Origin: Thraustochytrium aureum
Lineage: Eukaryota
Direction of reading: 5' to 3'
Length of the DNA stretch: 60,676 nucleotides
Assembly: GCA_012862495.1 (NCBI GenBank)
Contig: BLSG01000329.1
Span: forward strand, 208,808-269,483
Shown here piece after piece: positions 1 to 60,676 of this stretch. Position 1 is the first letter of the stretch, and every line of letters starts with the position of its first letter. The notes under the pieces are model-generated. The model was not told the DNA's origin. It saw nothing but the letters and a program-made list of their open reading frames with translations, and did not search any database. The position numbers were made by a program, and so were the translations under genes.

Positions 1-2041
1 CAGAGGGCGTGGGCGGCGCAGTGCGCGCAGTGGTGACGGAGCGGGATGGGGAGATCTCGTGCTCGGTGGAAGAGACCAACAGGGTCCGCGCCCTGCTCGG
101 GCTCAAGCCACTGCGAGTCGGCCTGGCGCGCGAGGCACGGCCGCCGGTGAGGGCCACCGTGCACGAGTCGAACGGGGAGATCAGCTGCACGGTCGAGGAG
201 ACGAACCGCATTCGCGCCGAGCTCGGACTCAAGCCGCTTCGCGTGGCGAGCCCGGAGGGCCGCCACGCGCGAGTCAAAGTGCGGCCAACGCGGAGGCCGC
301 TGCGCAGCTGGAGGCGAGCGCCATCGGAGAACGGATCGCTACTTCACGCCGGCAGCGCGCTTTGAAGGCGCGTCTGGATGGCAGGACGCTCGGTGACGAT
401 ACAGAGCGCGACGGGGAGAGCGCGCTCGACTGGGTTGCGCGCACAGGCGATCTTCTCCGCCAAACTGCAGAAACGGCCGGCATGGGCGCGGTTTCACCAG
501 CGAAGGAGGGCGACGCACGAGCAGACAACGCTGCCGCCTATTCGAGTGGCGACCTGCGCGGGATGCGCGTCGCGCATGACGTGGCTGCCTTGGCCGCGCC
601 GGGCGATGGCGTTGTGCTGACCCTTCGAGACTCGCAAATCATCGACCAGACGACCGGGGAGCTCGCCGAGGAGGCGGATGAGCTCGAGAACGCCCGCTTA
701 GTGGAAAAGGAGGCACAGGCCAAGCTTCTGAGGAGCAAGAGACGCGGCCAGGCTGGCCAGTTTGACGATGACACAGTTTCGAGCGCTGGTGGGCTGGGAA
801 TACTTGCCAAGTACGACAAAGTCCTCGAGGAAGAGGGCCTGGTGCAAAAGCCCAAAACGGCACCCAAAGCAATTCTGGGCGCTGGTGGGCACTTCGAGGT
901 TGCATGCGCGTCCTCGGAGAACCAGAACGCCGGTAGCAGTATCCATGGCACTGGTACCGTCGCGGGGGGTGGTGGACGTGGCGAGCGCACGGTAGACAGC
1001 GAGGGTCCGCGCAAATTCGTGGAGATGAATCTCGGTTCATCGATCGAGGCGCGGCTGGCGGAGCAGAAGGAAATGCAGGGCGCAGACACGGCCATGTTCA
1101 ACCGGCTGACCGACTACTACACAACAGAAGAGCTAGAGTGCCTTGACGTTGGCAAGCAAGCTGGCAAGGACGACAAGAAGCGCAAAAAACACAGAAAGCA
1201 CAAAAAGCGAGAGCGGGGCAAGCGCGCTGCAGAGACCGGCGGCGACGAGGACCCCGGCAACGTCAGCGCTGACGAATCGGCGCCGTTGCTCCTCGCGCGC
1301 AAGCACAAGCGAAAGCGCCAGCGTGCGCGCTATGTCGACGATCCCGGGGCGACTCGCCCTGCCGAAATAGAGGCTGAGGACGACGCAGACTTGAGCGCAG
1401 CGCTCGAACGAGCAAGGCGAGCTGCGCTGCAGCGGCGGGACGCTGCCCAGGAGGCCGTAGCCGCTGCTGTCACAGCCGCGAACGTGGAAGACGCTCGCAG
1501 GGACGGTAGCGAGGACGGGGGGCTTGTTATCTCGGAGGCATCCGGGTTCGCGTCAACGCTCCAGATGCACCTTACCTCGCCCCCTGAGGACCGCAGCGCA
1601 GCGGGCGCCTCCGTTGCAACTCCGGGCCCTACAACATCTAGCTCGTCATCGTCGGGCGCGTGGAGGCCCCCGGAGGCCGCCTCGAAGAGCGACCGTGTTG
1701 TGCCGTCGCTCGCCGAGCAAGACGAAGAGAGCGTCGCAGGGGTGGGGCTCGCCGCGACGCTCAAGATGTTGGGGAACCGCGGGGAGCTGCGCTCGAGCGA
1801 CCGCGCGCAGCTCGCGGACGCGGTCATTGTAGGGCGCGCCAAGGACGCCAAGCCAGTCGCAGACCGTGGCGAGGGCGGCTTCGTGCTGGAGTACCGCGAC
1901 GATGCCGGGCGCCTGCTCAGCACCAAGGAGGCCTTCCGCCAGCTCACATACAAGTTTCACGGCCACCAGCCGAGCCTGAACCGGCAGGAGAAACGCCTGC
2001 GCGAATTGGACCGCGCCCGGCGCCGTCAGGAGGGCTCATGA
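1..2041 (+). CDS. SART1: U4/U6.U5 tri-snRNP-associated protein 1 (SART1/Snu66), 5'-partial; one frameshift near 250
   Basis: Two HIND motifs (ISCSVEETNRVRALLGLKPL; ISCTVEETNRIRAELGLKPL) in frame 9..365. Frame 59..2041 carries SART-1 motifs GMRVAHD, VLTLRDSQI, DELEN and LEYRDDAGRLLSTKEAFRQLTYKFHG. Adding one C to the C-run at 250-253 joins the frames. Confidence 0.93.
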   Translation, partial: RGRGRRSARSGDGAGWGDLVLGGRDQQGPRPARAQATASRPGARGTAAGEGHRARVERGDQLHGRGDEPHSRRARTQAASRGEPGGPPRASQSAANAEAAAQLEASAIGERIATSRRQRALKARLDGRTLGDDTERDGESALDWVARTGDLLRQTAETAGMGAVSPAKEGDARADNAAAYSSGDLRGMRVAHDVAALAAPGDGVVLTLRDSQIIDQTTGELAEEADELENARLVEKEAQAKLLRSKRRGQAGQFDDDTVSSAGGLGILAKYDKVLEEEGLVQKPKTAPKAILGAGGHFEVACASSENQNAGSSIHGTGTVAGGGGRGERTVDSEGPRKFVEMNLGSSIEARLAEQKEMQGADTAMFNRLTDYYTTEELECLDVGKQAGKDDKKRKKHRKHKKRERGKRAAETGGDEDPGNVSADESAPLLLARKHKRKRQRARYVDDPGATRPAEIEAEDDADLSAALERARRAALQRRDAAQEAVAAAVTAANVEDARRDGSEDGGLVISEASGFASTLQMHLTSPPEDRSAAGASVATPGPTTSSSSSSGAWRPPEAASKSDRVVPSLAEQDEESVAGVGLAATLKMLGNRGELRSSDRAQLADAVIVGRAKDAKPVADRGEGGFVLEYRDDAGRLLSTKEAFRQLTYKFHGHQPSLNRQEKRLRELDRARRRQEGS

Positions 2042-3755
2042 GCCAGCGCCCAGCGCGGCAGCCGCCCAGCCTGCGACCAACCTGCAACTGCCTGCTTCCA
2101 CTCCGGGACGCAGTTGGTAAATACGTGCGAAATCGATTTTCATCAATGATTGTCGGAACGGACCCAGTTCCAAGTCTCAGGTGTGTGCCTACGGCGTATG
2201 TGCGTGGCAGGCGCTCTCGAGTACGCTCTGTCACCAAGGATCCTCCTCGCTGTAACTGCATTTCACGACGCGATTGTGGGCGGGCGAGATTCCACCTGCA
2301 GTGCGTAGGACAAGCGAGCGAGGATACCTACTAGTACTAGCAAGCATGAAAGCACTTTAGCATGGGATTGGGACTCCCAGACCCGTCAGGAAGGCCCCGA
2401 GGCGTTGCTGCCTCCTTGCTGCGGATAGGACTGGACCGTCGAGTCCAAAGAGCAAAGAGCCAAAGAGGACGCTTCTGCCAACGCATGCACGCGCCATCTC
2501 CGGTCCGGAAACCGCCGTCGCCGTGCTCAGTGCTCCACCGACTCGCGTGCTCAGAACAAGATCCTCGGAGATAAATGCAAAACTTGTAGGTAGGGTAAGG
2601 CTAACCTAAGGGTACCGGTAAGCTCTGTAGCGAGAGAGAGCTTTTCTTGTTGTCTTCTTGTCGCGGTTGTCAAGAAAACGGAAAACTACCTTACAATTGG
2701 TTGACCAAGAAACGGGGATCCCGCCAAGAGAATGCCATGCGGCCCGAATCCGGCGGTCGTCATGGCATCGACGGAATTTTTGAAACCTCAGGCTGGCAGG
2801 ACTCGGAAGCCCTTTCTTCTCCCTCTCATTCGTTGCCGCCTCCGTTTTGTTTCTCGTCACGGTTCTCTCCTTTCCGAGCCCCCTCCCCCCCATGTACGAC
2901 CTTTCTCGCAGGAAAGGCACGCCGATGCAATCTTGCTTACTAGGTACTCACGCACGCGAGTTGTACCGGGTTGGCCAATCCGATCGTTGGCGCGCGGGCC
3001 AAATCCCCGCCCCCCTCCCTTGCCCAAGCCACCTACTTCCATGCGTAGTAGGCCTATGCAAGCTAAGTAAACGCTCGCTCTGCTGTCCAGCCTCCGGTGT
3101 GCTTGCTGCTGGACCTACGTGTCCCAAGCCCTGCCGAAACAGGAAGCCCCGGGCCACCAAAGAGGTTTGGTTTTGTTCCGCCTCGCTCTCGATTGGTTTG
3201 GAACTCGTGTTGCGCGAGCAACCGACGCTCGCGACGAGAGCCGACAAGTGATCCATGCGCCGCCGGCTTCGCACTCTGGAGCGTCCACACGATGACACAA
3301 CTGGAACCTGTTTGTTTGACCTCTCTGCAGTGCAGGCATACAGGTCGTGAACCGGGCCAATTCTCGGCTCTATGAATGGCAGCGACGAATGTGGACCCGC
3401 CGCGGCACGCGTGCCTCGCCAGCTGGCAGATCCGCAGTCCTGGGACCCCTTGGCAGCGCAACCGCGTCCTGTAGTCGCCCGCCTCCAGCTGACGCTGCAA
3501 CACACTCACAGGCTTCGCCTTGAACGACCGAAAGCGCTGTTTGAGCTTATTGCGCCGCTTCTAAAGTCGCTAGTCACATCTATGGAGAGGTCGAGTCAAA
3601 CCGCGGTGGCCCTGGAGCCATCAGGGAATCCAAGCTAGGCAAATCCAAATCCCCAACGCACCAAGGCAGCGCGCTCCACGCAAGGCGGCCGCACAACGAA
3701 ACGAACGCTACCAGCCAACAACTCGGCCAAAGCACCGCCAAGCTCCAACGCCAAG

Positions 3756-6038
3756 ATGCACAAGGCGGTCGCGACAGTCGGCTTGGGGCTCGTCCTGATT
3801 GGTCTCGTGTTCACGGGAGTGATCTCGGTGATTCAAGAATGGGTCAACGCGACCGTCCCCCCGATCGAGGCCTGCAACGAGAGCCCCGTCGGCAAGCTCG
3901 GGCTCTACAAGTCGACGTTTGACCCCAAGTGCGTGCTCGAGGACCCTGACGCGCCTGCATCACTCAAGCTGGGCTACGAGCGATTCACCACGTCAGAAAT
4001 GAGCACGACCGAGTTTTGGCCACTCTTCCCGTCGCAGACTGGCTTTGGTGGTGCATTTGGCGAGATCGAGTTCGAATCCTGCGAGTCGTTCTACGGAGAA
4101 GACAGCGAGAGCATGAAAGCGCTCAAAGACGGTGTCAGGGCCGTCGTGGACGACGGCTTTCGTCGCTCAGACGCCGGGTTGAACACCGCCTACACCGGCC
4201 TCGCGGCACAGATCGCCCTTGCATTCACCAAGGTCGACGAGGCAGTCGCCGGCCTATGGGTTGAGCAGCTCGGCTCCAACCTGATTCGCATCTACTCCAC
4301 CCTTGAGGCAACGCTGACCGCAGAAAAGGGCGGCGCTATTGGGGGCTTTCAAGGTATCGAGACCCTCATCAACGCCATCCTCCAAGGCGGCGCCGCCGGT
4401 CTCTTCGCCCCGGACACGACCTCTCTCGTTTACACAAACGTCCGCGCTTCGGGCCTCACCGACACTGTCAACGAAGGGGGCTCGGATCCCAAAGTCGGCC
4501 TCAAGCGCATGTGCCCTGGCTGTTCTTCGCCTTTCGACTTGATTGCCCTTGCAGTGCCCAAGGTGCTCACAGCTGTACCCGACTCTCTGGTCCAGCTTTT
4601 CAGCCTCCTCGACACCGGAATCGCCGCCTCGACCGCGGTCGGCAACTCGTGCCCGGACTACGACGCCCCGTCTCCCGAGTGCCAAGAGTTCGTGCTTGAC
4701 CGCTGCGGCGCACAGGTCACGCCGGCCGAGTGTGAGAGCGAGCTCGCCGCAGGGTTCACCCGTCTCAAGTCGTTCGCTGGAGCTATCCTCAGCTTTGACC
4801 TGTGCCAGGGCGACGCGAAAATGGACGACTGCCTCTTTGGCGGCGTGGTGAAGAGAAACAACTCTGACTTGGCGACGGTTTTGGACGTCAACTTCATCGC
4901 CAGCGAGTTCAACACCTTCCTTGGGATCGTGCTCGCTGGCACCGACCCCGCGGACGAGACCTTCGCTTTGCTGACCACCGCAAAGTTCCTTCTCGACACC
5001 TGCGCCGCCGCCTCGATGGAAACAGGCCAAGCGTGCTCTCAACTCTTCACAGGTCTGCCGCAAAACTTCACTGCTCCGTGGGACCTGTGCACTTTTGCGG
5101 CAGCCAGCGAAACCATCAACAAGGACGGCCTCCTCGTTCCTGGCTGCTCAGCGATCGACACAATCAACGTCCTGGGCCAAAGCCCTGCCCTTCTCAAGTC
5201 GATCCCCGAGGAGCTCCTCGAATCGGTTCCGGCGCTTCTCAACGCGATCCAAGGCTGTGCCAGTGCCAACCTGAGCCTCGAAGAGTGCGAAAGCCTGCTG
5301 GACGGGACCTTCTACAGCGGCTCGCTCGATATGGCGCAAAACCGCGTCCCCGAGGACTTTGATGACTTGTTCGCGCTCTGCCTCGGTGTGAAGATCAAGG
5401 CTCCTGGAGCGGCTTGCGACACCTTCACTGACTTCATCACACTTGCGTCTCAGAGCCCCGAGCAAGCCGCTCTGCGCCAGTTTTACGACGGCGTGGTCAA
5501 GCCGTGCACCGACGCCGGGATCACCAGCAGAGCAGAGTGCCGCGACCACATCGTCGAAATCAACACGAAGAGCGCCCTGACCAACTTTATTGATGGCAAG
5601 AACGCACAGGAGCGCATTGCAGAGTGCAAGGATGACGAGGAGGACCGTCGGCGCATTGCCCTCGCGCAGGTCCTCGTCCCGGTCTCGATCGCGGCATCTG
5701 GCCTGTCGCTCATCGTTGGGCTCATCAGCGTGCTGAAGAGCTCTGTCAAAGGTGTGCTCGCATCGTCAGCGTTTGCGCTGCTTGCCTGTGCCTGCGTCCT
5801 TTCGGGTCTGCTTCTCGTTAAGACTGCTCCAGTGTACAAGCGAGTTGGCAAAGAGTGCGAAGAGTACGAGCCTTGCTACGAGGCGGGGATCGCCTCGACG
5901 CTGGCGTACGTCTGCATTGTTGGCCCGCTCGTTGGCGGACTCTGCCTGGGCTTTTCAACGCTCTGCAGACGAGCTGGGGCGCGCGTCAACCAGAAGAGCG
6001 CGGATCTCTCCACGCCGCAGCTGGAGCAAATGTTCTGA
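3756..6038 (+). CDS. 760-aa four-TM membrane protein, claudin/PMP22-like, with very large Cys-rich first extracellular loop
   Basis: Intact ATG-to-TGA ORF with strong GC3 codon bias. One N-terminal TM and three C-terminal TMs. W...GLY...C follows TM1 and YEAGIASTLAYV...LVGGLCL forms the TM4 region. The CDS is secure; the family call is inference. Confidence 0.8.
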   Translation: MHKAVATVGLGLVLIGLVFTGVISVIQEWVNATVPPIEACNESPVGKLGLYKSTFDPKCVLEDPDAPASLKLGYERFTTSEMSTTEFWPLFPSQTGFGGAFGEIEFESCESFYGEDSESMKALKDGVRAVVDDGFRRSDAGLNTAYTGLAAQIALAFTKVDEAVAGLWVEQLGSNLIRIYSTLEATLTAEKGGAIGGFQGIETLINAILQGGAAGLFAPDTTSLVYTNVRASGLTDTVNEGGSDPKVGLKRMCPGCSSPFDLIALAVPKVLTAVPDSLVQLFSLLDTGIAASTAVGNSCPDYDAPSPECQEFVLDRCGAQVTPAECESELAAGFTRLKSFAGAILSFDLCQGDAKMDDCLFGGVVKRNNSDLATVLDVNFIASEFNTFLGIVLAGTDPADETFALLTTAKFLLDTCAAASMETGQACSQLFTGLPQNFTAPWDLCTFAAASETINKDGLLVPGCSAIDTINVLGQSPALLKSIPEELLESVPALLNAIQGCASANLSLEECESLLDGTFYSGSLDMAQNRVPEDFDDLFALCLGVKIKAPGAACDTFTDFITLASQSPEQAALRQFYDGVVKPCTDAGITSRAECRDHIVEINTKSALTNFIDGKNAQERIAECKDDEEDRRRIALAQVLVPVSIAASGLSLIVGLISVLKSSVKGVLASSAFALLACACVLSGLLLVKTAPVYKRVGKECEEYEPCYEAGIASTLAYVCIVGPLVGGLCLGFSTLCRRAGARVNQKSADLSTPQLEQMF

Positions 6039-6665
6039 CTCTGCGGGTCTCTAATTGTGAGCAGACCGAGCACCAAGTTCGATTTCTCGTGTCGGCCTAC
6101 AAGGTACGCGCCCAAACTTGGCTGGCGGAGGTAGCTCGAAGCGGAACGTCAGTTCCACTCCAGAAACTGGCCACGGCGGGCAGGACTAGCCTCGAAGAGG
6201 GCGCCAGTCAGGGGATCGACTGACCTCGCTGCGCGCTCCGTGTCTCGCGCTTGATTGAGACATCTATCTATCGAATTCATTGTTGTGTTTTGTTTTGTTT
6301 TGTTTGTTTCTAAGGTGCGGTTGCATCGAGCCAGCTTGCCACTTGCCGGTTGTTCTGCCCGCGTAGAACTCGGCGCTCGGGGCGTCGAGACAATGACTGA
6401 GACCCAACCCTGCGTTGCGGGCGTCTGTTGCAGTTGCATCTGGTTGGCAGAGTCCTGTGAGGCAAGAAAGCGACGAAGGGGCATCTCTCTACGCAACAGC
6501 CGCCGCACGCTGAAGAAGCCCCACCAGAGCCCGAATCGCAAGCGTGAAACTAAAGCTGAACTTGGTTTTGGCGTGCCAAACACTTCCAAAGCCAACGGGC
6601 TGGACCTCAAGCCAACTCTGCGAGCGGGAGAAGGCCAATGGGTCCCATTCCGTTCACCGGGAGCG

Positions 6666-8119
6666 CTACCCCGAGCCAGGGTCGGCGTCAACGCGTGCGC
6701 CATCGCTTCGGCGGACAGACTCTTTGCCTGCACGCGATGCGAAAGCTCGGGCACGCGTGGCTACATTTTGCCGAATGTTGTTGAAGAACAGGTTGTAGTC
6801 GTACGGATGCAAGTTGAGGCCCGGGAAGGATGCAAACAGCCAGGCAGGCCACAGCGCCCAACCTTGCCCAAACCGGGACGGAGGCGTCACGAAAAGATGC
6901 CCGTCCACGCACTGCGCATCGCTCACATTTGCCGTTAGCGCAGGCAACTGGACACGGTCTGCCGATCGTGTCACGCCGCGGAGATAGTTCCACATCGTCC
7001 ATGGGTGCATGAGGTCCAAGCCGCCCAAGTTGAGCTCCCGGCCGGCATACTCGCTGTCCGCTGCCCACGTTAGAGGGTTGACACAAACGGGGCGGTCGCT
7101 TGGATCGGCCGGAGGCACGTGAAGGAAGGCGGCCGGGTCGCCGCCAACGCCAAATGTTCGCCACGAAATAAGGCAGCCAGTGTCGTGCTCTTTCTTGCAG
7201 ACAGGGATGCCCTTGCCCCCATCCCCATCCTTGGCCGTGTACCTGCTTTCAAAGAGGGTCCACCCAGGGAGGTAAGCCGCCACGAGACTCTCGCGGAGAG
7301 GCCCCTCCGAGAAGAACTCTTGCACCAGCATCTCCCCAAGCACGCTTCCTTGCGAGTGCCCGGCGACAATGATGCCCCGCTGGCCGTCCCAATGCTCGCG
7401 GAGAAAGAACGTGAAGGCGGCTCGAACGTCTTCGTACGCCGTCGCCAGAGCTTTGGCCGCGTCGGGGTGGGAGAAACCGCCCTCCTGGAGGAAGGCGCCG
7501 GCGGACATTTGCCTGTAACGTGGGGCGAAAACACGGCCCACAACGTTGAACGCGTTCGCCTGCTGCGGCCCGATTGCGTCGTCGCTCAAGTAGGCTGTGA
7601 CAGAATGAATAGCCGGGGCGTTCCAGGACGCCCCGGTGTACCACGTCGTAGGGTGAAGGTAAAAAACTCTGCAGCGCCACAGACCCCGGCTTGCTCGCAT
7701 GTGACGCAGCCCTCCGGCACGGCCTCGGACGTGTCGCCTCTGTTCGGCATCATGCTCCAATGCTTTTGCAGTCCGTAGTCGGTGGGCGGGCCAACTTCAT
7801 AGTCCTCGAACTTGCCTGCAGGCGTGAAAAGCCAGCGGCCGGCTGCGTCCACGAGCGCGGTCTCCGCCCACGGTGCGAGGTCGCCGAGGATGAGGAGCTT
7901 GAGCTGCAAAACGGGGCTCAGCACTGGTGTCGCGAAGGCCACCAAAACCACAAAGAAAACCGCCACCTGGTCGCCTTCGTGCTCCACGTTGTGTTCCCGC
8001 GTGTACGCGCGAACGGCGTACTCCACCGCCTTGGCGCACGCAACGAGGAGGACGGCTTTCCGAACGAGACTGGGCGCGCTCCACCTCGAGCCGGCCCTGC
8101 CGGACGCATCCTTGGCCAT
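6666..8119 (-). CDS. DUF3089-family alpha/beta hydrolase (putative esterase) with hydrophobic N-terminus; frameshift near 7665
   Basis: Motifs PPTDY...W, VFYLHPTT, FAPRYRQ, IIVAGHSQGS (nucleophile elbow), VAAYLPG, GCLISWRTF, CVNPLTW, LHPYDYNLFFNNIRQN. The N-terminal part lies in frame 7586..8461. An alternative in-frame ATG sits at 8365. Confidence 0.82.
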
Positions 8120-8380
8120 GTTTCGCCGAGCGACCAAGCCTGTCGAGCCGCCGGCCGGTCGCGCAGCGAACGCGAGACTGGCCGCGACGCCCAATTGCAA
8201 CGCGCCAACTCGCCGCCAAGCCCAACGCCGCCATGTCCCGATCCCCCCTGCGCACACCTCCGCGCCTTTGGGCGCTCGTTCCTCTCCTTCTCGGCTGGGG
8301 GGTGTGCGGTGGTTCCTCTGTGTAGCGCCGCTGGCGGCAGCCACCGCAATGCGTTCCACGGCCATCTTTGCTTCCTTCGT

Positions 8381-8525
8381 CTGCGCAGAGCGACCAGTCC
8401 TTCGGCCGCGCAGAGCGACAAGCCGCCAATCAGCTGTCCGCGCAGAGCGACAAGCCGCCAATCAGCTGTCTGCGCAGAGCGACACGGCGCCAGTCGCCTG
8501 TCCGCGCAGAGCGACAAGGCGCCAG
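8381..8525. repeat. Imperfect tandem repeat (~32-bp unit, core GCGCAGAGCGAC, five cores) between divergent genes
   Basis: cgcagagcgacaagccgccaatcagctgtc occurs twice exactly, with three further degenerate copies. Confidence 0.85.
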
Positions 8526-8625
8526 ACCGTCATCAGCAGCGCCAAGCGGCCTCCTTTGAAGGTCGCGCCTGCGTCTCGCTGGTCTCGCTGCGGAGTCCGT
8601 CGTTGATCGAGGCAGCAGAGCGAAG

Positions 8626-11600
8626 ATGAAGCGCGGCCAGCTGCGCAAGCGAGCGAGGCGCGCAGAGGACGCGAGCCGCGACGTGGAGGGCGCCGGTGAG
8701 ACCCCGGAAGTCGAGCCCGCGGAGAGCGAGTCCGGTGAAAGTGCTAGTGACTCGGCTGCTGAGGCCGCGGAGGAGCTGCAGTCAGAGGAGGAGGAGGATG
8801 CTCACGAGCATGCCGAGGGCGTCACTCGCAAGACCGCATCCGACCCTAGGTTCGCGCTGCCGACCAAAGAAGAACAGGACCACCTGCGGCAAACCCGCAA
8901 TCTGTTCAAGNNNNNNNNNNNNNNNNNNNNNNNNNNNNNNNNNNNNNNNNNNNNNNNNNNNNNNNNNNNNNNNNNNNNNNNNNNNNNNNNNNNNNNNNNN
9001 NNNNNNNNNNNNNNNNNNNNNNNNNNNNNNNNNNNNNNNNNNNNNNNNNNNNNNNNNNNNNNNNNNNNNNNNNNNNNNNNNNNNNNNNNNNNNNNNNNNN
9101 NNNNNNNNNNNNNNNNNNNNNNNNNNNNNNNNNNNNNNAAGAACAGGACCACCTGCGGCAAACCCGCAATCTGTTCAAGTCCAACCTTCTGAAACTCGAG
9201 ATGGACGAACTCCTCAACCAAGTACGCGTGGACCCGGATCAGGCGACCCGGGAAAGCCTTCGAGGCGCTCTTGTGAGCATAAAGCGCTGCCTGGAAGGCG
9301 TCAAGCCTGTGGCGACGCTCAGCGCTGCGAGCGTAGGCGCGCAAGTCTCGGGGTGGGAAGGCCCAGCGGAGGCCGTTGAGCTGGAGGCGTTTGGGCCGCC
9401 CGAGCGCGTAGACGTGGTCGGCAGCTTTATGCTCGATACCATGACCAAGCCAGATCGCGTCATTGACATGGCCGTCACGATGCCAGCGGCCTGCTTCAAG
9501 CGCAAGGACTATCTGAACCGCCGCTACCACGACAAGCGGCTCATCTACCTCGGCGGCCTTGCCATGGCGCTCCAGGGCCTCGACGAGGTGGTACGGTCTG
9601 CAGAGCTGGTTGGTTTTGCCGGTGCGTCGGACAAGCCCGCGCTGCAGCTACGCCTTGTTGGCGCACGAGGGTCTCTGCTCTCAAAGTTTGCAGTCCGCAT
9701 TCTCCCAGTGCTCGCAGAGGATGTGTTCCCTCCGGGGCGCTTCCACCCAATGCAGAACAATGTTCGCGCCCTTTCTCACTTTGGCGCCAACGATGCGAGC
9801 CCAGACGCCGAGTCGTTTGGGACTCCGCGCTACAACATGAGCATTTTGGAGGACATGCCCTCGAGCTCGTTCAGAAGCCAGCTCGCTGTGCTCCATGCAG
9901 TCAAAGAGGCGTGCCCTTCTTTTGCGCCGACGACCGTTCTTCTCAAGGTGTGGGCTCGCGTCCGTGGCCTTGACAAGGCGCGGTCGCCTGACGCCTTTCA
10001 CGGCGGGCTACTCTGCATCTTGCTCGCTCATCTCGTCCTAGATCGCCGGGTCAACCCCAACATGAGCGTGCAACAGATGTTCCGAAGCTTTTTGGGCTTC
10101 CTCGCGGAACTCCCGGATCGGGCAGTCTTGCGGATGCGCCCGACGTTCAACGCGGAGCCAGGTACGTTTCTTGCCTCTTCGTCGAGCGCTTTTGCTCGGG
10201 CCGCCGGTTGTTGCGGCCACGTAGTCCCACCTCCTGTTTGCTCGCTTGCTCGCCGTTGCAGGCAAAGGACGACCATCGTTCATCCGCCAAGACTTGGCCA
10301 TGGTTGTTGCGAAATCAACGAAAATCGAAATCTCTGATGCAAAATGCACGGCGCGAATGCCTCGGGCAGGGCGGGAAGGGTTCGGCGCATACCTCGCTGC
10401 TCAGATTGCTAACGAACGGTCTCGCTCGCTCACTCACTCACTCGCGCCAGCCGTTCACGACGGGTTTGGTGACGAGGACTTGCTCAAGTCTTTCGAAGCG
10501 GTGCTCGTGGGTCCGTGCGGGCGCCTGAACCTTGCCTGGCGCGTTTCGAAGGCAGAGCTCGCAACGCTCAAGACAGAGGCAGCAAAGTCGCACGCTCTGC
10601 TGGAGAGCTCGGGCAAAAAGCGAGACGGCGGCCGCGATCTGTTCGGGGCACTCTTTACGACCAAAGCCGACCTCTGGCAACAGTTCGACAAGTACTTTGC
10701 AGTCCGCGTCCCGCGCGTAATGCCGAGCGCTGCGAGCCCGGTACCCAGCGGCTGTGCCGAAATGGTTTGTGATATGGGCTGGNNNNNNNNNNNNNNNNNN
10801 NNNNNNNNNNNNNNNNNNNNNNNNNNNNNNNNNNNNNNNNNNNNNNNNNNNNNNNNNNNNNNNNNNNNNNNNNNNNNNNNNNNNNNNNNNNNNNNNNNNN
10901 NNNNNNNNNNNNNNNNNNNNNNNNNNNNNNNNNNNNNNNNNNNNNNNNNNNNNNNNNNNNNNNNNNNNNTGGTTTGTGATATGGGCTGGGACATGTTTAC
11001 CCGCCGCCGCACCGAGCAGGTCTTCGAGCGCGCCTTTGTGGAAACAAAGCGAGCAACCACGCTTCGCGTTATTGCCAGCGGCGAAAGTGCCCTATCCATA
11101 CCGCAGTTCGTCTCGCCCGCGTCCAAAAAGGGCGGCTCAAAGAAGAAGGGCGCATCGGACACGGGCGCGGACGTTGTCTTCCTGGTGTGTCTGAGGCTGG
11201 ACCTGGTCAACGCGTTCCGCCTGATCGACAAGGGACCAAGCGCAGAGGACGCCAAAGCCGCCGCTACATTTCGCGCGTTTTGGGGTGCAGAAAAGGCCGA
11301 GCTGCGACGATTCCAGGACGGAAGTATTCTTGAAACGCTGGACTGGACCACGTCCGCGCAGACCGGCACGCTTGACGTGTGCGAGGCCATTGCAGAGCAC
11401 ATTCTTGTTCTGCACTGGCCGTTTGTCGCCAAAGCGAAAGGCGCCGCGAGGGTCAGCGTAGGAAAGGAGCTCGACGACGCGCTCCGCGTGCTTGATCTCG
11501 AACAAGCACGCCGCACGTTGCAGCCCGCAGCGGAAGACGGTGGCTTTCGCGATGTAATGGTTGTCTTTGACGGCCTGGTCTCCAGGTTGCGAAAGCTCGA

Positions 11601-13203
11601 CTTGCCCCTCACGATAACCAACGTGGTGGCCAACTCGGCGGCCCTCCGGTACGCATCGGCTGTGCAGCCGGCAGTTCACCCGTTTGCCTTTGGGCGTCGC
11701 GACAGCAAGCGCAACGCGGCGCTTCGGAGTGTGCAGCAGCGACAATCTAGCGGCGAGCCATCGACGAAGAGGCGCAAGGGCGACAGCGTGCGCGTATCGC
11801 GAGCCGTTGAGGCCATCGAGGCTGTGGTGCAAGTTGAATCCTCGGGCCAGTGGCCAGACGACCTCGACGCAATTTCCGCCATGAAGACGGCGTTTTACGT
11901 GCAGATTTGCGAGCGCCTCGAACGCGAGGCCCCCGGGATGCAGCGCTGCATCCCAGCCAGGTCGTGCGTCGAAATTCTCGTTTCTGGCTTTGCATTTCGG
12001 CTCACCTTGAGGCTTGACAAAGAACTCAGCCTCATGCGGTCGCCGCGGATGGCCTTCCTCGGCTCTGTTTCCCGAGCCGCAGCGCGCAAACTGCAGGAGA
12101 AGGCCTCTCTGCCGACAGAGAGTGACGAAAAGAGCAGTGCGGCGATCCTGGCTGAGCGCGCTGCGCATGTGGAGCGCAGCCTCATCCGCAAGCCTCTCCT
12201 GCACATGCACCTGCACGCCGTCCATACGTCTGGAGAAAGCACAGGCGGAGCGCGCGTCATGAGCCCCGTGGTGCGCCTCGCAAAGCTTTGGGTCAGCGGG
12301 CACTGCCTCTGGCCGCACATTTGCGAGGAGGCGATCGAGCTGCTTGTGGCTACGGTGTTTCTCCATCCTCAACCGCTTGAAGCCCCGCGTTCCGCCGCGA
12401 GCGGGTTCATGCGCTTCTTGGCCCTTCTGGCCACGTGGGATTGGGAGAATGAGCCGCTTCTGGTTGGCGTAGGTGACGGCTTTGCTGCGGAAGCCAGGAG
12501 CTCGGTCCTCAAGGCCTTCATGGACAGCCGCGACCGCGCCTCCGGCCCGCACATGTACATTGTGACCCCCGACGATGCCTCGTCTGGCTGGAAGCCGTAC
12601 TGGACAAGCCGCTCGCAGCCCGCTGCGGCTGCGCTAGACAGGATGCAAACGCTGGCACGTGACTCGCTCCGACTCTTGGAAAGCCTTCTCGCCATGCAGG
12701 CTGCCGGCAGCTACGACGGGCGCACCATGGGCGGCCTCTGGACTGCCGCTTTTCAGTCGGCCGCCGATGACGGGTTTTTCGACTTTGTTTTGCGCTTGCA
12801 CCCGCGACGCGTGCTGCACGAGGCAAACCTATCAAGCTCTAGTGACGCCAAGGTGTACAAAAACCTTGCCGTGGAGGAAAAGGTCTATGTCGGCGCCAAC
12901 CCGGTGGAATCGTACGCAGCTGACCTCGAGCAGGCTTTCGGGCACGTCTTTCAGGTGTACGTGGACCCGTTCAGGGGAACCGAAGTGGGGCTGCGCTGGC
13001 AAGACGGCGTCAAGGCTCCTGCACCAGCTCGAGTTGCTGTTGTTGGCGGCTCGATGCCGTTCGAGAATCACGAGCCTAGCAAGGGCAAGTCTGGGGCATT
13101 CTCTGTTGTCCCGAACGTGGCGGAGATCCTGGCCGACGTCGTGGATCTTGGCTTCGGCATGGTGACATCAGTATCACACAGTCCCAGCGCCCTATCCTTG
13201 TGA
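8626..13203 (+). CDS. NOL6: Nucleolar protein 6 / U3 snoRNP protein Utp22 (Nrap family)
   Basis: Motifs NLFKSNLLKLEMDELL, VVGSF, IDMAVTMP, KDYLNRRYHDKRLIYL, TPRYNMSILED, LLKVW, DKGP, FRAFWG.EKAELRRFQDGSILE, ESSGQWPDDLDAI, EEAIELLVA. Probable intron starts at 10162 (GTACGT) with an acceptor at 10261 or 10450, both frame-compatible. Two N-gaps are flanked by duplicated sequence. Confidence 0.95.
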
Positions 13204-13305
13204 GAAATTGCCGTGAGGCTGCGCCTCGCCTGTCTGCCTGTCTGTCTGGCGAAGGTTGTACTCGTCAGAAAATGAAAAGAAAACGGTTGGCCTGTTAGGA
13301 GTGTT

Positions 13306-16300
13306 TTACACGGCCTCGTAGCCGGCCCCGCCAGCCGCGGAAGTAGCTGTAGTTGCTGGGGCAGAAGCAAAGCGGGTCATTGGTGCAGAGCCCCGCCGAC
13401 GCCCGAGAAAGCGCTTCGAGGCATGCCTCGCCCGTCCGAGGGGGTCAAAGACCTTGCTTACGTTCTTCGTCAGATCTTCATCGGCGACAAAGTGGGCCTT
13501 CACCTGCGACGAAGCGCGGCGAAACTGGTTGAAGGCGATCGGGGCCAGGTAGTCCAGCAAGGACACGAGGAAGACCGTCGAGATGAGCTGGTTCCAGTAA
13601 TAGCGGCCGAGCTCCTCCGAGAACACGCTCACCCCCGTGCTCAGTGCGACAGCTACAAATACAACCAAGACCACACCGACCACATTCAAAACGAGGGCGC
13701 CCAAGAGCCACCAAGTGAAGCTGGCTGCCACGCGGGCCTGGCGTACCGTGAGCACCACCGTGATGACCACGAAAAGGCTGCCAGAGAGCACGTCGAACGA
13801 AGCATCGTAGTCGTTCCAAAACACCAGCAGGAAAGCCAGCGCGCCGTGAGCCAGCCCGCGCAGGATCTGGGCGTCCACAAATGCCGGGTGGAGGATCCTG
13901 TTCAGTCGCCCAACGTCATAGCTCCTTGGCTCCTTGAGGACGTCGTACACGTGATAAAAGTCGCGATCCAGACCGCCGATAACGAACACGGGAATGGCGA
14001 TAAAGGCTTGAAAGACCACGTACTGGAGGTTGGTGAATGCCGGCGTTCCGCTGAAGCCGCAGACGAAGTTGTAATAGAAGCTCACGAATGTGAACAACAG
14101 GTTGCCATAAAAGACAATGCTGATCGCTTTCGCAATTCGGATATAGCCGAGGCGGCCGTGCACGAGCAAAAGCGGCGCGAGAAACTTGAACTGCGCAATG
14201 TTGAAGTCGGCCGCATTCACCGCGTGCGTGCCCTCCTTGCCAGAAATGCCCACGCCAACGTGGCCGACCTCGATCATTGGCACATCGTTCGCTCCGTCCC
14301 CGATTGCGAGCGTGATGGGCTCGGGCGCAACATTGTCCCGAACGAGCTGCACCAACTGCGCCTTTTGCCCAGGCGAGGCACGGCAGGCGATGACTACGCT
14401 ACACATCCGCCCGAGTTTCAGGAACGCAGCTTCGAGCGCTTCATCCTTCTCCTTCGCGATGATGTGGTGCAGCACTTCGCCGTCGACGACAAGAGCCAAG
14501 TTTGGGTCCGCGACGACTTGCTCATGCCTGAGGCGGCGCTTGCACATGCTGGCAAATTGAATCAAGCTGGAGCAGAACCCCTTCCGCTCCTTGTCCTCCT
14601 CTGCCTCGCATAATTTGCCGCTGACATCGTACTCGACGATTTTTGCTTCAATGAGCGTCCTGAGGCGCACCTGCAGCGCTGTGCTTGAAGTCGTTGCGGC
14701 GCCTGCTTCGATCGGAGGGCTAGCCGTCACTCCGTCGCTCGCGGCATCAGGCTGACCAGGCACATCGTCAGCAGGGGGCCTTGAAAGCGCGCGTTCTGAG
14801 GCGGTGGCCCGCACGGCAAGCTCCGGCGCTGAGCTAAAGCCCGTCGCCTTAGTGCGGAAGGTCTCGCGCNNNNNNNNNNNNNNNNNNNNNNNNNNNNNNN
14901 NNNNNNNNNNNNNNNNNNNNNNNNNNNNNNNNNNNNNNNNNNNNNNNNNNNNNNNNNNNNNNNNNNNNNNNNNNNNNNNNNNNNNNNNNNNNNNNNNNNN
15001 NNNNNNNNNNNNNNNNNNNNNNNNNNNNNNNNNNNNNNNNNNNNNNNNNNNNNNNNNNNNNNNNNNNNNNNNNNNNNNNNNNNNNNNNNNNNNNNNNNNN
15101 NNNNNNNNNNNNNNNNNNNNNNNNNNNNNNNNNNNNNNNNNNNNNNNNNNNNNNNNNNNNNNNNNNNNNNNNNNNNNNNNNNNNNNNNNNNNNNNNNNNN
15201 NNNNNNNNNNNNNNNNNNNNNNNNNNNNNNNNNNNNNNNNNNNNNNNNNNNNNNNNNNNNNNNNNNNNNNNNNNNNNNNNNNNNNNNNNNNNNNNNNNNN
15301 NNNNNNNNNNNNNNNNNNNNNNNNNNNNNNNNNNNNNNNNNNNNNNNNNNNNNNNNNNNNNNNNNNNNNNNNNNNNNNNNNNNNNNNNNNNNNNNNNNNN
15401 NNNNNNNNNNNNNNNNNNNNNNNNNNNNNNNNNNNNNNNNNNNNNNNNNNNNNNNNNNNNNNNNNNNNNNNNNNNNNNNNNNNNNNNNNNNNNNNNNNNN
15501 NNNNNNNNNNNNNNNNNNNNNNNNNNNNNNNNNNNNNNNNNNNNNNNNNNNNNNNNNNNNNNNNNNNNNNNNNNNNNNNNNNNNNNNNNNNNNNNNNNNN
15601 NNNNNNNNNNNNNNNNNNNNNNNNNNNNNNNNNNNNNNNNNNNNNNNNNNNNNNNNNNNNNNNNNNNNNNNNNNNNNNNNNNNNNNNNNNNNNNNNNNNN
15701 NNNNNNNNNNNNNNNNNNNNNNNNNNNNNNNNNNNNNNNNNNNNNNNNNNNNNNNNNNNNNNNNNNNNNNNNNNNNNNNNNNNNNNNNNNNNNNNNNNNN
15801 NNNNNNNNNNNNNNNNNNNNNNNNNNNNNNNNNNNNNNNNNNNNNNNNNNNNNNNNNNGTCGAGGCAACAGGCGGGAGATCCAAGCTCGCCAGGTCTTCC
15901 AGAGCCTTGTTCGTTGCGCGCCCATAGATTCTCCCGTCGACCGAGCAGGCGACCAGGCGCATTTCGTTCCGCGTCAGAGTCCCCGTCTTGTCAGAAAAGA
16001 CCCACTTGACTTGGCCAATCTCCTGGGCCAACTGGGTGGTGTTGCAGCTAGCGAACTGGTTTGAGGCAGCGTCGAACATGTTGAGGTCCCACGAGATAAA
16101 CTTGGCCTGGATCACGTTCATGCCCTCTTGCACGGCATAGAGGAGGATGGGGAGGATCTGGCGGTACAGGATGAGGTACGTCAGGAGGAGGGCCAGAGAG
16201 GAGGGCAAAATATACCCCGTGGATTCACTGGTGTACATCATGTACCACAGCGACGACGAAGGCTCGTACGCAAAATTCACCAGACACACGGACACGATGA

Positions 16301-17258
16301 GAAGGATGACGAGCATGATGAGGACCGTAACGATGACCTGGTTGGCCATTTTGTCCACCTTGGATTGCTTAATCTGCGTGCTCCCCTGGGACATGAGCGT
16401 CTTCGTATCCTTGCCGGTGTGCAGCACGAGCGCCCAAATCCACGTCGTGTTGCGCAGCTGCGAACCCCGGAGGACAATGTGGTCGCTGGAAAACCAAAGC
16501 TCGCCCTCCTCTGCGCCTTGCGCATCTCCGTTGCCCCCTTGGTCCGCCTTTTCGGCGCAGCGGAGCATCACGGTGCGGAACGAGGAGAGCGCCGGAGTCG
16601 GGGCCTCGCAGTAAACGGTGCGACTTTTGAGCCAGTTGAAGGTCTTGACCACATCTGTGCATTTCAACAACACCTCGGGGTTGCAATAACGCTTTTTCAG
16701 GTACGTCTCACCGTCCACGTTGGCAGTCTGGACGTAGCAGACCGGTTCCGCGTCAGTGTCGCTTGTGCTGATGAGCAGAACGTCAGCGGGGACAATCTGA
16801 TCCTTTAAGACCCGCACAAGGTCGCCCCGACGGACGGCGCCCCACGTGGTCGCCTCGAACGCCAGCGAGTCTGGGGAGAGCACGTAGGTCTCCTCGCTAT
16901 TGGTCGCTGCGTCCTTGCGGCGCCGCGCGTTGTCGTCTAGTCCCTCGTTGAGCATGTTCAGCCCGAAAATGATGATGAGGATGAATAGGTTTCCCCACGG
17001 CTTTTGAGGCGAGTTGAACAGGTTGGTGTACGTCCCGAGCAGCATGATGAAGACGATGAAGGTAAAGTAGATGTTGCCGACGCGTCTGTACTGGAGCAGG
17101 AATGACCGAGGGAAGAAACTCAGACGCGTGTACTTTGTTGTTGACACGACGTTGCTCCCGCGGTTGTCGCCAGCCTGCAGCGGATCAACGCGAGTCCATC
17201 CCTCGAACCGTGACTCGCACGCATCCTCGCGGCTCGCCTGCTCTCCTTCCTCTGGCAT
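13306..17258 (-). CDS. P4-type ATPase (phospholipid flippase), interrupted by N-gap 14870-15858
   Basis: NVVSTTKYT, VQTANVDGETYLK, LRGSQLRNTTW, FSDKTGTLTRNEM (phosphorylated Asp), CRASPGQKAQLV, AIGDGANDVPMI, GVGISGKEG, LLLVHGR, and ten TM segments. Confidence 0.93.
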
Positions 17259-17660
17259 CGCGGCCCCCGTGCTCGCCACGAAGCAAAGCTTCAGCGCTGC
17301 GAGTGCTCCGGTCTCTTCGACTTCGTACAGCTCGTCGGGCGCTCTGATTGTCGAACAGCCTCGAGCGAGCCAAAAGCTCTGACCCGCGGCCCCGGACCCG
17401 AGCAGGCCGCTGTCCTCCGTGCCTCGCGCTGCGGGGGTGGCGCCACGGCGTTAGCCTCGAGACCAAAGGAGCTCTGTCTGCCTCGGCGGATCGGCTCGAG
17501 AGGACAGGGTTTGACGAGAGATGCAACGTCGCAACGGCGAAAACACCGAAGAACAAAACGAGCTCCAGAGAGCACCACAGCCAGAGCGTTGTTCCTTCAA
17601 TTTTGTTTGCCTCTACTCGTGGCGTTGGCAGCGGCTGAGCTGGACCCCGTACCAATCAGC

Positions 17661-18564
17661 TTAGCGGCGCTGGCGCAGACTGCGCTGCACAAACACCTCG
17701 TACTCCTTTTCAATCTTGCGCTCCTTGAGCCGCCTAGCGAGAGCAAGCTCTTTGTCAAGCAGTCGCATCGTGGCTTTGACGCTGGTCTGCGACTCGTCGT
17801 CCTGATGGCGGCTAAGGTCGTCCTTTTGGCTCTCAATACCGCTGATGAGCAGCTGCTTGAGCTCTGACGCCTCCACAGACAGCAAGGCGGCTTGGATGGG
17901 CGGCCTGGCGGTGGGCTGTCAGGTACGGAGTCCTCTCCCAATCGAGCGAGCACCGGCCCGCGAATCAACTTACCGTCCGCTGGATTTGTCCCGCTTGTCC
18001 TGGATGTTTCCGAGCGTGTCGTTCTTAACCCCCACGTAAAGGCCCTTGAACCCGCACGTTATGTATCCCTGTGCAAATAGAGGCACGCATGTCAGCCCCA
18101 CAAAACCCAACCTTGCAGGATTGCCAGCGCCAGAGAATCGAGCCACAACCTACCTCCCCGGGCTCCATCACACAGTCTTGCGAGGGCCATGCTGGCAAGC
18201 AATATTGCCAACGGCGCAAGATCTGCTCTACAAGCTCGTGCTTCGGTGTCGCTGGGCCGCTCGACTTCTCCGAAGAGGCTGCGACAGATGTGCTAGCCGA
18301 CTTTGACTTTTTCCGAGCGCGGTCCTCGTCGTCCGCGCGCACGCGCTTCTTCGACGTTGGCGACTGGGCGCTCGACGAAGCCTTCTTCTTTTTTTCTTTC
18401 TTGTCCTTGGCGCCTTTGGTTTTTTTCTTCGCGCCGCTCTTGCTTTTGAACTTGGACAGCATGTCTGCCAGCGTCAGGTTGTTGTCGCTGTCGCTGTCAT
18501 GGTCGACCTTCTTCTTTCGTTGCTGCAGCTGCGCGAGCGAGAGGTCGTCGTCCGAGTCGCTCAT
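17661..18564 (-). CDS. Uncharacterised 3-exon protein with Lys/Asp/Ser-rich N-terminus (exons 18564-18154, 18068-17974, 17904-17661)
   Basis: Introns GTAGGT...GCTGAC...CAG and GTAAGT...CTGAC...CAG. The spliced product reads ILRRWQYCLPAWP...GYITCGFKGLYVG(V)KNDTLGNIQDKR...RPPIQAALLSVEASELKQLL. It needs one extra G in the G-run near 18030. Confidence 0.7.
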
Positions 18565-18685
18565 TGCTGCTGAGCGCGCGCGAGAGCCTCAGAGTGCCCT
18601 AACGACCTGGCGCCGTTGCTTGCGCGAGATGCGCGCCTGCTCCTTGGCCGCTCGCGCTGCGTGTGCAACCAGAGCGCGATCCCCC

Positions 18686-18735
18686 CCTCCCTTCCTTCCT
18701 TCCTTCCTCCCTTCCTTCCTCCCTTCCTTCCTTCC
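18686..18735. repeat. Pyrimidine-rich (CCTT/CCTC) microsatellite
   Basis: ccctcccttccttccttccttcctcccttccttcctcccttccttccttcc. Confidence 0.85.
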
Positions 18736-19130
18736 ACCGCCCGCGCTCGCGCTCGCTGACTGTTGCTCGCACTCAAACCCAACCGTCGAACCTAACCCGC
18801 AGCTCTGCCCTAACCTGAGGAACGGAAACGCACACGCACGCACGCACNNNNNNNNNNNNNNNNNNNNNNNNNNNNNNNNNNNNNNNNNNNNNNNNNNNNN
18901 NNNNNNNNNNNNNNNNNNNNNNNNNNNNNNNNNNNNNNNNNNNNNNNNNNNNNNNNNNNNNNNNNNNNNNNNNNNNNNNNNNNNNNNNNNNNNNNNNNNN
19001 NNNNNNNNNNNNNNNNNNNNNNNNNNNNNNNNNNNNNNNNNNNNNNNNNNNNNNNNNNNNNNNNNNNNNNNNNNNNNNNNNNNNNNNNNNNNNNNNNNNN
19101 NNNNNNNNNNNNNNNNNNNNNNNNNNNNNN

Positions 19131-22100
19131 GCCCGCCACCGCAGCCGGCAGCAAGCCAGCGAGGAGCCGCGACGGGGGCGGCAAGAGCACCCGCTCAGCG
19201 GAACCGCCAACCTGGGCGCAGAGGGCGCTCACCCCTGCCGCGCACAAGCCCAGACAAGCAGGCGCCCGCAAACCCCGTCGGTGGTGCAAAACCCACCCCG
19301 GCAGCGAAGACAAACGGGGACTCGGAACCTCGTCGAGATGCCGCGTTTTCCAGCGCGAAACAGCCAACTAGGGCAGCAACTTCGGCCACGGGCGCGGCCA
19401 AAACACCGCGCAGCGGCCCTCCAGCGCAACGGGAAAGGTCGTCGTCGACGTCTTCGTCTAGCTCGAGCTCGTCCTCATCCACCTCCTCGTCGTCGAGCAG
19501 CTCGGACTCCGCGAGTAGCGGAGTGCTTTCACTGTCGTCGATATCGAGCGACGCCTTGAGCTCCGGCTCCACCTCCTCCAGCAGCAGCGCGCAGGGCAAG
19601 TCAGAAGGCAGCGCGTGGCTTGGCGGATGGAGTGGTGCACTCGGGAACAGAAAGTGGGCGAAAACAGTCGCTTTCGTGTCGCAGTGGACCTGGCACCTGC
19701 TCCCCCTCGTGTTTTTCATCGCGTGGGCGCTGCGCACTGCGCTTAGGCCTCGCTCGCCGCTCCCGGGCGTAGATCGCAAAGACATTGTGGGATACGCCGA
19801 CGGCGGGGCCACCGTGCTGCTTCGAAACCATACAGCGATCCTTGCGAATGGGACTGCCCGGTTCTACAACGGGACAATACGCTTCCCAAACATGACTCTG
19901 GTGCACTGCAAAGAGGTGCGGTATGAAGACCTGGCTGAGTGCAGCGCTTCTAGAGTCTCGCGCGACTCGAGGTACGCTTTGGAAGCGTACCTGGGCCAGC
20001 GTCCTGGATTAGTATCAGAAGCGGCGGTCGCAGACGTTGACGAGGGCGCCGACGGCCCGGCAGCCTTTTGCGGGTTCGTTTCCGACACCAACTTTGCCAC
20101 TTGGAGCGGCATGTCTGCATCTGGCGCGCCAGTTTTCTTTCCTGAGACCGACGAGGAGGTGGCGGACTTGGTTCGGCGCGTTGGCGACGCCGGGTGTAAG
20201 GTGCGCCCTGTTGGGGCTGGGCACAGCGAAAGCGGGATCGCGATTGCAGCTCTTGACGACATGTCTGTTGGTTTGTCGTTGGCCCGTTACCGTGCCGCGG
20301 CCGAGTCTGGCTGGAGCATTGACAGTTTTGCGCCCAATCCGAACAACGAGACGCACCCACTTGACGCCGCCGCCGGCCGCCTTCGCATAGAGGGCGGGCA
20401 TACGCTTCTCCGCCTGAACAGCGTCGCGCGACCTGTTGGCTGGTTTCTTCCGACAACACCTGCGAATTGGGCAACCACCGTCGGCGCAGCTGTCACGAGC
20501 ATGGTCTCCGGCTCCGGCTTCGGGAAAACCTTCCTCAGTGCATACGTATCTCGCCTTCGCGTCGTACTGGGAAGTGGCCGCATCGTTGAGATATCTGAGC
20601 CTCTGGAGCTGGCCATGTGGCGCAACAGTATGGGGCTTCTTGGCATCGTGTTGGGCGCTGAGTTTGCGCTGGAGAAGCGCGAGTTTTTCTCAATGGGGAC
20701 ACGGCGCACGGTCTTGCACCAGTGGAATCCGTGGTATCTCGACGCGGTTCTCGCACAGCTCCTTCCTGGAGCTGACGGCGCGGAGTTCATGTTCGATCCG
20801 TGGACGGACGAGCTGGCTGGCGTCGGCTATGTCGTTGCGGACCCGGGCTCGCGTCAGTCGATGTTTGGCCGCCTAGCCAGCGCAACCGGTCGTGGGCCCG
20901 GTGGGGGCCCTGCCCGGTTCGTGTCGGACGACGAGTGCACCTTCGACGTCCAGAAACTTGGTTGCGCATTCCCGGCCTTCTGCGAGTACCGGTTCCGATT
21001 CGGGGACTACCTCCCAGCTCAGTCATGCCGGCTCCGACGGCGACCGAATCCAGACAGAGCCAGCATCGAGCACACTTACGAGCAGCTCGGGCCCCTGATG
21101 ACCGAGGCAGCCGAGCGCGGCCTTCCTGCTCCGGAAGAAGGGTCGGTCCAGCACTGGTGGGACGCCGCATTGCAGCGCAGACGCCAGATGCATTACAGCG
21201 GACAGCGCGGGGGCGTCGACCTGGGCAAAGACGAAACCGTTGGCTGGACAGCCAACCTCGCCGCGGCTGTTGACGAAGCTCGCGAGCGACTAAACGACGG
21301 GTTCTGGGTGATCGGGTCAGCGAAGTCTGTCGCGCTTTGCTATATGTTTCCTGTGGAGCACACGTTCAAGGCGCTCGATGTGCTCCGCACTTTGATCCGG
21401 GACCTCGTAATCCGGAATGCTCCATTCCAGTTCCGCGACGCCCCGGTCCATGTCACTTTCGTTCGCCTCGAAAAATCTCAGGTGCTTCAACCAAAGGGCG
21501 TGCACGAGGGCGACGTTGTTAGGATCGAGGTCCGAGTCAACACTCCGCCTCCGCGAACTGGCGCGGCCTCAGACGGTGCTCAAGCCGCCTCGAGCGCCTG
21601 GAGGTTTGCGCTTGCCGAGTTGGAGCGGCGCTGGCAGGACGCGTTTGAAGGTGTGCCCATATTTCCGCACTTGGGCGGTGTCCACGGGCTGCACCAGTTC
21701 CGCGCGAGCAATAGCTCCAAGTCCGACTGGGCGCGGGCCCAATACCGCCGCATCCGCCGAGTTCATCGAGCTTTTGAGCGGCTCAAGGCGCACTTCGGAG
21801 TCGCAGTTTTCCGCAAACAAGGAACGCCGCGGGTTTGGGCTATTCGCGCAAGCACCGCCATCCTATGAGGAGCAATTTGGTGTGGAGGACCCGTCCAAAG
21901 AGATGCTTGCTGAGATTCAGGAGGAACTAGCTGCGGCTTCCTCCGAGGAAGAGTATGCCAGGCTGAAAGAGATGCATGACGCTGCCGCTGCTGAGGTTGA
22001 AAATGAGCCGGACTTTTTCGGCGACCTCGAGCATGAGCTCGTGCGAGAGGCCTACCGTACTCCACCGGAAGGGTTGCATCCGGAAGAGGGTCGCAAAGAT

Positions 22101-22532
22101 CAGGAACCGGCAGCGCAAAGCCTCCCTGTTCCGCTTGCCAACCCGCAGACGATGCGAAGCATGTTCACCAGAGAGCAATCGATTGCTTTCTTGAAGTATC
22201 GGCAGCGCTTGGACCCGGAGAACAGGTTTTGGGGTGGTGCGGCCACGCGCTACTTTTCTAAGGAAGACAAGCGAGCGGCTTCTGGACTCGATGACCCAGA
22301 TCTTTTGGAGGAAGACCTGCTCGTGCTCCGCATCAACGCGGTAGCGCAGGCAGTTCGGTTTGAAGAAGATTCCAGGAGGAGTAGTGCGATCACTGCTGTC
22401 GTACTCGCTGCAGTGGGCCTCGCTGCACTCAAGCTCCTCTTTTTCCTCATGGAGCGGCGCAAGCGCAGCGCTCGTCGCAGAAAAAAGGGTCGCGGCCGCC
22501 GTGGGTCTTCGTCGTCTTCCTCCTCCTCCTCT

Positions 22533-22567
<35 letters not shown>

Positions 22568-22601
22568 TTCTGGAACGGATTCTGATGGCTCCTCAGCCTG
22601 A
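19131..22601 (+). CDS. FAD-linked oxidase of the aldonolactone oxidase (ALO/GULO-like, VAO/PCMH fold) type with N- and C-terminal TM helices; start probably in gap 18848-19130; frameshift ~21700-21750
   Basis: FFPETDEEVADLVR...KVRPVGAGHS, TVGAAVTSMVSG, VSRLRVVLGSGRIVEI, SMGLLGIV, PHLG, then FLKYRQRLDPENRFW in frame 21417..22601. TM segments WHLLPLVFFIAWAL and AITAVVLAAVGLAALKLLFFLM. Confidence 0.8.
22505..22571 (+). repeat. TCN trinucleotide repeat encoding poly-Ser tail
   Basis: (TCG/TCC/TCT)n in frame at the 3' end of the oxidase gene. Confidence 0.9.
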
Positions 22602-22683
22602 GATTCGGACGCGCGAGGCGCTGCGCGGCCAGAGGCAAGCCACGTCCAACGAGCCTCAACATTATTTACACTTTTTTAAAATA

Positions 22684-23478
22684 TTACACGCGGCCTTGAA
22701 GCACCGCCGTGACGAGCGCCCTGCGCAACGACGGGCTCGCGGAGAAACCCGACACGCTTTCCTCATTCACGACACAAGCGACAAAGCGAGGCAAGCAGTC
22801 CCGCTCGAGCGTTGTGCGCGCCTCTCCCTGGGCTCGAGCAAAGAGATCCGCGAAGGCCTCGCTGCTTGGCTTGGCTTGCAAACGCGCATCAATCTCCGAC
22901 ACCACAGCAGGTTCGACACAGACCCAGCTCGGTGCTCCATCCTCCAAGTAGCGAGCAAAGATTTCGCGCGCTTGGCACCGCAAAACATCGTTGCCGAGGC
23001 CACGCCGAGCTGCGCGGCCCTCTTCTGGTCAAGAATGGTCCTGTACGCCTCGACGGAGAGCCAGAATAGCAGGTTCTCCGCACTGTGCTGGGCCTGCAGG
23101 AAAAGAAGCAACGGGCCCAACAGGTCTTGTCCTGCACAAAAACAGAGAGGTCGACCTCAGCGCACAAAACGAGATCAAGCTCGTGCTGGCGCAGTGCGGC
23201 CACCGCGTTGCCGCGCTCCCGATGTTTAGACTCGGGAGCGTCCCGGTGTGGCGGCTGGTCCTTGGCCTTGTCGCCGCGCCCGAGCACCGTCCTGGCCCAC
23301 GAGGTCTTACGCCTTGCAGCTGGTGCGCCCGCGTCCATGTGCCTGGCGTCGATTTCAAGTCCTTCCGTCTTCGCCCTGCCTCCACGCCTCCGCCTCCCTT
23401 CGGGGTCTGGCGACAAGCTCTCCGGCGTCGAGGGCGGTGTCGTTTGCCGCACGAGCAAAGTCGTGTCGGCAACGGGCG
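22684..23478 (-). CDS. RGS (regulator of G-protein signalling) domain protein; two frameshifts (~23115, ~22983); 5' end uncertain
   Basis: Joining three frames gives ...PLLLFLQAQHSAENLLFWLSVEAYR...AREIFARYLEDGAPSWVCV...LFARAQGEARTTLERDCLPRFV, the RGS consensus. A branch point plus TTTCAG acceptor lies at ~23479-23500; an in-frame ATG lies at ~23338. Confidence 0.85.
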
Positions 23479-23744
23479 CTGAAACGCATTAGTCAGCGAG
23501 CACGGCACGACGAGGTCCGCCCGCGGAGCAGCAGCGCCTCCGCCCGTGCGTCTCTCAAGAGCCGCTGTCGGGGCGGCCGGCTCTGCGCCGGCTCCAGCGG
23601 TCCCGTATCCGCTTCGCGCGAAGCAAGTTTGAGGGACGCCGGCGAGCCCACAGCACAACAGCTCTCAATCAAGCACGTGAGCGTGCAACGTGGCACCCTT
23701 TTTCGTTTTCTTCCAAAATAAGATGAAACTACTTACAACAGCAG

Positions 23745-23948
23745 CAGCAGTCAGCAGCAGCTGAGCAGGAAGGCGGCCCACCTGACGCTGCTGAGCGTGG
23801 GTACAACAGCACAAGCACATGGACGTGCACGTGGTTGCACCGTGGCACCCTTGTTGTTTTCCTTTTTCGTTTTTCTTGATGGAAACGAAGTACAGCAGCA
23901 GCAACTGCTGAGCAGGAAGGCGGCTCACCTGACCCTGCTGAGCGTGGG
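23745..23948. repeat. ~55-bp direct duplication, copies ~147 bp apart
   Basis: gctgagcaggaaggcggc(c/t)cacctgac(g/c)ctgctgagcgtggg at ~23760-23801 and ~23907-23948. Confidence 0.85.
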
Positions 23949-26900
23949 CGACTCGGGACGCGAATTTGAGCGAGGCGCTGTCGAAGGGCCCGCACCTTGC
24001 GCACCATGATGAATAAAGGATCCACCAGCAAGAGGCTCGGGCGCGGCGTGACTGTGCATGCGCGACACTACGAACCGGCACTGCTGCAACATGCGCCCGT
24101 ACTCCTCGTGAGAAATCGCAAAGGCCTTGTCGGAAATGGCTCCCGGATGACCTCCTAGCTGTTTGACGATCTCATGCCCTGCCACCGCGTCGAGAAGGTC
24201 GTAGCGTTGGCGCCCCGTCCCAGAGGCACCACCAGGCGAAGGGGTCGGCAGCATCGCCGGCTCCGCTTCGATGCGGCCGTGGTTGTGCGGCGAGAGACGA
24301 ACAAAAGCAGCGCCGCGTTTCGCGGAGACAGCGGGCCGAGTTGCAAAATGATCGCCGAATGCGCCAGGATACGGCCCGGCTTTTCACGGCAGGTGAGCAG
24401 CAAACGCACCCCCTTCGTCTCATCTAAGAGACGTCCAACAAAGTGCCGAAACAAACTTGAGGGGTGCGCGAGCTCGTCGCAATGATCGAGCACAAGAACA
24501 AATTGACGATAGCGAATCAGGTCGAACAGGTGCTCCATCCGCGCCTCGAGCGACGCCGATGCGGCATCCGCGCCGAGCAGACCCTGCGCAGTCGCCGACC
24601 CACCCTGCTGCCGCGCGGCTGCGCTATCCACGGTTTTATCGAGAAACATGTCGACAAGTCGCTCCACCTCGCCAACGCCTTCGAGTCTAAGAAAGAGCAC
24701 GCCTTCCCGGAACATGTTGCGGTCGCTTGCATAGTTTGCCACCGCGACGGCAACAGAGGTTTTGCCGACCCCGGCTGGGCCAGTCACCGACACGATGCGG
24801 CGGCGACGCACCGCGTCCAGGACCGAGTACACGTCCACGTTTCGCCCGACAAAGTCCTCAGGCACTGCAGGTGCGTGGCCGCCGCGCCACAGGCTGCGCC
24901 GCCTCTCATAGCNNNNNNNNNNNNNNNNNNNNNNNNNNNNNNNNNNNNNNNNNNNNNNNNNNNNNNNNNNNNNNNNNNNNNNNNNNNNNNNNNNNNNNNN
25001 NNNNNNNNNNNNNNNNNNNNNNNNNNNNNNNNNNNNNNNNNNNNNNNNNNNNNNNNNNNNNNNNNNNNNNNNNNNNNNNNNNNNNNNNNNNNAGTTACGT
25101 CAACTGCCTTTTTGGCGATCTCAAAGGCTGTCCGCACCGTGTCGCCAATCGCGAGCGACAGGTAGAAAGCTCGCGTGAACGCTTGGGCCGCTTTGTCGAG
25201 GATTCGAGCTCCGACTTGCACACAGACAACGTGCGCCACGCCGGCCTGTATGAAGGCGCGCCCAGCATACTCAGAGTGGCACGCAGACACGAAGACGAAT
25301 TTTACCTTGCTGGCAACCCCGTCAACGCCGCCACCGGCAAGGCGTCGTAGGTTTTCAGTCGAGAGGACCTGCACGCCACCCGACTGGTCCTCAAAGAGCA
25401 GGGCGTTTGGGCTGCCGTGGCCCGAATAGTGGATTGCCCGGCACCGCATGGTTGCCTCGCTGCGAAGCCGGTCGGCGGTGGCAAATCCAAACGACAGATC
25501 AATATCACGCGATGCCTCGACAAACGTTTGCCAAAGGATGTCGCGCTCGCGCTCGAAATCGATACTCTCCACAGGCTGCAGCCGCCCTTGCGCGTCTCGG
25601 GCAGCGAGTGGGATCGAGAACATGACTGAGAGCCGCAGCCGGTCCCCTGCGACCTCCACGGCGTCTCCATTTCCGCTTGCTGGCCTAGCAGTCTGCGCAA
25701 GCGGCGCCTCACTGGTCGAAGGCGGCTCGTTCGTGGGCGGCACCTTTGGCGAATGCTGAGGCTGGCTAGCCGCGGGACCGACGCTAGGTGTCGAGGCGGC
25801 CATCGACTGTTCGGGCGTCGCTGGCTGCGCCACCTCGGCACCGGCTTGGGCAGCGCTGGCACCTTGCTCCGCATGCGGGAAGCTCTGTTGTCTGGCTCCC
25901 AGCTTCAACGGGTTTGAAAGCAATCTGCTTCGATCTGTCGGCTCCTCCCTGCTCGAGGTGTGGGCCCCGTTCGGGAGGGTCAGGTTGAGCCACACCAGAA
26001 TTCGCGTCGCCGTTTGGGCCCGCCGCAACTCTGGGTTGCAAGCCCGTGACTGCACTTGAGGAATTGGCCGCGCCCGCGGCCGATGTAGACGGCTCCTCCG
26101 CGCTGCCACCTTGGGCGCACGTGACCGTCTCCGAAATCCAGCTCTGCCTGTTCACAAGGAGGGCGCGCTCAATCTGCTCCAGGTCCTGCGGACGGATGCC
26201 CGGGTTGCCCTCGAGCACAAGAAAGTGGAGCTTTGACTTGGCGACGGCGAAGCGCAGCTCCTTTCCTAGTGCCTCACCCAACGAATTGAACGACAAGTCG
26301 AGCTCGAGGAGAGCGGCCGCCCCAGCCACGCACTCAAGGACAGCCTCGTCGATCACGGGCTTGCGAAGTCCATTTGCGCTCAGCCCGAGGGCCCGAAGTT
26401 GCGAGCCCCCACTGGCGATCCATTTCAGAATCGCAGCAACAGCCCCCTCCCCAAGACTATTGCCAGAAAGGTGGAGTTCCGAAAGCGGGCCTTTCACCTC
26501 TGGGTCCAGCAAACCTTGCTTGGCTTTGCCTCCGATGAGTGCGGCGAGCGTCTCTGTTGCGGAGACCCCGATGGCGTTGCGCGACAAGTCGAGAGACTCG
26601 ATTGTGCCGCACTGGCCGGCGCAGCAGAGCGCATCCAGGACCCGCGCACAGCCAACATCCTTCAAGTTGTTCCCAGAAAGATCCACCCACTTGAGCACGT
26701 GCTTCGGGCGTGGGCCGCCTAGTTGACCAAGCGCAATTCGCGCCGGCCCGGCTGGCGCCAGCAGTCGTAACAGAGGCTGCAGGTCCGAAACACGGAAGCC
26801 GTTGTTTCGGATTCCAAGCCCAAGCACAGAGAGATTGTTGTGCCGGACCTCAAAACAGCTGGCGATCTCCGCCAAGTCGCTGCGGGACAAAACGCCGTCG

Positions 26901-29900
26901 AATGTGCACCATAGCACGCTGCTCGGCAAGTTGCGGACTATGTTCGCGTAGAGGTCGCCAGTGTCCAGGTGGCCGGGGTCAGACGGAGGCTCCGTGTTGG
27001 AGAATGCAACCGAAGTGATCACCGGGAACCTAAAGAGGCAGTCCATCAGGTTGTCGTGAAAGTCACTCATCCCCGGGGCCGCTTGGCAATCCCTGATGCA
27101 GAGCGACCAGGGGCGCTGCTCGTCCCCTTCGGCCGAGGTCGAGAGCTCGCCGCGGCCAAAAGCTGGTCCTCTGTCTTGACCAATCACGTCGACGTCGATC
27201 TCGCTAGAGGGTTGCAAAGGGAAAGCCTGCAGACCACTGGTGGCAATCTCGCCCGCGATGTGCTGCTCTTGCGCCGAAAACTTGGCGATGAGCTTGTGGA
27301 TGATACGACCAAAGCGAAACGACAAATCCCGCCCGTTCGGGAGCGTTATCGCGAGAGGAAGGCGCGGAAGGACGGTGCTAACATCTGCCCTTTGAATACG
27401 TCCAGCATCTTCAGCAGGCGCAAAGTAGGACACAGGAAGCAGGCAGCGTCGGCGCTGGAGGAGCGAAGGGCACTGGGCCTCAAAGGCGACACGACAGGCC
27501 GCCAACATGGCCCGCACGACCCCGCGGGTGCCTACGAGCAGTTGCTCGCACCCACTCGAGTCCACGGCTCGAAGCGAGAATCGGCTCGCTGGTCCAGCGA
27601 CAGCGCACGAGCCGGCAGCGCTCTCTTCAGCCACAAGCGCACTAACGAACGCAGCCGCGCGCTGCTTGCCGTCAAGGCCTGTTTGCCCGGACTGCTTGGC
27701 AAACAAATACCTGGCCAGTACGGTCTCTTGCTCCACCAAGTGCGGAGCGCTTCCGGGGGGGCTGAACACGCGGACGGCTTCGTCGTCGTCCGAGTTGTAT
27801 GAGACGGATGCACGCAAGCCGCACCCGATCCACCGACGCAGCCAGCGAGGCTCTGCGAAGGCAAGCTTTTTGCCTGTCAGGTGCCCGAGAAGCCGCGCGG
27901 AGGTGGCCGAGAGCTTGCCTTGTGGCGAAGATCCCGACGGCACCGTCCGCTGGCCGCTTGGGACCGCCGCAGACTGGCTCGCGCCGTGCTCAAAGTCGAA
28001 GAGATCTTCAATGTGAGCAGGCAGGCCCGATGTCCCACCCAGGGTTTCAAGTGCAGCCTCCTCGGTTTCAGAGTGCCCTTGCTTGTGTCGGCGCCTCCAC
28101 CGCGACGCACGGCGACTCGCCGTCGGCTCGTCTTCGCCAGCCTCGAAGAATGACGGTGCACTGTTCGCGCGCTTGCTGACGACAACCACCCCGTCCACCT
28201 CCTCGCCAACCCCAGCGGCGCCACGCGCTTGGGGGCGGAAAAGCGACATTGTTTCCAGCAGCCCAGAACCGGCAAGAACGGCCCAGAAGGCCCTCTGGAT
28301 ACGCGGGTCGCGAAGCTGAATTCGCCAGGTCGCACAGGTCGCGGCGAGCGCGACTGCGTCCATGACTTGCTGATGCTCCAGCGAGAGCATCATGATGTGC
28401 CAGTTAAAGAGCCCGCGAACATCCCGCCCACAAAGCTGCACGTCATTGATGCCCCCAGAGAACCCGAGCCCGACCAGGACGTCCTCAGCGCGAAGCTGGA
28501 GTTGCCTGTCCGGGTCGCCACCGACGGAGAGCTGCACCAGGTGCTCGAGCGCGAGCCGTGCGATGTCAAACTTGAACGTGCTTGCAGACGGGCATCGCGT
28601 GATGGAAGCTAGCACACGGCACGCTTGGCACTGAATGACAGAGGCGGGGGAGCCCAGGAGGAGGATGCTGATCAACAGGATCTGCTCCACGCGATCCAGA
28701 AACATTGCAGTCACGCGCTGCCAGAGTTCGACCGCCGGGCCAGCGGCCCCCGTCGCCTCGATTCGGAGATCTAACGGGCTGCTCACGGTTCGGCCGAGCT
28801 GCGGCGGAGTCACGCCGAGCGCGCCTGAAGGTCGCCGCAGCCCCGGCCTGCGGTACCCCGACTGCGGCCTCCAACANNNNNNNNNNNNNNNNNNNNNNNN
28901 NNNNNNNNNNNNNNNNNNNNNNNNNNNNNNNNNNNNNNNNNNNNNNNNNNNNNNNNNNNNNNNNNNNNNNNNNNNNNNNNNNNNNNNNNNNNNNNNNNNN
29001 NNNNNNNNNNNNNNNNNNNNNNNNNNNNNNNNNNNNNNNNNNNNNNNNNNNNNNNNNNNNNNNNNNNTTGCTTGGTGAGCCACTTCGATGTCCGCGCCCT
29101 GTGGCTCGCGCAAATGTACCTGTGTCAAAGCGGCTGTCCCTTCGCGCTGATCGGACGTGCGCCCCTGCGAACCTCGCTCTTTGCTCTGGGCAATGTCCTG
29201 CGCCACAGCTGGCTCGCCAACAAGTCCGTACAGCGTGCCAAGAGCCCGGACAGCATACTCGAAAACGCCGCAAACCGCCACACTCGCTCGCGTATCGAAC
29301 GAGGCGTTTGCCAGATTGCCGAGGACAAGCCAGCTATCTATTCGAACTTCCCGATCCTGCGAGCTGAGGTCGCAGGAAGGCTTTTGAAGAGGGATTTCCT
29401 GGACCAGGCCAAGGACAGCGCTCGAGACGTTGGCGAGCTCTAGCACGTCGCAAGCCTTCGCGGCCCCCTCTGTAAGGCCCAAGACGGTCCGTAGCGCATG
29501 CAAGGATACGAAAGCGTCCGAGCGCACTCCACAAAGCCTAGCCAGGAGCTTGCCAAATTGCGGTGAGTCCAGGAACGGCGTCAACTGGTCACGTGGCAGC
29601 TCTCGGCAGAAATTGTGCACCGCAAGCGCGACGTATCGCAGTTCGAGAGAAACCCCATCCAGTGTAGAGGGAGCGGCGTAGCTCGTAACTGCCGAATTTG
29701 CGGATCGCTGGCCGGTCCCAGGGAAGAGCGGTCCTGGTTCGTTCGCGATCCCAGCCGTGCTAGACGAGGATATGCTTCCTCTGGCAGAGTCACGCTCCTC
29801 CCGCGCAATTGAAATGATGTCGCGGCGCGAGAGGCGGCGGCCAGAATTCGAGAACCGTCGACGGATGTCGACTCGGCTCGCATTGAGGGCGACACCACCA

Positions 29901-32900
29901 CTCCCTTGGCCCGAGTCGGACGTCGAGTTGGAGGCACCGCCGCCGCTTGAATGGCGCTGGAAACTTTGGGCTTCCTGTGGTTCGAGGTCAACAGGAGTCT
30001 GCTGCTCGAGCTGGACCGGCTCCCTCGCTGCGTTCAAGGTCTGCTCTGCGAGCGACAGAAGACCCTCCATACCTGCGCGGCCACACAGGAGCTTGCGGCA
30101 TGGCTGCAAACCAGACAGCGAAGTGAAGCATGCCAACGTCACGCACCGCACGTTCGCAGGAAGCTCCGCCCGCTTTGCGAGCTCGATGAGGGCTGGTAAC
30201 GCACCGGAACTGACGAGCTGCGCCACAATGAAGCCAACGACGACGAGATCCACCCCGAAATCGGCCCCCGCATGCGGGGCGTCCGGATCGATCTCGACAG
30301 GGGGGGCCGCGCCACTTGTGAGCCAGTAGAGGCTCGTTACCGAGTGGAGAACGAGCTCTGGGTCGCTTCTGTCCAAGAAACTGATCAGCGGCGGAAGGAT
30401 CCCGCTTTCTAGGAGGCCCTGATGCGCGGCTGGGTGCTGCGCGAGTAGCGATATGGCAAAGGTCGCGAGTTGCCGCGACTCGTTCCAGGCGATGCGCATC
30501 TCAAGGAGCTCTTCCTCGTCCTCGGCGCCGAGCGATCCGCCTGTGCCCATGCTGTCCATCCCAGCGCGGGGAAGTTGGCTTGTGGTTACGTCAACGAGCA
30601 ACAGAGCGGCTTCCTTTGTTAAACGCGCAGCCCATGGCGCTGCCCGGGCCTCTGCCAGTGTGATTCCAGACACTGAACGCCGCCGCGGGCCATTGGATCG
30701 CTGAAATGGGTCGCACTCCGTCCTTCTCCCCGAGGCATTCGAGACGCTGGTGCGAGATTGGCCGCCGCTCGTTTCGCGTACTAGCGCACCAAGGTCGAGT
30801 GCTCCGTGCTTAGCGCCAGAACGACTTGACGGGCCGCACTCGCTTTCAGACGCGGCGTCTTCGACGGCGTCGCGCGTGTGGAAGATGAGGCAAAGGTTTG
30901 CAAGTGCCAATGCCGCTTCGCGCTGCGTGAATGCGCATCCGTTTGGGCGGTCCGGCCAACTCGGTTCCTCGCAGCAGTAGCATGGCTGTTCGATCAGCAC
31001 GCGACAAGCCGAAACGACAGAGCTGAGCTCAGACTCAAAGGCCTCAGCAACTCTGGAAGGGTCTAGGGCGGGACTGGCCCCGCCCTGCCCAAGACCTCTC
31101 TCGCTCGGTACGTCGACCCAGGATCCTGACGCCATTGCCACGATTGTCATCGAGATAGCGTGCTTGAGCTTCGGGTTGCTTGCGGCGCGGTGCCCATTGA
31201 GAACAGCAGCAAGCGTGCTGATCGCCCCGCCTTGGCATGCGTCGATCTGGCTCAAAGTGCGGATTTCAGCACTTCTGTGGTGGTCTCGCACGAGATAGCT
31301 CAGTACCCGGGCTGCGTTGAGCTGGGCTTGCTCGTCGCCGGAGCGAAGGAAAAACAAAAGCTCTTGCACGCTATCAGCGGTCCCTTCGTGCACCCCGTAT
31401 GCTCGCAGCGGGTCGTTGTCCTCTGCATCCTCGTCTTCCATCGCGGCCCCACCTCCTGGTGGCGGGCTTCCAGGTTTTGGGGACTGTGATGTCTGCAACT
31501 CGGGGCTTGTGTGCTGACCGCCCATCGCATCGTGGATAGCTGTCTGAGCTCTCCCTCCTAGTTGCGGAGCAGGTTGGCCAGCGAAGGTGTAGTCTTGCTC
31601 AACATTTGGCATATCCACGGCCGGGCTGATGCCTTCTGCAGGCACTGTCCCAACAGTAGCAGACCCGCCGGGTCGCTCAGATTCGCTAAGACCAACTTGG
31701 GGTCCCGCATTAGGGGCCTCGAGCTCGGGCGTTAGGTTTTTGACCACGCGTTGCGTTTGGTCCAGCACAGCAAAGAGGCGGTCATTGAGTCCAAGTAGGT
31801 CAGCTAGAGCCTCGTCCCTCTTGGCTGCGCAAATCATGTTGTACAGCTTGTGGCGAGCTACCTTGGTCTTGCGCTCCAGCTCAGAAGCGAGCTCGCGCGC
31901 GAGCCCAGCGTTGCGCGGGAGGGTGTCGACGATAATTCCCAAGTGAGCCTCCATTGCCTCCATCTCGTCGCTGATGCTAACGATGCGGTCCTCGTCGCAG
32001 GAGACCGCAGCGAAAGCAGCAAGCTCCCCACGTGGCGCACTGGTCTCCCTAGTCCTGGGCGCTTGGCTGGTCGCGGACTCGCCCTGTGAAACGTTTAATG
32101 CGCTCGTCCAGCTCTGCGAGCCCTCACTGACAGGTTCAGGTGCCTCCTCTGCCTCGCCGAGCGACACCATGGAAGCAATCGTGGATCCAAGCGTCGAGGC
32201 TAGCTCAGCGGCTGTGTCAAAGTGTGTGCGCAGCCCAGCTGAGCCAAAGCTGCCTGAGTCGTCACCTACAGATTGCGGCGAGGCGGAGCTCCGCGCGGAA
32301 ACGCTTTGCGCGGTCCCAGAACGCCGCCCCCGCTGGCCCTCGCGAGGTTCGGCCTCATCACTGCCAAAGTAGCGCTGGTGTCCTTTTTTAAGGGCTTTGA
32401 GGATGAGCTTGCGCGGCATGCGCGTCGCTCGATGAAGTAGGTCGTTCGACTGTACCATGCCGTCGGGCTCGGAATGCGCTCCGTCGAAGGAAAACCTCCA
32501 GGCATCTGTACCCCAGGCAGCCCCTCGGGCCGTGCTAGCGGTAGACTCGTCGTCAATTGCAGCGCGGTTAGGGGCAGTGGGCGGTGAAGCCGACGACGTT
32601 GCGCTTGTCACGCCTTCAACTGCGCTGGCCGCTGCAGCTGCCGCCGCGGATGCAGCCTTAGTTACAGCAGAGAGAGCCAGCGAAGGGGACAGCATTTCTG
32701 CATCCGGAGAGGGCGAGGCAAAGGCAGGGTCGAGCGACGCTGGCGCTATCTCTGCGAGCGAGTCGGCAGTGTGGCCAGTCCATAAGAAGCCAGACCCGAC
32801 CCCAAAGTTTCCGATGATCACGACGCCGGGTGACCTCACCCCAACTGTTGGCCAAAGACAAGCAGGGAGTCCCGCGCGTTCAGTACCAGTGAGCGTGCAA

Positions 32901-33661
32901 GCTATGCCAAGCATCGCGCCGTTCCTAGTGAAGAACACGGCACCTCGTGCCGGGTTCCATCCACAGCCGACAGTGTCATCTGCTTCGAATGGAGGCGCAA
33001 ACGAGGCTTGCTCCCCGTCAACGGACGAGGCCGAGCCAGAGTAGAAAGAGCCTCCGCTGTGCAAGCCGAACGTGCCAGCTGTCCACCCTGGATACGGCGG
33101 CGTGTTTGGCGAGGGTTCNNNNNNNNNNNNNNNNNNNNNNNNNNNNNNNNNNNNNNNNNNNNNNNNNNNNNNNNNNNNNNNNNNNNNNNNNNNNNNNNNN
33201 NNNNNNNNNNNNNNNNNNNNNNNNNNNNNNNNNNNNNNNNNNNNNNNNNNNNNNNNNNNNNNNNNNNNNNNNNNNNNNNNNNNNNNNNNNNNNNNNNNNN
33301 NNNNNNNNNNNNNNNNNNNNNNNNNNNNNCCGGCGTTTCCTTTTGATTCCATCAGGCCCGCTGTGGAGTCGCGGCCGCCGACGCGCCTTGGCTTGGCCTG
33401 TCGTGACGACGGCCAGAGACAGATCGAAAGTAAGCTTCCTGGCGCGACGCGTTGAAGAGCGCAGCCACCGGGTAAGGGAAGGCGCTGCAAGTGCCAGCGC
33501 GCTGTAGAGCGAGCGCGCTGTGGAGCGAGCGCGGGTGGCCGGCTCCCCGAGCGCGTCTATCTCTGCCGTCCTGGTGGGACCTGGATTCTGAGCACCGTGC
33601 CACCTTGGGTGACGGAGAAGCTTGTTCGTTCGATGACTTTTTGACTGCGGCTCGTCACCAT
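23925..33661 (-). CDS. Giant multidomain NLR-like protein: SPRY - GAT-like - ARM repeats - RNI-like LRR - CHAT (caspase-fold) protease - NB-ARC/STAND NTPase
   Basis: SPRY (YPGW, GLHS.G, PPFEADDTVGCG, VFFTRNG, LWPTVG, GNFG) at ~32780-33450. GAT-like LADLLGLNDRLFAVLD at ~31760-31980. ARM-like helices ~28450-31380. LRRs (VDLSGNNL, LDLSRNAI, LHLSGNSL, LGLSANGL, LDLSFNSL) ~26150-26950. CHAT IHYSGHG and VFVSACHS ~25093-25640. FVGR, Walker A GPAGVGKT, Walker B VLVLDHCD, LLLTCR, LGPLS and GGHP ~24140-24865. The model spans three N-gaps and frameshifts at ~33430, ~25880 and ~24305; the start is uncertain. Confidence 0.8.
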
Positions 33662-34358
33662 CAGGCGTGCAGGGAAGAAAAGCTCGTCCGATAATGTGGA
33701 CTCAGGCTGGGCGAAGTCGAGAACCTGCCAGTGGTCCCTTCGGCGTCATACCTAGATGACTGAGCAGGACCACGAGGGAGGGGAGGAGGGTTTGCCAGTG
33801 CCTTGTCACGGTCGAGTAGTAGTAGTGGATAGAGTGAGTACTCTACTAGTACATGGGCCTGGCCTACATGAGAACTTCCTTGATTGATTGAGACACGACT
33901 GTGGTTTAACGAGCGCAACCGACGTCCCACAGACTTTGCGCGCATGCAATCTCGCGGTTGGGTTTGGAGCAAAGGAGGGCGCGGTGCTGGCGCTGCAGCT
34001 CCGCGTCACAAACTCGTTTGTTCCAGAAATCGAGCTCTTCTGGAGAGGCGTAGCTCGACTTCTGGAGAGCGTGGCCGCACGGCCGGTTTCGCGAGGAGGG
34101 CCAGGTCAGCCTCGTAAGCAAGCTCAGCCTCAAGTTGACCTTGTACCGATCGGGGCTGGGCCATTCATTCATTCAGTTACCCTGGCGTTTTCGGAAGCGA
34201 GATGTGGTGGCCCTGGCCGAGCAGACCGAAACACAAGGACTTGGAGAAAGGAAAACCCTTGTTTTTCTTCAATTGTTCATGAAAAGAAGGCAATGTGACG
34301 ACAACAAACGCCCTCCAGCTGTGCTGCCACCCGTCGCAACCCGACAACCCAATGGCAA

Positions 34359-34970
34359 TCAAAACTTGTGGTCCCGGTAAAACGTCAATGAGGTGAGAAG
34401 CATGAGTAGGACCTCGAAGGCAATCAGGACCATTCCCATACCATTCAGTATCCTGTCCACCTTTAGGACGTAAGTCTGCATCTGGAAATAGAACACGTGG
34501 ATCACAACAACGCCGATCGCAAAGAGAAAGGACCAGACCAAAGGACCGATTTGCTCCGTTTTGTTGCCCTTCGTAGCTGCATTTGCGATCGCAAGTTTAA
34601 CATCTGTTAGCCTCCTGGGTGGGATCGTCCCAACGCTGAGGCTGGTTGAGCTCGCAAAACTTACCCTGGAAAATCCGAGCATTCTCAAGCCCAAGGTACA
34701 CGAAGAGGAAGAACAGCTCGGTGCCGAAGACTCCGTCTGCATAAAGAAAGGTATTTGCTGTGCAAATGGTTTCAACATGTCAGCGCGTGCAAGAGTACGC
34801 CCCTGGTTGGACAAGGCCATCACGTCCTCCATGGCAACGAGGCCCTCCCTCCTTCACTTACACTTGTAGATGAACACTGCCAGGCTGATGCTGAAGAAAA
34901 GTACTGCGAAGGCCTTGTTGAAGAACAGTAAGATTTGCAGCGGAAGAGAAGAAAGCACTTGGTCCCCCAT
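34359..34970 (-). CDS. TMEM216: Ciliary transition-zone protein TMEM216 (TMEM17/216 family), 139 aa, exons 34970-34862, 34757-34665, 34576-34359
   Basis: Manual splice through two GTAAGT...CAG introns gives MGDQVLSSLPLQILLFFN...FIYK / ...YLGLENARIFQ / ATKGNKTEQ...QTYVLKVDRILN, matching family motifs LSSxPLxI, GxKGN and QTYVL. Exon lengths sum to 420 nt. Confidence 0.9.
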
Positions 34971-35789
34971 GTTCACGGACTGGCCGCCACGCCGCTGGCC
35001 CGAAACTCAGCCCGTCGCAACCTGAAATGCACAGTGCGCCCGCCGTCAAAGGTGCGCTTTGCAGGTTTATGGCGAAGAGCAACCTGTTCTGAACGAGGTT
35101 GCTGCCCGGGCCCTCCGCTTGCAGCGAGCCTCCCTCGTCGTTCGACCAACGACAAGGGACGTTTGATTGCCAACCAAGCTCGGTCGCAGCCCCCGCTCCA
35201 CACGTGTGTGATTCACCTGCGAACAGCTAGCTCTGCTTGCTGCCCGATAACCAGCTCCGGCTCGTCCCGGGCGCGTAGAGCGTACCGACAGTCGCCTCGC
35301 GCCAACTCTCCCGCCCCGCAGCGGACGTCAGCTTGCGAGATTGGTTGGGGCAGCCGGGCCTCCACGCGCGCGTTTCTGTCTCGCAGCCCGACCCGCACTG
35401 CCGAGTCGAAACGGTAACAACACGAACAAACGAGCTGATCGGGTGCGGTTTGAGAGAACAAACGAGCTACTCTTCTGAAGCGATCCCTTTGCCTCACAAT
35501 TGATGCCGGCTAGGCGAGCCTGCCGGCTTGGCGAGCCTGCCTGCTCGAGAGCTCATGGAACCCTTGCTCCGTGCAGCACAGTCCAGAAGATGGGTGCTGG
35601 CCGTTCGTTGCCGTGACTCGGAAAAAGTACTATTATTGGTCCAGTGCGCAGAGATGCGTTAATTGGCAATTATTGGTTGCGTTCAACGGAACGCAACTCG
35701 CTATTCCAAACGAATGTTGCCGATGCAGCACCAGAACCCCATCGGCCAGGGGCAGTGTCTTGGGCCGGGGCGGCGTGTCTTGTCTCTCC

Positions 35790-35852
35790 ACGCTCAGCAG
35801 GTGGCACGCGACGCTCAGCAGGTGGCACGCGACGCTCAGCAGGTGGGACGCG
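35790..35852. repeat. 21-bp tandem repeat x3
   Basis: acgctcagcaggtggcacgcg x2 plus a third near-identical copy. Confidence 0.9.
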
Positions 35853-36128
35853 CGTGCGCATCGCAAATCAATCACCCATCCATCATCATCATCCATCACT
35901 GCCGGTCGGCTGGTCAGTGAGGTCGTGTGTTCAGAGCTGATTTCGCAAGGCGCAAGGCGCCAGCCTGGTCCAAGGCAGCCTAGCCTGCGCAGCTGAGCAA
36001 CTAACTCAGTGCGGTGATCACCGTGAATCGATTGAACCCCCCAGCGGATCTGAGTGATTGATCGCGCACGCGAGCGCGCACCGTGCGTTCGAAGGCTATC
36101 TATCTGTATTTCCTTCCCTCCCTCCAAC

Positions 36129-36158
<30 letters not shown>
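36129..36158. repeat. (CAT)10 microsatellite
   Basis: Direct reading of the sequence. Confidence 0.95.
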
Positions 36159-36160
<2 letters not shown>

Positions 36161-36374
36161 GAATCCGAACTGGAAGCGCAAGTCGATTAGATTAGTCCAA
36201 GCAGATCAAGCCGCCCTGGGTATGGCATGTTACCCAACCAATCCCGCTGGCATCAATCAAATCAGGCCAGCAGGCAACCTTCGCGGCGAAGCAAATCAGT
36301 CTGACTACCGTCGGCACATACATACACCAAGAAGCATCGTCGAATAACAAACAACCAAGCTGCCGCCAGCCTGG

Positions 36375-39300
36375 ATGGCGGCAGGAGAAGGAGCCAAATC
36401 TGGTGAGGATGAGGAACTGAGCAAGAACGATGAGGACCCAAAGCATTGCGCCCTGTGTGAAGTTGAATGCTGCGTCGACGAAAGCCTGATCGAATTTTGC
36501 CAGAACGGGTGCAAGTTGTGCAAGGCTTGCGCAACGAACGCATCGACCCTTGCTGCACTTTTTGAATCCGAGAACGAAATCCCGCCACCGACGAGAACGA
36601 ATCAAGTGGAGGAGGAGGATTCCATCATTGCAACCCTCGAGAACGGTGCGTCTGAGGACGACCCTCAGAGCGCCGAGGACATGGAAAGCCGTGATCTTTG
36701 CATCATCTGCGAGGTGAGTTTTTGTTTTGCTTCCTTCCCCCGCGTCATGCTGCTCCCCGTTTGTGCCTTTGCTGGCGACACATGGCTGACAGCGCAGGTG
36801 CGAAGGCCTCCCCGCTCCTTCCACTCTGCCAAACTCGAGAAATGTTTGAGGATGCGTGCAACGCGCACTTTTCGAAGAAGAAAGCACCAGAAGAACTCGA
36901 GACAGACCAGCCTGAGACAACGAGAAGCCAAGAGCCAAACGCTCTGCCAGCTTGTGACACGAAGGTGGACGACGCTGCAGCGGAAGGCGGGAATGATCTT
37001 GAGAGCGATTCTTGGGCGGCATCATCCGTCGCAAGCGACATTGACGACCCCGAGGACTGCGCAAGCGACGAAAGGCAAAGGAGTCAGCGAGAACGAAAGC
37101 CGGAAACGATATTTCCGTACTCGGGGGGCAACGTTGATATCGAGCGCGAGGACATTCTGCAAGCCTTCGAGCGCGCGCCAGTGAGCACAGTGCCAAAGAT
37201 CCCCGAGCAGCCGAGCTATTCCCCAGAGGGTTTTGCGCGGCCGTTCCAAGCCATTCAGCACCAGATGAGCGAAGGCCGGCGCCCCTCCCCGCAGCGCAAG
37301 CTCGGCATAAGGAACCTTCTTGCGGAAATCAACGAAATACTAGACCAATGGCTGACTTCCTCGAAAGAGACCGGCAGTCCCATCCCCCTGGCGGAGTTTG
37401 CAACAAATTTCACCTTCAAGCAATACGGCGTGAAAAAGATGGCAGAGCAACACATGATGGACCTCACGCTGGGTTTGCTGTCTCACGTTGGGCACAGCGA
37501 GCGAATAGCCACGTTTGCGCGACTCGTTGGCGTCCTGAAACCGGAACTCTACACGCCAGAGGCGACGACCGTGCTTCTTCACGTCTTGCAGCACTTATTT
37601 GACACGCTCGGCGAGATGCGCGATTGCCTTCGACAACCGGAAGGAGAGGCCATGGTCGACGCGGCCCGAGCGCTTGACGCAATAAACAGACTGTTTCAAG
37701 GCTCGTCGCAGGTTTGGCAGCTTGAAGGGCTGCGCCAAGCCTGCGAAGCTGCTCAACTAGTTCCTCCTTGGAGCTCGGCGGCTCGACGATCGCTCCTCAC
37801 AAACGTGGAGCGTTTGGGCAAGAGCGCGGGCAGCCAGAGGCAGCCAGCAAGGCGAATGAGCAGGCCTGGCGGCCGCCCGCCAGATACCAAAGTCGACCTC
37901 GACACACTCCTCCACTTTGCTTTGACAACGTGGATTGGGGAATGGGGGAAAGCACGCTCCAGCCTTGAGCGTGCTCGGCAAGTCGAGCTGTCCAGCCAGC
38001 GCGCAGAGGCAGCTCGTCGCGCTGCGATTCTAAGGAGCGCCGACGCGCGGCCCTGCGGTCCCACGGAATCGGCACTGTTTCGCAAGTTCGCAGAGGATAC
38101 CTGCAAAGAACTAGGCCTTGCGGAGATGCCGCTTTGCCCGGAAGACGCGGCCTGGGATCGATTCATGGACAAGAACAGCTTGGCTAGAGCGATGGCCGCC
38201 CCGCTTCTCCCGCCGGGCTCTAGCTTTATTCTCAATCGCTCGCGCTCTGCCCTTTGCGCGACGTGGGCAACTATCGAGCAAGAGCGCAAGAGGAAGGAGA
38301 AGGTGTTCTGGGACTTTCGTCGCTGGAGCTGGGATGAGGACTGGGAGTGGGGAGGAATTCAGATCGTTGACGAGCCCTTTGAAGGCGTCAAGCGCGTACC
38401 GGTAGCTACTTCCCGCCGCTGCACGATTCCTGCCAAGGAACCCAAGGCCTCGTCAAACGCGAGCCAGCTAAGCAAACGCCCCGCAGGGACCCTCAAGTTG
38501 CACGAGGCGAGCAGCGATGCGGAAGAGGCAAGCGGACCTCTCCTGCCTTGCATCACACGAAGGCAGGGCGGCCCTTTCCCGGCGAGGCGGCGCTCGTTGA
38601 CGGCGACAAACTTGCGATCGGGCAAGTTTCATCCGCTGTTGGAAAGGGGAGAAATGGACGGGGGGGCACGCGAAGCCTCTGACTGGCACAGCAGATCGGC
38701 TGAAAGCTCAGAATTTGCCCTCTCACCTCACAACCAAGCCCCCAACACATCGGCATTCGCACAGACTCTGGGTCAGAGGCGACTACTTCAGCCAGTGAAA
38801 ACGCCAAGTCGCTCCGTCCCGGCGCTGCCAGTACGCGAAAGCAGCGAATGCTCCATGGAGATCCTGCAGTCGAGCTCAAAATCGAACGACGGCGGGCAGT
38901 ACCATGCTTCTATCGACCTTCGTCACTACTCCTCGGGTACGCACGGCGCCCTTGCGCTGGTAGAAGCACTTCGCCGGCCGCGCACCTTGCACGTCGGGTT
39001 TTTGCGGTGCGCGACAACGCGTACAGTGACGACGAGTCAGCTGCTATTGTGGACGCCATCAGCTCCAGCCACGCGGTCTCACGGCTTGACCTCGCTGGGA
39101 ACCGCGGAGGGCGCTTGCTCGCTCAATCGTTGTGCTCCGCGTTTCAACCCGGAGGCTCGCTTGGTGCAATCGTGGAGCTTAGCCTTGCCGGGAACAAGAT
39201 TGGGCTGAACGCAGCACAAGACTTGTTTGCGTCGCTGGTCTGCCTGCCAGACCTTCGGCGTCTTGACATGTCGCAAACAGCGCTGGCAAGCAGCCCAACA

Positions 39301-39816
39301 CTCGCTGCGCGGCTCGGCGATCTGGTGTCGGTCCGCGGGCCGCCGATTCAAAGCCTGGACCTCAGTTGGAACGCACTTCGCTCAGAAGATATAGCCCCGC
39401 TTCTGGAAGCTGCATCTCGTGCGACGTCGCTGCTTCAGTGCCTCTCCTTCAGCTTTAACCGCGTGAACGACGACATTGCCGAGTACCTCGGCCGCCTCCT
39501 AGAGTCGTCCTCAACAATTCGAGACATTGATGTTGCGCACAACGCCATGACGGGGGCGAGCTGCCCTAGTATCGCGCGTGGCCTCAGCGCGTCGAGCAGT
39601 GTACACAGTTTGGACGTGAGCGGGAATATAATTGGGCCTGAGGGGGCACAACTCCTGCTTTCTGGGGTCAGAGGCAGAAGGCGTGAGGCCAAGCCAACTG
39701 TGCACGTGGACGGCTGCGGTATTTTCCACGTCCCGCTGGCACGACTCGACGATGCGACGGACAGTATCTTCTGCTTCGGCCGCTATTCAGGGCAGCTCGA
39801 GCTCGACGCGCGCTAG
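36375..39816 (+). CDS. Protein with N-terminal Cys-rich (RING-like) zinc finger, central helical region and C-terminal RNI-like LRRs; intron 36714-36797; frameshifts ~36870 and ~39000
   Basis: CALC...C...CKLCKAC...CIIC; intron GTGAGT...GCTGAC...CAG; LRRs IDLRHY, LDLAGN, LSLAGNKIG, LDMSQT, LDLSWNAL, LSFSFNRV, IDVAHNAM, LDVSGNIIG. Both frameshifts are repaired by one T in a T-run. Confidence 0.7.
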
Positions 39817-40141
39817 TTTGCCTCCCCCAGTGCATTTCCCTTTCAGGGAGAGAGCTTGCGTCTCGGGTGTGAAGCAAGAGCTAGCGCTAGAGACGTGCGT
39901 GGTCTTCGCTATGGCTTCGGGATAGGACCAGCGACCACAGCACTGCATTGCGCAAGGGGCAGGTGGACGTGGGGCCATAAGCAACGGCCCCGGCAGCTCG
40001 CCTGCAGTGCTTTGGAAGTACTCTGAAAGCCCGCCTTGCCCAGGGAACAACAAACTGCCTTTGTAGGTACTCTATACTACTCTACCGGTGTTGTGAGCAC
40101 AGCACAGTACTGCTTGTCCTGATAGAGTACTTCCATGCCTG

Positions 40142-43100
40142 CTAAAGTAGCCCATCCTCAGCCTCAACAAAGTACTCCATCACCTCGTCCTTGGCAAGCA
40201 TGAGGGCAGTTGCGCCATCCTCGTCCTCCGCATTCTGGTCTGCCCCGGTCTCTATTAGCCACTGAACCACGCGGACATGGCCGCCAAGTGCAGCCAAGTG
40301 CAGTGGCGTTCGCTTGCGCTCGTCTTCGATCGCGTCAAAAAGGACGCCGCGATCAAGCGTTCCGACATACCTGAGGATTTCAAGGTTGCCAGAGGAAGCA
40401 GCAGCGTGGGCCAGCTTTCCGCACATCGAAACGGATGGACCGAGAAGGCTTAGGACGCGAGGGTTGTCTGCCTTTGCTGACCTGGCAGCCAGAACAGCGA
40501 GCTTTGCCCGGTCGATTTGAAACGGAAACGCGTTCTCGCTCTCCCAAAAGCTGAGGATTGCCGCCAACACCTTGTCAAAGCCGCCCTCAACGGCTGCGCA
40601 GAACTGGTCCTCGCTTGCCAACGCGCGCGGCTGCGCTTCAAGCAGGACTTGGACAATCTCATCGTGGCCGCTGACGATGGCCGCGGTCAAGACCTCCTCC
40701 AGGTCCACGTCGTCGGTCTTGAGATAACCGAGCACGTTGGCGCAGCAGGCGAGGTGGTTGCTGAGCGCACACTCCATCAAGAGCTCACGAAGCATGGCCG
40801 AGTCGCAGGTGCTGGCACTGCGATCAAGCAGCACGGCGAGGGTCTTGCTGTGGTTGTTTCGCGTCGCGAGGTGCAGCGGCGTGGAGTCTTCCTTGTCGCG
40901 CACCAGGATCGCATCTGGGGCAAGGGTGAAGAGAAGCGCAACCAGAGTTGCGCACCCACTACCTGCGGCCACGTGCAGCGGGAGCTGGCCCAACCTGTTT
41001 TGCGTCATGACTGCCGCTTTGAGCTGTGTGCACGCTACGGCGCTGATTCCATCAATGCTGGCGTTCGTTGCCATGTGGTGCAGCGGGGTGTTGCCTTCCA
41101 GATTCTGCACACTAGCTGACGCACCAAGGTCCATGAGCGCAGCGATCGCGGCCTCACTTGCCTCGAATGCCGCGTTGTGTAGGGGCGTGTTTCCAGCATG
41201 GTCGACAATGTTGTCGAGCACCACGAGCGGGTTCTTCTTCAACAGCCGAAAGAGAGCCTCGGGTACGAGACCCAATGCAGCCACTAAGTGAATTGGAGTG
41301 ACCCCCTGCACGTCATGGGCAACAAGAAGCTCAATGGGCTCGCTCAGTGCCTTGAGCAAGAGACATAGCGCGCCTTCGCTGCTCGCGGCATAGTGCATCG
41401 CGTTTCTGCCCTCCTTGTCGACAAGCTCGTGCGTGTCCAGGCAGAGGCGCATCGTCTCAAGCGCGCCCGTCTCCGCGCCTGCCATCAACAAGGATACGCC
41501 CTCCGCGGTTTGAAACATTGTCGGAAACCCTGCTTCGACCGCAGAACGAGTCTTAAGTACAATTCTGTCCCCCTTTTCTTGAACGCTCGCGATCAAGCTC
41601 TGGGGGATCTCCACGAACCGGGCAGTCTCGCCAGCGTCCACTTTGTCGTCTTCTGCATCGTCGGTTATAGCTTGCCACCCCCCCTTCAAGAGCGAAGCGA
41701 CTTGCTCGTGATTGTTGAGCACAGCGACTCGCCAGGGCGTCCGCCCAGCTTTGTCTTGGATCGTCACGTCTGCGCCGGCTCGAAGAAGGAATTCGGCTTG
41801 CTGCATAAGTCCACGGTAAGCGGCAATGTGAAGCGCCGTGCTTCCGTCGTCGTCTCTGGCGTCCACGAGTGCGTGACCTGATTCGACAAGGAGCTTGACA
41901 ATCTCAATCCTGCTCTCACCACCGAGGGCTTTGTGGAGCGGAGTCCTGCCCATGTCGCTCGAGTCTTGCGCGTTTGCATCTTGGTCGCGGTACAAGAGCG
42001 CAAGGACGACGCCTTCGAGCCCCATCGCGCAAGCGTCGTGGAGTAGCGTGCGGCCAAACTTGGAGACTTCCGCTTTCTTGCTAATCAGGTACTCGGCAAG
42101 CTCCCCATGCCCATTGCGGACGGCCAAGGTGACGGCCGAGAGCCCAAAGTCGTTCTTGTGGTTGATGTCAAGGCCCCACTTCAGGCACTTTTTGGCGATC
42201 TTCTTCCTGCCGTGGGCACAAGCCACAGTGAGAACAGTGTCGCCGTTGATGTCCTCGAGCTCGACGCAGCTCGAGATTGCGTGCAGGTCCTCTACTTGCT
42301 GCCTATTCCCAATCCGTGTTTGGTAAAACACGTCGGTGAGGCGCTCCAAGCGCATCTTGGCCACGCGCGCGCGTCCAAGCCTTGCACGAACGATCCGCTG
42401 AATGTGGATCGAGGCCCAGATTTTGCTCGTTCGTGCTGCGCACCACCGCAAAAACCTGACACGAGCTCGCCCATACATCCAACCGCGCGCCACGCGTTGG
42501 ATCGTGAGGGCGGCGGCTTCGCGGAGAAGGTGGTCGTGTTCGGAGTGGACTTTCTCAAAGCGCGTCCTGCATAGGACGCCACGAGCAACGCCCTGGATGG
42601 CGACGGCAGAGAGAGCGCGGCGGTTCGAAACCTTCCGAGTTGCCTCTGCCTTGACCACGCGGATTGCAGCTGCGCAGCGCCAAAAGCGTTGCAAGCGCTC
42701 GGCCGCCAAACGGTATCGCTTCACCCTCGCTGCAGAAACGACACGCTTTCCTTCGAGCCACATTCGAAAAATTGACTGGATGCAAAGCGCAGCGCGCAGG
42801 AGCCTCTCACTCTGTCTGCGGTCTGACAGGCTCCTGCTGCATCGCTTGCTCAGCGCTCGGCGCACACAGGCGCATATCGAGGTCGCGGCTTCGTTGAGGC
42901 GCTCGACGTGCCGGACGAACCGCTCTTTCCGCACCGCTCGAGTCGCCAAAAACATCCTCGCCGTCGCCTGGATCTTGATGCTCGACCGCTCGCGGAACTC
43001 CTCGTGGCGCTTTGCGTTTTCGGCAAACTCGAGCTTGAGCCTGACTTGGCGCGAAATCATTTTGTAGCTCACTTCGCAACGACGGCTCAAGCGGTTAGCG

Positions 43101-43775
43101 ATGCCACTCGCCGTTCTGGCGGCCTTGCGAATGAGCACCACTTACTTTTCATTTTGCGTTGCATCCGCAACTTGCCCGAGTTGCGTTTCAGCCACCGGCG
43201 CATGAGCCAGCCTCGCACGATGCGCTGGATCCGCCGGGCCGCCTCAGATTCTTGCCGTGACCGCTTTTCCCGCCTGTGGCCAAGGCGCGCCAAGAAGGCT
43301 GATTCTTCGGCTTGCAGGCTCTGCCCTCCACCGATTGCGCGTTTCATCCCTGGAGGCCGCCTCAGAAGCTCGCCTCTTGGAAAAAGCGGGGACTTGTACG
43401 CGAGTTTGCCAATGGAGCCCACCTGTTTATTGCCAGACTCATCACGGGCGACACCAGGGAGGAGGTCGTCCCATCCGCCAATTTCGAGAATGTCGATTGA
43501 GCTCACGGTGGCGATCACGTCGCTGTGGGTGCACCTCCGCGAGTTGAAATAGCTGCAGGCAGGTGTTAACAGGGTCAGCGAATACTCAGAGTGCCTGTGC
43601 CGTAGCGCTCCGGGTCGACGAGGACGCTCACCCACCGGGGGCCTGCCTCGATGAGCGGTGGCGGCGGGGCGCGAACTTACATTTGCCTTGTCACAAGGTG
43701 CGGACGCTTCAGAGCGATGACTTGATCTTGCTCCTTGAGCTCTTGGTCCTTAATCCATGCCTCCATGGTCGCCAT
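40142..43775 (-). CDS. IQ calmodulin-binding motif and ankyrin repeat protein; intron 43680-43554; frameshift ~43140
   Basis: Multiple IQxxxRG-like motifs (IQRIVRGW, IQATARMF, IQGVARG, IQRVARGW, IQRIVRA) followed by many ankyrin repeats (GRTPLHKA, GSTALHIAA, GNTPLHNAA, TPLHLAA). Intron GTAAGT...GCTGAC...CAG joins exon 1 in frame. Confidence 0.88.
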
Positions 43776-44223
43776 CCCCAGGGGCGGCTGGCTGGAAGGC
43801 AGCACTGGCGCAAGGCGGCCGGAATGCGTTGCGAGGGTCTTGCTTGGCCTACAACAACAACGCAGGGCAGTCAGGTCCAAGAGCACAAGCCAGCGCCCTT
43901 AGCGCTCCGCTCGGCGCGCTCCGCTCGGCGCGCTCTCCTGGAGCTCGATGGCAGTGTTGTCCTGTCGCGCAGCGGCGCGAGGCCTCGAGCTGCTTGCTGT
44001 CTGCATCTCCAGACCCTGACCACGACTGGCGCAGATCCGTTGGGGCGGTCGGGAGCCAGACACAGGGCGGTCGGTGTTGTGAAGAACGAACGAAGCGGCC
44101 CAGGCACCTCACGCGAACGGATCGATCGGCGACCTGCAGTCCTCATCGCGCCCGCGTTGCGCGGTGGGCTGTGGCACTGCGTGCAGGGCTTGGCTTTTGG
44201 CGCACAGGAGCGCGCTTGGGCTG

Positions 44224-45984
44224 ATGCGAAGGCGGCACAGAGGCAGCGCGGGTTTGCCGCGCAAGTTCTCTGTTTCAGAGCTGCGAGCGCGCCTCAGTGA
44301 CGGTGAGCTTGGCGCAGACGCGGAAGGGCGAGCGGCGCTGCCATGGTCGAAAGCAATCGCGGAAAGGCTCAAGCTCAAGCCCTTGCGCAAGCGTGTCTGG
44401 TGGGGCGTTCGGGTATTTGCTGACGAGCGCGGGCTGCCCCAGGAGATTTCGCTCGACGAATACGAGGTAAGTGGGCTTTGTTCTGGTCCAACGCTGGCAC
44501 CGACAGGGCGAAGCACGCAAGCACGGCAGCTGTATTATTAGCGAGCGCGATCCCTTTCCAGATCTAGCCCTAGCTTGAGCTCGCTCGCCTCTCCAGATCT
44601 AGCCCTAGCTTAAGCTCGCTCAACGGGCTGGATCCAGTATCGTCGAGCGCGGCGGCCAGCGATGTTGATGCTAACGAACCGTGTGGCCTGCGGAGTATAG
44701 GAGCGCCGAGCGAGAAACCCCAAAAGGTTTGACGAGGAGTTCCCAAGCCTGATTTGGCAAGAGAGACGGCGCGAACGCCTGGCGCGGGAACAAGCTGCGC
44801 GCGACCGCCAGGATGCTCATCTGGTCAAAAAGCAGCGTATCAAGGTGAACGAGCGAAGCGCCAAGCAGCTCGCATTTAAAGAAAGTCTTGACCACCATCT
44901 CGCACAGCACGAGCGGGCACAGGTCGCTCTCGATCAGGAAAGACTGGAGAGGTTCTACCATGAAAAACTGATTGTCGCCCAATTTGAAGCAGACGAACAA
45001 GCAAAACACGAACGAGCCGTACAAACGCTTGCGACGAAAAACGCGCAGGCACAAGCAAGGGCCCAGGCTGAACGAGAAGCCGCGGCCATCGCCTTGAAAG
45101 CGGAGCAAGACAGAATTGCAGACGCTGAAGCAAAGGAAGCAAGCGAGCTCGAGCAAAAGGTCAACTCAATTATGATTTCCTCCGGGACCTGCAAAGGCCC
45201 TCAGCGGTCGAAAACCGAAGTGCGCGCTTTGGGCCAGGTCGTCGTTCGCTTTGCCCAGGAAAACGACAACATGGTAAGTGAGGCCATCGATGGCCCCGGC
45301 AACCGCAAAGTGCTGACCGTGCGTGGCCGCGCCATTTCCCCCAGGACGCCGCCCTTGTTGCCTTCAACCTCTGGCCCTTGAGCGATTATTCTCGTCGGTT
45401 CCCAACTGCCAAAGACCACGCGCGAAAATTCCCTCAGTTTTTTGGGGCAAACATGAACAGAGTACTTGGCCAGTGCCTGGGCGAGCTTGGAGCGGAAGCC
45501 CTTGGGAAAGCGCTTGAGAAGGGATCTTTTCCGCGGATGACCGAGCTTTGCCTCGCCTTCAACGACGTTCGTTTTCGCGGTTGCCGAGCGGTGTCCCGCG
45601 CGCTCGCAAGCGCCACTTGCGCGCATCTCGTGCAAGTGGTACTGACCGGCAACAATCTGGGAGACCAAGCCGCCGAAGCAGTCGCGGAGTGGCTTGCGAT
45701 AGGAAAGTCGAAAGCCCCGTCGCTGAAACTCCTGGATCTGAGCTCTAACAGAGTTGGCGACGGTGGTGCGCGCGCCCTCGCTCATGCGCTCATGTCGAGC
45801 TCAACAGCCCCGATTGAGGTTTTTGCGGCTGCGAGACAATCATATCTCTGATGGAGGGGCTCGCGCTCTTGCTCATGCAGCGCGGGTGAGTGACTCTTTG
45901 TCAGTGCTGGTCTTGAAGGCCAACCGGGTAAGCGTTGGGGCGGCTCGTAGTTTGGCACTTCGTTCGTCGGCGTTGCAGCTTTGA
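44224..45984 (+). CDS. Coiled-coil plus RNI-like LRR protein; introns 44467-44700 and 45274-45344; frameshift ~45822; start uncertain
   Basis: Both GTAAGT...GCTRAC...AG introns preserve frame. An E/A/Q/K-rich coiled coil precedes LRRs LCLAFNDV, VVLTGNNLGD, LDLSSNRVGDGGARALA, LRLRDNHISDGGARALA, LVLKANRV. Confidence 0.72.
44557..44621. repeat. 30-bp direct repeat x2 inside intron
   Basis: tccagatctagccctagctt(g/a)agctcgctc at 44557 and 44592. Confidence 0.9.
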
Positions 45985-46149
45985 GCGGCAAGTCCGGCAA
46001 ACGTTCACCTTTGGGGTTCGGGAACCGCGCGCGGGGCGCCGCCGATCGATTGTTTTCAATAAATGAAAGCCACAGTTGGCATGGCAAGTTTTCGGTGTGG
46101 CAACGGGCTCGACGCATCAAAGCCCTACCCAGTGCGTGGCCGTCTCCTG

Positions 46150-47292
46150 TCATCTTGAAGACACCGCGGAAAACCGCGTTCCTCCAAAAGGCCGCCCGCG
46201 GTCAACTTGAACTCCCACACCGCACCCCTCGAGGGTGAGTTGTTCCTCCACGACCAGCGGCGAGCCACACAACACCACACGTCTCAATGCTGTGAGCTGA
46301 ACTAATCGGACAGACTCGAGGGACTGAAGCATCGAAAGGTCCATGCATTCCACGGAAGCACACGATTCAGTGACGAGGCTGCAAAGGCTCGAACAAGCCG
46401 TCAGGTCCACCTTCTCCAAGCGGTCAAGCCCAACCAGTGTGAGGGAGGCCAAATTCGGCGAGCAGGAAACGACGAGCTCGCGCAGGCTCTCGACGCCGCG
46501 CAGTTCTAGGCGTTCGAGGTCCTCCCCTCCGGGGATTTCAAGTCGTGCTAGGTTGGGGCAGCAGCCGACAAACTCTGACACGGCTTCCCCAGATAGGCCG
46601 TGAATCTCGCACACCAAAGTGTGAAGCGAAGGCAAGGCGCCAACTACGCGCAGTACAGAGAGCGCTGGCAGCAATCGCAAGCTGAGCGTCCTGAGAGTTT
46701 CGTGCGCCACAATCGAGATTTCGTTTATGCCTTGGCAGTTGGTGACAGCGACCTCAACAAGGGCTGGACACCTTTGCAGGAGAGCGGAGACTTGAGCACC
46801 GGTCAGCGCACGCAGCCCATCCAGATCCAGGTGCGCCATGCGCGCTCCAAAGCCTCCGCAAAAGTCTGTGAGTGAACTCGCGCTCCAGAGAATACAGCCC
46901 CCGAGCGAAAGGGAGACCAGGTCTGGAAGAAACTTGGCCAGGCTTTGGACGCAGTCGTCAAATTCAAGGGCAGCTTCGCGCAAGGTAAGATGATCGATTC
47001 TAGCTTGCGACTCGGCGAGCGCCTCCAGCCAGCCTTGGACGCGTCTGGGCTCCACGCCAGCGCAACAGGCGAGGTCGACGCGAGCCACGGCTCGGGCGAG
47101 CCCTAGTGCTCTTCGGAGTTGCTGGCCTGCTGCTGGGCTCGCCGGCGACCCGGTGGCGCATAGACTTGTCAGCTCTGGGACGACTGCGCCAAGTCGTGTC
47201 GCGCGGCAGGTTTGGAGAACACTGGACACGTCGTGCCACTCCAAGAGGCTCAGGACGCGCCCCTTGATCGCGTCGGGGAGGAGGTCGAGCAT
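46150..47292 (-). CDS. F-box/leucine-rich repeat protein
   Basis: MLDLLPDAIKGRVLSLLEWHDVSSVLQTCRA (F-box-like) followed by Cys-containing LRRs (LSLGGC, LDLDGL, CPALVEV, CPNLARL, VDLTACSSL). Confidence 0.8.
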   Translation of the reverse strand: MLDLLPDAIKGRVLSLLEWHDVSSVLQTCRATRLGAVVPELTSLCATGSPASPAAGQQLRRALGLARAVARVDLACCAGVEPRRVQGWLEALAESQARIDHLTLREAALEFDDCVQSLAKFLPDLVSLSLGGCILWSASSLTDFCGGFGARMAHLDLDGLRALTGAQVSALLQRCPALVEVAVTNCQGINEISIVAHETLRTLSLRLLPALSVLRVVGALPSLHTLVCEIHGLSGEAVSEFVGCCPNLARLEIPGGEDLERLELRGVESLRELVVSCSPNLASLTLVGLDRLEKVDLTACSSLCSLVTESCASVECMDLSMLQSLESVRLVQLTALRRVVLCGSPLVVEEQLTLEGCGVGVQVDRGRPFGGTRFSAVSSR

Positions 47293-47537
47293 GGCTAGCG
47301 CGCGCCGCAGCGGGCTTCCTCCTTGCGCCCCGCTGCGGCAGGCACCCGGCAGCAACAGCACTTGCAGCACTTGCAAGCAGGCACTCGAGCCACTCCACTT
47401 CAGCGCAGGCGCGGTCGGCGCTTGTTGCCGAGGCGGGTTGGGTTCGCGAATTTGAGTTTGTTCGGCGGCGGAAAGGGGAATTTTCTGTGTGATTCTTGCA
47501 ACTTGTGACGCCTGTTGCCGGTCGGGACGGCGGTACT

Positions 47538-50500
47538 TCACCGCTTTCGCGGGGCGCGAATGCGAATATGCACCGCGCTGCCGAGCGTCAAAGAGCGGTG
47601 GTCGGCCCAGACGTAAATGATGTGGCGGCCGGGAAGCTGGCGCTTGCGGAAGCGGCCTCCCTCGACCACAATGTCAAACTGGACCACAGACGCGCCACTT
47701 GGCGCGAGGAAGTGGACGTCGGGGACGAAGACCTCGGTCGCAAACCTCAAGTTGCCGTACTCAAAGTTGCGCGGGTTGGGGTCGTAAGCGTGTTCAAAGA
47801 CCAGCGTCTTCCGGTTGAAGACCGTGAGCCTCGGCATGCCGCACACGAACGGGGCGAATGGACGAGAAAGCCAGCAACCGCTCGCCCGCCGCTGTTGATG
47901 TCGATCGACGCGTCGACGAGCTGCTGGTCCCGCGAAAAGGGGAAAGGTCCTCGAGGTTCCACATGTCACCCCAGTCGTTCGAATTGTCCGCGCAGTAGTT
48001 CCACTGCGTTGAGTGAAGCTGCAGCGCGTCCATGACGTCATAGTACAGTGTAAGGGCCCGTTCGTGCGCGCGAAAGTCGTTGGAGCGAAATCCCTGCTTG
48101 TTGTTGAGGTTGTATGGGATCCCAAACTCTCCGATAAGGGTCGGCATGGTAATCTTGGTCCCATCAAGAGCCTCAGGGAGCTCGCTGATCGCCCGGAGGT
48201 CGCGCTGGTGCATCGCATATATCCGCGACTTGCCGAAGACAGGTAGCCGTGAGCTCACATCCACGGAAAAATTGGCGTTGAAGTTGGACGTGAAGAGAGT
48301 GTACCCGTCGTACCAATGCGAGGCGTTTACGATCCCTCCAGGGTCGCTGTGGTCCCAGACAAACTCCTTTTCTCCAAACCCGTCCCCTTCTGCGAATAGT
48401 ATGGCGCGGGGCATCTCGCTTCGGATCATGCTGATGTACAAGACCATGAAAGGCCGAAGAAAGTCCCGGAAGAACTGCACCTCGCGCTGCGGAGCGTGAG
48501 GGAATACACTAAAGTAGTCCGGACGCAACAGCGTTGCGCGCTGCTCGGTCACTCCGGTGCTTTCGTCCCGATGGTCTGTGACCGCCCAAACACCATGCTG
48601 GCGCCAGATGTCCGTGACACCAGGCAGCCAAGCTGGTACACGAGCTGGGTTGGCGCGATATCGGCCGGTGATGAGCCCGATCCGGTTTGCGCGCCCGATG
48701 ACGCGATCCATCCCTGCTGCCGTGACCATCGCATCGAACGGGCGAAACACAGGGCCGGGTGGGATGACGGGGTCTGGCAGGGCGTCCAAGCGGTGGCCAA
48801 TGAACCCGGGGGACGGCTCGTTGAAGCTGTCGAAGCCGAGGACATGTGGCATGTCTTTTACACGACGTACGACCTGCATCATGGCATTGATAAAGTGCCG
48901 CTGCAGGAACTCTTGGATTGGCACTCCGCCTTCGACAGAGTATTGGGGCGCAAAGTCGTTCCCGCCCCAGAACAGCGTAAACATGTGCAGAGCGGCGAAG
49001 CGCTGGTAGTTTTGCGGCCAGGACATCCGCTGGAAGTTGGCCGGGTCCGCTGACGCGCTGTGAGTAAAGGCCGCCTCGCTCCGCTCCAAGTTGGCGAGGT
49101 CTAGCCCTGCGGCGGCCAGCGTCCAGGCAGGAGCGCCAGAGCCGCCAGTCATGCGGCTCCACACGTCCTGGTGAGGGTCAATGAAGACGTAGAATCCGAA
49201 GCGGCCTGCGAGGCGCACGACAGTCTCGACATAGTCCAAGTAAGCGACGTCGTACTTTCCGGGGCCAGCGTGCTCGATGGCCTCCCATGTGACTAGAAAG
49301 CGTAGACAGTTGAATCCCCACCGCCGGAGCCGAGTAAAGTGCTCCTTCGCTTCGGAAAGCGGGAACGGTCGCCCCACGAATGACAGAGCAGCCGCCGCGG
49401 CAGGGTCTTTCAGCGTTCCCCAGTCGATTCGCAAGTGTGTTTGGCTCGCAGGGAAGCTCGGCAACTTGCAGTTCCCTGAGAGGTTTACTCCACGCAAAAG
49501 CACGGCGCGGCCGAGCGGCGCTTCTGGCCCGTGGTACTCGTGGAACCATCGCCCCTTCGTTACGAGGGGGACGAGCAGGGGTTCGGCCTCCTGCTCGCTC
49601 GGGCCCAGCCCGCTTAGCGGGTCAAGGACGGCAGCCCGCTCTGCTTTGGCGCGAAGGTGGGCGGACTCGAGCGTCAGCGCGTGGCCGTCAAAGGTAGCCA
49701 AGGGCTCCTCCGTTTCTGCTTTAGTAGGCTGGCTCGGAGGAGTCCACGCCTCGCTCATGCGGCGCTGCGCGCCCGATCCGGCGCCCAAGGCAGAGGGCCT
49801 CGTTTCTGCAGGCGTTCTCATGCTCCTGTTCGCGGGGTCGAGCCCGCGGGGAATCCCTGAACCAGGCCCTTGAAGTGTATTCACGACCCTGAACGAGTCA
49901 GACGGGGCACCGTACTCGGGGTCACCGTCGTCCATCACAGTGGCTTCAGAGCTGTACTGGGCGAGGTTGTGCGCGGTCGCCGCTTTCAGCGCCGCGTCGT
50001 AGGGCGGTGGCGCGTCGCCACCTTGATGCAAATTCCACTGCGACGTTCCAGCACTTTCGAAAGCGAATTGCTCGTCATGCTGCGCGGTCCCCGGCCAAGA
50101 GCTCGACTGCTGGGCAAGACGCCTTTGCTGGGGGCGTCGCTCGCTCGTGAGGGTGAAACTTTGGGGATCCGCTCCCTCCAGCGCAGACACCAACAAGTTC
50201 AGCCCGTTCACCGCGCTAAGGGATGCAACGTGCGGCTTGGATGCTGCGCGACGCGGTGGGGCTGCTGTGTGCACTTGGTGAACCTCACACTGCACAACGC
50301 AGCCCGCCCTGGAGAACAGCGCTAGTTCGACGACTGCAGGCACACTCGCCGTGTCCAGAAAGAAGGAGACGGTCCCTGCCTCGCGCTCTGATTGTGCCGC
50401 AAGGAAGAGCTCCCGTGTGGCGTTTCGGGGGGCCGCGCTGTCGAATGCGTTGGCATACTCTTCGAGAGAGGTTTGGCGCGCGAAGCTGTGAAACGCGAAC

Positions 50501-51159
50501 ACGTCGTGGTTATGCACGTCGCGGACGGCCACTGAGACTCTGGCTTTGCTGTTCTTGTCGCGCATCGCCTTGACCTTGTTCATCAGTCGCTCGCGACGGC
50601 TGCGCGGACGACCGCGCCTCTGCTGCTCAGCCTCGAGCGACATCGGCTGGTCTAGATTGAGGCTAGCGAGGGTACCGCTGCTTGAGAGCGCACTACTGCT
50701 TCCGACGTCTACCTTATCGTTCACTTGCTCGCCTTGCCCGAGCGTCGCGAGGCTGTCGCGCAGTCCCGCCTCCTCAACGCTTCCAAGGGCCCCTTCCTGC
50801 GCCGCTAGATGCTCCGAAGCTGCAGCTGTTGCCTCGGCGGCAGCAGCAGCAGCGCCGGCCGCAGAGGTGGCGCCAACTTGGATTGTCTGCTCGGCCAACA
50901 AGAGCGTCACTTGGACGAAACCTGGCTTGCCCACGACGAACCTGTGCGAGCAGGGCACGCCACGATCGCACTTGTACGCGTGGCGGCCGACCAGGGTACG
51001 TGTGGCAGCAAGGGGAGACGGCGGCTGCTCAGCAATGCGCTGCTGAGCGAGCGCGAGCGCCTGGCTCTGCGCCTCTGGGCCAGCTGCGCTCAACTGCAGT
51101 GGGCCATCGTGCGAAGAGACCGGGCGCGCCCTTCGAGGCTCTGCCATTCGCCTTGTCAC
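47538..51159 (-). CDS. Glycoside hydrolase family 5, endoglycoceramidase-related (steryl-beta-glucosidase/glucosylceramidase-like), with long N-terminal extension; frameshifts ~47937 and ~47868
   Basis: LLRGVNLSG.CKLP, FVGRPFPL, RFLVTWEAIEHAGPGKYD, IDPHQDVWSRMTGGSGAP, NEP (acid/base Glu), HWYD, IGEFGIP (nucleophile Glu), WNYCADN, WNLEDLS(P)FS. First ATG at ~51147. Confidence 0.92.
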
Positions 51160-52092
51160 CAGCGCGGTCCCTCCGCCGGCCAGGTCACCCGCACGTTCAG
51201 GTACTCCCTAGGTCTCCGGGACCTGTAGCAGCCGCCGCACCCCAGGAACTGCAGCAGCCGCCCGCCGCACGCGGGGCACCAACGAACTGACTGGCGAAAA
51301 GAAAAGATCTGTTTCTGTTCCTGACCTCAACAGCAAGCCAGTCACAGATGCACAGATTCATTCAGCTGTCCCGGGCCAGCAGCGTTGAGGGGATAAATCG
51401 AGGACCCGGAGAGACTGATGAAGGGCGAAGTGTGCGAAAATTGCGTTGCGAATTTGACTGGGTACAAAGAGAATGAGTTCCGTTAGATGGCCTGCGGAGG
51501 GTTTCTGGCGCGATCAGGGTATGGAGGGCCGTGGTCAGAGTTGCGGCAGGGCAGAGCGTGGATGCTCTTTTCCACCAGCCGGCGGCTCGCAACTGCTCTC
51601 TCCTATGAAAAAGCAAGGAGAGTCGTTGGTACCGTGTTTCGCGAAAAGCACGTCCAGACTCCTCTGCAAGCGCGTCGCCCGTGGTCCGTACGAACGGAGT
51701 ACTCCCGAGTACGTTGAAGGGCTGGACACACGAGCCGGGCGATTTGTCCGTCAGGCCGTCAGACACACGCAGTCACTTTTGTCGGACGAACGCTGCGTGC
51801 GTTGAGCAGCGAGCCGCCAGCCAGCGAGCGTCTTGGCAGCGCGTCGACCGTGGCAGAGGCTTGGCCGGTGCTGGCCTGGCTTGCGAAACCGCGCCGGTAT
51901 ACAGGGGACAAAAGTGGACATTGGAGAAAGCCATTGGGCAGTGACAGACGCGCTGGGTGCCTCGTAGGTAGCAGCCAAGCAGGCGCGCCAGAAATCTCTC
52001 AACAAGGAGGCCAGGGCACGCGGTTTGTGCCGCTTGCCGCCGCAAGGTCGGTGAAGCCAAGGGCGAGATCCACAGCCATATCGGGTGGAACG

Positions 52093-54531
52093 ATGGTTCG
52101 CCGCATGTCCGTCTCTCAGGAGGTCGGGTCCATCTCGGAGATCCCCGACATTGTCCGCAGCTCAGTCGGACTCCTTGGGCGGCTCAACGGGAGGAAGTCT
52201 CGCGTTGCGCCCAACGACGAGTACCAGAATGAGGCGAACGACGCAGAGAAAGAGCGCGTCGCAGTCGAGTTCGGGCCGTTCAAGACGTACAAGTACTTTG
52301 AATTCCCCGACATAACGCCTGCAAAGCTACGGGCGATGACGAGCATGAAAACCGACAGAGGCGAGCTGTCTGGCGCGGGGCGGTTGCAGCACCTCACATG
52401 GCTGCACCGGAGCGCGTCGCGCCTCGCGTTCAACAAATTGGTCCTGCTTTGTGCCACATACGGCGTTGCGAGCACGCCCTTTATTGTTGCTCTTGGCTTC
52501 CCGATGAGGGGAGCTCTTGCAAGCATGCAGAGCTTTCTGTACGCGCTGTACATGGTTGACATCGTGCTCAACTTTTTCACGACGTTCATGTGGGTGGACG
52601 GGCACGACGTGACAAATCACAAGTGGATCGCGTGGCGCTACCTTACGTCGTGGTTCTTGATCGACCTGGCGGCGGCCATGCCGTACTCTATCTACCAGGA
52701 CGCAGAGAAGATTGAGAACGACTTTGAGTTCAAGTGGCAGCCCAGAGGTAGCAAGAACCCGCTGACCTTGGCATCCGTCTTCCAGCTTGGGGCAGTCTTT
52801 GCAAAATTTACGCGCGAGATGATCCGGGTGCGGCGCGCCGGGATCCTCAACGAGTCTGCCCTCTGGTACGGATTCAGCTTGCTGGCCAACATTGGCGCAT
52901 TTCTTCAGCTCGGAACGGTCACGTTTTTCTTCTGCTGCCAGACGCAATACTCGATCTGGTGGGACAACCACCTCGGCATTGGCGACGTTGAGGTGAACTC
53001 GTACTTTTTGCGCTACACCGTCTTCCTCCACGCGACGATTGTGGTCGTACTTGGGAAGGGGGACCCAACCTCGCTCCCGGAGCGCTGGTACGCGATGGTG
53101 ATGAACATCGTCGGGCTTTTTATCACTGCGACGCTGGTCGGTCAGGTGACACACCTGATCCAAAAATACAACGCCAAGGAGACCAAGTGGAGGATGAAGA
53201 TGGGCGAGGTGAATGACTCGATGCTGCAGATGGGCATCAATGACGAGCTGCAAACACGCATTAGAAATTATTACGCCTTCTCTTGGGCAGTGAACGGCGG
53301 AGACGACAAGGGCCACTCGTGGTTGAGCGACCTGAGCCGCTCGTACCATGAGGAAGCCAAGATCCAGGTCAACGAGAACCTGATCGCGAGTGTGCCGATT
53401 TTCAAGGAGGCCAACCGGCACTTTGTGCACGCCGTGATCATGAACCTCAAGCAGCAGCTCTACTTGCCTGGCGACTACATCATCAAGTTTGGTGACATCG
53501 GCGATGAGATGTTTTTCGTCGTTCGCGGCACGGTGCAGGCCATGGACCAGGCTGAAACCATGGTGTACACTGTCCTCAGCGAAGGCAGCTTCTTTGGCGA
53601 AATCGCTCTACTCAAGAAGAACTCGCGGCGCACTGCGACAGTGCGGGCCTTCACATACGCGCAGCTCAACGTCCTCTACAAGACCGACTTTGAAGTGATT
53701 TTGCAACAGTTCCCAGAAGATGCAACTTTGCTGGAGAAGGAGGCGCAGCTCCGCGAGAAAAACTCGGAGAATGTGCAGCGGATCAAGGACAGGAGCTTGC
53801 GGAAACGAGGGGTGCGGCAGACGAGGCTGTCTGGAAAGGGGGACACGAGTCCATTTGGCAGCATAAGGACTGAAAGTGCTTCTGGTGCCGCAGAATCAGA
53901 TGACGTCGACAATGTCGTTGACACCACATACGGCTCGACGCGGTCGATCATGTCCAGTCCTGAGGGGGAAACTGGAACAAAGCCGATAAGTATGCTCAAG
54001 CGCATGTTGACGACAACAACGATTGCCAAGTCTCGTGGCGAGACCGCCTCCGGACGCCGTGTCTCCCAGAGCAAAGCGGTGCGATCGTCGGGAATCGCCG
54101 CCATTGCGGTGCACCGGTTCCAAACGGGGCCGTATGGCCATGAGAATACCATTCTGGACCTTGACACAGATGGAGAGCCCGAGACGTACTTCCAGGCAGC
54201 CCTTGGCCCGAATTCGTCGCCCAGTACGGCTGAGCTCCTCGCCACGATTAAGGTTTTATCGGAGGAGCTACTGAAGCACATGGCCGGAGCGCAACAGGCG
54301 GAAAGCAGCCTTCAAGTTCAAACCCAGGGAGATGTCACAACGCCCGAGCTTCTAGATGTCGACTCACCGAACCCGGAGGAGGCGGCGAGTTTGGGCGCCG
54401 GAGAAGTCGAAGCTGTTACTTGCCAAGCGATGGCGGATGCTGACCCAGACAACGATGCCGAGCCCGTCGATAAGCTGGCGCCTATCGAAGAGCCGGATTG
54501 CGAAGGGGCCCCCGCTGTGGCGGATCCTTGA
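52093..54531 (+). CDS. Cyclic-nucleotide-binding-domain cation channel (KCNH/HCN/CNG-like)
   Basis: DIVLNFFT, IAWRYLTSWFLIDLAAAMP, pore plus S6, C-linker (LQTRIRNYY), CNBD with PGDYIIKFGDIGDEMFFV, GSFFGEIALL, RRTATVRA. Confidence 0.93.
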   Translation: MVRRMSVSQEVGSISEIPDIVRSSVGLLGRLNGRKSRVAPNDEYQNEANDAEKERVAVEFGPFKTYKYFEFPDITPAKLRAMTSMKTDRGELSGAGRLQHLTWLHRSASRLAFNKLVLLCATYGVASTPFIVALGFPMRGALASMQSFLYALYMVDIVLNFFTTFMWVDGHDVTNHKWIAWRYLTSWFLIDLAAAMPYSIYQDAEKIENDFEFKWQPRGSKNPLTLASVFQLGAVFAKFTREMIRVRRAGILNESALWYGFSLLANIGAFLQLGTVTFFFCCQTQYSIWWDNHLGIGDVEVNSYFLRYTVFLHATIVVVLGKGDPTSLPERWYAMVMNIVGLFITATLVGQVTHLIQKYNAKETKWRMKMGEVNDSMLQMGINDELQTRIRNYYAFSWAVNGGDDKGHSWLSDLSRSYHEEAKIQVNENLIASVPIFKEANRHFVHAVIMNLKQQLYLPGDYIIKFGDIGDEMFFVVRGTVQAMDQAETMVYTVLSEGSFFGEIALLKKNSRRTATVRAFTYAQLNVLYKTDFEVILQQFPEDATLLEKEAQLREKNSENVQRIKDRSLRKRGVRQTRLSGKGDTSPFGSIRTESASGAAESDDVDNVVDTTYGSTRSIMSSPEGETGTKPISMLKRMLTTTTIAKSRGETASGRRVSQSKAVRSSGIAAIAVHRFQTGPYGHENTILDLDTDGEPETYFQAALGPNSSPSTAELLATIKVLSEELLKHMAGAQQAESSLQVQTQGDVTTPELLDVDSPNPEEAASLGAGEVEAVTCQAMADADPDNDAEPVDKLAPIEEPDCEGAPAVADP

Positions 54532-54811
54532 GCTTGCCAAGGTTGTTCGTACAACACGAACGAACGACTTGTTTCAATTGAAATCCGTCACGTTCCCCGC
54601 CGGGGCGCGCCAAAAGCAACAAGGGGCTTGCTGTGCTCACAACAGCTCAGCAAGCCAAGCGCGCCGCAAAACAAGGCGATGGTTGCTCTGGGGTTCTCGG
54701 AGCGCACGGTCTCAACGACGACCGTACGTCCCCGCACTTTGGCGAGGGCTTCCTGATGAGTATTTAAAAGGACGAAAGAACGAGACGGAGACGGGCATCA
54801 ATAAGATCGCT

Positions 54812-55407
54812 TTACTTCTTGGCCTTCACCTTGCGCTGGGCCACGACGCGCTTGACGATCTTCTGCTCCTCAATGAGGAAGGCGCGGACGATGCGATCGC
54901 GCACGCAGTGGGCGCAGTGCGAGCCGCCGTAGGCGCGGGACACATGCTTCTGGCGCTGGTGCAAAGTGCGGAACTTGCTCGGGCGAACAGCGGGGATCCC
55001 AGCAAGGTCGCGCTTGCAGTCGGAGCACTTGGGGACGCTCCCGCGCTTCTTCAGGTAGTGGGCAACAAGCTTGCCGCCTGCGGTGCCGCGCGGGTGGAAA
55101 GTTAGCGGTGCCGATCGTCACAAAGTTGACCAAACGCGCGGCGAGCTCAGCATCCGAGTTCGCCATGGCGGCGCCCTGCGCGCTGCCAGCCGCGACGCGC
55201 GGCGCCACAACGAGGCGCCTCGGTCTCCGGCCGGCTCGCGCGCGGCAATCCAAGCGCGCGGCAATCCAAGCGCGCGGCAATCCAAAGCGTGCAACAGCAC
55301 CTCCGTCGCCCTCACTTACCCGGCGTCTTGACGGCGTGCACCCTGTTGCTGGCCGTGCGGTAGCAGTGCCGCCGGCGGTAGGTCACGCGGATGTTCTTGA
55401 CCGTCAT
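54812..55407 (-). CDS. RPL34: 60S ribosomal protein L34 (eL34), 117 aa, exons 55407-55320 and 55077-54812
   Basis: Not in the ORF track. Manual translation gives MTVKNIRVTYRRRHCYRTASNRVHAVKTPG/GKLVAHYLKK...PKCSDC...LAGIPAVRP...VSRAYGGSHCAHCVRDRIVRAFLIEEQKIVK. The intron is GTAAGT...GCTAAC...CAG (242 nt). Confidence 0.98.
55238..55285. repeat. 16-bp tandem repeat x3 in RPL34 intron
   Basis: gcgcgcggcaatccaa x3. Confidence 0.9.
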
Positions 55408-56002
55408 CGTCGCTGCCCGAGTCTCTCTCCTGTTCCCTTGCGCTGGTCGCTCCTCGTGCGTGCTGGTCTGCCCTGCCACGAGCCGCCTGCCGCGCCCTGC
55501 CTCCTCCGATCACCCTCGGCCGCGCCCAGGGTCCTCCGAGGACGCCTCCCCCGCCACCGATTCCACGCCCGCCCTCCGTCGCACCCACCGCCCTCCACCG
55601 CACGACCGTACCCTAACCCCCGAAACAGAAGAGGAGGACCAGCACACACCCCTCGCACAACACTCCACCGCCGCCGGACCACCGGACAAGCAGAAGAACG
55701 AAGGAAAGCCTCGCTCGGGTTCGTTCAGGTTCGCTCAGGCTCGCTCAGGGGAACCACGAATTGGGGGTGGTTCTTCAGAGGAACGTGGTCATGGTTCTTT
55801 GCAAAAGAACACCGGAACGGAGTGGGAAGCTGTTCTGCATTCTTTCTGAATTCTGGTTCTTCAGAGGAACTCCACGCCGTTCTGTTCTGGTTCTTTCAGA
55901 GCATGTGTGGCTCTTTTGTTCCGCAGCACAGACGCACGATGTCTCATCGAGCAGGCCCTCAACACTCCGGTGCACGCGAGGCGTAGGAGCGACCGGGCTG
56001 CC

Positions 56003-56073
56003 TGGGTGCCTGCGGGTGGGTGCCTGCGGGTGGGTGCCTGCGGCTGGGTGCCTGCGGCTGGGTGCCTGCGGCT
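56003..56073. repeat. 14-bp tandem repeat x5 between divergent RPL34 and ABC1 kinase genes
   Basis: tgggtgcctgcgg(g/c) x5. Confidence 0.9.
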
Positions 56074-56241
56074 GTTTGTCTGTGGCATTCTGCCTGTGGG
56101 GTGGCTGTCTGTTGACGACCGGGTGATCTGGCCAAACCTCCGGCCACGAGAAGGAGCTGGGCTGAGCCTCCCGCGGCGTCCCGCCCCTCGTCGCAGGCGA
56201 CTGGCACGGGCAGGAGTGGTGGGACCAGGAGCGTTGCGAAA

Positions 56242-58107
56242 ATGATGCGGAAGGCGGTCCTGCGCCTTGGGGGCGGGGCCCTCGCGGCAACGGGGGCCTT
56301 TGCTGCTTACGAGCTGGCGACGGACGAGCGCGCTAGAAAGGCCGTCGCGCCGGGCAGCGCGGTCGATTTGCACGGCATCGCGCGTTTCTCGCGCACGATT
56401 GGCAACGTACTAGTCACGGCTGCCGACTACAAGCTCACCCTGTACAACCAGGACAAGGAGCGCGACTACGACGCGTACAAAGCAGCACTACGCGGGGCCA
56501 ATCTGCGCGCCGCAAAGCGGCTCCTTCGCGTGTGCCACACAAACGGCGGGCTCTACACAAAGTTCGGCCAAGGCATCGCCAACATGAATCACGCTGTCCC
56601 ACCCGAATTCACCGACACCCTCGCCCCCTTGCAGGATCAAGCCAAGGAGATGCCGGAGGAGATTGCGCTCGAAGCCGTTCAGGCCGAGCTTGGCAAGCCG
56701 ATCAACGAGGTCTTCTCCGAGTTCAACCCCAAGCCAATCGCTGCCGCGTCGCTCGCCCAAGTACATCGCGCCGTGCTCAGAGGATCGGGAGAGGCCGTCG
56801 CCGTCAAAGTGCAATACCCCTACTTGCGGGCTCAGACGGAAGGCGATCTCGCTACCCTGCAGCTCATTACCGAGTTGGTGGGGTACTGGTTCCCGGATTT
56901 CAGCTACACTTGGCTGACACCCGAGTTCCGCGACAATATGGAGCTTGAACTCGACTTTGTGCAAGAGGGCTACAACGGCGAGCGCCTCCGCAAGATGTTT
57001 GAGCATCGCACCGACGTCCTCGTCCCCCGCGTGCACTGGGAGCTCACCACGCGCCGCCTACTCGTGATGGACTTCATTGACAGAATCAAGATTAACAATC
57101 TTGAGGCGCTCGAGCAGAACGGCATCAACCCACTCGAGGTTGCGGACACGGTGTCGTCGGTATTTGGGGACATGATCCACGTGCATGGCTTTGTCCACTG
57201 CGACCCCCACCCGGGCAACCTTGGGGTTGTTCCGTACAACCCTGCCTCTCTCCAGGGCGGCATAGCAAAATTATCCGCTTTAGGCTATGCCGCAATTCCT
57301 CTCGTGCTGGGGACAACAGCCCTCGCAGCTCCAGGTTCACCTCTGGCGCTAGCGGGCGCGGCCACCGCCATCGCTTTCACCGCCGTTGGCGGTATTTTCT
57401 CGCTGCTGTCAAGCGAGTCGAACCGCAACAAGCGGTCCTTTGGAGGCGTCAATGGCGCTTCATACAAGCTAGTCGTCTTGGACCATGGCATGTACAGGCG
57501 CCTCGATCCAGACTTTCGCTCCACGTACTGCATGCTCTGGAAGGCGCTTCTGCTGCGCGACGCAGCCCTAGGCCGAACTGCGGCAGTCCGCCTCGGCGTT
57601 CCTGCAGAACATTACGACGTGCTCTCAATGATCTTCACGTTCCGGTCGCCGTCCAGCGCGGGCAAGACTGGCGAGCGCATGGATTCGAAGGAGCGCGCCC
57701 AGATGCGCGCGCAATACAAGGACACAACTATGGGCGACGTGAACGCGTTCCTGCAAATGCTGCCTCGTGATCTTCTGTTCGTCATGCGCTCGACCAACAT
57801 TGTACGATCCATCAACCTGTCCCTTGGCGGGACGAGCCGCTCGCGCTTCAAGATCATGGGCGAATCCGCCGTCCGAGGTGTCCTCATCCCCAACCCAGTC
57901 GCGTCTGTCTTCACTGAGGCCTGCGTGGCAAACCCAGAGCTTTCTTACCATGGACCGTACAGCATCAACATTCCGGTCGCCTCCGAGCTCGTCGACGCAG
58001 AGACAATCACTTGGACGCAGTTCTTTGAGGTGAAGCGGTTGCAAATGTACTTGAGCCTTATCGATCGCTCCTGGGACTTTGTGGCGCGTATCGTAAAGAT
58101 GCTGTGA
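56242..58107 (+). CDS. ADCK1: ABC1/UbiB atypical kinase, ADCK1-like
   Basis: NGGLYTKFGQ (KxGQ), LQDQA, PIAAASLAQVHRA, VAVKVQYP, ELDFVQEGYN, VHCDPHPGN, LDHGMY, LPRDLLFV. The orthologue assignment is by motif resemblance only. Confidence 0.9.
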   Translation: MMRKAVLRLGGGALAATGAFAAYELATDERARKAVAPGSAVDLHGIARFSRTIGNVLVTAADYKLTLYNQDKERDYDAYKAALRGANLRAAKRLLRVCHTNGGLYTKFGQGIANMNHAVPPEFTDTLAPLQDQAKEMPEEIALEAVQAELGKPINEVFSEFNPKPIAAASLAQVHRAVLRGSGEAVAVKVQYPYLRAQTEGDLATLQLITELVGYWFPDFSYTWLTPEFRDNMELELDFVQEGYNGERLRKMFEHRTDVLVPRVHWELTTRRLLVMDFIDRIKINNLEALEQNGINPLEVADTVSSVFGDMIHVHGFVHCDPHPGNLGVVPYNPASLQGGIAKLSALGYAAIPLVLGTTALAAPGSPLALAGAATAIAFTAVGGIFSLLSSESNRNKRSFGGVNGASYKLVVLDHGMYRRLDPDFRSTYCMLWKALLLRDAALGRTAAVRLGVPAEHYDVLSMIFTFRSPSSAGKTGERMDSKERAQMRAQYKDTTMGDVNAFLQMLPRDLLFVMRSTNIVRSINLSLGGTSRSRFKIMGESAVRGVLIPNPVASVFTEACVANPELSYHGPYSINIPVASELVDAETITWTQFFEVKRLQMYLSLIDRSWDFVARIVKML

Positions 58108-58265
58108 GTAGGGGCCGTGCGATTTACGAATGGGGGCTCAAGACGAGACAGCAAGTAGTTTCGGTAGTTTTTAAAGGGCACTAATCGCTTGCTTGGCGAC
58201 GTGGTAGACGCTCGTAGTTTGTAGGGACGCGATCCAAGTTGACCAGGCGCCCATTGCCACCCTCC

Positions 58266-59531
58266 TCAGTCAGACGCGGCCGTGTGCGACTGAATGACGG
58301 CCCAGCACTCCTCGCAAGCTTGAGCCGTTGCAAGAAACAGCGCCTGCCACTCGAGTGGAATCACTTGCCGGTCCCCGCTTCCGTCTTGTGGGCCGTCCTC
58401 GTCCAGAAGAGAAGAAGATGCCTTTGGAGAACCTGCCCTCTCGGCTCCACGCAATTCCGGGCAACGACCTGTTTGGCCAGCGTTCTCTTGGAGCACACCC
58501 GGGCTCGCCTCGGCCACAGCTTTCTGACCGACTCGATGCTTGTAGTCGCCAGCTGTACTAGAATGGCCGGTCCCAACCGGGTTGTCTTCCTCCAGAGTTC
58601 CGAAATCGCAAGCGCCAGGAGGCGCGGCCAGGACAGCGTCCACGTCTTGAAATCGCCCGCTAGAATTGATTCGTCTTGCGAGCTCTTGAAGGCGGCGAGA
58701 ATAGTCCCCTTTTAGTTTTGCGCGTCCCTCACGCAAGCTCTTTACAGACTCGTCGAGCGCCCGCACCTGACTCTCTGCAAGTTTCAGTTTGCCCTCTTGC
58801 TCCCGCAAAGCATTCAATGATTCGGAAGCTTGGCGCTGCTGCTCCCCAAGCCGTCGCTGCAGGCTCGCAAGCTCGCGCGACTTTTCAGCAAGGGCCTCTG
58901 CAAGAGATCCCTTCTCCTGCTCTTGCCGTGCGTTCAGGGCGACTTCCTCCTCCACGCGGAGCCTTAGCTCGACCAAGTCGCTCGCTTGTTTCTGTGGGTT
59001 GGATGGGTGAGGACGAGGCCAGTACCGGCGAGACTCGTCAGCTGCCACACTACTCCTACGGCTTTTGAAGACTGCGTACTCACCGAGATCTCACCCGTCT
59101 ACTGCCTCCACATGGACCACCGGCTAGGATTTTGACAAACTCACCTGGAACGCCCCCGACAACGACTCGAGCACATCAGCTGGCGGCGCATTCTCTTGGC
59201 AGTTTCGCAGTGCCAGGCTCGCCCCGGGATCTTGCTCGCAACGGCTTGCGTCTGGCGGAACGGATGGCGCGTATCGCGGTTTTCGAACCACCAGCCGCTG
59301 CGATGCCGCGTCTTGTGCGCGAGTGCCGTGGTCGCGCTCTGTCGCTTGTGGACGGTCAGCCAGTCGAGCGCCGGGTTTCCGACCCTTGCTCGCACGTTCC
59401 TCCAGATCGTTTTCTCGTTGCGTGTCACGAGGAGGAGGAGGACGACGGTCCAGGTGGGGCTTGCTCGGCAACCTTGGCGGGCCAGGGCGGCCGCGGAGAA
59501 ATTCCTCGAGGTCGAAGGTTGCCTGCATCAT
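58266..59531 (-). CDS. Hypothetical coiled-coil protein, probably two exons (donor GTGAGT near 59143)
   Basis: ORFs 59124..59681 and 58266..59048 lie on the same strand, separated by an intron-like segment; heptad-rich region LVELRLRVEEEV...LQELARR. Confidence 0.5.
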
Positions 59532-59583
59532 GCATATGCTGCGCCTGTCAGGCGACCGCCGCTGATCAGCTCTGGTGCGCCGT

Positions 59584-59640
59584 CGCTGCTCTGGGCGCTG
59601 CTCTGGGCGCTGCTCTGGGCGCTGCTCTGGGCGCTGCTCT
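59584..59640. repeat. 12-bp tandem repeat (~4.7 copies)
   Basis: cgctgctctggg repeated. Confidence 0.9.
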
Positions 59641-59865
59641 CCCGCGCGCACGGCCCTGATCCAGCTCTGCAGTGCGGGCAACTCTCGGGTCGTGTGAGGT
59701 CACGCTGGCGTTCCACTGGCGTTCCCTCGCTGGGAACCTCGTTCCACAAACTGAACAAAGCGAACAAAACAAAACAATATTGTTTCGCGCTGGCGCAAGA
59801 GAATTTCGAGAAAACGAGGAACGAGTCGTTGGAAATCGAGCACAACCGACTCGTCTTGAATCTGT

Positions 59866-60676
59866 TTACGGGGCTGGCTTAGCTCGCGGGGAAGCCTTGC
59901 CCGCTATGCGCTGCGTCCTAGGCGACATGGCTCGAGGTGCAGCACGCGCTGGGGCGCGGGGCGCTGACAGCTTTTCGCCTCGCGAATCGGCGACGCGGCG
60001 GCGAGCTGCATACGGAAGAAACGAGCCCCGCATTGACTGGGACTGCGATGCGATGCTTGTCTGCTGAGGTGGCGCGCCGCTGCTGCCATTTTTTTCCCCG
60101 AAGCGACCGATTTCACGCGAAATCAAAGAATTCAACATTTCGCGCTCAGCGCCAAAGCAGACTCCGGAGAGTGACGAACCAAATACGCTTGGCGGATCCG
60201 CCACAGTTGCATGAGCAGACGGAACCTGCGGCAGTCCCGGGATTGATTCGCTCTGCTCGGCATCAGCTCGGCGCCAGACTTCGCTAGTGCTTGTTTCAGT
60301 TGACTCAGAACCCGAGTCCTTGCGATGTTCTGGAGCTGCACCCTTCATCGTCGTCTGTCCACCATGCTGCAATTCGCCGGGGACAAGATGCGTTGCAAGG
60401 AGCGTCGCACCGCTAGTTGGCGGTTTTGGGTGTGCCATCACCCGGTCCATGTCGAGCAGCAATCTTGAAATAGACTCACGTCGGGACTGCGGGGTTTCCA
60501 GGCCACGCAAGGCCTCTCCAAGAGGCCTTGCTTGATCGACCGGGGGAAGAACCGTGCTGCCAGGTTGGTCTACTAGGGATTTCCCAGAAAATGAGGAAAT
60601 CGCTTCGCCCAAATCGGTGGTCGCTTGTCCGAATTCGTCTTCCAAAGTAAAGTCATCACCAAGCTCCAACAGCATC
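59866..60676 (-). CDS. 3' end of a gene running off the window, beginning with a probable final ankyrin repeat
   Basis: Frame is open to the window edge. MLLELGDDFTLEDEFGQAT resembles the ankyrin LLxxGADxxxxDxxG pattern and is followed by a low-complexity tail. Confidence 0.5.
   Translation of the reverse strand, partial: MLLELGDDFTLEDEFGQATTDLGEAISSFSGKSLVDQPGSTVLPPVDQARPLGEALRGLETPQSRRESISRLLLDMDRVMAHPKPPTSGATLLATHLVPGELQHGGQTTMKGAAPEHRKDSGSESTETSTSEVWRRADAEQSESIPGLPQVPSAHATVADPPSVFGSSLSGVCFGAEREMLNSLISREIGRFGEKNGSSGAPPQQTSIASQSQSMRGSFLPYAARRRVADSRGEKLSAPRAPARAAPRAMSPRTQRIAGKASPRAKPAP

Follow-up and report, generated by a model that had tools for sequence, protein, structure and literature searches.

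Claudins are defined by a W-GLW-C-C motif in their first extracellular loop (ECL1) (PMC11275452), a loop that usually spans about 50 residues (PMC4671664). Claudin-like proteins are known outside animals, e.g. in choanoflagellates (PMC9729800). Amastins are trypanosomatid surface glycoproteins that carry the signature F/W-LW-C-C and have been modelled on claudin-15, and their knockdown is described as changing contact between parasite and vacuole membrane (PMC4671664). CLAMP of apicomplexans is a claudin-like protein with four transmembrane (TM) segments that, in the available account, acts after host-cell contact; it forms a complex with a single-pass protein and owes its extracellular reach to the partners CLIP and SPATR (PMC10690463). 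The proteome of the ectoplasmic net and bothrosome has yielded 18 candidates that are still untested, none described as claudin-like in the available part of that report; the names claudin, PMP22 and amastin and two motifs of the family reported here were absent from four text files of its supplement (PMC12221091). Targeted literature searches on claudin-like proteins of thraustochytrids, labyrinthulomycetes, Hondaea and unicellular protists brought up no description of this family.

We describe here P0001, the product of an ORF in a 60,676-nt stretch of DNA (the whole stretch analyzed, hereafter the window). The initial annotation proposed that it has a claudin-fold scaffold with a large unrecognised domain inserted in ECL1.

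Gene and genomic context

The ORF is as follows:

3756..6038, + strand: whole ORF P0001, 760 aa, intact, with a single terminal stop

Contigs from four sequencing runs showed no joint within the CDS, so an intron is not indicated. Contigs spanning the ORF were present in two runs of one study; these runs are guessed, not recorded, to be RNA, and their contigs are no sign of transcription. The CDS of the window and that in contigs of run X1 differ at 20 positions, and 16 of these differences are synonymous (25% expected, p = 3e-7), an excess indicating that the frame is under purifying selection. Together with 61 relatives of the same layout, this confirms at the sequence level that P0001 is a real gene, beyond chance. 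Of the differences between strains, 14 fall in the insert, and only 2 of these alter a residue. Such purifying selection on the insert is at odds with an allelically hypervariable self/non-self locus, and it counts against the recognition role discussed below. Ordinary eukaryotic genes flank the ORF (SART-1, Nrap, P4-ATPase, ankyrin and ABC1 kinase).

Family and distribution

The 61 relatives come from a full HMMER scan (E ≤0.001) covering 1.84 billion cluster representatives; they are 112–1494 aa long, and their best-matching stretch always takes in one end of the query. A word-indexed protein search gave 0, 1 and 3 matches, far below the HMMER scan, and is uninformative on fused, short or distant forms. 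Alignment A1 comprised P0001 and 60 relatives, leaving out P0014 (a 1494-aa fused model), and alignment A3 comprised P0001, 58 relatives and 4 added close ones, leaving out P0014, P0028 and P0054. In A3, 51 of the 63 rows are near full length, including four near-duplicate pairs. The conserved columns are C40, G-x-[LI]-G-x-[YF], C59, F-x-x-L-F-P-x-Q, C109, C624, D630, Q638, A-P-[VI]-Y and Y708.

Among 20 relatives looked up, the sole clearly placed one is GBG24339.1, a hypothetical protein of the thraustochytrid Hondaea fermentalgiana; one of the others is labelled Durusdinium trenchii calmodulin, three are "hypothetical protein" with no taxon, and 15 are unnamed. The labyrinthulomycete link of the family thus rests on one named member, and the labyrinthulomycete host raised in the initial annotation is upheld at the family level only. 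Relatives in four metagenome loci (L002 and L003 being one region) are single copies, three of the four lying amid intron-poor eukaryotic genes. Neither the window nor these loci contain a second or tandem copy, and no synteny or common neighbour was seen between them. Amastins, by comparison, occur in arrays, and this single-copy state counts against a role of P0001 in contact or recognition (see below).

Topology and the claudin-type base

Hydropathy analysis of P0001 revealed four hydrophobic segments, with peaks at aa 8–26, 639–657, 670–688 and 719–737. The parts outside the insert are:

3759..3836, + strand: TM1, aa 2–27, predicted uncleaved (hydropathy; model helix 2–25, pLDDT 94–97; structural alignments from residue 1)
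3837..4082, + strand: claudin-type base of ECL1, aa 28–109 (predicted strands 30–33, 46–48, 52–55 and 80–83)
5604..5738, + strand: return helix that runs on into TM2 in the model (617–661) and carries the invariant C624 as well as D630/Q638 (alignment, model)
5745..5822, + strand: TM3, aa 664–689 (hydropathy, model)
5823..5888, + strand: ECL2, aa 690–711, with an A-P-V-Y motif, a C701/C707 pair and a predicted strand, 707–710, containing Y708
5889..5966, + strand: TM4, aa 712–737 (hydropathy, model)
5967..6035, + strand: cytoplasmic tail with the end EQMF, poorly conserved (alignment)

Hydropathy, the model and the asymmetry of charges and sequons agree in predicting four TM helices, cytosolic termini, a large ECL1 and a short ECL2. 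Over 51 rows, the N-terminus has 46 positive vs 8 negative residues and the inner loop 81 vs 8, and 215 of the 224 sequons lie in ECL1. All the elements pointed out in the initial annotation were located: TM1, W29 and G49-L-Y (19 apart), C59, RIALAQVL (from 633), TM2 to TM4, YEAGIASTLAY (708), LVGGLCL (725) and QMF (758). The first loop of P0001 (about aa 28–638) matches the claimed size of ~600 aa, with ~610 aa, and has all 5 of the 5 N-glycosylation sequons; its cysteine richness, also claimed, is moderate and not extreme (22 Cys, 3.6%).

If the first hydrophobic segment were a cleaved signal peptide, P0001 would span the membrane three times and expose a large ectodomain at its N-terminus. 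In favour of this, the segment begins the protein, preceded only by a short basic stretch, and claudin-type matches made by sequence only are confined to the C-terminal part. However, the N-terminal uncharged run has a median of 24 residues (51 rows), longer than the h-regions of signal peptides usually are, aa 1–30 are modelled with pLDDT 94–97, and the structural alignments begin at residue 1 and cover nearly all of claudin-15 and MP20. Because of these alignments, the length of the uncharged run, the positive-inside bias and the concentration of sequons in ECL1, cleavage is judged unlikely from the model, and the three-pass alternative is very improbable. The view that the segment is retained thus gains from the placing of TM1 within the predicted bundle.

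The base of ECL1 contains W29, C40, G-K-L-G-L-Y, C59, the conserved F-x-x-L-F-P-x-Q (87–94) and C109, and conservation across the family is highest in aa 80–110. The claudin signature in it is recognisable but degenerate: over 51 rows, the first position is W in 12 and F in 34, the equivalent of GLW is GVY in 16, GLY in 10, GLF in 7 and others in the rest, and its third position is W in none. The W-GLW-C-C signature noted earlier is thus kept loosely, with the W of GLW absent from all 51 rows. In claudins, the disulfide links the two Cys after GLW; here, C40 precedes GLY. C40 and C59 occur together in 47 of the 51 rows, and the remaining 4 have neither (their joint loss amounts to just 2 tree changes, without significance). 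C109 and C624 are invariant in the 51 rows (C624 in 63/63). These patterns in the alignment suggest that the cysteines appear to pair as C40-C59 and C109-C624, rewired relative to claudins. ECL2 has 0 or 2 cysteines, never 1 (44 and 19 of 63 rows, respectively).

The tails vary. Over 63 rows, 14 fit a PDZ class, 19 end in Y, 9 are otherwise hydrophobic and 21 are none of these; 42 end in Y, V, F, L or I. A motif K-[VIM]-[DE]...Y is found at the end of 18 of the 63 tails, P0001 being without it, and a Cys lies close to the end of TM4 in 41. The end EQMF of P0001 is hydrophobic, like the PDZ-binding C-terminus of claudins with which the initial annotation compared it, but QMF varies across the family and matches none of the three simple PDZ class patterns used for scoring.

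Predicted fold

An AlphaFold2 model of P0001 built on alignment A3 had a mean pLDDT of 77.8 (at least 91 for aa 1–130, at least 90 for aa 581–740, 73–86 for aa 381–520 and below 50 for aa 190–280), whereas a single-sequence model reached pLDDT 43 and was set aside. The order of elements is TM1, four strands, a 70-residue helix, the helical insert, the return helix running into TM2, TM3, a fifth strand and TM4. The four strands of ECL1 and the one of ECL2 (30–33, 46–48, 52–55, 80–83 and 707–710) form the extracellular sheet in the predicted model.

A Foldseek-independent structural search with the P0001 model against 48,161 PDB representatives placed claudin-fold chains in all of the best 11 positions (the identity of two was read from title and length). 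They include claudin-15 (Z 15.8, rmsd 3.4, 168/181 residues), MP20 (Z 15.7, 161/166), TARPs, claudin-19, GARLH4 (Z 14.3), claudin-4 and a designed claudin fold, and are followed by generic shorter four-helix bundles (Z ≤12.7 over 97–121 residues). A second structural comparison agrees, TARPs (Z 16.3) and claudin-15 (15.8) tying for best. DUOXA1 matched with Z 11.7 over 182–186 residues, and TTYH chains, in which the TM helices likewise run into a helical ectodomain, with Z 11.8 and 9.5. Foldseek gave nothing against the PDB at E 0.001, claudin-15 and TARPs still having probability 1.0 over 100–126 columns, and no credible match to viral structures. Most of the solved claudin-fold structures matched are auxiliary channel subunits and not adhesins, another point against a contact role.

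Matches by sequence were weak. P0001 matches the Pfam families SUR7, Amastin, TM140 and LHFPL, which we take to belong with the claudins, over its C-terminal part (TM2–TM4 for SUR7, TM140 and LHFPL), all under the cut-offs, and with its best score (20.4 bits vs a cut-off of 30, TM140) does not enter the superfamily by sequence. Claudin_2 was found at E ≤0.1 in 19 of 61 rows (best 4e-5). P0001 itself gave no match in a PDB sequence search, and the family profile found TARP gamma-5, claudin-18 and LIM2 at E 0.3–9. A match of this profile to a Helicobacter adhesin (PDB, E 0.009) was rejected as chance, the composition bias being high. The C-terminal profile gave a single, unrelated PDB match (E 5.2). 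In the Atlas, the best score was 0.81, a lead only, with an amastin-like cluster as the third lead (0.81).

On the model, therefore, aa 1–109 and 617–745 are predicted to adopt the claudin fold, and the top 11 positions in the PDB search support the scaffold proposed in the initial annotation. That the architecture is a claudin-fold base with an insert in the first outer loop is close to certain.

The inserted ectodomain

The insert and its recognisable parts are:

4083..5624, + strand: insert, aa 110–623, 514 aa, predicted all-helical, net charge -36, 18 Cys
4107..4319, + strand: predicted 70-residue helix, aa 118–188, likely a stalk from the claudin base (pLDDT falling from ~92 to 63 along the helix)
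4323..4595, + strand: low-confidence part, aa 190–280 (pLDDT 29–49)
4902..5051, + strand: partial repeat unit, aa 383–432, helix-C416-x10-C427-helix (16.7 bits against a profile built without the query's clade; none of 500 shuffles reached this score)
5052..5294, + strand: repeat unit, about aa 433–513, with Pro, C445, C464 and C501-x9-C511 (11.8 bits against that profile)
5337..5540, + strand: last and best conserved repeat unit, aa 528–595, with P532, C542, C554 and C584-x10-C595

The insert lies between the last strand of ECL1 and the helix leading to TM2. This position bears on the strongest reading of the initial annotation, in which P0001 would be a true claudin-like, strand-forming junction protein, acting for example at the bothrosome or where nets meet. 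The near-complete claudin fold, covering 168/181 residues of claudin-15, would suit such a role, as would the Cys near the end of TM4, a feature of palmitoylated claudins, and the 42 of 63 tails ending in Y, V, F, L or I. However, the contacts within claudin strands are made by the surfaces of the extracellular helix and the beta-sheet, and the insert is placed just before that helix and over the sheet. A long stalk would, moreover, keep membranes apart rather than seal them. With the signature degenerate and the 18 net/bothrosome candidates not claudin-like by their available descriptions (PMC12221091), a strand-forming junction protein is improbable.

We found degenerate four-cysteine repeats, predicted to be helical, in the insert. 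Unit 433–513 aligned with the last unit by hhalign (probability 69%, E 4.4e-5, 68 columns) with the Pro and the four Cys in register. When the last unit (about aa 528–600) was turned into a profile, 9 of 48 rows contained a further copy upstream scoring ≥10 bits, vs 0 of 960 shuffles. The other 39 of the 48 rows have no upstream repeat at 10 bits, and aa 285–365 of P0001 were not detected as a repeat; the repeats therefore account for only part of the insert. Across the family (51 rows), the insert from C109 to C624 is 125–580 aa long, short inserts representing 4 changes on the core tree. Its Cys count is even in 47 of the 51 rows and tracks length (rho 0.87), and Cys spacings of 5–12 are enriched (154 of 445, vs 80 in shuffles).

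The insert is net negative in 51/51 rows, and its helices are amphipathic. It has no Pfam match and no usable Atlas match, in keeping with the earlier view that the domain in ECL1 is unrecognised. The structural lists hold no fold match to it; the whole model was searched, and the claudin domain fills these lists. It may represent a repeat fold that has not been described before.

Acidic amphipathic helices could also point to a protein of endosomes or vacuoles, in which the insert would face the lumen and act on lipids or lipoprotein-like particles. TTYH2 would be the model for this, as it moves lipids in endosomes according to the available text (PMC12328215). The K-V-D-x-T-Y tail would then be a sorting signal, the tail motif being present in 18 of 63 rows, and the TTYH chains among the structural matches would fit. 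However, the Z scores of these chains are within the range of unrelated helical bundles, and P0001 has no such tail motif. No saposin or lipid-binding family is among the 24 Pfam families matched by 61 rows (E 0.1). Since the divergence of the insert (see below) is also faster than expected of a housekeeping lipid carrier, we consider luminal lipid handling distinctly unlikely. A saposin-like domain was considered for the repeat itself: SapB is not among these 24 families, and the unit has four Cys that appear to pair locally, the saposin pattern having six.

Divergence of base and insert, and possible function

Identities in TM2–4, the N-terminal base and the insert are 94, 84 and 36%, respectively, for the pair P0022-P0023, and 87, 64 and 33% for P0011-P0012. 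This contrast is partly built in, since the library proteins are <50% identical, which forces pairs with similar bases to have dissimilar inserts; the less biased pair P0023-P0078 gave 97, 99 and 82%. In these comparisons, the insert diverges much faster than the base.

One alternative is that P0001 assists another membrane protein, either as an auxiliary subunit or as a chaperone for its trafficking. The conserved bundle and base would dock on this partner, and the insert would touch the partner's ectodomain. TARPs, GSG1L and GARLH4/LHFPL4 assist ion channels, and DUOXA1 assists DUOX. Here, TARPs tie with claudin-15 (Z 16.3 vs 15.8), GARLH4 and DUOXA1 also match (Z 14.3 and 11.7), and the conserved part is TM2–TM4, F-P-x-Q and A-P-V-Y; CLAMP, too, is reported to function together with a single-pass protein in one complex (PMC10690463). 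However, a 4.6-fold range of insert size and 36% identity in the insert vs 94% in the TM helices fit poorly with a fixed ectodomain partner. The window and the four related loci offer no common neighbour as a partner, such linkage being unexpected in eukaryotes. An auxiliary role is thus possible but somewhat unlikely.

Because a constant membrane base stands under a variable, acidic and sequon-rich ectodomain, we tentatively prefer, at a little short of an even chance, that P0001 is a conserved claudin-fold membrane base displaying a rapidly evolving and likely glycosylated ectodomain that contacts or recognises surfaces outside the cell. It would work as follows: i) a disulfide between C109 and C624 would hold the insert on the base, ii) each repeat would be stapled by local disulfides, iii) gain and loss of repeats would set the reach of the ectodomain, iv) the protein would be located at the plasma membrane or ectoplasmic net, and v) its putative ligand would be on food particles, other cells or viruses. 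A bolder version, which we consider doubtful, is that labyrinthulomycetes use the claudin fold as a receptor chassis, with a length-variable stack of disulfide-stapled helical modules, possibly of a new fold, rapidly replaced between gene copies; the net would then have a repertoire of surface sensors or adhesins directed at food particles, kin nets or viruses. With its named Hondaea member, the family is a concrete target for work on the molecular parts of the ectoplasmic net, which in the available report are still candidates (PMC12221091).

Comparison with known systems

The P0001 family belongs, by its predicted fold, to the claudin/PMP22 superfamily but is not a true claudin, because it keeps W-GLW-C-C in degenerate form only, has an ECL1 of ten times the usual length and lacks a conserved tail. 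Instead of the usual ~50 residues, ECL1 has ~610 aa in P0001, and even the shortest C109-C624 insert of the 51 rows has 125 aa. The known systems compare with P0001 as follows: 1) Claudin-15 (4p79), claudin-19 (3x29), claudin-3 (6ake) and claudin-4 (5b2g) resemble the model over 159–170 residues (Z 13.7–15.8), but identity is 15–18%, GLW is replaced by G-[VLI]-[YF], and the PDZ tail is not conserved in the P0001 family. 2) TARP/CACNG, GSG1L, GARLH4 (LHFPL4) and MP20/LIM2 share the fold with tied scores (Z 14.0–16.3), whereas they are animal proteins with short loops and 9–16% identity; they show that the claudin fold can serve jobs other than tight junctions. 3) SUR7/PalI (PF06687), TM140 (PF14985) and LHFPL (PF10242) weakly match TM2–TM4 of P0001 (E 5e-4 to 4e-3), but their profiles are 180–201 long, with no room for the insert, and P0001 falls below their curated cut-offs. 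4) Amastins (PF07344) are likewise claudin-fold proteins of protists and weakly match the C-terminal part of P0001 (E 0.0013; 19.1 bits vs a cut-off of 27.2), but LW is missing from P0001, and amastins are ~200 aa, with a short loop, and form large gene families or arrays, unlike the single copies in the loci seen. 5) CLAMP, compared by description only, has its extra domain in a cytosolic proline-rich tail, whereas that of P0001 is inside ECL1.

By analogy, the working mode of P0001 would be nearer to that of amastins and CLAMP, protist claudin-fold proteins at membrane contacts, than to that of a strand-forming tight-junction claudin. Since choanoflagellate claudin-like proteins, amastins and CLAMP are already known, the presence of a claudin-like protein in a protist is no surprise; what is new is the modular ectodomain built into ECL1. 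In the claudin-fold proteins that matched P0001, the first loop is short, and a modular ECL1 domain of 125–580 residues extends the range of the fold.

C-terminal tails of the P0001 family

In the 63-row alignment of P0001 (the 760-aa predicted claudin-fold protein) and its relatives, 18 rows end at the C-terminus in K-[VIM]-[DE]...Y, chiefly those of one clade of 16 rows together with the relatives P0005 and P0010; the tail of P0001 itself does not carry this ending. The K-[VIM]-[DE]...Y tail is a candidate sorting or PDZ-type signal. Another family member, P0014 (CAK9101710.1), labelled in the database as a calmodulin of Durusdinium trenchii (the taxon being that of the label only), breaks off in the second extracellular loop and continues into an unrelated EF-hand-like region, and is probably a fused gene model.

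Region downstream of P0001

Directly 3' of the P0001 stop codon, window positions 6039–6104 are mostly missing from the contigs of sequencing runs X1 and X3, with 19 nt retained. Since the boundaries of this gap do not have an intron-like form, the loss probably represents strain deletions in the P0001 3' untranslated region. The convergent neighbour of P0001 has contig coverage in the runs compared with the window:

6666–7700, minus strand: DUF3089 gene (strong DUF3089 match, E = 3e-49)

Assembly gaps and other genes

The window assembly is a scaffolded draft, as seven runs of N demonstrate (8911–9138, 10783–10969, 14870–15858, 18848–19130, 24913–25092, 28877–29067 and 33119–33329). Because the P4-ATPase and Nrap genes both cross or adjoin such gaps, their seeming splits are not trustworthy:

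9201–13203, plus strand: Nrap gene
13306–17258, minus strand: P4-ATPase gene

Two further features were annotated:

47794–51147, minus strand: glycoside hydrolase family 5 (GH5) domain gene, with a long low-complexity N-terminal region preceding GH5
25784–33352, minus strand: 2522-aa ORF with SPRY, GAT, Armadillo and LRR matches

The 2522-aa ORF, which has N gaps inside its span, brings together these matches in an uncommon combination.

Follow-up and report, generated by a model that had tools for sequence, protein, structure and literature searches.

In a window of 60,676 nucleotides from Thraustochytrium aureum (contig BLSG01000329.1), the whole stretch of DNA analyzed here, a reverse-strand gene very likely encodes a single protein chain of about 3,145 aa in which SPRY, GAT, ARM and LRR regions precede a CHAT domain and a truncated STAND NTPase. 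We give a probability of about one half to the reading that this conserved protist protein is a scaffold-controlled protease, presumably activated by clustering, and not a classical NLR. The order of the domains on one strand, as first proposed from the sequence, was confirmed by Pfam matches and motif coordinates. The features are as follows.

23925..33352, reverse strand: entire gene, which encodes about 3,145 aa once two one-base errors and the lengths of two gaps are corrected
33350..33352, reverse strand: likely start codon, the first in-frame ATG, outside the coverage of the RNA-like run
33119-33329, 28877-29067 and 24913-25092: N gaps of the assembly inside the gene
32760..33329, reverse strand: SPRY domain of RanBP9/10 type (Pfam; RanBP10 5jia, E 3.5e-13), its first part inside the N gap 33119-33329
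31748..32002, reverse strand: GAT three-helix domain of GGA/TOM1 type (Pfam E 1e-4; a family profile matches GGA1, TOM1 and GGA3)
28238..31432, reverse strand: ARM/HEAT-like helical solenoid with low-complexity inserts, holding the N gap 28877-29067
26120..27550, reverse strand: small alpha/beta element, then about 11 ribonuclease-inhibitor-type LRR units (AF2 model, Foldseek)
25642..26119, reverse strand: low-complexity linker of about 160 aa, where a surplus base at 25973 most likely makes a false stop at 25784
25093..25641, reverse strand: CHAT caspase-fold protease domain (predicted), its last strands inside the N gap 24913-25092
24913..25092, reverse strand: N gap separating CHAT from the NTPase, spanned by 163 letters in an X2 contig
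24302..24870, reverse strand: STAND nucleotide-binding domain (NBD) with FVGR, Walker A GKT, Walker B VLDHCD and sensor-1 TCR; one base short behind 24302
24051..24301, reverse strand: helical domain 1 (HD1) with the GxP motif (GGHPGAI, 24135-24155); no segment at the winged-helix position and no sensor repeats after it
23925..23927, reverse strand: stop codon TGA, the same end point as in two complete transcripts of relatives

The CHAT domain was matched by Pfam on 26148-24787 (2e-8; 34.3 bits against a cut-off of 24). The dyad codons are CAC for His (25417-25419) and TGC for Cys (25279-25281), and both residues align with the dyad of SAVED-CHAT from Haliangium ochraceum (PDB 8tl0), the best solved protease match, which bears out the intact dyad of the original prediction. 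The accessible part of the SAVED-CHAT preprint gives the dyad as H375/C422, a numbering offset by 20 from our alignment (bioRxiv 10.1101/2023.06.23.546230). The model of a relative, P0007, superposed on 8tl0 with Z 20.2 and rmsd 2.7 over 185 aligned residues. Among the 150 best relatives, His was present in 149 and Cys in 149; gathering the relatives by CHAT or CHAT-STAND similarity itself favours an intact dyad. Judged by sequence and model, the domain belongs to the caspase HetF-associated proteases and is a predicted protease.

The motifs foreseen for a STAND-type NTPase were all located, with FVGR at 24842-24853, Walker A at 24758-24781, Walker B at 24476-24499, LLTCR at 24386-24400 and GGHPGAI read after correction at 24302. 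On 25096-24158, AAA_16 (1e-10), nSTAND1 (2e-8) and NACHT (1e-6) were all above the Pfam cut-off, while NB-ARC (3e-4) was below it. Of the profiles named at the outset, CHAT, SPRY, GAT, Arm and LRR matched, and NB-ARC reached 20.7 bits in the window (cut-off 23.5) and 29.1 in the relative P0116; NACHT, nSTAND1 and AAA_16 scored equally well or better. AfsR was the best PDB sequence match of the NTPase (E 5e-9), and Sr35 and Apaf-1 were also found. PADLOC gave weak P-loop matches only for the NTPase (mad8, IetA) and none for CHAT or P0116.

The chain ends soon after helical domain 1, with the stop codon 72 codons past the GxP proline. Against Apaf-1, the alignment of the P0007 model stops at chain residue 347-348 (Z 16.8, rmsd 4.6, 216 aligned); against CED-4 the same model gave Z 16.5. 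A profile of the post-HD1 segment, built from bacterial relatives, had no match in the 94 LRR-type proteins or in three downstream frames of the window. It matched 38 of 231 family proteins, 23 of which were its own training rows, and the ciliate P0150 was matched at 8e-23. From its position and general STAND anatomy, we take this segment to be the winged-helix domain. The NLR switch depends on the segment at this position. The NTPase is thus a truncated STAND module, consisting of the NBD and the first helical domain, and not a whole NB-ARC. Walker A carried Lys in 105, Arg in 30 and another residue or a gap in 15 of 150 relatives, and Arg in 5 of the 18 longest. The absence of the post-HD1 segment from all 94 LRR-type proteins, together with the frequent Lys-to-Arg change in Walker A, indicates that the protein is not a full NLR. 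FxGR, the Walker A glycines and GxP are retained family-wide. In the window copy, the Walker A lysine is canonical and Walker B is acidic, and ATP hydrolysis may therefore persist in it.

In the open reading frame 33556-25787, Pfam detected SPRY (E 3e-5), GAT (1e-4), Arm (2e-6) and LRR (about 1e-3). GAT domains of the GGA/TOM1 type bind ubiquitin. Six GAT stretches from outside the window were picked by eye; a profile trained on the window gave E 0.83 for one distant relative and no match in the others. Fold matches of the LRR region in Foldseek included NLRP3, NLRP9 and NOD2, and ribonuclease inhibitor and axonemal proteins scored equally well. A complex of the LRR region with the CHAT-STAND unit of P0116, predicted without an alignment, scored 0.29 against a mark of 0.34 and is weighed neither for nor against any reading.

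The same layout was found in other protists. P0116 from Mucochytrium quahogii (MMETSP 'type:complete', 2,466 aa) matches the window protein in order all the way from SPRY to the stop codon, with 78% identity in CHAT and 56% in the NTPase. P0118 (2,809 aa, complete transcript) has an identical layout, and both chains end after HD1, in agreement with the claim that the repeats are N-terminal and that none follows the NTPase. At least 1,500 aa precede CHAT in 18 of the 150 best relatives, all 18 with an LRR of the window type, and diatoms, a pelagophyte, Platysulcus and Telonema share the layout. In nine diatom-type relatives, identity was 0.95 for CHAT, 0.85 for the NBD and 0.82 for the LRR, whose strand positions were mostly 0.89-1.0 conserved. 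The recurring layout and conserved LRR faces suggest an old gene that changes slowly. Other protists combine the CHAT-STAND unit variously with SAM, FHA, SH2, kinase and RRM domains. NCBIfam and PADLOC assigned no family to P0116, and an exact-pattern search with the CHAT domain, an insensitive method, found no relative in metagenome and genome contigs. The ESM Atlas gave one weak lead for the relative P0089 (0.77, a bacterial CHAT cluster). No description of a protist SPRY-GAT-ARM-LRR-CHAT-STAND family was found in the literature covered, which excluded subscription journals and supplements, where a supplementary architecture table could list it; the accessible part of PMC8195603 does not mention the family.

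By sequence, the closest non-protist relatives are bacterial CHAT-STAND-TPR proteins (P0058, P0120-P0142; uncharacterised), with named members from Desulfobacterales, Anaerolineae and Chloroflexi. In the tree they branch beside the protist family, which bears out the bacterial CHAT homologues proposed earlier. They share the CHAT subfamily (HYSGHG, SAC; 39-47% CHAT identity), the order of CHAT before STAND, and similar Walker and GxP motifs. In the bacterial proteins, however, the post-HD1 segment and the C-terminal TPRs are still present, and the N-terminus has at most a small TIR or EAD7, whereas the protist protein lacks the segment and the TPRs and carries a SPRY-GAT-ARM-LRR arm of about 2,580 aa ahead of CHAT. 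Apaf-1/CED-4, plant NB-ARC NLRs and AfsR-type STAND ATPases have the NBD-HD1 fold in common with the window protein, which differs from them in lacking the winged-helix segment, the second helical domain and C-terminal WD40, LRR or TPR repeats, in having the protease fused in cis, and in placing the repeats ahead of the effector. SAVED-CHAT shares about 20% identity with the window protein and has neither STAND nor a solenoid arm. According to the accessible part of the preprint, this closest characterised CHAT lies in a CRISPR/CBASS locus, is activated by cA3 binding to its SAVED domain and requires oligomerisation into filaments (bioRxiv 10.1101/2023.06.23.546230). Fungal CHAT-NLRs are described as likewise fusing a eukaryotic CHAT effector to a STAND NTPase; as far as the accessible part of that paper goes, they carry ANK, TPR or WD40 repeats, cluster with gasdermin genes and activate gasdermins (PMC10197012).

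A scaffold-controlled protease could have arisen when the CHAT-STAND unit of a full effector-STAND-TPR protein lost its winged-helix segment and TPR sensor. Control would then have moved to the N-terminal arm, with SPRY and GAT recruiting the protein to a peptide-bearing partner or ubiquitinated cargo and ARM and LRR holding a fixed cellular partner. Such a partner is proposed because the LRR strand positions are conserved and 21 of the 28 base differences listed within the gene are synonymous. With nucleotide bound, NBD-HD1 would offer a surface for assembly and would not act as a cycling ADP/ATP switch. Clustering might rigidify the CHAT domains, as in the SAVED-CHAT filaments, the precedent on which activation by oligomerisation is proposed, and the clustered CHAT could cleave one particular host protein that acts in a pathway of stress, quality control or cell death.

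A rather unlikely alternative is a housekeeping protease that works without oligomerisation, the helical arm placing a substrate or inhibitor and the NTPase remnant being structural, in the cell cycle, trafficking or protein quality control. The model for such logic is separase, a very large eukaryotic protein with an ARM-like solenoid ahead of a caspase-fold cysteine protease and without STAND, SPRY, GAT or LRR; the separase family had no match in any Pfam scan. The family is indeed old and slow, with CHAT most conserved and the NTPase degenerate in many relatives, the SPRY is of the type in RanBP9/10 (CTLH/GID ligase) and the GAT of the GGA/TOM1 type, and CHAT and NBD are packed as a single unit in the predicted model (pTM 0.81). 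However, the retained FxGR, Walker A glycines and GxP would be expected if nucleotide binding matters, and the need of SAVED-CHAT for oligomerisation also argues against this reading.

We consider an inverted immune receptor of NLR type unlikely. In such a receptor, the N-terminal LRR/ARM arm would bend over the NTPase to substitute for the lost C-terminal sensor, recognise a pathogen or a guardee that has been tampered with, and set off death through CHAT. The canonical effector-STAND-TPR plan of the nearest non-protist relatives (with TIR or EAD7), the NLRP3, NLRP9 and NOD2 fold matches, the shuffling of CHAT-STAND in other protists and, in the accessible part of the fungal study, CHAT in NLRs with adjoining gasdermins (PMC10197012) would all suit it, and a guard-type receptor could keep conserved LRRs. 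Nevertheless, the post-HD1 segment is absent from 94 of 94 LRR-type proteins, the LRR strand positions are conserved, thraustochytrids, diatoms and Telonema all keep one layout, the LRR resembles ribonuclease inhibitor and axonemal proteins just as closely, and no gasdermin or other death effector occurs among the Pfam matches of 33 scanned window ORFs. The original prediction of an NLR-like immune receptor with NB-ARC did not find support in that form: besides the missing segment and the Walker A change (30 of 150), the LRR positions are not variable and the order differs from effector, STAND and C-terminal repeats.

Beyond the scaffold-controlled protease itself, we put forward a broader possibility very tentatively. 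The protein may represent an ancient protist family of caspase-fold signalling proteases derived from a bacterial CHAT-STAND-TPR immune receptor, in which winged helix and sensor were lost and the SPRY-GAT-ARM-LRR arm reads ubiquitin and host partners. It might then be an apoptosome-like initiator protease of stramenopiles and kin, with sensor, hub and protease in one chain in reversed order and sister forms carrying SAM, FHA or STAT-like SH2 domains. Regulated cell death occurs in diatoms, thraustochytrids and their relatives, and metacaspases make up most of the candidates known for it. The present protein, a conserved predicted protease of caspase fold found in several lineages, has an intact dyad and control domains of its own, so that its role is directly testable. 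In this family, a STAND protein has also persisted for a long time with neither the winged helix nor the sensor considered essential for the NLR switch, and the family marks out how a bacterial immune-type protein probably came to serve in eukaryotic signalling.

As assembled, the gene is split over three frames with three N gaps. The stop at 25784, which if real would have separated the LRR and CHAT halves, and the shift of frame near 24302 can most likely each be put down to a one-base error of the assembly, because contigs of other runs mend them, codon usage shifts its best frame near 25970 and 24300, and the Mucochytrium transcript is colinear; the same three lines uphold the single chain claimed originally. 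The X1 contig (530 nt, 25734-26264, depth 4.5) has one base fewer at 25973, and dropping this base opens the frame from LRR to CHAT, a correction supplied by this one contig, from a run that may be the window's own source sample. Behind 24302, X1 and X2 both carry one additional base, which opens the NTPase frame into the tail as far as the TGA. The X2 letters for the gap 24913-25092 and 238 letters of X1 for the gap 33119-33329 keep the frame. Two genes or an assembly chimera, in which the LRR protein would stop at 25784 and CHAT-NTPase would be a gene of its own, would suit the assembled stop, the three gaps, the lack of any listed contig across the whole gene and of a listed X2 piece at 25974-26028, but is very improbable given the complete single-chain transcripts of relatives, the window-type LRR in all 18 long relatives, the agreement of X1 contig, frame test and codon usage on one surplus base, and indels of the same kind that break other window genes (21797, 22998, 23121).

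Coverage by X2, which is RNA-like by a program's guess, is absent at 32296-34111 and 23216-23669. The start first placed at 33661 was rejected, since that frame runs into a stop 34 codons on in the assembly and 102 codons on with the X1 indel; the first in-frame ATG begins at 33352. An RGS domain (22687-23153) was rejected as a C-terminal exon. No scanned relative had an RGS match, the RGS frame has its own ATG near 23340, and the complete transcripts of relatives end at HD1.

The predicted product is a CHAT protease-domain protein carrying a STAND-derived nucleotide-binding domain (NBD) and helical domain 1 (HD1). Pfam searches recovered the six domains in the order of the original prediction (SPRY, GAT, ARM, LRR, CHAT, STAND), all on the minus strand. 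In the assembly the first four share one frame, CHAT lies in a second (34.3 bits, exceeding the Pfam cut-off) and the P-loop NTPase in a third, and the gene region contains three N gaps of 211, 191 and 180 bases.

33556-25787, minus strand: SPRY, GAT, Arm and LRR domains (Pfam), one open frame of 2,590 codons

The dyad codons (His 25417-25419, Cys 25279-25281) and NTPase motifs were found at the positions first proposed, and the NTPase has the canonical Walker A lysine. Of the Pfam NTPase families, AAA_16, nSTAND1 and NACHT scored over the cut-off, NB-ARC under it.

The best PDB matches of the family profile were SAVED-CHAT of Haliangium ochraceum (8tl0) and AfsR. In the alignment, the His and Cys of CHAT fall on the SAVED-CHAT dyad, numbered H375 and C422 in the preprint, which also describes activation by oligomerisation (bioRxiv 10.1101/2023.06.23.546230). 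The 150 best representatives out of 1.84 billion were picked by CHAT-STAND profile similarity, which favours proteins with both domains intact; in this set His and Cys were each kept in 149, and the Walker A position held lysine in 105, arginine in 30 and another residue or a gap in 15. A K to R change at this position usually keeps nucleotide binding and impairs hydrolysis. Three relatives (P0294, P0299 and P0316) have Cys in place of the lysine, and in the long proteins P0310 and P0321 the CHAT-STAND unit or its NTPase is apparently present twice. Conservation in nine diatom-type relatives was highest in CHAT (0.95), followed by NBD (0.85) and LRR (0.82), and the LRR strand positions were mostly near-invariant. 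On sequence grounds, the conserved core of the protein is the protease.

The structural model of relative P0007 (pTM 0.81) matched 8tl0 with Z 20.2 and Apaf-1 with Z 16.8, the latter restricted to chain residues 103-348, which by Apaf-1 anatomy we take to be NBD and HD1. A profile of the post-HD1 segment (winged-helix position), built from 23 of 24 bacterial-type relatives, matched 38 of the 231 family proteins, among them ciliate P0150. It matched 0/94 proteins with the LRR-CHAT-STAND end (fragments and near-copies counted), 0/11 SH2-type proteins and none of the window frames downstream of the gene. The predicted STAND has lost the parts on which the closed ADP state and ligand sensing of Apaf-1 and plant NLRs depend. 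The description "NLR-like" fails on two of the NLR features examined, the winged-helix segment and C-terminal repeats; as originally stated, no repeats follow the NTPase. CHAT-STAND fusions are already known from bacteria and from fungal NLRs (PMC10197012). No description of a SPRY-GAT-ARM-LRR-CHAT-STAND family was found in the literature searched, which lay outside subscription journals and supplements.

The CHAT query returned 81 relatives, and the LRR-CHAT-STAND end occurs in named members from Mucochytrium, Skeletonema, Platysulcus, Telonema and Aureoumbra. At least 1,500 aa precede CHAT in 18 of the 150 best representatives; all 18 carry this LRR and the dyad, seven carry SPRY (custom profile), and their chains end at most 127 aa beyond the CHAT-STAND module. 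SPRY was also detected in P0098, a full-length protein of 2,374 aa from the Skeletonema cluster (custom profile, E 5e-9). Among the base differences listed (40 of 94 rows), 21 of the 28 in the gene were synonymous.

SPRY belongs to the RanBP9/10 type (5jia, E 3.5e-13). The best PDB matches of a GAT-position profile, made from the window's own stretch and six picked by eye, included GGA1, TOM1 and GGA3 (E 1e-4 to 5e-2), mixed with unrelated coiled coils. The AlphaFold2 model of 28870-26102 (pTM 0.73) contains about 11 LRR units as well as helical repeats and an insert that is disordered. In Foldseek it matched ribonuclease-inhibitor-type LRRs of NLRPs, ribonuclease inhibitor and axonemal proteins equally, and the fold is therefore uninformative on immunity.

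We favour, with a probability of about 0.5, a scaffold-controlled protease activated through clustering. NBD-HD1 would be retained as a nucleotide-bound assembly surface and control would be supplied by the N-terminal arm. Recruitment to a partner or to ubiquitinated cargo would fall to SPRY and GAT, and binding of a fixed host partner to ARM/LRR; CHAT would be switched on once the protein clusters, by analogy with SAVED-CHAT oligomerisation. A separase-like housekeeping protease seems unlikely, and an inverted immune receptor, with its repeats ahead of the protease, slightly more so. No defence island was seen in a Pfam scan of ORFs in 1-21400 and 36000-60676, and, as originally noted, no substrate gene among 33 scanned window ORFs.

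Sister layouts comprised SPRY-SAM-CHAT-STAND, FHA-CHAT-STAND (oomycete), CHAT-STAND-SH2 and several kinase- or RRM-containing forms. The SPRY-SAM-CHAT-STAND forms (P0054, P0055, P0057, P0061, P0075-P0079) have SAM, a polymerising domain, where the window protein has ARM/LRR, which would fit activation by clustering. The SH2 family (P0066, P0069, P0071, P0073, P0074, P0144, P0287, P0296, P0313 from Mataza, P0332 and P0334) is arranged as CHAT, STAND without the post-HD1 segment, a helical region and SH2; P0144 has a STAT-linker match (E 1e-5). A caspase-fold CHAT protease with a STAT-like SH2 end would couple proteolysis to phosphotyrosine signalling in protists.

The protein shows kinship with bacterial homologues. 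One match, P0058 (TIR-CHAT-STAND-TPR), retrieved as query a tight CHAT-STAND-TPR group, 39-47% identical to the window CHAT, whose named members belong to Desulfobacterales, Anaerolineae and Chloroflexi. In a quick maximum likelihood tree (77 chosen rows, LG+G4, SH-aLRT only), in which unnamed rows were classed as bacterial or eukaryotic by architecture and similarity and the outgroup rows did not fall together on one side of a branch, the window fell in a 40-row protist-type clade with support 100. The inner order of this clade roughly tracks host groups, and the window grouped with P0116, a Mucochytrium quahogii transcript (71% identity over 354 columns), which makes a thraustochytrid or a related protist the likely source. 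The bacterial group, ciliate forms and SH2 forms attached at weakly supported forks. A bacterial donor of the CHAT-STAND unit is likely. The ciliate-type P0150 (Moneuplotes crassus), P0146, P0147 and P0153 still have the post-HD1 segment and share the LDNCE and GHPQAI motifs with the bacterial proteins; they seem to stand midway between the bacterial and the truncated forms.

The proposal of a single chain gained support from contigs of two public runs (X1 and X2), aligned onto the gene region to check the assembly, from codon usage and from colinear relatives. A single X1 contig covering 25734-26264 (530 nt, depth 4.5) is without base 25973, and once this base is taken out the frame opens from the LRR end through CHAT. 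An extra base behind 24302, present in X1 and X2, lets the NTPase frame run on through the tail with its GxP motif to the stop codon at 23925-23927. By manual count, the frame is kept across the CHAT-NTPase gap, bridged by an X2 contig (163 letters), and across the SPRY gap, bridged by an X1 contig (238 letters). The letters of gap 28877-29067 were not recovered; a loose end of X2 there stays in frame over its first 30 letters, which are similar to a relative's sequence. With a codon-usage model built on seven further ORFs of the window, the best-scoring frame changes near 25970 and again near 24300, and two neighbouring genes are broken by the same kind of one-base error. X1 may be the source sample of the window itself, so orthology is the strongest independent evidence: P0116, marked complete, is colinear from SPRY through to the stop, as is P0118. 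Two separate genes are very improbable. An ATG at 33661 meets a stop with and without the X1 indel; the first in-frame ATG, at 33352, gives about 3,145 aa, of which about 2,580 precede CHAT.

Neighbouring genes are as follows.

18050-22598, plus strand: FAD_binding_4 gene, split by extra base 21797
22684-23340, minus strand: separate RGS-domain gene (Pfam RGS), about 218 aa
34359-34853, minus strand: upstream neighbour, Transmemb_17 match (Pfam)

The RGS gene is split by one-base errors at 22998 and 23121, both corrected by other runs, and base 21797 is absent from X1 and X2. This error and the other indels indicate that one-base errors are frequent in the assembly, and other split genes of the same genome are therefore doubtful. 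The Transmemb_17 neighbour, presumably of the TMEM17/216 type of the ciliary transition zone, is probably unrelated to the CHAT-STAND gene. The regions 1-21400 and 36000-60676 contain nearly intron-free genes of housekeeping type, among them SART-1, DUF3089, Nrap, a phospholipid-translocating ATPase, an LRR protein, ankyrin-IQ, GH5, cNMP-binding and ABC1 kinase genes. A tandem duplication of about 150 bases at 23684-23948 (50-nt copies 92% alike, spacing 147) overlaps the stop codon and 3' end of the CHAT-STAND gene.
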